In this document: piece by piece, positions 1 to 64,000 of the stretch
Layout of the letters: every line of letters begins with the position of its first letter
How positions within the stretch are numbered: position 1 is the first letter of the stretch
Assembly (NCBI GenBank): GCA_038087875.1
Contig: CM075990.1
Location: 2,854,001-2,918,000, forward strand
DNA length: 64,000 bases
Source: Malacoraja senta
Taxonomy: Eukaryota
Direction: 5' to 3'
The notes under the pieces: generated by a model
Databases searched by the model: none
What the model saw: the letters and a program-made list of their open reading frames with translations, nothing else
Told to the model about the DNA's origin: nothing
Position numbers and translations under genes: made by a program

Positions 1-120
1 TTCTGTACAATTGAATTTGAATTTAACGAATTGGTGTACATCTGTTGGTTGAGTTCCATGGGGGGGGTGTAAGTGGAGATCAGGCCATGATAAACATGTA
101 ACATGAGATGATATTACCAG

Positions 121-420
121 GGCAGCATGGTGGCACAACTGTAGAGTTGCTGTTTTATAGACTTGTGTTCAATGCTGACTACAGGAGCAGTCTGTGCGGA
201 GTTTGCACGTTCACTCTGTGACCTTGTGGGTTTTCTCCGGGTGCATCGGTTTCCTCCCACATTCCAAAGATGTGTGGGTTTGTAGGTTATTTGGCTTTGA
301 CGAAAATTGTCCCTGGTGTGTAGGGTAGCGTTAGTGCACAGGGTAATCGCTGGTCGGTGCAGACTCGGTGGGGGGAAGGGCCTTCTCCACTGTATCTCAA
401 AACTAAACTAAACTAAACTA
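121..420 (+). mobile_element. tRNA-derived V-SINE (HE1-like)
   Basis: tRNA-like head with degenerate A/B boxes, V-domain-like core gtgggttttctccgggtg..ggtttcctcccaca, CR1-like tail and (TAAAC)n end. Confidence 0.8.
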
Positions 421-432
421 TTATTATCTAGT

Positions 433-620
433 GTTAAAGAAGGAACTGCAGATGCTGGAAAATCGAAGGTACACAAAAATGCTAGAGAAACTCAGCGGGT
501 GCAGCAGCATCTATGGAGCGAAGGAAATAGGCAACGTTTCGGGCTGAAACGTTGCCTATTTCCTTCGCTCCATAGATGCTGCTGCACCCGCTGAGTTTCT
601 CCAGCATTTTTATGTACCTC
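433..620. mobile_element. Fold-back Penelope-like short element
   Basis: About 72-bp near-perfect inverted arms meeting at gtttc-gggct-gaaac; 15-bp TSD CTATTATTATCTAGT at 418-432 and 621-635. Confidence 0.75.
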
Positions 621-845
621 CTATTATTATCTAGTTATAGACTACATTTTTATATATATACTCAACTTTTCTTTGTTGTTCATTATGTTTTACAGGGTAC
701 AGTGTTTACATATCTGTGTGCTGCTGTGAAATGTTTCAAGTGTATGGAATAGAACTATGGTTGACCGATAGTCGGTGTGGACTCGGTGGGCCGAAGGGCT
801 TGTTTCCACGCTGTATAGATACCATCACCACCTCATACAAACTAA

Positions 846-1039
846 AGGGCCTGTCCCACTTGGGCGTAAGTTACGCGTCATTTACACGTCACCATTTACG
901 CGTCACAATGCGCGCACGGTGCGTGGTGGCGTAGGCAGTGACGCGCGGTCGCGCGCGGCGCCCCAGGATTTGGGGATTCACGAAATCTTCGCGCGCCACC
1001 TGCGTGACGCGCAAATGACTCCCAAGTGGGACGGGCCCT
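846..1039. mobile_element. MITE, PIF/Harbinger-like (194 bp)
   Basis: TIR AGGGCC(T/C)GTCCCACTTGGG at both ends (18/19 match); TAA TSD at 843-845 and 1040-1042; CpG-rich non-coding interior. Confidence 0.85.
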
Positions 1040-1937
1040 TAAGAATCCTACCTTCGTTTCCAAGTCATTCCCAGCCTCTAACCACTTCACCCAGTCAAAC
1101 AAACGTTACCGCCCAATTACACATTTGTCATAATCAAAAAGTGGAGACAGGAGGAAAACACACAAGGTTCCGTTTGATATTTTCCCACTCGTTTTCAATG
1201 GCCATGTGATACATCCCAAATATCTTGAGACTGAATAACCTTGGAGCAACGAGGCTTACCTCGCAGAGAAATCAGCTTCCTAATAAATCTTATCAAACGG
1301 TATTCACTTTCATATAAAGATGCAAAGGGGATTCAAAGAACAGGTCTATTCAAATGTTCATGCTGTTAACTAAATAAGAACTCAATATCATAACATTCAT
1401 TCTTTAGTTTATTTCAGGGATACAGCACGGAAACAGGCCCTTCGGCCCACCGACCAGCGATCCCCGCACACTAACACTACCATACACACTCACGAGGGAC
1501 AATTTTACATTTACACCAAGCCAATTAACCTGCAGACCTGCACATCTTTGGACTGATAATTAAACAGAAATTCTGCACAATATCTCACTTAATAAACAAG
1601 GGGCCTTTGTTTAAAGATATCACCTTACTAATAAACCACAGAAGATGAAGAATCTTCTTACTATCTATAACCACTAATGAAATAAATGTAAGCCGTGTGC
1701 GGCCGCTGTGAATTGTTCTTGGTAATGCCAAAAGGAAGAATCGCATCAATGCCGTGTCAGAGAGAGAAACACTGGCTTCAAAGGGTTGCTTCAAGAAAAC
1801 AAAACCTGCCAAAAGCTCCTTGTTCAGCTGCCACCTTTACACAGAGTCTTCACAACAGTGGATTTATGTTTATTTATGAACTGAAGGTGTAATTTATGTG
1901 TGTGAGAGTGAAGATCTGAGAGTGCAGAAAGGGAGTG

Positions 1938-2226
1938 TTTAGTTTAATTTAGAGGTACAGTGCGGAAACAGGCCTTTCAGCCCTCCGAGTCCGTGCCGAC
2001 CAGCGATCTCCACACACTAAGACTATTCTACATACACGAGGGACAATTTACCATTTTTACAAGCCTGTGCGTGTTTGGAGTGTGGGAGGAAACCGGAGAG
2101 CCTGGAGAAAACCCACGCAGGTCACGGGGAGAATGAATAAACTCCGTACAGACAGCACCCGTAGTCAGGATCGAACCCGGGTCTCTGGTGCTGTGAGGCA
2201 GCAACTCTACCGTTGCGCCACCCTGC
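1938..2226 (-). mobile_element. V-SINE (HE1-like), near full length
   Basis: Reverse complement carries ggtggcgcaacggtagag (A box), gggttcgatcc (B box), V-domain and tail. Confidence 0.85.
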
Positions 2227-2559
2227 CGCCCCACAGTGCTGCTCAACTATTTTACCATAGAAGGTAAGGTGTTACCCATCCAGCTCTTGAATTTAATCAT
2301 AGGCACACATTATACTAAAGCATATACTCACTCATACGTCCCACAGGTAGGATCAGACATGCATGCACTCACACATCGCTCCACTCACATAACACACATA
2401 CACTGCATCACATATGTATTAAGGCAGAGCACACTACACGTGTTCACACTCACACTCACACTACAAACAAAGTACACCACAAGCACACACTCACACACTG
2501 CACCAGACACATAGACACACTAACCACACCATCACTTTCACACACTGTACCCTTGCATT

Positions 2560-4112
2560 CACACATCACTCACACACACACACACACTCGCACACTCACG
2601 CACACACTCACACACACACACTCGCTCACTCACACTCGCACACTCACGTACACACTCACACACACTCGCACACACACACACACACTCACTCACACGTACA
2701 CACTCACACACTCACACACTCACTCACACACTCACACACTCACACACTCACTCACTCACTCACTCACTCACACACTCACTCACACACTCACACACTCACA
2801 CACTCACTCACTCACTCACACACTCACTCACACACTCACACACTCACTCACTCACACACTCACTCACACACTCACTCACTCACACACACGTACACACTCA
2901 CACACTCACACACTCACACACTCACACACTCACACACTCACTCACTCACACACTCACACACTCACTCACACGTACACACTCACACACTCACACACTCACT
3001 CACTCACACTCACACACACGTACACACACACACACGTACACACACACACACTCACACACACACACTCACACACTCACTCACTCACACACACACACACCAG
3101 ATACCATGCGTGCCCACACACACACATGCATTCACACTGCACACCACACCTGCACCTCACTTCACTCACACACACTTACCACTAGTTCCACACCCACCAA
3201 TGCACGCTCACTCACACACACGTACACACACACCAGATACACAAATGCACTCACAGTACACACCATACCTGCACCACATCCCACACACGTACCACTCATT
3301 CCACACACAGAGCACAAACACACACTCACACACACTCACAATCACACTCGCACTCACACTCACACACGCTCACTCCTACACACTCATGATCACTCTCTCA
3401 CTCGCACGCACACAAACACACTCACTCACACTCACGATCACACTCGCACTCACATTCGCATACACACACGCTCGCACACACTCGCGATCCCACTCATAAT
3501 AACACTTACACTCACACACACACACACACACACTCACACACACACTCACACTCACACACACACGTGCACACATACACACTCACTGACACACACTCGCACT
3601 CACACTTGCACACACAGACACACTCACTCACCTGTGCACACACAGACACACTCACACACATATGTGCACACACAAACACACTCACGATCACACTCGCACA
3701 CACATGCGTGCGCACACGCACACACACAAACACACACTCACGCACACACACTCACGATCACACTCACACTCACACTCTCACACGCGCGCTTGTGCACGCA
3801 CATGCACACGCAAACACACACTCGCAGACACTCACAATCACACAAACACACACTCGTACACACTCACAATCACACAAAAAAACACACTCACTCACTCACA
3901 CACTGACGATCACACACGCACTCACGCGCGCACACACACACACACACACACGCACTCGCACATACGTACACACACACACTCTAACAGCACCACACTCACT
4001 CTGACACACACACACACACACACACACACACGCGCACTCGCACATACGTACACACACACACTCTAACAGCACCACACTCACTCTGACACACACACACACA
4101 CACACACACACA
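2560..4112. repeat. Compound (CA)n/(CACT)n microsatellite, about 1.5 kb
   Basis: Direct reading; includes an internal ~60-bp tandem duplication at about 3925-4110. Confidence 0.95.
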
Positions 4113-4237
4113 CCACAGACTACCCCCACATGCTCACCACACACATTCTCATTTTAATAGGACTTTTAAGTCGGGACTCGGTCAGATTACTGACGGTGTT
4201 TTATGCTCTATATGTCTCAGCCGCCAATATCCCCTTG

Positions 4238-4271
<34 letters not shown>

Positions 4272-5105
4272 AAGCATCACCGCTTGACACCCACCGCCAC
4301 CCTCTGCTTGATCGCCGGCAATTCCACAACTCCGCAGTTTAATTTCCCTTTGCTTGTAATTCGAAGCATTTTTTTTTAATTTTCTCCACGCAGTTTGCAA
4401 GTTCAGCGGCTCCATAATCATAATAGCACTCCTCTCCCCGAGTCGAGATCAGGTTTATATATAGCTCATTTGTTGTGTTGTATGAACGTGTCGGAATTGA
4501 TTGATTTTTGTATTTTTTTCTACTTATAATAATGTTTATTCAATAAAATTAAAATGGAGAGCTCTGCTGTGCGCGCTGAGACTATAATCTCCGAGTCTAT
4601 AAGGCTTGAGGCAACAGCAAAAATCATTTATTTTCCCTTCCCCTCTCTCAGAAACGGAGTGGAAACATATAACACATCGGCACTGCTTTCTACCGCTGAC
4701 CTGGGTGGCTTGCTACATCATCTTGACATGTAATTATCCTAACTCTTCTTAATCATTTTACCCAAGATTAATTGTGGAAGACAACAGTGACAAAAGTGTA
4801 GACCCGGCCTTTTGAGTGGAAAGCCCTCGTTCTGTTCAATACTTGCTTGGTTGAATCAATTAATAAACTTCACTGAAAGGGAAGCAAGATTTTTTTTTTT
4901 CCATGGGGAGGGAGTGGGGGGGGGGGGGAGCTAGTCATTGTCACGGTTGACTGGGTGTGGGGTGGGGGAAGGGGTGTGTGGCTGAATAGATTCTTCAGGG
5001 AATTCATTGTACAATCTGCATAAGAAAGCTGGGATTCTACTCGCTAGTTGACGGTCGGTCTGTTGAATGTGCTCGCAGACCCAGATATCAGTCAAAGCGC
5101 ACAGC

Positions 5106-5470
<365 letters not shown>

Positions 5471-5546
5471 GTGCACGTGTGTATATGTACATGTGTGTGG
5501 GTATATAGATAGATAGATAGATATATATATATATGTGTGTGTGTGA

Positions 5547-5815
5547 TAGACACAAAATGCTGGAGTGACTCAGCAGGACAGGCAGCATCTCTGGAGAGAA
5601 GGAATGAGTGATGTTTCGGGTCGAGACCCTTCTTCAGACTGCCAGGGGAGGGTTTAGATACAGAGATAAGGAAGTGTAAGGTGTGAGAAGGAGACACAAA
5701 GGGCGTGAAGGTCAAGGAAAATGTAGAATAGATCATTGTTAGCTGGTGGAAGGTAACAACGAAGCAAACAGAGATAAAATGTAATGATCGGGGAACTGGG
5801 AAGGGGGAGGGATGG
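5547..5815 (-). mobile_element. Longer Penelope-like terminal fragment
   Basis: Core element plus about 170 bp purine-rich (+ strand) extension; comparable extensions at about 24000-24190, 36570-36690, 37220-37350 and 61190-61320. Confidence 0.65.
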
Positions 5816-5999
5816 AGATGTTTGTGTGTGTAATTTAATAAGTTCTAGGAGAAGAATTAGGCCATTCGGCCCATCAAGTCTACTCTGCCAGTCAATCATA
5901 GCCGATCAATCTTTCCTTTTCAACCCCATTGTCTCTCCATAACCTCTGAAACCCTCACTAATCAAGAATCTGTCAATCTCTGCCTTAAAAATATCGGTA

Positions 6000-6024
6000 T
6001 GTGTGCACATTTGTGTGCATGTGA

Positions 6025-6055
<31 letters not shown>

Positions 6056-6214
6056 TGTGTATGTGTGTGTGCATGCGGGTGTCTGTGTGTGCACGCGTGT
6101 GTGTGCATGCATATGTCTGTGTATGTGTCTGTGTGTGTGTGTGTATGTGTGTGTGTTTGTGTCTGTGTGTGTGTGTGTGTGTCTGTGTGTGTGTCTGTGT
6201 GTGTGTGTGTGTTT

Positions 6215-6260
<46 letters not shown>

Positions 6261-6356
6261 ATGTATGCATGTGTGTGTCTGTGTGCGTGCATGCGGGTGT
6301 CTGTGTGTGCACGCGTGTGTGTGCATGCGTATGTCTGTGTGTGTGTGTGTGTGTGT
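6000..6356. repeat. Interrupted (TG)n microsatellite
   Basis: Direct reading. Confidence 0.95.
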
Positions 6357-6649
6357 ATATAGAAACTGAACCCGAAACGGCTTCACTTTTTTTTCCCTTC
6401 TCTAAGTTCAACTCATTTAGAAGTATATAAAATGATGCAAGGCTGATAAGGGAGACAGCCAGGATGCTAAAATATAATTTCGGAGGGTACAGCTTTAAGG
6501 TGAGAGAGACAAAGTTCAATGGAGATGTGCGGTGCAAATTTTGTACCCGCCTGTAACGCGCTGGCGGGGTGGTGGTTGAGACAGATACGATAGTGGCATT
6601 TAAGAGGCTTTGGGATAGGCACAGGGATAAGCAGGGAATGGAGGTATAT

Positions 6650-6880
6650 GGGCAGCCACGGTGGCACAGCAGTAGAGTTGCTGCCTTACAGCTTATGCAG
6701 CGCCAGAGACCCGTGTTCGATCCCAACTACGGGTGCAGTCTGTATGGAGTTTGTACGTTCTCCCCGTGATCTGCGTGGGTTTTCTCTGCAAACTTTGGTT
6801 TCCTCCCACACTCCAAAGACGTACAGGTTTGTAGGTTAATTGGCTTGTTTAATTGGCTTGATAAAATGTTAAATTGTCCA
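6650..6880 (+). mobile_element. V-SINE, 3'-truncated, inserted in a CR1 fragment
   Basis: Head and V-domain present; CR1-like sequence at about 6440-6650 resumes at about 6940-7050. Confidence 0.75.
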
Positions 6881-8019
6881 AGTTGGCGATATGCAGAGTA
6901 CTGCCCTGCCGACTACAAAATTCAGAAGGTTCAGAAGAAGGTATGGATTATGTGTCGGCAGATAAGAGTCTTAGCATCATGTTCGACACTGATATTGTGA
7001 AACGAAGGGTCTGATCTTGTGCTGTGTTGTTCTATTTTCTATGTTCTATGTTCTATGTTCAATGACCTATGTTCAATTATCTATGATCTATGATCTATGA
7101 TCTATATTCTGTTCTATGTTCTATGTTCTATGATCAATGCCCTTCACTGTGTTGAACCACCACTCTATTCTCTGAGTATGTTTATTTCCCAACCTACTCC
7201 ATCCATAATACAGCAAGCAAATTAATCTGCCTCTGAAGAAGGTCCCAACTGGAAACGTCACCCATCCATGTTTTCCAGAGATGCTGCATGACCTGCTAAA
7301 TTACTCCAGCACTTTGCGTCTTTTTTTTTGTAAACCAGCATCTGCAGTTCCTTGTCTCTAAACCAACCTGACTGTTGCAGCAATGGTGGATTGATAAAGA
7401 ATTGGAGAGACCTGTTTTTCCTCCTTTTGTCTCAATAACCTCTTTAGGGGCCTGAATTTTGCCCAGACACGATGGCCTGTGCTTTTGGACCCCACTCAAG
7501 ATATTCTCATTCTTCTTTGAGAGATTGGTAGATGGGATTAGGCAGGCTAAATGAAGATCATAGCTCATTCTAGCCTGACCTCCTCAAACATCACATGTTG
7601 GGCATTTTCCAGCAAAAGAAACAATGGTTCATAGAGTCATACAGCCTGGCCCTTTGGCCCAACTTGCCCATACCGGCCAACATGTCCCAACTACACTAGT
7701 CCCACCTGCCCATGTTTGGCCCACATCCCTCTAAACCTGTCATAGGGACATAGAGTCACTAAGCACAAAAACAGGCCGTTCGTCCCAACTCATCCCTATT
7801 AATCAATCTAAGCTGGACCCATTTACCCATGTTTGGCCCATATACCTTTAAACCTTTCCTCTCCATGTATCTGTCCAAGTGTATTTTAAAGGATGTTATA
7901 GTACCTGCCTCAACTACCACCTCTGGCCGCTCATTCTATATACCTACCACACACTGAGTGAAAAAGTCCAGGAGGATGGAGGGCAAGGAGCAGTGATAGG
8001 AATGCAAGAGGCAAAGAGG

Positions 8020-8330
8020 GGCAGCGGTGGAGCTGCTGCCTCACAGCACCAGAGAACCAGGTTCGATCCTGACCACGGGTGCTGTCCGTACGGCGTTTGT
8101 ACGTTCTCCCCGTGACCTGCGGTGGTTTACTCCGGGATCGTTGGCTTCCTCCCACACTCAAAAACACGTCGGTTAATTGGCTTGGTATAAATGTATATTG
8201 TCCATAGTGTGTGTAGGTTAGTGTAAGTGTGCGGGGATCGCTGGTCAGAGCAGACTGGTCGGGCCGAAGGGCCTGTTTCCGCGTTGTATCTCTAAACTAA
8301 ACTAAACTAAACTAAACTTAACTAAACTAA
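8020..8330 (+). mobile_element. V-SINE
   Basis: B box ggttcgatcc, V-domain, tail gggccgaagggcctgtttcc and (TAAAC)n. Confidence 0.85.
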
Positions 8331-9195
8331 AGGCACTGAACTTGAAAAGTAAGGGTGAGATTGTTGACAAGCCAGGAGGTATCTGTGATCACTATGCTAC
8401 CTGAGCTACCTTGCTATCTTAAGTATCTCGGCATATTATTAAAATGGTTTCAGTTTTGCAACTGCAATGAACCTGATAGAACGTATAAAGTTACACTATA
8501 ATTATGTTGCTGCACCTAGTGTTAAAAAACCTTTATGAACTCAGTCGTACTGTTGCTGAGGGGATCCAAAATGCCATTGCTTTCGAACACAAGCCTCTCC
8601 TCTTACGTAACAAGGATAAAGAATAAGAATTATTGTCTCACAAAGCATTGCTTCCAAATTATCCTATGCACATACGCTGCAATCAATAATCCAGTCATTA
8701 GAAAACCATCAACAAAACTGAGAAGATGACAGGAGAGATTGCATCAGTATTGTCAAAAGTACAAACGGTCTTTGCCAACAACAGTACATAGTCCAATTTA
8801 ACCCAATGTCCTCAAGATTTCACTACAGCCAAATGTTGGTGGCTCTCCGAATCGTTCCCGGTTATTCCAGTCAGGCTTCCAGTCTGACCTTTTGTCATAG
8901 GGTGGTGAATCTGTAGAATTCTTTGCCACAGAAGAATGGGGTTAGGAGGGAGAGATAAATCAGCCATGATTGAATGGCAGAGTAGACTTAATGGGCTGAA
9001 TGGCCTAATTCTGCTCCTATCACTTCACAATCCAAGCTATACCTGCTAATTCCACGAGACCTTGCCTCTCATGTCTTCACCCTCAATACTGATCTCCTCA
9101 GTGAGTTTAATTTACTTTACTTTAGAGATACAGCACAGGAACAGGCCCTTCGGTCCACTGAGTCCGCGTCAACCATTGATCACCCTATAGTCTAA

Positions 9196-9512
9196 TGGCC
9201 CTGTCCCACTGTACGAGCTCGTTCAAGAGCTCTCCCGAGTTTTAAAAAAAATCAAACTCATGGAAGCAAGTAGAATGTACGTAGCGGGTATGTCGGAGCT
9301 CGGGGACGTCTCTTAGTGGCTCGTAACGCTAACGGCAGGTACTCGGGAAACGCGGTGAGCTCGGGAAGACTCGTGAAGATTTTTCAACATGTTGAAAAAT
9401 GTCCACGAGAGCCCCGAGTACCTGCGAGCGGCTATTACCGTAAATCTCCGAGTTCGAATCAGGGCAAACTCGGGAGAACTCTTGAATGAACTCGTACCGT
9501 GGGACAGGGCCA
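9196..9512. mobile_element. MITE, PIF/Harbinger-like (317 bp), nested in a V-SINE
   Basis: About 47-bp imperfect TIRs starting TGGCCCTGTCCCAC; TAA TSD at 9193-9195 and 9513-9515; SINE sequence continues on both sides. Confidence 0.88.
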
Positions 9513-9667
9513 TAACACTATCCTACGCACTAGGGACAATTTACAACTTTTACTGAAATCAATGATAGGGAGTCACTAATTATGCTTTTCTTCCATTCAG
9601 AATCAATGTTTCTGTTGAACGTTTTGTGTCATTGAGTGGACCTCCTTTGGTAAGTTTTCTTGGAAGA

Positions 9668-9965
9668 TGCCGCAACGGTGGAGCCGCTGCCTCACAGCGC
9701 CACGGACCCGACTACGTTTGATCCTGACTACGGGTGCTGCCTGTGTGGAGTTTGCACGTTCTCCCCGTGACTGCGTGGGGTTCCTCCAGGTGTTCCGGTT
9801 TCCTCCTACACTCCAAAGACGTGCGGGTCTGCAGCTTAATTGGCTTCTGTGCATTGTCCCCAGTGTGTAGGATAGAACTATTGTGAACGGGTCATAATTG
9901 GTCGGCATGGACTTGATGGGCCGAAGGGCCTTTTCCATGCTGTATCTCTAAACTAAAGTCAACTA
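9668..9965 (+). mobile_element. V-SINE
   Basis: Same architecture as the other copies. Confidence 0.8.
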
Positions 9966-10608
9966 AATAGCCAGTGAGGGTAAATAATGCGATTTAACAT
10001 TTTACACATTGGGTTGTTGTCAATTAGCTCTATCTTTACACAATTGTCACTTTTGCAATAATCTAAAAATGACATGTAAAGTCCTGTGGCAGAGAGATCG
10101 CAGAACAAAATGTTTGTTCATTTACTTTGATATGAAATTAAGAAGATAATTTGCATTTTTTATATGAAATGATTCACACAACAAATTATACAATCTTCCA
10201 ATACCCAAAGGGTTAAAGCACTTAGAACATAGAACAGCTCAAGAGCAGGCTGTTCGGCCCACAATGTCTGTGCCAAACTTGAAGCCAAGACCACCTCTTA
10301 TCTCCCTGAGCATAATCCATGTCCCTCCATTCCCTACATGTCCAAATGCCTATCCAAACATATCTTAAACACCACTATAAGACCCTATCTTCAGTCAGAT
10401 TTTACTGGACTTGGTCTGGTACTAAACCCTTTATCCTGTATCTGTACACGGAGGACGGCTCGATTGTAATCGTGCACAGTCTTTCCAATGACGGGTTGGC
10501 ACGCAACAAAGAGTTTTTCACTGTACACATGACATTAAACTAAATTAAAATATAATGAAACTAAACCCATGAGAGCACAATCCAGGCACTCGCCATTCTG
10601 TGTAAAGA

Positions 10609-10846
10609 TGTTTAAGAAGGAACTGCAGATGCTGGAAAAGCGAAGGTAGACAAAAATGCTGGGGAAACTCAGCGGGTGAGGCAGCATCTATGGAGCGAAG
10701 GAAATAGGCAATGTTTCGGGTCGAGACCCTTCTTCAGACTTCTTCTTCAGAGTCCGAAGAAGGGTCTCGACCCGAAACGTTGCCTATTTCCTTCGCTCCA
10801 TAGATGCTGCGCTCCCCGCTGAGTTTCTCCAGCATTTTTGTCTACC
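10609..10846. mobile_element. Fold-back Penelope-like short element
   Basis: About 95-bp inverted arms, each with a hammerhead-like motif; TSD CTGTGTAAAGA at 10598-10608 and 10847-10857. Confidence 0.78.
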
Positions 10847-11046
10847 CTGTGTAAAGAAGTTGTCCACATCTCATTTAAACTTTGCCCCTCTCACCTTAAA
10901 ACTAGGCCATTCTTTCATCCTGGGAAAATGGTCTGGCTGTCCAACCTATTTATCTCTCATAATCTTACATATTTCTATCAGGAGATCATATGTCACTTAG
11001 ACAACACTCTTTATATTCTATAACTTAAATAGCAACCTTAATTTTA

Positions 11047-11405
11047 TAGTCATAAGAGTCATACAGCGTGGAAACAGGCCCTTCAGCCCAACTTGGCCAC
11101 ACCGGCCAACATATCCTATCTACTAGTCCCACCTGCCTGTGTTTGGCCCATATCCCTCCAAACCTGTCCTATCCATGTACCTGTCTAATTGTTTCATAAA
11201 TGTTGCAATAATCCCTGCCTCAACTATCTCCACTGGCAGCTCGTTCCATACACCCACCACCCTTTGTGTGAAAAAGTTTACCCCTCAGATTCCTATTAAA
11301 TCTCCCCCCCCCTTACCTTAAACCTTTGTCCTCTGGTTCATGATTCCCCTACTTTGGGCAAGAGACTCTGTGCGTCTACCCGATCTATTCCTCTCATGAT
11401 TTTAT
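11047..11405 (-). mobile_element. CR1-like LINE 3' fragment; tail matches the V-SINE tail
   Basis: Minus strand ends ttgggctgaagggcctgtttccacgctgtatgactc; similar fragments at about 7630-7960 and 62555-62800. Confidence 0.8.
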
Positions 11406-11756
11406 GCACAAATATGTAAAAATGTACACAAATATATGACACGTTATATGACTTAAACAGCACTCTTTGTCCCTGTTGAACCAAGGGTCACATCAACCAA
11501 GCATAATTGTCTCCTCACCAACACTGAACATTCAGTTCACTCCCTTAAAATGTATGAAGGAAATATTTCCATGTAATAAAAAGCATCACCATATTCCACC
11601 TTCTGCTTCCAAACAGAAAGCACTCTGCTTCCAAGATGGTGCTCAACCCAGGCTAGCCGCAGAAGCAGATCTACAATCACATATTACGATCGCTCCACAC
11701 TATTAAATCTCTCTTCCCACAGCGACATTTCTTACTTTACCCACAGTATGTAAGAA

Positions 11757-12025
11757 ATATGTTTACATTTTCTGTTGTGCTGCAGCAAGTAAGAATTTAA
11801 TTGTTCTAACTGGGACACATGACAATAAAACACTCTTGACTCGTGACTATCCCTGATCGGACTTTGCTGGCTCAACCTTGCACTGAATGTTATTTGCCTA
11901 ACATGTATCTACACACTGTAAATGGCTCGATTGTAATCATGTATTGTCTTTCCGCTGACTGGTTAGCACGCAGCAAATGCTTTTCACTGTACCTCGGTAC
12001 ACGTGACAATAAACCAAACTTAAAC
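11757..12025 (+). mobile_element. Two tandem unclassified LINE-like 3' ends
   Basis: Tail A gctgc..caagtaagaattt.attgtt..gacaataaaacactcttgac also occurs at about 22010-22120, 25288-25370 (-) and 32620-32725. Tail B ..ttttcactgtacctcggtacacgtgacaataaa also occurs at about 10400-10545, 37370-37455 (-) and 63470-63630. Both end in AATAAA plus a short repeat. Confidence 0.6.
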
Positions 12026-12170
12026 AGTACTAAACAGTCTGAAGGACGGTCTCAACCCGAAACATCACCCTTTCCTTCTCTCCACAGATGCTGCCCATCC
12101 CGCTGAGTTACTCCAGCATTTTGTGTCCATCTGAACGAAACCATCCACAGATAACAACCACAAGATGGGT

Positions 12171-12297
12171 CTGAAGAAGGGTCTCAACCCGAAACGTCAC
12201 CCATTCCTTCTCTCCGGAGATGCTGCCCGTCCCGCTGAGTTACTCCAGCATTTTGTGTCTATCTTCGATTTAAACCAGCATCTGCAGTTCTTTCCTA
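12171..12297 (+). mobile_element. Penelope-like short element starting at the hammerhead-like core
   Basis: CTGAAGA-A-GGGT-CTCA-ACCC-GAAA-CGTC at the 5' end; flanked by direct repeat CACAAGATGGGT. Confidence 0.78.
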
Positions 12298-12590
12298 CAC
12301 AAGATGGGTTGTGTCAGGCCCACTAGTAGAAGAACATATAGAGGCATGGGGACATTGGTACCATTACTGAAGTCATTACTCAACGTAAACCATGCGGGCC
12401 TAATGACCAACACCTCGCCAAGGATCACGTTACACCAACCTGATCGCAGCACCGAATTCCACAATAAACATTAAAACCCCATCTGCAGACAAGCCCAAGC
12501 CAACAGCCTAGACCGCGTGTAAACTAGAAGATGATTAGAGAGCAGATGGGTAGCACACAGCATGCCGTGCCAGAAACACTAGCTGCCCTA

Positions 12591-12764
<174 letters not shown>

Positions 12765-13134
12765 TCAATTAAATGTTATTGTTTTAAAACAGTCGCCCTT
12801 TTCCAGCATCTCTACAGTTTAGCTCATTATGCTCCACAACAGTGCTTCGCAAACTTTGACTAACATTTTCTAATGAGATAAAGCGCTGGTCCCGACCCAA
12901 AGTGTCGCCCATCCTTATACTCCAGAGATGCTGCCAGACCCGCTGAGTTACTTCAGCATTTTGTGTCCATCTTCGGTATACACTCAAGAAATACTTATCG
13001 TCAAACTTAAATATTACTATTAAGTATAGCTTTCAGCTTCTCAACCTACCAGAGATTTGTTAGTATATTTAATTATGTTTAGTTTAGAGATACAGCAAGT
13101 GAATAAGCCCTGTTGCATGCATTGGACAAAAAAG

Positions 13135-13420
13135 TGTGGCACAGTGGTGCAACGGATGAATTACAGCGCCAGAGACACGGGTTCGAACCTGACTACGGGT
13201 GCTGTCTGTACGGACCTGTATGGGTTTTCTCCGGGTGCTCTGGTTCCCTCCCACACTCCAAAAACGAACGTGTTTGTAGGTTAATTGTCGGTTAAAAATT
13301 GTAAATTGTCACTAGTGTGTGTGGTAGGATGGTGCTAGTGTTAGGGGAGCGCTGGTCGGCACGGACTCCGTGGGCTGAAGGGCCTGTTTCCGCGCGGTAT
13401 CTCCAAAGTCAAAAAGTCTA
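13135..13420 (+). mobile_element. V-SINE
   Basis: B box gggttcgaacc, partial V-domain and tail. Confidence 0.8.
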
Positions 13421-13996
13421 ACAACACCGCCTAGACTAATACCTCAATAATTATGCATGAATCATGCTGTAATGTGCAAGTAATCATTTTGAAACCTTTC
13501 AAGAAATACAATTTAGGGAAACAATGAACACTTTTCGAGAGCGGTTTAGTGGAGTACATGGCAGAACAACCGCCTGTAAGATCAAAAGGGATAGGAGCAG
13601 AATTAGGACATTCGGCCCATCAAGTCTGCTCTGCCATTCAATCATGGTTTATCTATTTCTCCCTCCTAACTCCATTCTCCAGCCTTCTCCCCATAACCTC
13701 TGACACCCATACTAATCAAGTACATAAGCATGTCAAGTAAGTACTGATGCAGCGTGGAAACAGACCAACTTGTCCACATCAACCAACATATCCTTTCTAC
13801 ATTTGTCCAACTTGCCTGTGTTAGGCCCATATCCCTCGAAACCTGTCCTATCCATGTACCTGACTAAATTAACCTATCCATGTTCCCCAGGGTTGCTGCC
13901 TGACCCGCTGAGTTACTCCTATACTGTGTGTCTTTTTTTTTGTAAACCAGCATCTGCAGTTCCTTGTTTCTACTAGACAGGAGTGCATCCCTATAA

Positions 13997-14196
13997 NNNN
14001 NNNNNNNNNNNNNNNNNNNNNNNNNNNNNNNNNNNNNNNNNNNNNNNNNNNNNNNNNNNNNNNNNNNNNNNNNNNNNNNNNNNNNNNNNNNNNNNNNNNN
14101 NNNNNNNNNNNNNNNNNNNNNNNNNNNNNNNNNNNNNNNNNNNNNNNNNNNNNNNNNNNNNNNNNNNNNNNNNNNNNNNNNNNNNNNNNNNNNNNN
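13997..14196. other. Assembly gap (200 N) in Pax2 intron 4
   Basis: Run of N. Confidence 1.
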
Positions 14197-15656
14197 GAGA
14201 TGCTACCTTACAGCGCCAGAGACCCGGGTTCGATCCTGACCTCGGATACTGTCTGTACAGAGTTTGTCAGTTCTCCCTGTGACCGCGTGGGTTTTCTCCG
14301 GGTGCTCCGGTTTCCTCCCACACTCCAAAGACATGCAGGTTAGGAGGTTAAACCCACACGGTCACAGGAGAACGTGCAAACTCCACACACAGAGAGCACC
14401 TGAGGTCTGGATCGAACCCGGGTCTCTGGTGCTGTGAGGCAACTAGATATTACTTAAACGTGTGTGCGACTGTCTAAGTTTAGGCAAGGAGATGAGTGGG
14501 GGAGTGATAGACAGGAGAGAGCTCTGCCATGGAAAATCTGCAACAGACTGGTCTAGAATCACACTGAAATAAATTCATCATTTCATAAGCTCTAGGAGCA
14601 GAATAAGGACATTCGGCCCATCAAGTCTACTCCGCCATGCAATCATGTCTGATCTATCTTTCGCTCCTCTCAACCCCATTCTCCTGCCTTCGCCCCATAA
14701 CTCCTGACATCCGTACTAATGAAATCTACTGTGAATCCCTTTCCTTCCTATCAATCCTCATACAGTGTCTCAGTGCAAGGTGCTCAATACTACCTTTACC
14801 GTGGTTTATAATCTTTTGAAAATATAAATGGCATCACACAATGGGATTGTCGCTTAAACATATGAAGCAACTGAACTGAACAACTGAATCATTATCAATG
14901 ATTAATCAGTGGGCAATATTTGACATAATCCTTAGTGGAGCATGGTGATATAAGCAGGTGTAATGGGAGTTAAGGCAGGTACGTTGAGTTAGTCCACAGA
15001 TCAACCATGATGTTCACTGCTGGAACTAACTCAAGACACCAAACCTACTTGTTTTTCAAATTCCAATGTTTTTCAAATTCCTGCGTTTTTCAAATTGCAA
15101 TGTGTACGACAATATGACGTTACTAACATAAATAGTGCTGATTCACTGATCACTACACACACAATCCCATTCTTGTGTCTAACTCTCTCTCTCTTACTCA
15201 GTCATGCACACACTCTCTCTGTAGCTCGCACACACACTCTCCCTCGCACACACTCTCCTTATCACACACACACTCTCTCTCTATCACACACACACAGTCT
15301 CTTTCTCACACACACAGCCACACTCACTCTATCACACACACCCTCTTTTCCCACACACACACTCGACCTCTCTCTCACACACACACACACTCATTATGGA
15401 CATACTCTCTCTCTCTCTCACACACACTCTCTCTCACACACACACTATCACAGGAACATACTCTCTCTCTCACACACTCTTTTTATAGAACTATCCAATC
15501 AACTGATCTAACCTGAGCTGCCCTGACCTCATTCAAATCTTGCCAAGTTCAGTTTGAACTTAGTCACTATTCCCCCCCCCCCCCCCCCCCACACTTATTA
15601 GAATTAGTTTACTTGGAAACACATTGCACAAAGGGATGGACTCTGTGTGTGTGTGT

Positions 15657-15940
15657 GTTTTAGAGATACACCATGGATACAGAACCTTTGGCCCACCAAG
15701 ACCACGCTGACCAACAATCATTCATTCTCACTAGTTCGACCTTATCCCAAGTTCACATACAGTCCCTGTGCACCAAGGGCGATTTGCAGAGAATAATTAA
15801 CAAACTCGCACGTCTTTGGGATGTGGGAGGAAACCTGAGCATCCGGAGAAAACCCATGCGGCCACAGGGAGGACATGTACACTCCTCACAGACAGCACCC
15901 GAGGTCGGGATTGAACCCGGGTCCCTGGCACTGTAGGGCA
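15657..15940 (-). mobile_element. V-SINE, diverged
   Basis: Reverse-complement head, V-domain and tail are recognisable. Confidence 0.7.
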
Positions 15941-15964
15941 AAAGCTCTATCAGCTATATGTCAC

Positions 15965-16261
<297 letters not shown>

Positions 16262-16734
16262 CTGTGTTGAGTGGTAGAGAGTGCAATGTACATTGTACGT
16301 ATACAACATCACGTTACACAATATGACTAATAATAGTAGTCTAATGGGCGCTGGAACAATCAGCCACCTGTGCTCAGTTACAAGCTGTTCTTCCCCTGTG
16401 CTATTCAAACAGATCTGGGTGATCTTGCCTTCAATAACTGCTCCACTTGCAGCGAGTGTATGCACGACATCTCACTGTGATGTAACTGTAAAATTACACC
16501 AATTACACCAGCTAGGATAATCTATAAATCATCTCCGTAGGAGTACCATCTGTGAAAACAAGTGCAAAAGCAATTGGAGCCCCCCCCACCCCCCACATCT
16601 TCTCCCCAATGTTAACTTTGCTGGGCCCTCACGATATTTATCAAGAACCACTCCCTATCCCGACAGTTAACTCCCTCTCTTCAGTGGCTGCATTGACCTG
16701 GAATTCCTTCATATCCAAGCATCTCTCAAAGGCC

Positions 16735-16950
16735 AAAGATAGACACAAAAAGCTGGAGTAACTCAACGGGACAGGCAGCATCTCTTGAGAAATGGAATAG
16801 GTGACGTTTCGCGTCGAGACCCTTCTTCAGCCCCGACCCAAAACATCACCTATTCCTTCTCTCCAGAGATGCTGTCTGACCCGCTGAGTTACTCCAGCAT
16901 TTTGTGTCTATCTTTGGTGTAAACCAGCATCTGCAGTTCCTTCTTATACA
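16735..16950. mobile_element. Fold-back Penelope-like short element
   Basis: Inverted arms of the same family consensus. Confidence 0.72.
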
Positions 16951-17429
16951 CCCCTCAACGCCTATAGGTGAGGGTAATGCCCAATATAGTACTGAGCCAG
17001 ATTTGCTCTGTACCTTTTCATACCTATAGTTTCTCTCTCCCCTTAATCTCAGTCAGAAGGAGGGTCTCGAACTGAAACGTCACATATTCCTTTTCTCCAG
17101 AGATGCTGCCTGACCCGCTGGGTTACTCCAGCACTTTGTGTCTATCTTCGGTGTAAACCAACATCTGCAGTTCCTTCCGACACATTGTACAGACTCGCAT
17201 AAACAAGTAACTTACATCAGTCAGGGCTGCATAGGAATCCTGCAATATTCCCTAACATACTTTGGTGTAATTCTACAAATTCAGCAAGATAATCTATCCC
17301 AGATTACTGACAAACATCGCAAGTATTGCAGTTGGAGCTGGATGGGATGAGGCTTCGAGGTGTTGGCCATCTTGTTCAGATAGAATATGACACAGTATTT
17401 AGACTCTTGGTTAAATTAACAAGCAGATT

Positions 17430-18290
17430 TTAGACTTTAGAGATACAGCGCTGAAACAGGCCCTTCGGCCGAACGAGTCCTCGCCGACCCTATACACTAG
17501 CACTATCCTACACACCAGGGACAATGTACAACTTGGTACAACTTACCAAAGCCAATTAGCCTACAAGCCTGTATGCCTTTGGAATGTGGGAGGAAACCGG
17601 AGCGCCCGGAGAAAACCCACGTGTGCACAGGGAGAATGTACAAACTCCGTACAGTCAGCACCCGTAGTCAGGATTGAAACCGGGTCTCTGGCGCTGTAAG
17701 GCAGCAGTTCCACCCTTGTGCCACCGTGCCGTCGAGGTTTTGACACTTTCCTTTGGCAGCACAGTGGCACAGCGGTAGAGTTGCTGCCTCACAGCGCCAG
17801 AGACCCGGGTTCCATTCTGACCATGGATGCAGCCTGTGTGGAGCTTGAATGTTCTCCCTGTGACTGTGTGGGTTTTCTCTGGGTGTTCGTGTTCATAAGT
17901 CAGAGGAGCAGAATTAGGCCATTCCGCCCATCGAGACTACTCCGCCATTTAATCATGGCTGATCTATCTTTCCCTCTCAACCTCATTCTCCTGCCTTCTA
18001 CCCGTAACCTTTGACACCCATACTAATCAAGAATTTCCGCTTTAAAAATACCCAATGACTTGGTCTCCACAACCGTCTGTGGCAATGAATTGCACAGATT
18101 CACCGCCCTCTGGTTTCCTCCCATGTCCCAAAGACATGCGGGTTTGTAGGCTGATTGTCCCTCTGTAAATTATCACCAGTGTCCAAGGAGTGGATTGGAA
18201 TGTTGGACGACATAGAGCTAGTTTGATTGTTGGTCAGCGTCGACTCGGTGGGCTGAAGGGCCTATTTCCATGCTCTTTCTCTAGGCTGGA
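17430..18290. mobile_element. Head-to-head V-SINE pair; the + copy is split by a CR1 3' fragment
   Basis: Minus copy at about 17430-17728; plus copy at about 17755-17890 and 18112-18290, interrupted by CR1 tail at about 17895-18111. Confidence 0.8.
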
Positions 18291-18453
18291 CTAAACCATA
18301 CCAATGAATCCTGGAATTATACTATTGCAGGAAGAAAGTCAATTTGGCCTATTGTAGCATTGCCAAAACTATCTAATAACTCACTTTCCCCTCTTTCCTC
18401 TAACCCGCTATCCCCATAGATATATTTTGTTCTCCTGTATATTACTAAGTTTC

Positions 18454-19666
18454 ATAAGATCAAGTGATAGGATCAGAATTAGGCCATTCGGCCCATCAAG
18501 TCTACTCCGCCATTCAATCATGGCTGATCTATCTCTCCTTCCTAACCCCATTCTTCTGCCTTCTCCCCATAACCTCTGACACTCATACTAATCAAGAATC
18601 TATCTATTTCTGCCTTAAAAATATCAACTGACTTTGCCTCCACAGCCTTCTGTGGCAAAGAATTCCACAGATTCACCAACCCTCTGACGAAATAAATTCC
18701 TTCTCATCTCCTTCCTAAAAGAATGTCCTTTAATTCTGAGGCTATGACCTCTAGTCCTCGACTCTCCCACTAATGGAAACATCCTCTCCACATCCACTCT
18801 ATCCAAGCCTTTCACTATTCGTTACATTTCAATGTGGTTCCCCCCTCATTCTTCTAAACTCCAGCGAGTACAGGCCCAGTGCCGACAAACGCTCATCATG
18901 TGTTAACCTACTCATTCCTGGGATTATTTTTGTAAACTTCCTCTGGATCCTGTCCAGAGCCAGCACATCCTTCCTCAGATATGGTGCCCAAAATTGCTCA
19001 CAATATTCCAAATGTGGCCTGACCAGCGCCTTATGGAGCCTCAGCATTACATCCCTGTTTTTGTATTCAAGCCCTCTCGAAACAAATGCTAGCATTGAGT
19101 TTGCCTTCTTTACTACCATTTCGATTTGCAGATTAACTTTTTGGGAATCCTGCACCAGCACTCCCAAGTCCCTTTGCTACTGTGATTTCTGGATTTTCTC
19201 CCCATTGCGAAAATAATCTAGCCTTTATTCCTACTACCAAAATGCATGACTCCACACTTTGCTACACCATGTTCCATCTGCCACTTCTCTGCCCACTCTC
19301 CCAACCTGTCCAAGTCCTTCTGCAGAGTCCCTGCTTTCTCTACACTACTTGCTCCTCCACCTAATTTCATATCATCCTCAAACCTGGCCACAAAGCCGTC
19401 AATCCCCTCCTCCAAATCATTAATATACAACGTGAAGAGTAGAGGCCCCAGCCTCGAGCCTTGAGGAACTCCGCTAGTCACTGGCAGCCAACCAGAAAAA
19501 GCCCCTTTTATTGCCACTCTTTGCCTTCTGCCATCCAGCCAACCTGCTTTCCTTAGCAGCCTCCCATGTAGCAACTTATCAAAAGCTTTCTGAAAATCTA
19601 GGCAAACAACATCTACTTGCCCTCCTTTGCCTGCCCTGCTATTTACTTCTTCAAAGAATTCTAGCA
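18454..19666 (-). mobile_element. 5'-truncated CR1-like LINE with degenerate RT (ORF2) C-terminus and 3' UTR
   Basis: Frameshifted ORFs with RT motifs LDFQKAFDK, SGVPQGS.LGPLLF.LYINDL, FEDDMKLGG, and LVRPHLEYC..FWAPY; the tail is shared with many short copies; possible TSD AAGTTTC. Confidence 0.93.
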
Positions 19667-19762
19667 AAGTTTCTTTACAAGATTAATCTGCATCTGCTAC
19701 CCTTTAACGCAACACATTCAAAACATAACAACTGACTGCGTAAATAAAGATTACTTTCTTGC

Positions 19763-20290
19763 CAGGTGGCTCAGTGGCACAGCGGCAGAGACCCAGGTTC
19801 GATCCTGACTATGGGTGCAGTCCGTACGGGGTTTGTACTTTCTCCCTTTCTCCAGAGATGCTGCCTGACCCGCTGAGTTACTCCAGCATTTTGTGTCTAC
19901 CGCTCCAGTTCCCCGATTGCTCCAGTTTCCTTACACACTCCAAAGATGTGCAGGTTTGTAGGTTAATTGGCTTCTGCAGATTGTGAATTGTCTCTAGTAT
20001 GGAGGATAGTGCTAGTGTACGGGGTGATCGCTGGTCAGCATGGACTCGGCAGGCTGAAGGACCTGTTTCCATGTTGAGTCTATAAACTAAACTAAATTAA
20101 AATAAATATCTCTGTTACTGGTGCCCTGGTTTCCACCACACTCCAAAGGCATACAGGTTTGTAGGCTAATTGGCCTGGTAAAATTGTAAATTGTCCCTCG
20201 TGTGTGTAGGATACTGCTAGCATACGGTGGTCGGTGCAGACTCAGTGAGCCCAAGGACATATTTCCACACCGTATCTGTAAACTAAACTA
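19763..20290 (+). mobile_element. V-SINE containing a Penelope-like fragment, followed by a partial V-SINE
   Basis: SINE at about 19763-20097 with insert tctccagagatgctgcctgacccgctgagttactccagc at about 19850-19900; second partial copy at about 20120-20290. Confidence 0.75.
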
Positions 20291-21449
20291 GCCCGCCTGA
20301 CAATTCCTTCCCAGCTTTCTTTATGAAAACACCGATCGAAATTTGGAATAATGTTTGCTGTAATGTGGACAATTCCAGCTTGCCCAGACTCCCCTTCGTA
20401 TTTAAGTCCGCCCTAGATTTGCATACCGGCTCTGCACCCTCTCAATGATGGCGTCGTACCCAGCAACAGTCAGGTCTTTCAGAGGAGAAGGTAGGAAATT
20501 CCTGGGCAGCCGAGAGTTGGCGTGAATTGTGTTACCGCACCAGAGGGGTAATTCCACAGTTGGACCACAGATGCCACTCCTGATCATTGCTAAGCATGAC
20601 ATTATACCAGAGGGCTAATTTTCACTGCACCTGGTTTAGTTGATCTAAAATTGTTAAATCAACCAGATGGCTGCAATTGGTGTTGAAATAAGATAGTCTC
20701 AAAGCACGAATTAAAACATTACAAATAATGATTATTTGGCTAAATTATTACGGTTAATTTGGGAGATTGTTTTTTAAAAATAAGTGCAGAACAGTCAGGG
20801 GATAGATTACCCTTTCACCTCCTAGATCTAAGTCGTTCATCTCTTGAATTTCACATTTAAACTCAGCCAAGAAAGAGTGAGTTAAAATCTGCTCCGCAGA
20901 AAATATGTCTCTTTGCCTGATAATGATGAAGATATAACAGGAAATACATTATCGTTCACTGTTAACTTCACAAGGCTAGTAGGTGTGAGAACTGACATGT
21001 TAGAACATCCTAACATGGGCTTTTAGATTGTAGTGCACATATAGAGCATAGAACACAGTGAAGCACAAGAACAGGCCCATAATGTCTGTGTCAAACAGGA
21101 TAGCGGTTGCAAGATTCACTGCAGAATTTTATATATTTATATATAATATGTGCGTATGTGTGCGTGTGTGTGTGTATGTATGTATATCGGTGGCCCAAAA
21201 GCCCGGTTTCCATGCTGTATCACTAAAACAGGCAAACACACACACACACATATATATGTGTCTGAAGAAGGGTCTTGACCCGAAACGTCACCTATTCTTT
21301 CACTCCATAGATGCTGCCTCACCCGCTGAGTTTCTCCAGCATTTTTGTCTACCTTCGATTTTACCTGCATCTGCAGTTCTTTCTTAAACAACACACATAT
21401 ATACATAGATATGTATGGTCTGTAAACGCCATATTAAACAAAATTCAGT

Positions 21450-21509
<60 letters not shown>

Positions 21510-21554
21510 GGACACACACACACACACACAGGCACACACTCACACACACACACG

Positions 21555-21591
<37 letters not shown>

Positions 21592-21782
21592 AAGAAAGAA
21601 CTGCAGATGCTGGTTTAAATCGAAGGTAGACACAAAATGCTGGAGTCACTCAGCGGGACAGGCAGCATCTCTGGGGGGAAGGAATGTCTGAAGAAGGGTC
21701 TCGACCCGAAACGTCACCCATTCCTTCTCTCCAGACATATATATATAGTCTGTAAACACAATAAAAATAACAAAAATATTCA

Positions 21783-21990
<208 letters not shown>

Positions 21991-22319
21991 TTCTGTGAGT
22001 GTGTGTATTATGGTGTTCACGGAGTACTATGTTTAAATATATGTTGTGCTGCTGCAAGTAAGAATTTCATTGTTCCATTTCAGGACATATGACAATAAAA
22101 CACTCTTTGCTCTTGACAGTAATAGCGATGAGAGTTCTGCAGCTGAGGCTTTGCTGAAAGATTGGCAGAAGTAGCTGGGAGATGGTCTCAGCATCCTCAT
22201 GGATGGAAAATCGAAAATAAATCCCAATCCACGGACCAGTCTGACTGCTGCTTTGTACACTGGCTCCGCTGGATCCCCTGGGCAGTGCAGCTTGAATGAG
22301 TTATTAAACCAAGATTTTA

Positions 22320-22925
22320 ATTTTAGTTTTAGTTTTAGAGATACAGCCCCTTACAGATCAGTCCCTTCGACCCAACGAGTCCGCGCCGACCAGATATCCC
22401 CGCACGTTAACACTACCCCACACACACTGGGGACATTTTACATTCATACTAAGCCAATTAACCTACAAATTTGTACGTCTTTGGGGTGTGGGAGGAAACC
22501 GAAGATCGTCAGAATTAAAGTACGTTCTTTTAGGAAGGAGATGAGGAGAAATTTATTGAGTCAGAGGGTGGTGAATCTGTGGAATTCTTTGCTACAGAAG
22601 GCTGTGGAGGACAAGTCAATTAATATTTTTAAGGCAGAGATAGATAGATTCTTGATTAGCACAGGTGCCAGGGGTTGTGGGGAGAAGGCAGGAGAATGTG
22701 GTTGGGGGGGGGAGAGATAGATCAGCCATGATTGAATGGTGGAATAGACTTGATGGGCCGAATGGCCTAATTCTACTCCTAAAATTTATGTCCTTATGGT
22801 CTCGGAGAAAACCCACGCAGGTCACAGGGAGAACGTACAAACTCCGTACAGACAAGCACCTGTAGTCAGGATCGAACCTGGGTCTCTGGCACAGTGAGGC
22901 AGTTGCTCTATCACTGCACCACTGG
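22320..22925 (-). mobile_element. V-SINE split by a CR1 3' fragment
   Basis: SINE 3' half at about 22320-22510 and 5' half at about 22800-22925; CR1 (+) lies between them. Confidence 0.8.
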
Positions 22926-23254
22926 GCCGCCCACCCCCCCCCCCCCCCAAATCCCGGAAATCCCACATCCTGTACTTGCTGCTGTGGCAGTACCCAGGAG
23001 AGTGGCAACATTCTCCTGGCAAATGAACACTCATCTCACTGGCATTCATGGGCAGTTCTGTGTGCGAAGTTTCTAGTGTATTCACCTATTGTGTAACAGC
23101 TGCCCCACTTCGTAGCAATTTATTAAATGTAAAACAACATGTAAGGCACCGGATAAATACATTGTGTCTGAGTGACCACAAGCAAGTCACAGTTTGATTT
23201 CAAATGTCAAACATAATGACCAACATGCCATGTCCACAAAGCAGGAAGGGCTGG

Positions 23255-23585
23255 CTGGTTTAATCCAAAGATGGACACAAAATGCTGGAGTAACTCAGCG
23301 GGACAGGCGACATCCATGGAGAGTAGGAATAGGTGACGTTTCGGGTCGCGACCCTTCTTCAGACTGAGAACCAGCATCTGCAGTTCCTTCTTAAACAAGG
23401 GCTGGTTTAATTTTAGGTAGACAAAAATGCTGGAGAAACTCAGCGGGAGAGGCAGCATCTATGGAGCGAAGGAATAGGTGACGTTTCGGGTCGAGACCGT
23501 TCTTCTTCTTCTGCCTCAACAGCTGAGTTTCTCCAGCATTTTTGTCTACCTTCGATTTTTCCAGCATTTGCAGTTCCTTCTTAAA
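23255..23585. mobile_element. Two adjacent fold-back Penelope-like elements of different subfamilies
   Basis: Units at about 23255-23398 (gagtaactcagc type) and 23412-23585 (gagaaactcagc type); GGCTGGTTTAAT recurs at 23253, 23400 and 23586. Confidence 0.7.
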
Positions 23586-23597
23586 GGCTGGTTTAAT

Positions 23598-23880
23598 TTA
23601 GTTTAGTTTAGAGATACAGCGCGGAAGCAGGCCCTTCGGCCCACCGAATGCGTGCCGACCATCGATCACCCATACACTAACACCATCCTACACACTGGGG
23701 ACAATTTACAAATTTTTACAGAAACCAATGAATCAACAAACCTACACGTCTTTGGAGTGTGAGAGGAGAAAAACCACGCGGTCACATGAAGAACACATAA
23801 ACTCCATACAGACAGCACTCGTGGCCAGGGTCGAACCCGGGTCTCTGGCGCTGTAAGGCAGCAACTCTACCGCTGCACCA
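23598..23880 (-). mobile_element. V-SINE
   Basis: Full architecture on the minus strand. Confidence 0.85.
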
Positions 23881-24454
23881 CCCGGCCATCTGGAGGGGCT
23901 GGTAATACAATCGTTAGGGCCTGTTTTTTTTGGTAAAATAGATTTCACAAATAGGAATATGTGTTTGCATAATATATAAAGTAGCAAATGTATGACGCAA
24001 TGTGTCCCTCTCTCTCCCCACCCTATTCATCCTGCTAGTTCCCCTGTTCACATCCTTGTATCTCTCTTGTTATCACCTCTTCCCCAGCCAACAATGGGCC
24101 ATTGTGGACTCCACCCTTGTTTGGTCATCGTTTGCCAGGTCTGCTTGCTTCTGGCCTTTTCTTACCACCTGTTCCCTCCCCTCTACTTTCAGTCTGAAGA
24201 AAGGTTCCGACCTGAAACGTCACCTATCCTTTTTCTCTGGAGATGCTGCCTGACCTGCTGAGTTACTCCAGCACTTTTTATCTATCTTTGGTATAAACCA
24301 GCCTCTGCAGTTCCTTTCTACGCGCGTATTAATAACTCTTTCTCTATATAATGGACTTTGAAAAGGCCAAGTATAATGTGGTAGTGGGGCTTTGATAAAG
24401 AGTCCCAAAGACGTCATGGAAAACTCAATGGTCCATATAGCTGTGATGGACTTC

Positions 24455-24775
24455 ATAGGTTCATAGGTTCATAGTTCTAGGAGTAGAATTAGGCCATTCA
24501 GCCCATCAAGTCTACTCCGCCATTCAATCTTGGCTGATCTATCTTTCCCTCTCAACCCCATTCTCCTGCCTTCTCCCCATAACCCCTGACACCTGTACTA
24601 ATCAAGAATTTCTCAACCTCTGCCTTAAAATATGCCATCTGTGGCAATGAATTCCACAGATTCACCACTCTCTGACTAAAGAAATTCCTTCTCATCTTTT
24701 ATTCTGAGGCTGTGCCCCATTGTCCTGGACTCTCCCACTAGTGGAAACATCGTAACCACATCCACGCTACTCAGT
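24455..24775 (-). mobile_element. CR1-like LINE 3' fragment
   Basis: Colinear with 18470-18805. Further short copies at about 5843-5995, 8893-9025, 13585-13720, 14585-14720, 17895-18111, 22510-22790, 54560-54678, 55027-55225, 60215-60445 and 61795-61945. Confidence 0.85.
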
Positions 24776-25694
24776 CTTTCATCCAAGCATTACACATACA
24801 GTTTATAATCAGATAATCCCACCCCACCACTTTCCCATTACCCTGACGATATGTACCTAATATGTACCTAATTCCCTTCTGCAATGATTAGAATTGTTTT
24901 GTCGCCTTTGGTTATTAACACTGTTATTTTAGATCTGAATTCCCTGGGCACCAAGCCCTTCTCCTGTTGAAAATACCACTTTCCTATTCAGTGTATTAAA
25001 GCCCTTCACCATTTTGAACACACTTTTAAAAATAGGCACATCTTTCTCTGTCCCGTGGTGAACAAAGGTGTCTCCTCCTCATATCTCAGCCGAACAGGAA
25101 GCGTGAATACTGGTAGCACTCCAGTAAATCTCTTCTCTACCTTCTCTGCTTCCACCTCGCCGCTAGAGAGTAGTGCCGAATGAAGACATTGAATGCGGGC
25201 ATCACACATCCTACTTTGGGTAAACATGAACAAGTGTGCATCTACCACCCTGAAAGGGTTAAATCTGGCCGGGGGTGTAATACTCAAGAGTCAAGATTGT
25301 TTTATTGTCATATGTCCCAGATAGAACAATGACATTCTTACTTGCTGCAGCACAACAGAATATGTTGACATAGTTCTCTGTGAACTTGAGACGAGGAAAC
25401 ACTTTTTCTCACAGAGAGTGCTGAGTGTGTGGAATTCTCTGCCTCGGAGGGCGGTGGAGGCAGGTTCTCTGGATGCTTTCAAGAGAGAGCTGGATAGAAC
25501 TCTTAAAGATAGCGGAGTCAGGGGATATGGGGAAAAGGCAGGAACGGGGTACTGATTGGGGATGATCAGCCATGATCACATTGAATGGCGGTGCTGGCTC
25601 GAAGGGCCGAATGGCCTACTCCTTCACCTATTGTCTATTGTCTATTGTCTATTGTCTATTGAACAATATAATAAATTGAAAAAAAGTCCAGTGT

Positions 25695-25848
<154 letters not shown>

Positions 25849-26171
25849 TGTGTTTTTATATATATACTGATTTTTTTTCTCATTTATTATATTGTTGACA
25901 GAGAAATATGTTTACTGTTCAGTGTGTGTGTATATATATATGTGTGTGTATGTATATATATATATATATATGAGTGTGTGCGTGTGTGTGCGTAGGAAGG
26001 AACTGCAGATGCTGGCTTAAACCAAATACAGGCACAAATTCTGGAAAAAACAGTGGGACAGGCAGCATCGCTGGGAAAAAGAAATAGGTGACGTTTTGGG
26101 TCGAGAACCTTCTACAGATTCCATATATATATATGGAATCTGTATACATATATATACTATATACTATACTA

Positions 26172-26253
<82 letters not shown>

Positions 26254-26310
26254 GGAATCTGTATACATATATTTACTATATACTATACTATACTATACTA
26301 TATATATATA

Positions 26311-26374
<64 letters not shown>

Positions 26375-26699
26375 AATATATATATATATACTCTGAGGAT
26401 ATATATCTGTTGTGTGTGTGTAAATATATAGATATATAGAGTGTGTAGGAAAAACTGCAGATGCTGGTTTAAATCGAAGATAGGCACAAAAAGCTGGAGT
26501 AACTCAGCGGGACAGGCAGCATCTCTAGAGAGAAGGAATGGGTGATGTTTTGGGTCGAGACCCTTGTTCAGACTACTAGATATATAGATATATACATACC
26601 TATATATACATACACTGACACATACGCATAGAAACAAACAAACTATCAAGTAATAACGATCAGGTGTGGACCAAGGACTGTTGCAGTTTTTGTCCTTAC

Positions 26700-26785
26700 C
26701 TATAGTGTGGCCCGGCGCGGTGACTGCTGAGCCCGGACCATCCGGTGAGGGGTGGAAGGGTTGCTGCACTTTGGTCCGAATGATT
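26700..26785 (-). CDS. pax2: Pax2 exon 4 (86 nt)
   Basis: Encodes [28 protein letters not shown]; acceptor tttgcag|A, donor G|gtaagg; phase compatible with exons 3 and 5. Confidence 0.95.
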
Positions 26786-27141
26786 CTGCAAACAAACCAT
26801 GAAATCACATCAATTCACCTCAATGATCAGGGCGACTGACTACCTGGTCACGGCTAATCTAGTTGTCTGGCGTGTAAGCAAACCAAAATCCCCAGGCGGA
26901 ACTCCCGCAATCAAAACTGCGTGAGGCGCCTGTATTGGTAAAAGGATGTGATTTAATTGATCTGAGACTGGAGAAAAGTTGGAAATTAGTTGCAAGCGGA
27001 GTAATGCAAATAGAAAGCTATAAATTATATGTGACAGGAACGCAATAGCGCAGTAATGCTGCTTGCAAGACTTCTCCTGTCGCAGAATGCCCAGTACTAA
27101 TGACACTTTGAAAGGGGTTCGCTCCCTATGAATATTAAACT

Positions 27142-27353
27142 CCTGTGTATGAAGGAACTGCGGATGCTGGTTTAAACCGAAGATAGACACAAAATGCTGG
27201 AGTAACTCAGCGGGACAGGCAGCATCTCTGAGAGAAGGAATGGGCGACGTTTCGAGTCGAGACCCTTCTTCAGTCCCGAAACGTCAGCCATTCCTTCTCT
27301 CCAGAGATGCTGCCTGACCCGCTGAGTTACTCCAGCATTTTGTGTCTATCTTC
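27142..27353. mobile_element. Fold-back Penelope-like short element
   Basis: Inverted arms; TSD AATATTAAACT at 27131-27141 and 27354-27364. Confidence 0.78.
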
Positions 27354-27739
27354 AATATTAAACTGATATGCGCGGTCTTGATTATTTCACCGTGTGTCTC
27401 TGACTAACATGCTACCTGCTTCTAATTTACCAGACACCCCGCGGAAGTGTAATATATATATATATATATATATATGTTTTAATATATGCGACGATTTATA
27501 TCAACAATACTTTTGACAAAACCGAATTTTTTTATGGAGAATTTTAAAGTTAATTTTGGCTGCAAATATTCATTTGATAAGGAATCCGGTGGAATCAAGA
27601 GCGTGTAGGATCATCGATTCTTTCTCTTCGATGCCAATCGTAGATTACTAAACACAGAGGGCATATTAATGTTTAGCAGAAAAAAATGTCTGACCCATTG
27701 TATTTCACCTTTTGTTTCTTTAATATTGTTCCGTCCACA

Positions 27740-28053
27740 GTTTGGTTTAGTTAAGTTTAGTTTTCAGAGATAGGGCGCGGAAACAGGCCCTTCGGCCCAC
27801 CGAGTCCACGCCGACCAGCGATCCCCGCACACTAACACCACCCTACACAAACTAGGGACAAGTTTCATTTTACACCAAGCCAATGAACCTACATTCCTGT
27901 AGGTCTTTGGAGTGTGGGAGGAGACCGGATCACCTGGAGAAAACCCACGCGGTCACGGGGAGAACGTACAAACTCCGTACAGACAGCAGTCAGATCCCGA
28001 AGTCAGGATCGAACCCGGGTCTCTGGTGCTGTAAGGCAGCAACTCTACCGGCG
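27740..28053 (-). mobile_element. V-SINE, CpG-rich copy
   Basis: Full architecture on the minus strand in Pax2 intron 3. Confidence 0.85.
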
Positions 28054-31000
28054 CCCAGTCTTGACTTGTGTTAAATATTGTCTACCCTCCTGAAGGCATG
28101 TATCAGCAATCGCACATGGGTATCTCGGCACGGTGTTTCTGCCGGTTTATTGACATTAAACAAGGTTCACCACGTTTCCACCACAGTTAGGTGTTCACTG
28201 TAGAACGATCTAACGGAAGAACCGGGACTAGAATTCAGTTCATCGCTTCTTTTACTCCCAAACCAGATTCCTAAAGCCATTTCTGAAACATTTGTTCCAT
28301 ATCTCTCTGTATCACCGTCTATTTCTCTCGTTTCCCTTCCCACTGACTCTCAGTCTGAAGAAGGGTCCGCTATTGCATTTCTCCTGAGATGCTGCCTGAC
28401 CCGCTGAGTTATTCCAGCTTTTTGTGTCTTATCTTTGACATCACCTACTCCTGGTTTCCCACTTTTGATATCCCATCGCTTAACTCTCTCCAAAGGATAA
28501 CGAACTCCGCGCTAATGGCTTACATGGACCGTTTTAGAAACCGAGTGGGGCGTCCGGTCACTTTAAACATATTAGACACTCCCAACCCCCCCCCCCTTCC
28601 CCTCGCCCTTTCTCGCCCCCTCTCGCCTCCCGCCCCCTCTCTCCGTGTTATTGTTTGACCTCTAACACACGGGATCCCCACTCTAGGAGTTCATATAAAA
28701 GCAGTCAATATACATCAAACACTCATTGATTTTAATGGCCACACGATCGCCCACAATCTCCCCAGTAATGTCCTTGGGGCTAGACGACAAAAGCTACAGG
28801 ACTTATCAAAAAAAAGTATCAATATTTTATTTGGATTTTCAAATTCCTCCATAACTATTATTTGACCTATTGACTCGCGCCAGCCACATAAATTCGCCGA
28901 CTTTATTCGGAATCCATGTCCTGGATATTGAATAAGCAATTTAGAAGGGTGAATTAATGAGTTGGCCGCAACAGAAAATTCCCTGAAGAAATATTAAAAT
29001 TGGTTGGGTCGGAATCAATAGCATCGAAAAAAAAGGACTTGTTTTTTTTTAAATGGCCACCACTCGCTGTGTTCTTATCCCTGACTGCAAAGCGCCGGCA
29101 GAATCAAGCCTTGTCTCGTTGTAATCTTTAAAAATTCATGCCAAGAGAAAGCTTAACTACAACGTTTACTTGCCAATGTAATGATCTGAGATAATCCTTG
29201 TATATTGAATTAAAACTCAACATTGCAACGCAACGCCCATTCATTAGGACAGTGGGGGAAATACATGTAATTGTACTGGTGCATTCTAATCTTTTGTATA
29301 AACACCAGCCCCCCCCCCCCCCCCCCCAACTTGATTTCTTTTGTCCACTCCAATTTAATTGAAGATGAAAAGTTGTACATTCGCACTCTAATGGGATTAA
29401 TCCACACTTTGAATGGATCACATACGTATGTTGCAAGAGTCCCCTTTGAGACGACCACGGTGCATTAAATATATATATTTTCCCAGTCTCTTTTTTTTAA
29501 AAACAAAACACACACTAAAATATCTCGTTAATCGCTGCCCCGATCTCCGAAGATCTCATTAAAAGCTACTGCAGTCGATTTTAGGCACAGAAGTTCCTTT
29601 TTGCCAAACGGGTTGTGTGATTTCACTTTCCTTCGCAGTTTTTTTGCAGCAGGCCCACCCTGTCTTTCCCCACAACGTTTCTCCCACACACATTTTGTTC
29701 CCCCCCCAAATATCTTTAAAAGCACCTATTGCCGTATAAATGTTCACACGCATTATGCACGTGGAAGCATAATGCTTTTCGGCGTCAAAAAAATAAAATA
29801 ATACAAGGGTAAATAGAATTGGTCTTCTAACTGATTTTTTTTGTGGGATGTTAACGACGGTCCGTGAGTCTTGGGAAAGAGAAACCAACAGAAAACACGG
29901 AAGGGACAATAGACACAAGGAACTGCAGATGCTGATATATTTCAAAAAATGAAAGACGCAAAGTGTTGGAGTAACTCTGCAGGCAGCACCTCTGGAGAAC
30001 ATGGAAAGGTGACCTTTGGAAGGAAGGGAGGGTTAGTGTTGGAGACTCGATTGTTTCGGGATGGGGGGGGGGGGTGGGAGAGATTAGACTTCACTAAACA
30101 GCAAGCCAATCTAAAATCAAAGCAAGCCCTATCAAATATTAACACCAAAATGTCGTTTTAAACACCTGTTAAATGCTTGGAAAAGTGGCTTAAAAACTAA
30201 AAAACACACACACTTGCTTTTTTTGTTTTTGTTTTCTTGTACAAAATAAACGGGTCTATTGCACCTGATTCAATCTAATCACAGGTGGATCTCTTTTGCT
30301 GTCGCGGTATGAAGTGTGCACTTGTAGATTTTAATTTTACAGTCGCTTGATGTGCCAAAGGCACCTGGAGTCTAGGGAAAGATGAGCGATTCTGTGACTG
30401 TCTTTATCTCCTCGCATTCCCACTTTTACAAGAGTGAAATCGGATACAAGGCACGATTCATTTATCCAATCTCTACTTCCGACAGTCTGGAAGAGGTGTA
30501 CATACACACACACACAAAAAAAAAACTTCCAAAAAGATAAACAATCTATTGTTCCCTAATTGTGACTCGTGGCAAACGAGTTTAAAACATTTGAGTGCGT
30601 TAACGGCGCTGTATTAATTCAAGTCATTGTTTTAAGAGCGTGGCATTGCCAAGGTGGAAAATCACCATTTCTCTTCCCTGTGCTTATTTAACAACGTATC
30701 CTTCCTTTAACCCGTCTTTCCACTGTAATTGCAAAAAGAGCGCCAAGCAAAACTGAGAGGCAACTATTTCAGCCGGTTCAGATGTTTGTGGATTAATTAT
30801 AGGGAATAATGCACAGTGAAAAGAATGTTCAATGCCCAAATACCATGAGCCCAAAATTCTGCTGCATTAACTTGGAAGGGTAATAAATAATCAATTAAGT
30901 ATTTCTATATATATATATTAGTCCAGCTCCATATTTATGATTCCTTCCTTACAGTTGGATAAATAACACTCACGCATCAGCGTCCGACATTAATGAGGGG

Positions 31001-33054
31001 GATTTAAAAGTAACTTTTACTTTTTCTTTTCCCCAAATGGGTCTTCGGGATCCGAAAAGTTGCCAATAGATTTACCGGTGGACATGGGTGCAGTTTGCTG
31101 GGAAGGAGATGGCTATTTGTGTGGAAATGCGGGGAAGGGACTCTCAAAGACCACCCGGGGGGAGGGATATTACCTTTACTGTTAGAAGCAAAAAACGTTG
31201 ACTTGCCACAAGATAATTTCGGACTGATAATGATTTTTTTTTACACACAAAACGATGTGCAATAAAGTGAGGCAAGAGAAAGTGGAAGCGAATAGCAAGG
31301 TGGAACACGAATATGTACAAGGAGTGAGAAGAGGGCAAAGAGATGGGCAGGTATGGGGTCCAGAGACAGTGGGCTAAGACAGGTGCACAGAGCGGAGGCG
31401 ACTACTTTGGGTAGATTACATTTTCAACTGTACATGTAAATGACTTGCACCGAAATTACCAGGCGCGCAAGCGAAAAACTGCCTCGGTAAATTCGGATTG
31501 TAGATTTTCCCTCCCCTTGGCTTCAACGCTGGCTCTTGTCAAATGTCGAGTCTTTTGTCTAGCGCTAACCCTCCCCGTGTTTCCCCAAATCCGTGCCAAC
31601 CGCCCAACCTGGAGTAACTCAGCGGGACAGGCAGCATCTCTGGAGAGAAGGAATGGGTGACGTTTCGGGTCGAGACCCTTCTTCAGACATTCCTTCTCTC
31701 CAGAGATGCTGCCTGTCCCGCTGAGTTATTCCAGGTTGGGCGGTTTCGTGTCTATCTTCGGTTTCAATCGACATCTGCAGTTTCTTCCGACACGTTTCGA
31801 CAGCCCGACGTGCCGGTTTGTGTAAACTATCCCGCTCAGCCCGGAGGTTTGTCGAATAGCGACCAGTTCCCAGCGCTTGAGCTACCAGCTCCGTCAAGGC
31901 ATCGGGGAGAATGTTCTCAACCGCCGGCCAGCTTGCAATCTTTAAATCAATGTCCTGAAAGACCCGCCCTAATAGTTTACATTTGCACCAATTTGCAATT
32001 ATATTAAACGGCCAAAAGGGCATTGCGTCCGGGTCTGATTCGGCTTTACTTTCATTCATAGTCTTATTTTATTCCCCGCGGTCCCAAGTGAAATGAGACG
32101 GGAGCCGACATTCCTGGCGTTTAGTGTGTTTTCATTAGGATTTCATGTTTAGAATTACATTTACTCCTTGGTGATCACAAAACAAAAATCGAGATTACTC
32201 TGAATACATTACATATTATGTGGCTGGGTTCTGCCTTTCACTGGTTTAGATCCTTTGAAGAAGCCTTATGTTTAAAGCCAATATCTTCACACAGACTATC
32301 CCGTTTCACATGCAGGTATCGGTGAAACCCAGCGCATTGCAAACTTGGATTTTTTAAAAATACATTGTCAAGGTATTTCCTCCGTTTTTGTCCCTACGAA
32401 AGTTCCTGCCCCAATTGAATTGAATTTCCACCCACCAAAGTTGCACGATGGACAACAGCTTCTCCCAGTGAACTTTGCCCAACGCTAACCTCAACCTCAG
32501 GAACTGTGATTTCCTATAGACCTCCGACTTCGAGTTTGCACTATTGTGGTTTCAACCACCTAGTATTACTGACTATTAATGTATTGTATTATTGATTATT
32601 GTATATTTAATTGTTGGTTTTGCGTGTTATGGGCCAGTCAAGCTGCGGCAAGTAACAATTTCATGGTTCCATTGAGGCACTATAACAATTAAACGATCGT
32701 GACTTTTTTTAAACTCTTGACTCTTAAATAGATTTTGGTTGGTTAAATGTATTTGTGTGGTTCGGATACTTACAATGAAGGTCCGCTTAAGGAATCTAAC
32801 ACGTGCCATGTTAAAGGTATATTTAATATCATACACAATTTTACCATTAAATCGATTTATACGTTTGACTCTCGCCTTCTTGATGAAATATGCCCAATTC
32901 TCGATTAACCGATATGTTTTATTGGTATGGAACAAGGTAGAACTAGGTTACATGGACCAATTGTTGAGTAAAACTAGAATAATTCCCATGTTTAGGATAC
33001 GTTTCCATCGTTTTATATACCTGTAATATTAGGTGTTTTTTTTAAAGTTGGCGT

Positions 33055-33228
33055 TTAGTTTATTTTAGTTTAGTTTAGAGATACAACGCGGAAACAGGCC
33101 ACTCGGCCCACCCAGTCCGCGCCCACCAGCGATCCCCGCATATTAACACTATCCTGCACACACTAGGGATTTTTTTCTGTAACATTTATCAATCCAATTT
33201 ACCTACATACCTGTACGTCTTTGGAGTC
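33055..33228 (-). mobile_element. V-SINE 3' half
   Basis: Tail and 3' body only, about 80 bp downstream of the exon 3 donor. Confidence 0.8.
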
Positions 33229-33299
33229 TTAATTCTTAATTGGAGTCTTAATACGTCTTAATTCTACTTGGACTTCTGCAGATAGCTGCCCCCGGGTTA

Positions 33300-33596
<297 letters not shown>

Positions 33597-33621
33597 CTAT
33601 AAACAATCATCAAATAACAGT

Positions 33622-33793
33622 GCAGGAAGGAACTGCAGATGCTGGTTTACACCGTAGACACAATATGCTGGAGTAACTCAGCGGGACAGGCTGACTTTCT
33701 TCAGTCTGAAGAAGGGTCTCGACCTGAAACGTCACCCATTCCTTCTCTCCATAGATGCTGCCTGTCCCGCTGAGTTACTCCAGCATTTTGTGT
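33622..33793. mobile_element. Fold-back Penelope-like short element
   Basis: Inverted arms with an intact CTGAAGA..GAAACGTC motif at about 33706-33733. Confidence 0.72.
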
Positions 33794-36700
33794 TTAAAAT
33801 ACATTCAGTGGTCCTTTATTGTAACTATATGTAAGAATCGTACGTACGCCGTGTGTATATCTATATATTAAATATTTCTGATACACACACGCAGACATAC
33901 ACGTATAGATATATGTATAATTATAGAATTGGTGCATCTTTCGTGTAATTAAATGTAAGACAACGATAGCAAAAGTCGACCTCACTCGTTATTTACAGCG
34001 CCATAAAATAGATAGGGAGCAGCAGAATGCAAATAAATCAGTGCATGTATGCAATGGTGTTAACTTGTGCTGGTTGCAATCCTCCCTCCACTCTGAAACA
34101 AACCATTACGTCTCTCTGGGACCGGACAGCTAAGGGCACGGATGCACGTCCCTTTTTTTTGGTTTGAATGGAGAAACAATTTTAGCCAGGACATAATTAA
34201 TATTAAAATTGGCAAGGCTTGCAGCGCTGAATGTTGGCTTTGGTGATGAAGTGTGGTTAATGAATGCGGGAGGTCGACTGCTCTTTTTGCCAACGTCTTT
34301 TTTTTTTTTGCCCTCCCATTCGCCACCCCCACCAAAAAAAGCGAAATAGATAGAAGAGTGGAACTGGGATGAGGAAGAAATTAGAGGAAGAGAGATTTTA
34401 AACATTACTCGGGATGTGTGTTAAAAAGTTGATTTCTTTCCAAGCCCTCGGTTCTGTCCCTTTAACATGTAGGAATGAACGGTTTTAGCTGTTAGTGGTG
34501 GCCACTTTCAGCCTAGCCGTGTTATCTGATGTCACCTCTGAAGCCAAGAGCAAATGTTACAGTGTGAACAAGAATTGTGTGTTTAGTTTCAACCGAGTCT
34601 TATCGACTCCGCTGACACATAGAATCGGCCTCCCAGCCTATTTTACAATAAATAAAAAAAATTAATGGCAAAGGATAGTTGAGATTGTTAAAACTCATAA
34701 GCGGGGGAAATAAATTAAATAGGATTCGACACCTTTTTTTTGCGTCGTTTGATTTCGCCTATCAACGGGAACCCGCATCTAACTCGCCCTGTTTATATCA
34801 GTGAGCGTGTCGGATTAAACCCCGCGAAATGCTTCTAGTGTTTCAACACGCAACGATAATTTATTTTTTTGCCACCCAATGTGCACTCTCTACACGGAAG
34901 AGCCCGCGTTATCAGGCGGACGTCGCAATTATTTCCCACTGCACAGATGGGTAAGGTGTGACTGATTCTTTCTTTCGGGTTTCACTACACACGGGGTGTT
35001 TAGACCTGCGCGTCTACCCCACTCCCCACCGCGAACCGTGCAACCACATTCACCTTTTAACAACACACACTGGTTTATTCGCGTTGCACACCGAACTTTC
35101 AGTGCATTAAATAGCGCATGGAACGGAAAATATTAAACTTTGCCCAAATGTCACCCCTTGCCAATGTTTTCTGTGTTTTCCACACAATGCTGGAGTAACT
35201 CAGCGGATCGGGCAGCAGCTCTGGAGTAAAGGAATACGTTTTTCCCTTTTTATGCATCTATCTTCGGTTTAAGCCGGCATCTGCAGTTCCTCCCTGCACC
35301 TTTTGAATGTTCCACTTTGAATTATCTTCTGTTATCACCTCGATCAATGATAGTTACAAGCAACGCAGTGCGATTAAAGTGACAGCGAATGAAAATAAAA
35401 TGATATTGCCTGCCCTACAATCGTCAAAATCCGAACAATATTTTCTCAGTAATTTGTAAATTTGTAAATTTAATCAGTGGAATCGGCGACGGACTTTCTC
35501 CTTCAGTCAGGGGCGTGCGATTGATACTGCAGTATTTAGTCTACAGGGCAAACCTAGGCTCACTTCAGACTCGTTAAAATAATAGTTTAAAAAAGACTGG
35601 TATAAAATAACCAGGGTCTCGAAACGTCACCCATTCCTTCCCTCCAGAGATGCTGCCTGTCCCGCTGAGTTACCCCAGCATTTTGTGTCTATCTTCAAAA
35701 TAATATTATGCTGGCCACGACAAACACGGGAAGTTTCCCCGTTGCTTTAAATACCTGTTCTCTCCCCGCTCAGCTTATTTTTCCCAATAGCTGAACTAGT
35801 CTATAAGGATATGGTTTGTTTTAATAAAGGGAGAAGCGCTTTAGTCTTGGGCGGGAGGGAGCTGTTGGGTCAAATCGAAAGCCTGCACTCACTCACGGAG
35901 GGCTTGAGAAGGGAGGAGGAAGAAGAATATACAGTGGCTTCTAAGCTGCACCTGTTCCCACACGGCGGCCGCGATCTACATAAACCACGTCACCCTGCCC
36001 AGGGGGGCTCAACGTCCCCACCCCCACTCTAAACGCATTCCCCTCTTTCTGTGCCGTGTAAGTGATTCCTTCCGTTAAGTGTCGACCTGGTCTACTTCAA
36101 GCTGAAATGCGCGCACAATGAAGAATGGCAGTTCATAAATGTTTGGCAAATGTTTTGGTACTAAAGAGGGATTAGGTTAGAAGTGCTTGCCCGCTTTACG
36201 CCTCCTGTGGTGTTGACTTCTCCCCCCTCATCCCACGACCCCCTCTCCTTCGGAGACTTGGAACGTTTACTTTGCACTTTGCCTGTCTTATATTTGTGGG
36301 GGGGGGGGGGGGGATATTTGGGCTCGCGTTTTATAGTCTGGAGAAGCCATCTATGATTGTCAGCCTGAGATTTTATTTGTTCATTGTGTTAACTGGTTTT
36401 CTTGTCAAAAACGAAACCACAACGCTGTAAGAATTATATAGAAACCACTACTAACCTATACATGGTTAAACGTGGTTTGAGGTTTAATCTGTGCCTGGGT
36501 TACCGCTCCTGCCTAATTCCCAAATTTAAACTCTAGGATAGGATTGAGTGTATATATATTTATATACACCATTGTGGGCTCCACCTCTCCTTGATCATCG
36601 TTGCTGGCTGTGATCGGTCTTTTTTTTTAAACACTTCATTCATTTGTTCTATGTGGCTTTTCATATCTCTCGGTTCCCTCTTCCCCGACTTTCAGTCTGA

Positions 36701-36952
36701 AGAAGGGCCTCGACCTGAAACGTCACCCATTCCTTCTCTCCAGAGATGCTGCCTGTCCGCTGAGTTACTCCAGCGTTCGGTGTAAACGAGCATCTGCAGT
36801 TCCTCCATATATATATATTTATATAACAGATACAAAAAGCTGAAGTAACTCGCGTTTTATAGTATTCTGGGTTTGTGTCTATCTTCGGTGTAAACCAGCA
36901 TCTGCAGTTCCTTCCTTCACAGAATCCTTAATATCTGTTGACATCCATATAC

Positions 36953-37105
<153 letters not shown>

Positions 37106-37579
37106 GTCCCGCACCCTAATCGTCTTATTAGTTTTACTGTCGTGGAGTAACTCAGCAGGACAGGCAGCTTCTCTGGACAGAAGGAATGGGTGACGTTTCG
37201 GGTCGAGACCCTTCTTCAGACTAAGAGTCAGGGCAGAAGGGGAATGAGAGACATAGACGGTACTTGGGATAAATTAATGGCAGATATGTAGAAAGTAATG
37301 GTAATCAAGGAAACGTGGAGCTCACAATGGTCCATTGTTGGCTGTGGGATAGGTTCAGTTCAGGTTTTGTTTTTATTGTCACGTGTACCGAGGTACAGTG
37401 AAAAGCTAACCAGTCAGCGGAAAGACATGATTACAATCGAGCCATTTACAGTGTCTGAATACAGACAGTGGAACTCAACAGGACGACAGTAAAACTAATA
37501 GGAAAACTAGGGTGGGGGACATAAATATATGTGTATGTGCGTATACATATATATGGATGTGAAGCAGATATTAAGGTTT

Positions 37580-37778
37580 TCTGTGTAGGACGGAACTGCA
37601 GATGCTGGTTTACATCGAAGATAGACACAAAATGCTGAAGTAACTCAGCGGGACAGGCAGCATCTCTGGAGAGAAGGAATGGGTGACATTTCCGGTCTGA
37701 AGAAGGGTCTCGACTCCATTCCTTCTCTCCAGAGATGCTGCCTGTCCCGCTGAGTTACTCCAGCATTTTGTGTCTATG
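37580..37778. mobile_element. Fold-back Penelope-like short element about 60 bp from the exon 2 donor
   Basis: Inverted arms; flanking direct repeat AAGGTTTT. Confidence 0.72.
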
Positions 37779-37835
37779 AAGGTTTTACCGCCGCGTTTGT
37801 TTGAATTTTTGGTCGCTGGTAGTATCACCCCTCAC

Positions 37836-38001
37836 CTGCCCAATATCTTGCTGACACATCCGTGACTGACCCGAAGTTGGCGGGATATGTCGCAGGGTCT
37901 AACTCCTTGGTGCGCCAGTTCCACGATACGCTGCCTCACCACGTCAGGAAGGGGTCTACCATTCACAAACACTCCTCCCAGCTGATTCACACCCCCATGC
38001 C
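37836..38001 (-). CDS. pax2: Pax2 exon 2, paired domain N-terminal part (166 nt)
   Basis: Encodes [55 protein letters not shown]; acceptor ttttgcag|GG, donor AG|gtgag; phases 1 and 2. Confidence 0.97.
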
Positions 38002-38766
38002 CTGCAAAACACACACAACTGAACTCATCCCAGGTAGAACTGCAACCTGAAAGAGAGCAAAAAAAGGGGGGAAGGGAGGGGGGAGGGGAGGGGAGGGAGG
38101 GGGGGGGGAGAAAGAAGGGAGGGAATGGCAAAATAAAGAAAAAAACGAAACAAAACAAAAGGGATGGAACAGGGGAGGGAGGGAGAGGGGGAGGAAAGAC
38201 GGGATGGGATCGAAAAAAATAACGAGGGAAAAGAAATCGAAAGTATGGATAAAAAATTACATCCATGTTGTCACGAACGCAGTGATATTAATTTGACTAT
38301 ATATTGCACACATTAAATATAAATGCAAGGAAAATGCCATCTTTAACTATATTGTTATCAGTTACTGATTTATATATCCCTTTAAAAAAAAATCAAAATT
38401 CATAAAAATTCACAATTAAAATTACTGCTGGTGTTGCGTTCAACTCAATCACTGTTTATTACAATACAACGCGGCCGTGTTAATTCATGCCATTATTCAG
38501 CATGCTGTGTAACAAGCAAAATACGATATTTAATTTAAAGAAATAAACTGCTGAAAAGTTTGAATTAGGTTCCATTTTATTCTCGGGCGGCTGTGGGTTG
38601 CATGGCGTGTGAGAGGATGTGCATGTGTATGAGAGCGGCAGAGCGGCTGGTCACGGGCAATCCGTCCGTGGAACGGAGCCTTGGTATCTGTGGGAACAGG
38701 GTGGCTAAAATAAACAAATTACAGCAGATTCCCTCCTCCAGGGCTTCATGGAGCCCGCGGGAAATT

Positions 38767-38803
<37 letters not shown>

Positions 38804-38898
38804 TTTCTCTGCTTTCTCCCATTCTCTATGCATGTTGTGTGTGTGTGTGTGTGTGTGTGTCCTGCCCCTTTGCTTCGAGGGTCATTGTTAAACCATCC

Positions 38899-39098
38899 NN
38901 NNNNNNNNNNNNNNNNNNNNNNNNNNNNNNNNNNNNNNNNNNNNNNNNNNNNNNNNNNNNNNNNNNNNNNNNNNNNNNNNNNNNNNNNNNNNNNNNNNNN
39001 NNNNNNNNNNNNNNNNNNNNNNNNNNNNNNNNNNNNNNNNNNNNNNNNNNNNNNNNNNNNNNNNNNNNNNNNNNNNNNNNNNNNNNNNNNNNNNNNNN
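38899..39098. other. Assembly gap (200 N) in Pax2 intron 1
   Basis: Run of N ending 24 bp from the exon 1 donor. Confidence 1.
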
Positions 39099-39122
39099 GA
39101 TACAAATCAACTGGCTACTCAC

Positions 39123-39166
39123 TGTGCATAGCCGAGTAAGGGGTCTGCCTTGCAGTGTATATCCAT
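39123..39166 (-). CDS. pax2: Pax2 coding exon 1 (MDIHCKADP..SAMH); 44 nt as assembled, one nt longer than the reading frame requires
   Basis: Minus strand reads ATG GAT ATA CAC TGC AAG GCA GAC CCC TTA C TCG GCT ATG CAC A|GTGAGT. It matches the Pax2 N-terminus MD(M/I)HCKADPFSAMH and ends at a canonical GTGAGT donor. One extra base lies in the CCCCTTAC stretch. Confidence 0.88.
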
Positions 39167-39420
39167 TAGGGCCAGCGCCACAGAAATGAAAGGCGATGAT
39201 CCCGCCGTCTCGTCTCTTTAATTAAACGCTTACGCTAATGCAGATAAAACATCGACTGTAAATAAGGGGGAAAACAACAAAAGAAACAGGAGAGAGAGAG
39301 AGAGAGAAAACTTTCTTTTTTTCCCTCCCCTTTCAGATGTGGCGACCGCGCCGATACAGAAACAAATATATATATATATTTATATATATTATATGTTTTA
39401 TATATATATATATATATAAT

Positions 39421-39453
<33 letters not shown>

Positions 39454-39486
39454 ACTAGTCCTGAAAAGAAAGTAAAGTGATTGGCG

Positions 39487-40017
<531 letters not shown>

Positions 40018-40339
40018 CTCAAAGGCGACTGGGTTGCACCAGGTATCGGCCCGCTCTGTAGAGGGAGCCGGCAGAGTGCAGAGGAGCCGGGAGCGTGGGT
40101 CTGCTTCAATCGCTGGTGTTGGTTGCAGGTTTTGAAGTGCAGACTGAAGCCCGGGCTCTGCGTGGTTCTGTCTAAAACCCCTGCGCAGATTCCAGCCACT
40201 CCAGTCCCCTTTAGAAAGATGGATGACTTGTCAGACAAAGGCAATAGATTACAACACTTTATGATTCGCCAACGCAGATTGGACCCCAAATGAGGAGGTC
40301 CGTGATCTGCCACTTCCAGAGGCACCATTCGCCAGGACA

Positions 40340-42460
<2,121 letters not shown>

Positions 42461-42739
42461 GCCTTTGCTTGGGTTTACCAACTGGATTACTTTACACACC
42501 CCCCTCCTCATCTCCTCCAGCTCAACCCTTCCCGGTTCACCTGCGATGTCTGACCGGTGTGTGTACGTTAAGTACACAGGTAGAAGGTGGGATTAGATTG
42601 GCTGACACTTTAAAAAACCGATCTGAAGCCCTTGGTGTTTACACGTCACACTTTAGCTAGTTTCCTTTTTTTTGATTATTAATGTTATTTTTTTCCTTCC
42701 CACCCCCCCCCCCCCCGTACTGCAATAACCCGGCCACAC

Positions 42740-42870
42740 ACAGAGACTAGAATGCCTACATCACAGAACTCAATGCAAATTAAAAAAATCCTCTCGCGAA
42801 ACGTGGCCGGAGAGCGTGACACTTGCAGAGTTCTCATTACAGCATATTTGGGATGCAAATTTCATTTGAG
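42740..42870. promoter_or_regulatory. Candidate upstream enhancer with two octamer sites and a paired-domain half-site
   Basis: ATGCAAAT at 42773-42780 and 42853-42860; GCGTGAC at 42814-42820; about 3.6 kb upstream of the Pax2 ATG. Confidence 0.4.
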
Positions 42871-42954
42871 GGTCTTGAAGGCGAGGTATCCCCCTTTTTC
42901 CCACACGAAGTTAGGCCGAGACTGCTCTCCGAGCCTCCTGTAGGTATTCTGTAC

Positions 42955-43203
42955 GTCTGAAGAAGGGTCACCCATCCCCTCGCTCCAGGTTGGGGCGGTC
43001 GAAATGTGTAGGAAGGAATTGTAGATGCCGGTTTTAACCGAAGATAGACTCAAAATGCTGGAGTAACTCAGCGGGACAGGCAGCATCTCTGGAGAGAAGG
43101 AAAGTCTGAAGAAGGGTCTCGACCCCGAAACGTCACCCATTCCTTCTCTCCAGAGATGCTGCCTGTCCCGCAGAGTTACTCCAGCATTTTGTGTCTATCT
43201 TCT
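42955..43203. mobile_element. Composite fold-back Penelope-like element
   Basis: Inverted arms at about 43045-43203 plus a short fragment at about 42955; CTGTAGGT on both flanks. Confidence 0.68.
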
Positions 43204-45589
43204 GTAGGTGGCGCTGGCTTTGTATATCTCGAGGAAGGAGACTCGCCCGCTTCTGGGCGACTCCAGAGCTGGGAGCGTTAAGACACCCTTTAGCCCAGGA
43301 CACAATTGAAACTTTATTTAAAAAAATACTGTCTGAAACACTGGCCAACGGAACTTTGTTAAACCTTTCTAGGCATTAATTTAGTAGTGACTCGGAATAA
43401 AATGGCTCTTTGATCTTTTCCAAATGAGAGATTATTCGATACTTAATGTGTATGCAAACCCTGCCTCGCCAGTGCTGCCTATATTGAATTAATTTTACTA
43501 CTTACTATTGCGACCCTTCTTGGAATAGAATCAATCGTCTGATTTCTTGGTGACAAATTATTTAATCTATCATCGCACTGCTTGTTTCAAACGATTTCCC
43601 GTCATCGTGTGGTGGATTTTGTAATTGAAATATTTTCTTCGTGGATTCCAACCTCTACCCACCCACTCTCCCCTCCACCCCGCGTGCCCATCCACCAGCA
43701 CCTCGCCCCCCCTCTACTCCCACCCCCTCCCTCTCCCTCCCCTCCGCCCATTCCCATACTTCAAGTAAAATTTTAGTTTGCAAACAATTGGCGCTTTCAC
43801 TACCGCGTTTTAAAGGTGCCCGTTCCTACGACAACAAATCCTAATGTGAAGAATTTTACAGCCAACACTGGTACCAAGATAAACTTAAAGAAAACTTTCA
43901 GGGCATTCAAATCAGTCTTAAGTTTTGATTAAAAAAAAAACATATTTCAAACATAGGGAAACTCAAATTCGTGCTCTGGGTCAATTTTAATAAAATGTAA
44001 TTAATAACTAATGTCAAGTAGAACAGACTGACTTTCGCTGTGAGTTAGTTGGGTGTAGCCAATTTGCAATAAAAGGAATTTTTTCTTTATCTGCGATTCT
44101 TCCCAGCTCCCGGGTAACAGCATGTAAGGGTATAAATTGCCTGTTATTTGTCACCCCTACTAAATGACAGGGAAGGACTGTCGCCCTGTTAAAACAGGTC
44201 GTTCGAGTTGAATCTGTGCACATTCATTTGATCAGTTCCTTAATAACTTGAATGTTATTAAAAGCTTGAAATGTTAATCGACATTGAGCAGAGAAAATGG
44301 CCACTGTCACTTAAAGAGTAAAAAACAAAGCTGCAAATCGGAGCTGGAAGGGAACGTGGTTTTATACCGTGAATAAAAATAGGGACAGATTAGTACAAGG
44401 TGTATTTTATCCCGTGGACAGCGGCGCGGTAGATCCATGTCTATCAGAAGCGAGGATAAGAGTGAACATATTCACCCCGCTGATTCCTCCAAAGTGGTGC
44501 TTTCCCCTGAATTTGATGCCCAGCACTGAAAATATCGATGTTTCCATCAGCCGCAACCACATAAAAGTACCTCTTTATTCAAGGTAGAGTAGGTGGGATC
44601 CTGTACTGTTCATTATCTGCACATCAGTCCTACCCCTTGAGTTTTAGTACCCCAGCCCTGAAAACGCCAACTTTGCACATTGATGGGACCTTGTGATAGT
44701 GGTGCGAAACGCGAAATTAGTAGTCAAAAGAAGCGCCAATACCCCGGAATCATGCCAAGTAATAATAATCCAAGTTATACTGATTGTATAATAATATAAT
44801 TGTCAGTTTAATTGAAGACTGCGAGGCAAACGCACTCGTTATTGATTCTGGGCGCAGTTTAGAGAAGGTATATTTTCAAAAATAAAAAATAAATAAACGA
44901 CCTGATGAAATTTAGAATGGACATCAAGTCTATTATTTGATGTGCAATTGTGTCGCGTCCCTTGGCATGGGAAGGGGTGGGGGAGAGTCCAAGATTTTGG
45001 GGAGTAATGCTTGGATAATCCCGTTCTTCGCTCTTTCATGAACCTATTTCACAGGAAGCTCCCTCGAATCATTTACACTTCAAAGAGGTCCGCCGCCTCG
45101 TCCAACGGAAATTAAAGAAAAATAAAGGTTTTGGGGGGAGGAGAGGGGAGGGGAGTGTGTTTTCAGAGACCGAGAGAGAGAGAGAGTGTTATGGATCACC
45201 TCGAATACCACCGAGGTCCATTGGCAATTCATTTTTATACACTATCCAAAAGAGGCAAATCGCTTCGATTATCCGGTTTATTCACAGTGCCCTTGTCCCG
45301 CTCACTATTTAGCTCTATAATCGTGTTACGTGTAAATATATTGGCCCGATTTTGACGCCTCGCGGTGTTTACACACAGGATTACTCTCAGCAGTATCGTT
45401 GCCTTTGATCTGGATTTACGGGTCTTCTCAGCCGCGGAGCAAGTGCCAATGGTTTAAATGTTAAATGTAGAATCTGACAGAAGACTGGGAGATTGAACTG
45501 GAAAGTTGGGTGTAAATTTGATTACAATGCTTTGACTTGGGGCAATTCCAAATGAAGGGGAAAAAAATCGCACTGAACTTTCTTTATTT

Positions 45590-46100
45590 TAGACAATACA
45601 CAATAGGTGCAGGAGTAGGCCATTCGGCCCTTCGAGCCAGCACCGCCATTCAATGTGATCATGGCTGATCATCCCCAATCAGTACCCCGTTCCTGCCTTC
45701 TCCCCATATCCCCTGACTCCGCTATTTTTAAGAGCCCTATCTATCTCTCTCTTGAAAGCATCCAGGGAACCTGCCTCCACCGCCCTCTGAGGCAGAGAAT
45801 TCAACAGACTCACCACTCTCTGTGAGAAAAAGTGTTTCCTCGTATCCGTTCTAAATGGCTTACTCCTTATTCTTAAACTGTGGCCCCTGGTTCTGGACTC
45901 CCCCAACATCGGGAACATGTTTCCTGCCTCTATCGTGTCCAAACCTTTAACAATCTTATATGTTTCAATGAGATACCCTCTCATCCTTCTAAACTCCAGA
46001 GTGTACAAGCCCAGCCGCTCCATTCTCTCAGCATATGACAGTCCCGCCATCCCGGGAATTAACCTTGTAAACCTACGCTGCACTCCCTCAATAGCAAGAA
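45590..46100 (-). mobile_element. CR1-like LINE 3' fragment with open ORF2 C-terminus
   Basis: ORF 45679-46083 QRRFTRLIPGM..LSY.ER..RLGLY.LEFRRMRG.LIE.YKI...SRTRGHSL is a typical CR1 ORF2 end; related fragments at about 25385-25660 (+) and 54205-54475 (-). Confidence 0.92.
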
Positions 46101-47389
46101 TTTTAAACTTTTAGTTTGGGGCTTGCCATGCTTTTCCCCATTTCACCCTCGAATTTTCGGTACAGTACAAAGATAACCCCGGTAAACTGATGTGACGTGG
46201 AAGACTAGTGCTCCAACTGCTCAAGTTTAGCGGGCAATAGTGTACAGTTGAGTGTGAGAATCTATGTGTGTAAGCAAATCAGACCTTCCCAGTAGTAATG
46301 CTTTCTTATCAAGCGAAATGTTCAACGCTGCGCGCACAAGCGGGCAAGGAATGAGCAGAAGAGGGCATTTGGGCCCTCCGTTTCCTTGCTCTGCTTGGCG
46401 TTGCCGGCTGACCGTATTTAGGAGAAATTAAAGGCGTTCTGCTATCAAGTGTAGTGGGTCTAATTCACAGTCCGAAGAACATTTTGCCTGAAGGAACGAT
46501 TTCTCCCTCCCCCCTTCCCCCCTCCCCTCCCCCATTTATCTCCCATCCTTCCTTATCTCTGACCCCTCCCAAAGATTTCTGCCTCTTTACCTTTCTGCGT
46601 GTGGCTGTGTGACAGTTCAATAAGGAGAAAGCAGGGACAAAATAAACGTTATATCCAATCTGGTCACGCAACATCAGTAATAGCCTATACCCCCCCCCCC
46701 CCCCCCACCCGCCCGGTTTGAATGCTAATAGCGCCCGTGTTAAGGTACTTTCCAGCCAGCCCCCAATTAAGAGTTTTGTAAACTGTTAACTTTTCTTTAT
46801 ACTGCCTTCTCGGGGGGGGGGGGGGGTGGGACCCATTCCAATTTCAACCCATGCGGATATCACGGGTTAACTGGTCGGTGAGTAGATATCAGGGTGCACC
46901 TTACGTGAACTTGTTGGACATTTATTTTTCTTTATACACATTTACACCTCCCAAGTCTAAATGTTCCAGTTTGAAAAGATCGCCGTACGTTGCACAAACT
47001 AGCAGGAAGAACTGAGATGGCGAGTTTGATAGATTTAACTAACATTTAGCCCTGTTGGGGGATTATAAATGTGGTTTCTCTACACAAGGCATTGGACATA
47101 ACCCGGAACAACTGGGTGAGCTTTTCTTTATACCAACGCACTACTTAGTTACATTTGCTAGCATTGAACAGCAACAGTGTACATGGGCGTTTGCGTGTTT
47201 CAATACCGGTTTGTGCGCGCCCATTCCATTACACCCTCCGGTTTAAAGGTTAGCAAGTCATGTTCGCCGAGGCAGTCACGACTTGTGTGAGATCTGAATA
47301 CCTCAGGCACCTGTAGCGAAGGCACAGGGCACATACACACACTAAAGATTATACAGGCGTTCACACAAGGCGGGTATGCAAGCACAGTC

Positions 47390-47705
<316 letters not shown>

Positions 47706-47740
47706 ACATACATAGACATCCAAACACACATGCTCAAGCA

Positions 47741-47948
47741 AAGAGTAGAAACAAGGAACTGCAGATGCTGTTTATAAAATAAGATACAAAGTGCTGGAGT
47801 AACTCAGTGGATCAGGCAGCATCTCTGGAGAACATGGATAGGTGACGTCTCGGGTCGGGACCCTTCTTCAGTCCGAAACGTTACCTATTCCGTTTATCCA
47901 GAGGTGCTACCTGACCCGCAGAGTTACTCCAGCACTTCGTGTCTTCTC
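47741..47948. mobile_element. Fold-back Penelope-like short element
   Basis: Inverted arms; TSD TGCTCAAGCA at 47731-47740 and 47949-47958. Confidence 0.75.
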
Positions 47949-48271
47949 TGCTCAAGCAGACATTAATAAAACAGGTACATGGATGACAGGTACACAATCT
48001 TGCACACACACTCATATTAAGAAACACATATACACAAACATGCACACCTAAATATTAGCACACCCTATAGGTCTATATATGTGTGTGTGTATCCACAGTG
48101 ACTCCGAGGGCGAATTTAAAAAAATGCCACACGTGTAGGTTTACACAGATAAGTAGAATTGTAGCTGGATTAAGAAACATGATACCAAACGCGTTTACTA
48201 TTTCCCACACAGGCAGGTACAAACAAACATACAGACAGTCAGGTGCATGAGCCTTCACTCTGATAAGAGAC

Positions 48272-48275
<4 letters not shown>

Positions 48276-48357
<82 letters not shown>

Positions 48358-48370
48358 CACACGCACGCAC

Positions 48371-48447
<77 letters not shown>

Positions 48448-48469
48448 GACGCACACACACACACACACA

Positions 48470-48502
<33 letters not shown>

Positions 48503-48507
48503 GCAGA

Positions 48508-48567
<60 letters not shown>

Positions 48568-48570
48568 ACA

Positions 48571-48621
<51 letters not shown>

Positions 48622-48623
48622 CA

Positions 48624-48665
<42 letters not shown>
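48276..48665. repeat. (CA)n microsatellite
   Basis: Direct reading. Confidence 0.97.
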
Positions 48666-48666
<1 letters not shown>

Positions 48667-51163
48667 GGACACAGTGTCCGCCACTCTGAATGCGCTTTGC
48701 TATGAAATGAATGAGAAGTTGGCCTATAAATTATTCCGGAATCTCTGTGTACACCTACCAGTTTTACTTGAAATTTGAATTTGCTGATGGACTCTTTTTT
48801 TCTCTCCTGGGTGGGTGTTGAAAGAATGGAGAGAGAGAGACTCAGGTTTCGAGTGGGGAAGCTTATGTGGTGCAAGAGAGCTTGGTAAAGAGGAAACAAT
48901 TGTCACCGATGGCTAAAAGTAAAGGGACATCTAAATTAACTCCATTTAACCCTGTTGGGGATCATGAATGTGGTTTCTTTACAGAAGCCACTGGCATAAC
49001 CAAAAACAAGCGGGAGAACATTTGTTTATGCCCACGCACTAGTTGGTTGTATTTGCTAACATTAAACAGCAAAGTGTAAATGTGACCACATTGAACAGCG
49101 AAGTCTAATTATACTCAACTTTTCAGTTTCACTTGCATAGACAAGTGATCTCCCGAAAATAGAACAATAGGGTAAAATATAAAATACATAAATGGTGGGG
49201 GTGGGGGATGGGGGGGGGGGCTTTTAAAAGAAAACATCTGAATGAGAATAAGTGCAAGTTGTCCGCGTTCTATTTATCACCTGTGTTGCATGCACAAAGG
49301 CTTTTAAACAATGTACCACTGATTTAAATCCCATTGTCCTAATGCACTTTAACACACATGGAAGGAATATGACAACCATTAGGGGGAATACAGACCATTT
49401 GTGGAATTATAGACTATGTTTGGCTTTGAAATCATTTTTTCCACTAACTCCGGGAGTACTGTTTTGGTTAGCAGATAATTGGTGGGAAATTGTAATATGG
49501 CAATTGATGCTCACAGAGATTAAAGCCCCCCAAAAAAGAGTGTCGACGCCTAATTAAAAGCTGTTTGAGCGAGTGACAGAAATCCATTGGTCTTTAGCAT
49601 CAGCTGTTTAACTGTTTCTAGTGGCTGGCTTGGGCCACAAGCCCTATTCGGAGACCGGGCTTAATAGCTTCCAGCCTAGCCTGAGCAACCGGGCGGTCGC
49701 CGGGCGCTTTTTTCACTTTCCCCAATCCGGCCAGGTGCGCCGTTACTCAGCGCAGACTAGTTCGCAGCAGTCACAGCCCAGCTCCCAGTGTCGGAGGCGG
49801 CTTTAAAGCGATCGATGTATTTAAGCCTCTGTAGGACGTGCTGCCAATAGGTGTGAGTTTTGCCACATAACCTCTCTTTGGTACAGTTATTGGAACATTT
49901 CATTGTGTGTAACCCGGTAAATATTGACGCGATGATTTACCGTTTAACGGGGTGGGAGGGGGGGGGGGGGTTGTGGGAGAGGAGGTAAAAGTGAACGGTT
50001 GCTATAAGGTGGTGTTTGCTTTAACAGTTGGGGGGACGTTATGGAGGAGAATTGATCCATTAATTAATACAAATTAATAATTTATTGCAAACATTTTCAT
50101 GATAAGCGGAATGTATTTGACAGCGCCGGGTGTTACAAACTGAGTATGATATTGTGTGATTGAAGTTTTGCAAAACGGCTGGGCAAATTTATAGCTGAAT
50201 ATTTAGTGTGTGCTGTCTTGTATCCGTTTAAAAAGTTACCAAGAGTGCCTGAGAAAGCCAGCAAAATTTAAACGGCCAAGCGCGCTTTATTTCCAGCGGT
50301 GGGCTTGTCAATCAATCACCTCTATCGATACATCAATCATTGTGTCAATTAATATATCATATTAGAAGCTCGCTGTGATTATCTATTTATTTATTTATTT
50401 GGCTGCATTACTCTACGCGAGGCGGCGGCGATCGCGGCGAAGGCGGTCTGCGGGATTAAATTCAATTTCTTCGTTAGCGTTTAATCAAAATAATTGGTGT
50501 AATAGTGTCGCTTCGCCGTGCTTAGAATAATGGGAGCTGGGGGCACGGATCTCTCGCCCGGTTGCCGATGAGATTCTCAGAAGATGTGCCCTGTGTTTAA
50601 ATCACATTTCTATGCATTTCTAACCAAACGCGTGGAGCATTTTTAATATCCACACACAGAATGCTCTGCACATTTTCAGATAACATATTCCCGCTTTAGT
50701 GTTTAACGCCGAACGTTACACTCGGCAGAAAGGGATAAAAAGCCTGAGAGTATTCACCATTGAAAATAATTGCCACACAGCTGTGACTTCGTATTTATTT
50801 AAAATTAATTAGCATCACGTAACATCAACTCATCTCGGCTTTGCTTCACTGAAACGCAACATTTTTTTTTTAAACGTACCAGTATAGTTATATATTCGAG
50901 ATTGTTAGTTTTGTTCCGGGCAGTGACCCAATTCGCGATTTGAGGCAAAGTTTTGGCGTTTCAAAGGCACGGGTTCGCGTTGAGAAAATAATTGCATTGT
51001 TTTGATGCCGTGCTTTTTAGACAATGTTATAAGAACTGCAAGACAGCAGGCATTGAATTGCAAGTGTGTGTTAAAATAGGCTGTTTGATGCGAGGGCCAT
51101 GTGGACAGACAAGACTGCAAGACTTTACAATTCTCAACATACTCACACACGATTATACAATGT

Positions 51164-51305
51164 GTGGGAAGGAACTGCAGATGCTGGTTTACACCGAACA
51201 TGGGCACAAAATGCTGGAGTAACTCGGTGGGACAGGCAGCATCTCTGGAGAGAAGGAATGGGTGACGTTTCGGGTCGAGACCCTTCTTCAGACCTTCTTC
51301 ACAGT
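51164..51305 (-). mobile_element. Penelope-like short element
   Basis: Consensus-like single arm; TSD TTATACAATGT at 51153-51163 and 51306-51316. Confidence 0.78.
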
Positions 51306-52889
51306 TTATACAATGTTCAGATTTAAAGCAGTACCTATATCTGCTTTAATGGACACACACACACACACACACACCGCCATAAATACACGCACACATGTCT
51401 CTCAATGAACGGTGTGTTGATATGTTTTTAGCTCCCCCTCTGTGGGATGTTGTGCATTCACGGGGGGTGGGGGGTGGGGGGTGGGGGGGCATTTTGGTGT
51501 GAAGTGAAGTTTAGTTCTGCAGGGATCCCCACCTCGCCTGGCCTCTCTCCCTTTCCGCCAGAGTAGACGGAGCGAGGCAAGCGCATCGGAAAGTGCAACA
51601 ATATCGACCGCGGCAGACTGACTGGTCGGGGGGCAACCTCACCTTAGCGCTCCCATAGAACAGCAAAAACTCATTCACAAAAAAAACTTGGACCCCTGCA
51701 ACAAAACTGCCCCTATCTCCCAGGGAGGGGGCTGCTTTCATTCGCCCTTCCGTTCCTGCAGCTTTCTTTAAGGGGGGGGGGGATAACAACCAAACGGCGC
51801 TGACTAAAATCACAACTATCCCATCGCAAATAAACACAGGATTCGTATTTTATAGTGATCCTCGGGATTTCGGATTGGCGTCAGTAGAAGTTGCATATTT
51901 ATAACGAGTGTTCAATTAAGCCAGATGGACACTCGGTTTAATTGTACACTCGACACAATTGTACTTGTTTTTGTTTTAATTTCGTCATAATTAATTAGAT
52001 CATTACAGCGGCTTTGTACTGCCCGCTTTAATTTAACACGAAAATGGATCGGCCGGTGACCGTCCAGTCGCTTTACGAATTCCTACAACCGAAAATGCTT
52101 CGAAATTCTCTTCATCATTCTCAAATGAAAAGTCTAGAAGGTGACTTTTTCTGTTGCCTGAGTCTGACAGCGGCCGAGGGACGAGCTTTATTCCTGCCTA
52201 CCTATGGAGCTGAAACTCAGAGAAACGTAAGAAAAGGAATCCGTCTATTTCCACCTGCGTTTTGATCTGTAATTAGTGATAAGTAACTATTGTCAAAAGT
52301 CCGCCAAAGAAATAAAAAAAATAATCACAGTCCCAGGGAAAGAAAATTGTAACAACAAAACAGTCCATAGATGCGAACGGCAGGCTGAGGAGATTAATGC
52401 ATTTAAAAATCAATTTAAGAAAGCAAAATACGTTGGAAAACATTAAGTCTGAATAAAATCTCCGAAATATTTGGAAAATGAATGGACAATAAGAATAACT
52501 TTAAGGTTCGGAAGTAATTGTGCGTTCAAACTTCAATGTAACGTTAAATAGAGTTGTGATTAGGAAACGAATATTAAGTCAGCGCTGTTTAAAGGAAAAT
52601 TAATCAGTTATACTGTACCGCCTTTTACCCTTAAAAGAAACAAAGGGGTCACAAACAGAGCTGCAAATCCCTTTAAACCGACCAAAACAACGGGTCTAAT
52701 TTCATCGGCAGGCAGGGAGCTGCGCCAGGTAGTCTGTCCACCCGCGGAGGTGTGGGGAAGGCCGCCGAGCCCATCGGCGTAAACTGCTTCTGCTGTGATA
52801 TTAACATGTGCAGGCTGGACGAGCGCAGGTCCCTGGCTGGCCCTGAATTGTAGCTCCAACTCTCCTGAATACAACAACCCCCATAGACT

Positions 52890-52928
52890 GAGAGAGAGGG
52901 AGGTAGAGTGGTGGAGAGGTAGAGAGGT

Positions 52929-53027
<99 letters not shown>

Positions 53028-53279
53028 TAGAGAGAGAAAGAGAGAGAGAAAGAGAGAGCGAGAGATAGAGAGAGAGAGAGAGACAGAAGAGAGAGACAGA
53101 GAGATGAGAGGGAGAAGGAGAGATGGAGAGGGAGACAGACACAGAGGGGGAGAGAGAGAGGGGGAGAGAGAGAGAGGGGGAGAGAGAGAGAGAAATGGAG
53201 AGAGAGGGGGAGAGAGAGAGAGGGGGGGAGAGGGAGAGGGAGAGGGAGAGGGAGAGGGAGAGGGAGAGGGAGAGAGAGA
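52890..53279. repeat. (GA)n/(GGGAGA)n polypurine tract
   Basis: Direct reading. Confidence 0.95.
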
Positions 53280-56200
53280 AGCAAACACACCTCTCTAGCC
53301 CAGTTCAAATAAACAACTTGACATGCCGGGTAAGCCTACCTGATCGCCCTGTCCCGTGAGCCGTGCCGAGATTTGCTTAATGGTCTGTTTCCCGACGCAC
53401 CCACTAAACCTATGCGGGATCCTTAACTTTCTCGTTGGTTTACTGCGCGCTTCTCTGCTCCTGCTGCTCTGGGATTCTTTCTCTCCCTTATTACTTTAGT
53501 ACGAAATTCCCCACCCCCTTCTCCCCACACCGCATGTGCCTATTTTTTCTCTCCTTAATATCCTCTCCCTCTACCTACGAGCCACCGAAAGTGAATGGTA
53601 AATACTGTATACCAAAGCTGCACTGTTGACGCGAATGGCTAAAACAGCAAGTTGTGATTTCGCTCAGTGTAGTGTTATTAGTGCAGGGATGCAAATGATT
53701 GGCAAGTGGTGGGGGGGGGGCGGATTTAGAAGAAAAACTATCCAATTTCAAGCGGGCTCCTGGGCAAAGTAGCAAAAGGAGAAGGTAAGAGGTGGATGAG
53801 GCAGGATATATCCTTGTCCCTGTTTACAATGCGAGGCACTTTAGATGCTTGTTGATGGGTCAGCCTGTTTGGCAACTGGTCTAAAAGTTAAGGAAGGGAG
53901 GGGTGAAACGTCAAAGGTGAGGGGGTGCCTGGAAAACAGTAACTTCAGTTAGTTCGCAGTATGGGACTCGCTTTTTCCGCACTTACCTTATTGAAAGAGA
54001 GATGCTGATTGTCTGCGGGGCCACGACCAACCTGCAGTTAAAGAGGATGCAATTTGCAACATGCTATCGACACACACTTCCCAAAATAGAGAGGGAGCCA
54101 GCCATTATCCCGCGGCACCCTTTCACACCGGGCATTAATAACCTCTAGGATCAGAATTAGGCCATTCGGCCCATCAAGTCTACTCACAACTGTATCTCAT
54201 GGTATGACAATAGACAATAGAAAATAGGTGCAGGAGCAGGCCATTTGGCCCTTCGAGCCAGCACCACCATTCAATGTGATCATGGCTGATCATCCCCAAC
54301 CAGTACCCCGTTCCTGCCTTCTCCCCATATCCCCGGACTCCGCTATTTTAAGAGCCCTATCTAGCTCTCTCTTGAAAGCATCCAGAGAACCTGCCTCCAC
54401 CGCCCTCTGAGGCAGAGAATTTCACAAACTCACAACTCTCTGTGAGAAAAAGTGTTTCCTTGTCTCCGTTCTAAAGAATTAGGTATGTAGGCTGTACCCT
54501 GCCCACCATTGAAGTATAGATACTAAGCCCAATGCTCTAGTAGTTACGTTCATTGGCTCATTAGGAGCAGAATTGGCCCATCAAGTCTACTCCGCCATTC
54601 AGTCATGGCTGATCTATCTTTCCCTCTCAACCCCATTCTCCTGCTTCTCCCCATAACCCCTGACGCCCGTACTAATCACCCTGACTCCCCAGAGCCGCAA
54701 CGCTAACTCATCAACAAGTTGGACGAATAATACAAGTGATCATTAAACATAACCCGTTAATATATTTCCATTTCGAAAGAAACAGAGATCGACGCAGCAA
54801 TTTCGCATTGAAAGGTCAAGTGAGCTTGATGGCCTGTGCCAATTGCCAAAGTTTCATGCTAATGACTCCCGTCAGTCAGTGCAATGTAACATAAAATTCC
54901 ACCATCGGAATAAAAGCTTGATCGGAACTAGAGTTTAGTGTTTGAATTAGGATCAAGATTCGTGAGTGTGTTTCGGAGTTGGGCACGGTGTAGAGTTTGG
55001 TTTTTAACGTTGGAGTTAGTGTTGATTAGTCAGATGGTGGTGAATCTGTGGACGGCTGTGGAGGGCGACAATTGATATTATTAAGGCGGGGATGAATACA
55101 TTCTTGATTAGTACGGGTAATGGGGAGAAGGCAGGAGAATAGTGAGAGGGAAAGATATAGATCGGCCATGGTTGGATGGCGGAGTAGACTTGATGGGCCG
55201 GAATGGCCCAATTCTGCTCCTAGAACCTATAAACCTATTGGGCGGCATAGCCCATGAGGCAGAGTTAGGGCGGTGATGAAGAATGAGGATTGAAGGTCTT
55301 TGGAGTTGCAAGGGGTTAGATTTCCACAGGGGGTTGTGGGTGGAATTGGTGTTAGGGGCGGCGTCATTGTCAGATCAGTCTGAAGAAGGGTCCCGAACCG
55401 AATCGTCACCTATCCATGTACCACAGAGATGCTGCATGACCCGCTTTGTTACTCCAGCACGTTTTGTCCTTTTGTGTGCTCTTGTGTTATTTATGGGCAT
55501 ATGACATCAATGGTGATGTGGTGTGTGGGACAAGAGATGGCGTTTGGTATTCCCAACGATTTGAGGACAGGTTCGCGGGTTATTAGATCATTGGCAAATG
55601 ATATTTGTCATTGTTTACACTTGTGTTTTCTGTGCATATATTCTCGAGGTGTGGTTGTGTTAGAAACAAGGGAGGCGGATGGAGTTCGGGTCGGGATTAG
55701 GGATTAGGGATGGCGTTGGTATGGTGTAGAATCAGGATGCCTAGGTTGGCGTTAGCCTTGGGTATGGTACTGGGTGGGGATTGGATTTAAATTTGACGCG
55801 ATAGCTGGACAGATTTCTAAGGTTAGGCTTGGCTAAACCTTTGGCCACTAGAGGTGAAACAATCAAACGTCCTCCTCGTTTGTAGACGTAACATTATTTG
55901 TGTACGTTTTAGGAAGTTTGCTTGTAGCAGTCTTGATGGGCCATCACTCGTGAACTGAGATTATTGATCCCTGCCCTTTGTAACAACACTCGCGCCGCAC
56001 AGATAGATTTAATATCGCCCCGAAACCCATTCATCCATCTTTTCGAAAAGTGACAACGAATGTCAGTACGTGAAGGGTTAAAGTTCATCGCTTCTCCTTC
56101 CTATCTGGGCAAAGTTTTCGACGTAAAACGAATATCAGGCAGAATTTGAAAACCGATCAACGTGGCCGCGTATAATATCGATACAACCCAAATAAATGAG

Positions 56201-57542
56201 ATAAAGGGAATTCGAGGGGGAAAGAATAAACGAAACAAACGTGACATTAATTTAAATTTAAAAAACTAAATTACAAATATCTTTTAAAGTATCTTGGGAC
56301 GGTCTGTTATTTTTCTGCTTAGAAGTCATATGTGTGGATTGCCCGTCCGCGGGAGGGTGCTGCCGTTCAGTTCAAAATTCAATGAGAGTTCAGGGACGGT
56401 CGCGTCATTTCTCTCCTTTTAGTCAGCTGGTTTATCCTCAGCTGGTAGATGGACTGGCCATCTGCATATTGTGGCTGTCTGTTCCTGCAACAGCTACAAA
56501 CAGAACGACTGTGGGGCTTTTGGGGAGGAAGCGGCGAGCCGCAGCTGAGGGAGCAGTGAGCGGGTTCAGGGCTCATCTTAAACCAAAAGTCGGAGCTCTT
56601 CACAAATCGTTCCAACGCGACCATTCGCGCACTTTGTGTGCAATTTGATGTTATTCACAAATCTGCACCACACATTAGAAAGCGAATTGCAGGGTGCAGG
56701 GAAATTGCAAGTAAAATTGACGATGAACAAATCATTTTTCTCCTTGTTTTATAAGACAGCGAGGGCTGACAAATACTCTTTGTCTTCCTCTGTTTAAGAA
56801 CATTCGTTAAATATCAGCGCCAGTTAGAATAATTCTTTGTTGCTCCACTGGTCGGTGTTATTATTGTTTAAAAACTAGATTTTTGATGGACAATAACGTG
56901 GGCGAGATTAGAGAGAACCCTAGAAACGACACCAATTATTATCCAGATCAACTTTATTTATATAAAGTTGTTAAAATCGCCGTTCTAACTTCACTGACAG
57001 TATATAAATTAAAAGATTACACAATAAGTACGATCTACAGACTCCCTGACACTAGCTTTTCGACCATTCACACCACCAATTCCATTTATAATTCCCAACG
57101 AAATTGGCCGAGTGGAATATTTCGGATTCCGAGTATTTCCAGAGAGCGGTTGGCGATGACTGACTCCTTCGGAAAAGTCAAAGAAGGAATCAACTAAATA
57201 ATATAACAACGGACCACACATACGCACACACATCGACGCACACACAGACAAGCTGCAAATATGCACAGAAAACGCAAGTGTAAATAAATGGACAAATATG
57301 TTTGCCAATGATCTAATAATCTTTAGCACCTACCGATAAATCGGTTCAGCAAAACATTTATAGAGTCTATGTACATAATGTACACATAGAGCCCTCTGTG
57401 CATACATATAGACTCTATGGATTTTATATCTACATTCATTTTACATTACTTACATTTACTTACTTTGTAATTGCTATATATACAGTAATGTATAGGTACA
57501 CATATATACGTGTACTGTATATTGCTATATATAGGTTAAAGA

Positions 57543-57544
<2 letters not shown>

Positions 57545-57574
<30 letters not shown>

Positions 57575-57767
57575 GCGTGTGTGCCTGTGTGTCTGTATGT
57601 GTGTGTCTGTGTGTGTGTGTGTCTGTGTGTCTGTGTGTGTGTGTGTCTGTGTGTGTGTGCCTGTGTGTGTGTGTATGTGTGTGTCTGTGTGTGTGTGTGT
57701 GTGCCTGTGTGTGTGAGTGTCTGTATGTGTGTGTGAGTGTCTGTATGTGTGTGTGTGTGTCTGTGTG
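57545..57767. repeat. (TA)n then interrupted (TG)n microsatellite
   Basis: Direct reading. Confidence 0.93.
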
Positions 57768-58095
57768 ACAATCTATTACCATATGTATAGTAATATATAG
57801 TACACATATATACACATATCTATATATTGGCCTCTACAAATACTATATATTTTACTTTGTAATTACTGTATATAGTAATATATAATACACTGTATGTACT
57901 GTATGCCATATATATAGTATATATAGTATTTATGTGTATATATGGTAATATAGACAACAAAGTGCTGGGGTAACTCATACAGTAGTGTATAGCACACATA
58001 TGCATGTACTATATATTGTGCTCTCTCTCTATATATATATATATTACTTTGTAATTGCTATATATATATTTGGTGGGTGTGTATACATATATATG

Positions 58096-58148
<53 letters not shown>

Positions 58149-58365
58149 TACGTATATATATAGCAAATATATATGTTTGATAAGACCAATGTTTGATAAG
58201 ACCAATATACTTATATCAACCAATTATGTTTGATAAGACCAATATACATAACTTACTTTGTAATATAGTAATTACAATTATAAAATGTAATATAGTCCAA
58301 ATATATACATGTACCATATAGTGCTATATACATATATAACTTGGTAATTGCTATATATATACGTA

Positions 58366-58458
<93 letters not shown>

Positions 58459-60779
58459 CATATATATGTATACACACCCACCAATATATATATAGCAATT
58501 TACCAAGTTATATATGTATATAGCACTATATGGTACATGTATATATTTGGACTATATTACATTTTATATTGTAATTACTATATTACAAAGTAAGTTATGT
58601 ATATTGGTCTTATCAAACATAACGTTCAGCACTACACTACCATCCCAATAGTGGAGGACATTGGTAAAGTTGTCTCGTTGTAGGACACTGATCTTTCTTT
58701 TTATTCTGGATACTAAATCATGTATTGTGTTTTTGTATATAATTTATGATGTCTTATAAGAAATTTTACTAAGCTTTTATATGTATTGTATGGTGTTTTA
58801 TATGCAATGTATTTTTTGTAATGTCGTCTCTTGTCTGGACCTTCAGTCTGATATAAAAAAAGTTTAATTAAAAAATAATATATAATATATTGAGAACAAT
58901 ATATTGTACATGTATATATGAGTGCTATATTGCATTTTTGTATTTACTATATTACATAGTAAGTTGTATATATAATGTATATAGAAAGAGTAATATAAAG
59001 TACATGTATATATGTGTACCATATTACATATTACTTTGTAATTATTATATATTCAAGTAAGTATGGGAATATAATCTATCTATGTTTGTGTGTGGGCATT
59101 TGTGTGGGTTTTGCGTGAATCAGGTAGAGTTCTAAATGCGAGGTGACAATCTGAACGCGGTTCCGTTCCTTCTGCATCCATACTGTGAACCCGCTGAATG
59201 ATGAACCAACACAAGAGCCCGCAGGCCGGCAAATTATTAACGAAATATTAGCATACGATTTGCAATTTAATCAAGGATTATTGTCACACGGTAAACCTGA
59301 TGTGTGGAACGTGATACGTTTAATTCAGCTGCGGAGGTTGTAGACGGGAATTAAACTATTACCAACATTACTCACTGCGAGCCGGTCCAGAATCTTACCA
59401 ATATATATATAAATTTACCGGAAAACTGAGCTGCAAAATACCTTCATCTTGTGTCTGATTGAATTTGCCATTTTAAAACCATTAATTATTTCGTGGAATA
59501 GAGGTTTAAAAATCACACTGACTTGTCTTTTAAATGAATGCATTGATCATAAATAATGTTAAGAAGTTTGTTTTACTGTGATCCTACATAGTATGTTTTC
59601 CACATATCAAATTTTATCTGTTTCTATTAAAACATTTTCCTCGGGTAAATTATTATCTATTTATGATCAAAATATGATCACGCGGCGATTTCTTGTCAAG
59701 TGATGTAAAACAGTTTTATACCTAAAGTGATAATAAAGATTTGTCTTGGTAACTCCAGTCTGCGGCCACACGGGGGCAGTGTCATTTAAAACGTCGATTC
59801 TCTGTTAAAGTTACTGTCCAATGTTGTTTCAGGTCCCAATATCACTCACTCAGCGGTTTGGTGAGGGCGGACAGCATAGAAACCACACCTGCACAGGTGA
59901 ACTCGCAGAGGAGCCGAGGTGCCGTCTCCGTGACACCGTGACCGACCCCCCCCCCACCCCCTCCCTAAACAACTGCGAACTTTGAAGCTCAAAACTTCGT
60001 GAGAGAGCGCCTCCGTTGTGTGTTGTGTGACTCGAGTTTAGGACCTCATTAACTCGCGTTGGCCTTGTATCGGGCTAACTTGGTTCTGCCGGCTTCAGCC
60101 TGGGCTTGCGCGATAACACGGCACTCGCCGGTTCACGACCAGGGGGACGACATCGGCTGAGAGCGGCCGGGAGCCGGGGTAGCTGGAGAGAGGGGAGGTG
60201 GGAAACAACCTACCTTTAGGAAAGAGACAAGAAGGAATTTCTTTAGTCAGAGGGCGGTGAATCTGTGGAATTCATTGCCACAGACGGCTGTGGATGCTGT
60301 CAATTTATATATTTAAGGCGGAAATGATTAATAAGGGGCGTCAGGGGTTATGGGGAAGCAGGAGAATTGGGTTGAGAGGAAAGATAGATCAGCCATGATT
60401 GGATGGCGGAGTAGACTTGATGGGCCGAATGGCCTAATTACGCCCCGACAATTTATGAACCAGTGAACTTAGGAGAGGCGCAAAAAAAGTTGCGTCCACA
60501 GATTGTACGCGGGGTTAAAGCGACTTCACTCCCCGTCGCTGGGGCTTTCTCTCTGTCTGTTTTTTTGATCGTGTTTCCCCTCAGTGCCGCTTTCTTCGCA
60601 GCAAAGCACCCCGCCACTTTGGTAAAGAGCTGCTGATTTAAGTTTACTGACACGGGGAGAGAATCCAATCTCGGCGCGGCACCTCCACTCTCCCGTGAGT
60701 GCGTTCCAGTCATATGGGGTGGTTAGCTGAGATGGGGAAAGCTTGCTCTTCGGGATAGCTTTAAGGAAGGGAGATGGAG

Positions 60780-60793
60780 AGATGGAGGGAGGG

Positions 60794-60872
<79 letters not shown>
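60780..60872. repeat. (GA)n microsatellite
   Basis: Direct reading. Confidence 0.95.
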
Positions 60873-60877
<5 letters not shown>

Positions 60878-63800
60878 ACACACACACATCAAAAAAAGCT
60901 TGTGTGTTTGGCAGAAGCGAGCACTGGAGATTTCGTTTTACTTTTCGCATCACACAGATGACACTGACCGCAGAGAGGAGGTGTTGGGGAAAATAAGGGT
61001 TATATTCACGAGAAGGGATGAATTTGGACGTTCAGTGCGTTTTATTCGTTTGAAACAAGACGGTATCAAAAATAAAAGAGACTGATTATCATTACCGATG
61101 AGATGGGAGTTTAAAAATGTGTAGGAAGGAAACCAATCTTCAGTTGGTTTAAACTGAAGATAGACAGAAAAGCTGGAGACTGGAACTCGATTTCACCCAG
61201 ACCACAGCTAACATTGGCCTGTTTCTTTATCACCGTTACTTTTTTGCATATCTTTCATTCATTTGTTCTATATCTCTCTATATCACCGTCTGTATCTCTC
61301 ATTTCCCTTTCAGACTGAGTCTGAAGAAGGGTGCCGACCCGAAACGTCACCCATTCCTTCTCTCCAGAGATGCTGCCTGTCCCGCTGAGTTACTCCAGCA
61401 TTTTGTTTATCCAAGGAGTTTCCAAAGATTGCGACAATTAGCGAAGCAGCACACGTATGCTCTCGTTCATTTAATATGTAAATATATGTTCAAAACGGCC
61501 TTGCCCTGTAGTAATTAATAGCGGGCCCTTTCTAATTTTGATTTTGTAACGGTTTTGTTAATGAGAAAGCGGGCCCGTTAATACTGTATTCGCTGTAGAA
61601 TGAAAGTCCAGTCGGTCACTAACATATTGCAGATATAATATTCTCATATATCTCCAGTCTCAGAAATCATAACGCCGGCGTGTTAAAGTTTGCATTTGTC
61701 TTGTGTGCAGTTGAATGAATGATATTTTATTGTCAAATGTGACAAGTCCTTGTTTTCCATACCAAATGTATGCAAATAATCGGCACAATATCAGTCGATA
61801 TATTTAAGGCAGAGATAGATAGATTCTTGATTAGTACAGGTGCCAGAGGTTATGGACAGAAGTCAGGAGAATGGGGTTAGGAGGGAGAGATAGATCAGAT
61901 TGAATGGCGGAGTAGACGATGGGCCGAATGACCTAATTCTACTCGTTGACCTTATAAAGGGCTCAGACAAAGTTACAGGGTATTCAGTTGTACACAAACC
62001 ATTCAATTTGTAATAAGAAAGTTATTTGTTTCTCTCTTTCGCTGTTTAGTTCCTCGACTTTGAACGTCCAGAATACGGCGTAGATCGATTTTCTCAATGG
62101 GATGAAATTCATCTTGTGTAACAACTCCAAGCTGCTGGGAGGACTCAGATCACAGCGGTGCACGTCACAGCCAAACTGCGAAGCCCCTGCTTTTCAAGCT
62201 GGATTGGCCAGCTGAACGGAACTCAGAGAAAATGCTCAGAGAAACAAGGAACTGCAGATGCCGGAATCCTGAGCAAAATACAAAGTGTTGGAGGAACGGA
62301 AGGGATCAGGCAGCATCTTCGGAGTGAATGGTCCTGACCCGAAACGCCGCCCCTCCACTGATCCCGCCGGACCCGTTGAGTTCCTCCACAACTTGGTGTT
62401 TTGCTCAGATACCGTATACAATTGTTAATTTTAAAAGCGACACTGTCAAACTATATTAAGGAAACAACATTACTGAACACGGCGATGATCAATAAATCGT
62501 TGATTTGGGGATTAATTTATTGCTGTTTTCGAACTTTTTAAAGCGTGATTTAATAGGAAACCGAGGGGTAACCTTTTTACACAAAGGATTGGAGCGTGCA
62601 TTTAACACACTGCCGGAGGAGGTCGTTGAGGCAGGTACTAGCTTAACGTTTTAGAAACAATTGGACAGGTACATGGATAGGACAGGTTTAGAGGAATATG
62701 GGCCAAACGCAGGCAGGTGGGACGAGTGTAGATGGGACATGTTGGGCGCTGTGGGCAAGTTGGGCCGAAGAGCCTGTTCCCACGCTGCACGACTTTATGA
62801 TGCTGATGTTAAAATGCGAGATAGCTGGAGAGTTTTGCATGGCATCGCATGCCCGATGGTTCCCGCACAGTGCGCCCGGAAGAGCAACAAACACTTTTGT
62901 TTCCGCCCACCGAAATTCATCTCGGCAGAAACCGGACCCGTAATTTTCAACTCGTTTAACGGAATCTAGACAATTAAACGGGCTGCGTAGAAAGGAACTG
63001 CAGATAGACAGACACAAAATGCTGGAGTAACTCAGCGAGACAGGCAGCATCTCCGGAGAGAAGGAATGGGAGACGTTTCGGGTCGAGACCCTTCTTTAGC
63101 CGCTGATTTCCCTCAGCATTCGCCCAATGCTCATCTGACAACAAGAGACGGAAAGCAATATTATTTTCCTAATCTAGCAATCCACACAGTTAAACTTCAC
63201 GGGTTTTACTGACATTAGTACATCGTGGGAGAAGCAAATGACGTTGGAGAAGAATAATTTAAGAAGTTACAACGAAGTGTTTACATAGGGACAGCCGACC
63301 TATACTACAAAATTATTCCCCCACCCCCAACCACACACACATCCCATTTGTGAGAATCTTTGCACTGTAAGCTTGGAGGCTGCACCTTCCAATGTCACAG
63401 ACACATTATGTCCAACAAACACTGTGCGCTGTTGTGCTGAACTACTGTCCAAATATTTGATGTCCCTCGGACTATCTTTGATCGGACTTTGCTGGCTTTA
63501 CCTTGCACTAAACCTTATTCCCTGAGCGTGTATCTGGATCGATTGTTAATCATGCGCTGTCTTTCTGCTGACCGGTTCGCACGGAACAAACAAGCTTTTC
63601 ACTGTACCTCAGTACACGTGACAATAAACTCATCTAAAACTAAAAACTAATACAGACACGAAGTGCTAATGCAGAGTAACTCAGCGGGTCGGGCAGCATC
63701 TCGGGACAAAAACGACGGGTGGCATTTTAGGTCGAAACCATCGTCCAACAGACATTGACCACATTGAACTTCAACATTATATCTCACGCTCCTTAAAACG

Positions 63801-64000
63801 CATAAGCAATTCCTCCTAAATCAAAAGAAAAAGCAGCTTCCCCACCCTCAACTATTTCAATTCTGCTTAGGCGCTCAATATTTGATCAACAGTGTCCCTA
63901 GGTCAACCCCACTCATTACATTAATTTTTCCAGTGATTTCTATTCACTTACAACTATAACGGGGTCTGATATATAGCTATCGAGCGGGTGGTCCGGCGCT

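What the first reader, a model, noticed from the sequence alone, without database searches (positions are those of the whole stretch)
12165..12204. Abundant short retroelement family carrying a minimal hammerhead ribozyme motif
Seen: more than 30 copies of a 100-300 bp element occur across the window, and many contain CTGAAGA-A-GGGT-[4-nt loop]-ACCC-GAAA-CG-TC (e.g. 12171-12198, 21262-21289, 24194-24221, 61321-61348). The stem stays paired while the loop varies (CTCG, CTTG, CTCA, GCCG, TCCG). The copy at 24194 has a compensatory AGGT/ACCT stem. Established: CUGANGA..GAAA..UH is the hammerhead core; an extra A between A9 and G10.1 occurs in natural hammerheads; Penelope-like elements carry minimal type I hammerheads whose helix III is a short palindrome and which cleave as dimers. 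Here helix III is the loopless palindrome ACGT (AACGTT in a second subfamily), which can pair only between two copies. Inference: this is a non-autonomous or heavily truncated Penelope-derived, ribozyme-bearing family that is dense inside Pax2 introns in both orientations. Caveat: helix I is only about 2 bp in most copies. At 12165-12204 a 6-bp helix I (ATGGGT/ACCCAT) forms, but its 5' strand comes from the target-site duplication.
Basis: partly seen in the sequence, partly recalled or inferred. Interest (0 to 1): 0.72.

Follow-up and report, generated by a model that had tools for sequence, protein, structure and literature searches.

The report
Penelope-like tails with minimal hammerheads
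A short repeat that litters this animal gene region carries a minimal hammerhead self-cutting RNA motif and is most likely the dead end-piece of a Penelope-like jumping gene, an association already described, with no sign that these copies cut the host gene's RNA.

Summary
The motif is real. A ~133-nt repeat occurs as 53 pieces at 38 loci, and 13 copies fit a minimal type I hammerhead descriptor (0.01 expected). The insertions bear Penelope-like-element (PLE) marks: 15 head-to-head inverted pairs, an optional ~35-nt tail on exactly one arm in 12 of 12 scored pairs, and 10-15-bp target-site duplications. The motif fits the published PLE min-HHR consensus (PMC4209133, Fig. S3). No RT/GIY-YIG parent was found, so membership is inferred. 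Nothing shows activity: stem II covariation is not significant, the core is no better kept than the rest, there is no strand bias, only 1 of 41 copies starts at the cut site, and only the flagged copy folds helix I, from its target-site duplication and antisense to Pax2. One odd point: 20 of 41 short copies start exactly 2 nt before the core, next to a splice-acceptor/initiator-like site seen in longer copies. Verdict: new member of a known kind, low interest.

The parts
12169..12300 (+). Flagged copy of the ~133-nt unit (hammerhead motif, downstream segment, ~35-nt tail)
12171..12198 (+). Minimal hammerhead core: CUGANGA, extra A, 4-bp stem II, GAAA, CG palindrome without loop, UC; predicted cut after 12198
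   Evidence: matches consensus in PMC4209133 Fig. S3
12159..12170 (+). Left target-site duplication (12 bp); its last 6 nt form the 5' strand of helix I
12298..12309 (+). Right target-site duplication
12199..12204 (+). 3' strand of helix I in this copy
12264..12300 (+). Optional tail (about positions 96-132 of the unit; boundary approximate)
   Evidence: 3' ends cluster at 88-104 (17 of 48) and 120-132 (23 of 48)
12037..12135 (+). Adjacent tailless copy with mutated core
24000..24322 (+). 5'-extended copy (~190-nt pyrimidine-rich upstream part ending in CAG, then core and tail); A-U pair at the base of stem II
5544..5814 (-). 5'-extended copy, no tail
16980..17182 (+). 5'-extended copy with tail (start approximate)
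28270..28449 (+). 5'-extended copy with internal deletion (start approximate)
36570..36811 (+). 5'-extended copy with tail
37143..37364 (-). 5'-extended copy, intact core, sense to the Pax gene
61138..61411 (.). Inverted pair: short tail arm plus 5'-extended arm with intact core at 61321
435..619 (.). Head-to-head inverted pair (second subfamily), 15-bp target-site duplication
10610..10848 (.). Head-to-head inverted pair (second subfamily), 11-bp target-site duplication
16729..16949 (.). Head-to-head inverted pair
21588..21735 (.). Head-to-head inverted pair, intact core at 21688 (+)
23396..23585 (.). Head-to-head inverted pair
27145..27366 (.). Head-to-head inverted pair, intact core at 27273 (-), 10-bp target-site duplication
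31608..31792 (.). Head-to-head inverted pair, intact core at 31686 (-), sense to the Pax gene; predicted long hairpin
33622..33804 (.). Head-to-head inverted pair, core at 33706 (+)
37583..37794 (.). Head-to-head inverted pair
43006..43205 (.). Head-to-head inverted pair, core at 43106 (+)
47750..47949 (.). Head-to-head inverted pair, 10-bp target-site duplication
62244..62420 (.). Decayed head-to-head inverted pair
21260..21389 (+). Solo copy with tail in AT/CA microsatellite DNA, intact core
23242..23364 (-). Solo copy, intact core, sense to the Pax gene
51162..51293 (-). Solo copy with tail, intact core, 11-bp duplication offset by 20 nt
33311..33508 (-). Host context: paired-box exon of a Pax2/5/8 gene (further exons near 37837-38003, 26700-26790, 12630-12760; edges approximate)
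   Evidence: Pax2 rather than Pax5/8 rests on recalled diagnostic residues

Best explanation
The repeat carries a minimal type I hammerhead motif and is most likely the terminal-repeat (pseudo-LTR) end of a Penelope-like retrotransposon, copied into the genome in very large numbers as short, likely inert fragments. Shown here: a 133-nt unit with two alternative 3' ends about 35 nt apart, head-to-head inverted pairs inserted as one unit between target-site duplications, at least three subfamilies, and the motif at the 5' edge of most short copies. Inferred mechanism: the GIY-YIG nuclease of an autonomous PLE elsewhere in the genome would nick both strands of a target; its reverse transcriptase would start inside the element RNA at two sites (the two 3' ends), as measured for the anole element; the cDNAs would stop early, mostly 2 nt upstream of the core, and two of them would often be joined head to head. 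The motif would work, if at all, only in the parent RNA, as a dimer through the ACGU palindrome and with protein help. The genomic copies then decay neutrally. The 6-bp helix I of the flagged copy is an accident of its insertion site.
For: Motif fits the PLE min-HHR consensus NNN CUGANGAH G..C GAAAN-palindrome-NUH with a U-rich 5' flank; 2-bp helix I examples are in the same alignment (Culex, Drosophila) (PMC4209133 main text parts 1-2 of 4, supplement parts 1-2 of 3). 15 head-to-head pairs among 53 hits, against 1 tail-to-tail neighbour. In 12 of 12 pairs with both arms scored, exactly one arm has the tail. 3' ends fall at 88-104 (17 of 48) and 120-132 (23 of 48). Inverted 5'-truncated partners, a 30-40-bp optional tail and microsatellite bias are listed as PLE features in PMC8557442 (passages) and PMC3846280 (passages: 31-bp tail on one of the inverted pLTRs, 8-10-bp duplications). 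[quoted passage not shown] Duplications of 10-15 bp flank 4 of 12 pairs examined and 10-16 bp flank 5 of 14 single units, 3 of these 5 in microsatellite-like DNA. 95,164 and 107,406 contigs laid in two probably-DNA runs of different organisms; 4 of the 15 joints shown (299 hidden) are strand switches at 24188-24193, the 5' edge. Neutral decay: core 0.91 vs rest 0.89 (p=0.41); intact motifs 5 sense vs 8 antisense to the Pax gene.
Against: No PLE protein is linked: 300 of 333 complexity-filtered reading frames of 55+ codons gave no GIY-YIG and only one RT, which looks CR1-like (recalled) and is not attached to a copy in parent orientation. Five collection scans found nothing. The read lay-out did not display sequence upstream of 24000. 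Rfam found no hammerhead family at E<=1. Stem II covariation is not significant. One degenerate pair (36788-36920) has tail sequence on both arms. Co-folding two copies did not predict the ACGU helix III (the energy model lacks tertiary contacts). The sharp 5' edge is not explained by random truncation.
Confidence: 0.85

Rival explanations
1. The 133-nt unit is a self-standing non-autonomous element (SINE-like or retrozyme-like) with its own master genes, mobilised in trans by PLE proteins, rather than a truncation product of the autonomous element.
For: 20 of 41 non-extended copies start at positions 1-3; 18 of those 20 have G at position 1 and 16 of 20 share at most 1 nt with the upstream extension. 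Subfamilies differ by frame-shifting 1-nt indels. pLTR-derived non-autonomous retrozymes are reported, including in one chondrichthyan (bioRxiv 10.64898/2026.07.22.740005, parts 1-3 of 5).
Against: Two of the three subfamilies occur both as short and as 5'-extended copies. There are no tandem arrays with a complete motif in each unit; the only adjacent direct pair (12037/12169) has a broken first core. Unit ends do not lie at the cut site (1 of 41), as a ribozyme-processed monomer would.
Confidence: 0.25
2. Some copies act as real ribozymes in host RNA, cutting Pax2 pre-mRNA as dimers or when flanking DNA completes helix I.
For: 13 copies keep core, stem II and palindrome, 5 of them on the Pax sense strand. 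The flagged copy folds helices I and II in context (pair probabilities 0.63-0.86).
Against: The flagged copy is antisense to the Pax gene. In 0 of the 5 sense copies does helix I form, and helix II forms in only 1 of 5. No strand depletion (5 vs 8; solo copies in the gene body 6 sense of 18). Published min-HHRs cleave poorly even as dimers, the anole one only with its protein, and 8 of 9 Xenopus dimers did not cleave.
Confidence: 0.05
3. The hammerhead look is a coincidence in an unrelated repeat family.
For: No Rfam hammerhead hit, no covariation, helix I only 2 bp in most copies, and helix II probability about 0 in 3 of 4 full-length units folded.
Against: Chance about 2e-5 per 133-nt family. 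The extra A and the G-C pair at the base of stem II match the PLE consensus, and the insertions show independent PLE marks.
Confidence: 0.03

Closest known systems
Minimal hammerheads (min-HHR) in the pLTRs of metazoan Penelope-like elements (Cervera & De la Pena 2014, PMC4209133)
   Same: [quoted passage not shown]
   Different: Stem II is short (4 bp) and helix I only 2 bp; no cartilaginous fish among the 56 motifs of Fig. S3; far higher density (38 loci in 64 kb) than the 4,000-9,000 per genome reported for coelacanth and Xenopus; parent ORF not shown here.
Poseidon element of Anolis carolinensis, PAc (Frangieh et al. 2024, PMC11167929)
   Same: Two internal 3' ends that define a tail about 85-120 nt past stem II; insertion ends unrelated to the cut site.
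   Different: The PAc ORF starts at stem II; here no start codon or frame is shared by the subfamilies (read). No protein in hand.
Non-LTR retrozymes (Cervera & de la Pena 2020, PMC7229834, passages; Li, Clavereau & Pollet 2026 preprint)
   Same: Short, non-coding, hammerhead-bearing, pLTR-related.
   Different: Retrozymes are head-to-tail arrays with a motif in each unit (canonical type I in the 2020 examples); these are solo or head-to-head copies whose ends ignore the cut site.

Membership tests
min-HHR of metazoan PLEs | Core CUGANGA...GAAA...UH with an extra nucleotide after A9 | tested here: met
   13 descriptor hits vs 0.01 expected
min-HHR of metazoan PLEs | G10.1-C11.1 closing pair and paired stem II | tested here: met
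   G-C in 19 of 28, G-U in 3, A-U in 1; 91% of 112 cells paired
min-HHR of metazoan PLEs | Palindromic 15.2-16.2 without loop 3 | tested here: met
   CG in 22 of 28, the rest CpG-decayed CA or TG
min-HHR of metazoan PLEs | Helix I of 2-5 bp | tested here: inconclusive
   2 bp in most copies, 6-7 bp only at 12165 through the duplication; predicted to form in 1 of 13
min-HHR of metazoan PLEs | Covariation across families | tested here: inconclusive
   Not significant among 28 window copies; copies of one young family have little power
min-HHR of metazoan PLEs | Self-cleavage as dimer or with protein | not testable with these tools
   needs an in vitro assay
EN+ Penelope-like elements | ORF with PLE-type RT and GIY-YIG endonuclease upstream of the pLTR | tested here: inconclusive
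   None in 300 of 333 filtered frames; no genome held; the longest copy reaches only ~200 nt upstream
EN+ Penelope-like elements | Inverted 5'-truncated partner copy | tested here: met
   15 head-to-head pairs; strand-switch joints at the 5' edge in other runs
EN+ Penelope-like elements | Optional 30-40-bp tail, often on one end only | tested here: met
   two 3' end clusters; one arm only in 12 of 12 scored pairs
EN+ Penelope-like elements | Target-site duplication around the whole unit; microsatellite targets | tested here: met
   4 of 12 pairs and 5 of 14 single units; several copies in AT/CA repeats
EN+ Penelope-like elements | Intron in the pLTR ending near helix I | tested here: inconclusive
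   Pyrimidine tract (0.73-0.87 vs 0.51) plus YAG 1 nt before the core in 6 of 7 extended copies; splicing not observed
Non-LTR retrozymes | Tandem repeats with a complete hammerhead in consecutive units | tested here: not met
   no such array among 53 hits
Non-LTR retrozymes | Circular RNA product | not testable with these tools
   only assembled contigs were available
Rfam hammerhead families | Score against the covariance models | tested here: not met
   no hammerhead family among 57 matches at E<=1

The most novel reading that the evidence does not exclude
The short copies are not random truncations but run-off cDNAs of the very 5' end of the PLE messenger, like retroviral strong-stop DNA: reverse transcription starts at the two internal sites in the first pseudo-LTR and falls off the RNA 5' end, which is fixed 2 nt before the hammerhead core by a transcription start (initiator-like TCAGT) or by splicing at the acceptor-like YAG. 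Splicing there would also swap the 5' strand of helix I and so could switch the ribozyme on in the spliced RNA only. The 1e5-scale copies would then be a genomic record of PLE priming, twin-priming and RNA processing.
Probability: 0.3. Interest if true: 0.55.

Novelty: new member of a known kind. Interest (0 to 1): 0.2.

Why it matters
As a ribozyme finding it adds one very abundant family, probably from a cartilaginous fish, to a class known since 2014. Its value is as material for PLE mechanism: thousands of insertions with two fixed 3' ends, one fixed 5' edge and one-armed tails can test how PLE reverse transcriptase primes and stops, and whether the hammerhead plays any part. The ends here suggest that it does not.

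Tried and rejected
No whole genome is held. Rfam scan: no hammerhead family, only hairpin and microsatellite noise. Pattern scans of viral, metagenome (27, 56) and prokaryote (57) collections: 0 matches each. Protein search with the one open 44-codon frame of a copy against longer proteins: none at E<=0.001, weak evidence. Pfam on 300 of 333 filtered frames (146 low-complexity frames and the 33 shortest were left out): no GIY-YIG; short PLE motif patterns in six frames found nothing credible. Sequencing runs: no RNA holder listed on record, and only contigs were available, so start, cut and splice sites and expression could not be read; the two 'RNA?' runs are guesses and are not used as evidence of transcription. 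Consensus folding gave an alternative pairing of the core with the pyrimidine tract, without covariation support. A sequence-only model R1 was built and not used. Literature: 7 searches listed no paper on this family or on a fixed 5' edge of short PLE copies; Repbase and Dfam could not be consulted, and the preprint's supplementary tables (closed) may hold this family. Supplement search of PMC11167929 gave no hits. PMC8455134 (passages) only lists Penelope among whale shark elements; PMC11979771 (passages) has no whole-word mention. Rejected: cut-site-defined monomers (1 of 41 starts), selection on intronic copies, the 24194 stem as proof of covariation.

Full report
Observation. The flagged 40 bases are as described: a 6-bp helix I, the core CUGAAGA with one extra A, a 4-bp stem II with a 4-nt loop, GAAA, the loopless palindrome and UC. 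They belong to a repeat of about 133 nt. A profile built from 17 near-complete copies found 53 pieces in the window and none in 5 shuffles; these make 38 loci and 5,188 bases, about 8% of the window. A strict descriptor (core, paired stem II, paired 15.2-16.2, no helix I) hit 13 places against a mean of 0.01 in 100 shuffles. Since the hits are copies, the fair figure is the chance that one 133-nt family holds the motif, about 2e-5. Rfam lists no hammerhead match at E<=1.

Host context. Paired-box exons lie on the minus strand; the best solved-structure matches are Pax5 and Pax8, and the name Pax2 rests on recalled residues. The flagged copy is therefore antisense to the gene. 40 of 53 pieces lie downstream of the first exon found, 13 upstream. 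That the host is a cartilaginous fish is my inference from recalled repeat families, not from a call. The repeat is genome-wide: 95,164 and 107,406 contigs were laid on one 531-base copy in two probably-DNA runs from different organisms (contig counts are not copy numbers, and 88-92% of each run was read).

Anatomy. (a) 3' ends fall in two groups, positions 88-104 (17 of 48 scored units; 5 weak hits left out) and 120-132 (23 of 48), which defines an optional tail of about 35 nt. (b) 15 loci are head-to-head inverted pairs; one tail-to-tail neighbour was seen. In 12 of 12 pairs with both arms scored only one arm has the tail; one of the three unscored pairs has tail sequence on both arms. (c) Duplications of 10-15 bp enclose 4 of 12 pairs examined, so each pair is one event; 5 of 14 single units have 10-16-bp duplications, 3 of them in microsatellite-like DNA. 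(d) 7 copies extend 70-200 nt upstream into related pyrimidine-rich sequence. Of the other 41, 20 start at positions 1-3, that is 2 nt before the core (p about 1e-15 against a crude uniform null), with unrelated flanks, and only 1 starts at the base after the predicted cut. In other runs, 4 of the 15 joints shown are strand switches at this same edge. (e) At least three subfamilies differ by substitutions and 1-nt indels but share the core.

Comparison with the literature. Cervera and De la Pena (PMC4209133; main text parts 1-2 of 4, supplement parts 1-2 of 3) define the PLE min-HHR; this motif fits their consensus, their alignment has 2-bp helix I examples, and no cartilaginous fish is among its 56 motifs. 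Inverted truncated partners, the 30-40-bp tail and microsatellite bias are PLE features (PMC8557442 and PMC3846280, passages). For the anole element, both target strands are cut and extended, RT starts internally at two sites that define the tail, the hammerhead cuts only with the protein and is not needed for insertion (PMC11167929, parts 1-2 of 4). This accounts for (a)-(c) well. A 2026 preprint (parts 1-3 of 5) derives tandem retrozymes from pLTRs and finds them in one chondrichthyan; this family is not arranged in such arrays. Earlier notes of this scan on other cartilaginous-fish genomes reach the same reading, one of them with the same 5' edge; they are unchecked and not independent support.

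What is missing. No PLE ORF was linked. Pfam found no GIY-YIG in 300 of 333 filtered frames, and the single RT hit (19221-19682) looks CR1-like by recall. Five collection scans and one protein search were empty. Membership thus rests on the motif plus insertion anatomy.

Is it a working ribozyme here? Nothing says so. Core positions are no better kept than the rest (0.91 vs 0.89, p=0.41). Intact motifs show no strand bias (5 sense, 8 antisense). In local folds helix II is likely in 3 of 13 and helix I only in the flagged copy, where 4 of its 6 pairs come from the target site; with about 28 copies one such match is not unexpected. Co-folding two copies did not give the ACGU helix, a weak result because the model has no tertiary energy. 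These tests say the copies are unselected; they do not say the parent motif is inactive.

The open point. The fixed 5' edge sits at a site that in longer copies reads as a pyrimidine tract (0.73-0.87 against 0.51) followed by YAG in 6 of 7, and also as an initiator-like TCAGT (consensus recalled). In Drosophila Penelope a 75-bp intron lies 46 bp after the start site (PMC2377424, passages) and ends at helix I. Short copies keep the G of that AG (18 of 20) and show no shared first exon, which fits a transcription start or an RT stop better than plain splicing. I think a run-off from the RNA 5' end is the most interesting reading (about 0.3); only contigs were available, so it could not be tested. 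Seven paper searches listed no description of it.

Verdict. Observation confirmed; interpretation right in kind, overstated in evidence and novelty. New member of a known kind; interest 0.2.

Noticed in passing
window 1937-2233, 8010-8318, 23590-23890, 27739-28056 and about ten more: A second abundant repeat of ~300 bp with a tRNA-like head on one strand, 70-80% identical between copies; resembles the HE1/V-SINE of sharks and rays by recall. One copy near 19780-19900 is interrupted by a piece of the hammerhead repeat.
   Followed up: no
window 18448-19780 (-), with related 3' pieces at 22530-22790, 24453-24781, 45590-46014, 54206-54479, 60215-60474: Broken LINE with an RT fragment (PF00078, 19221-19682); CR1-like by recall; some 3' pieces are 93-95% identical to each other.
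   Followed up: partly
window 24240-24277 and the same segment of every copy: The segment just after the motif draws about ten times more contig depth than the hammerhead part, so it is shared by more distant families; it can pair with the tail (8 bp) and may be the protein-binding or priming structure.
   Followed up: partly
window 21686, 31688, 43104: Three inverted pairs have nearly the same junction: one arm starts at position 1, the other at 34-36, giving a long hairpin closed around the core. A recurrent fold-back point.
   Followed up: partly
window 37365-37475 and 11753-12025: A third small repeat is nested inside the upstream extension of the 37221 copy and also lies just before the 12037 copy.
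   Followed up: no
window 13997-14196 and 38899-39098: Two 200-base assembly gaps; the first Pax exon was not found by motif and may lie in or near the second.
   Followed up: no
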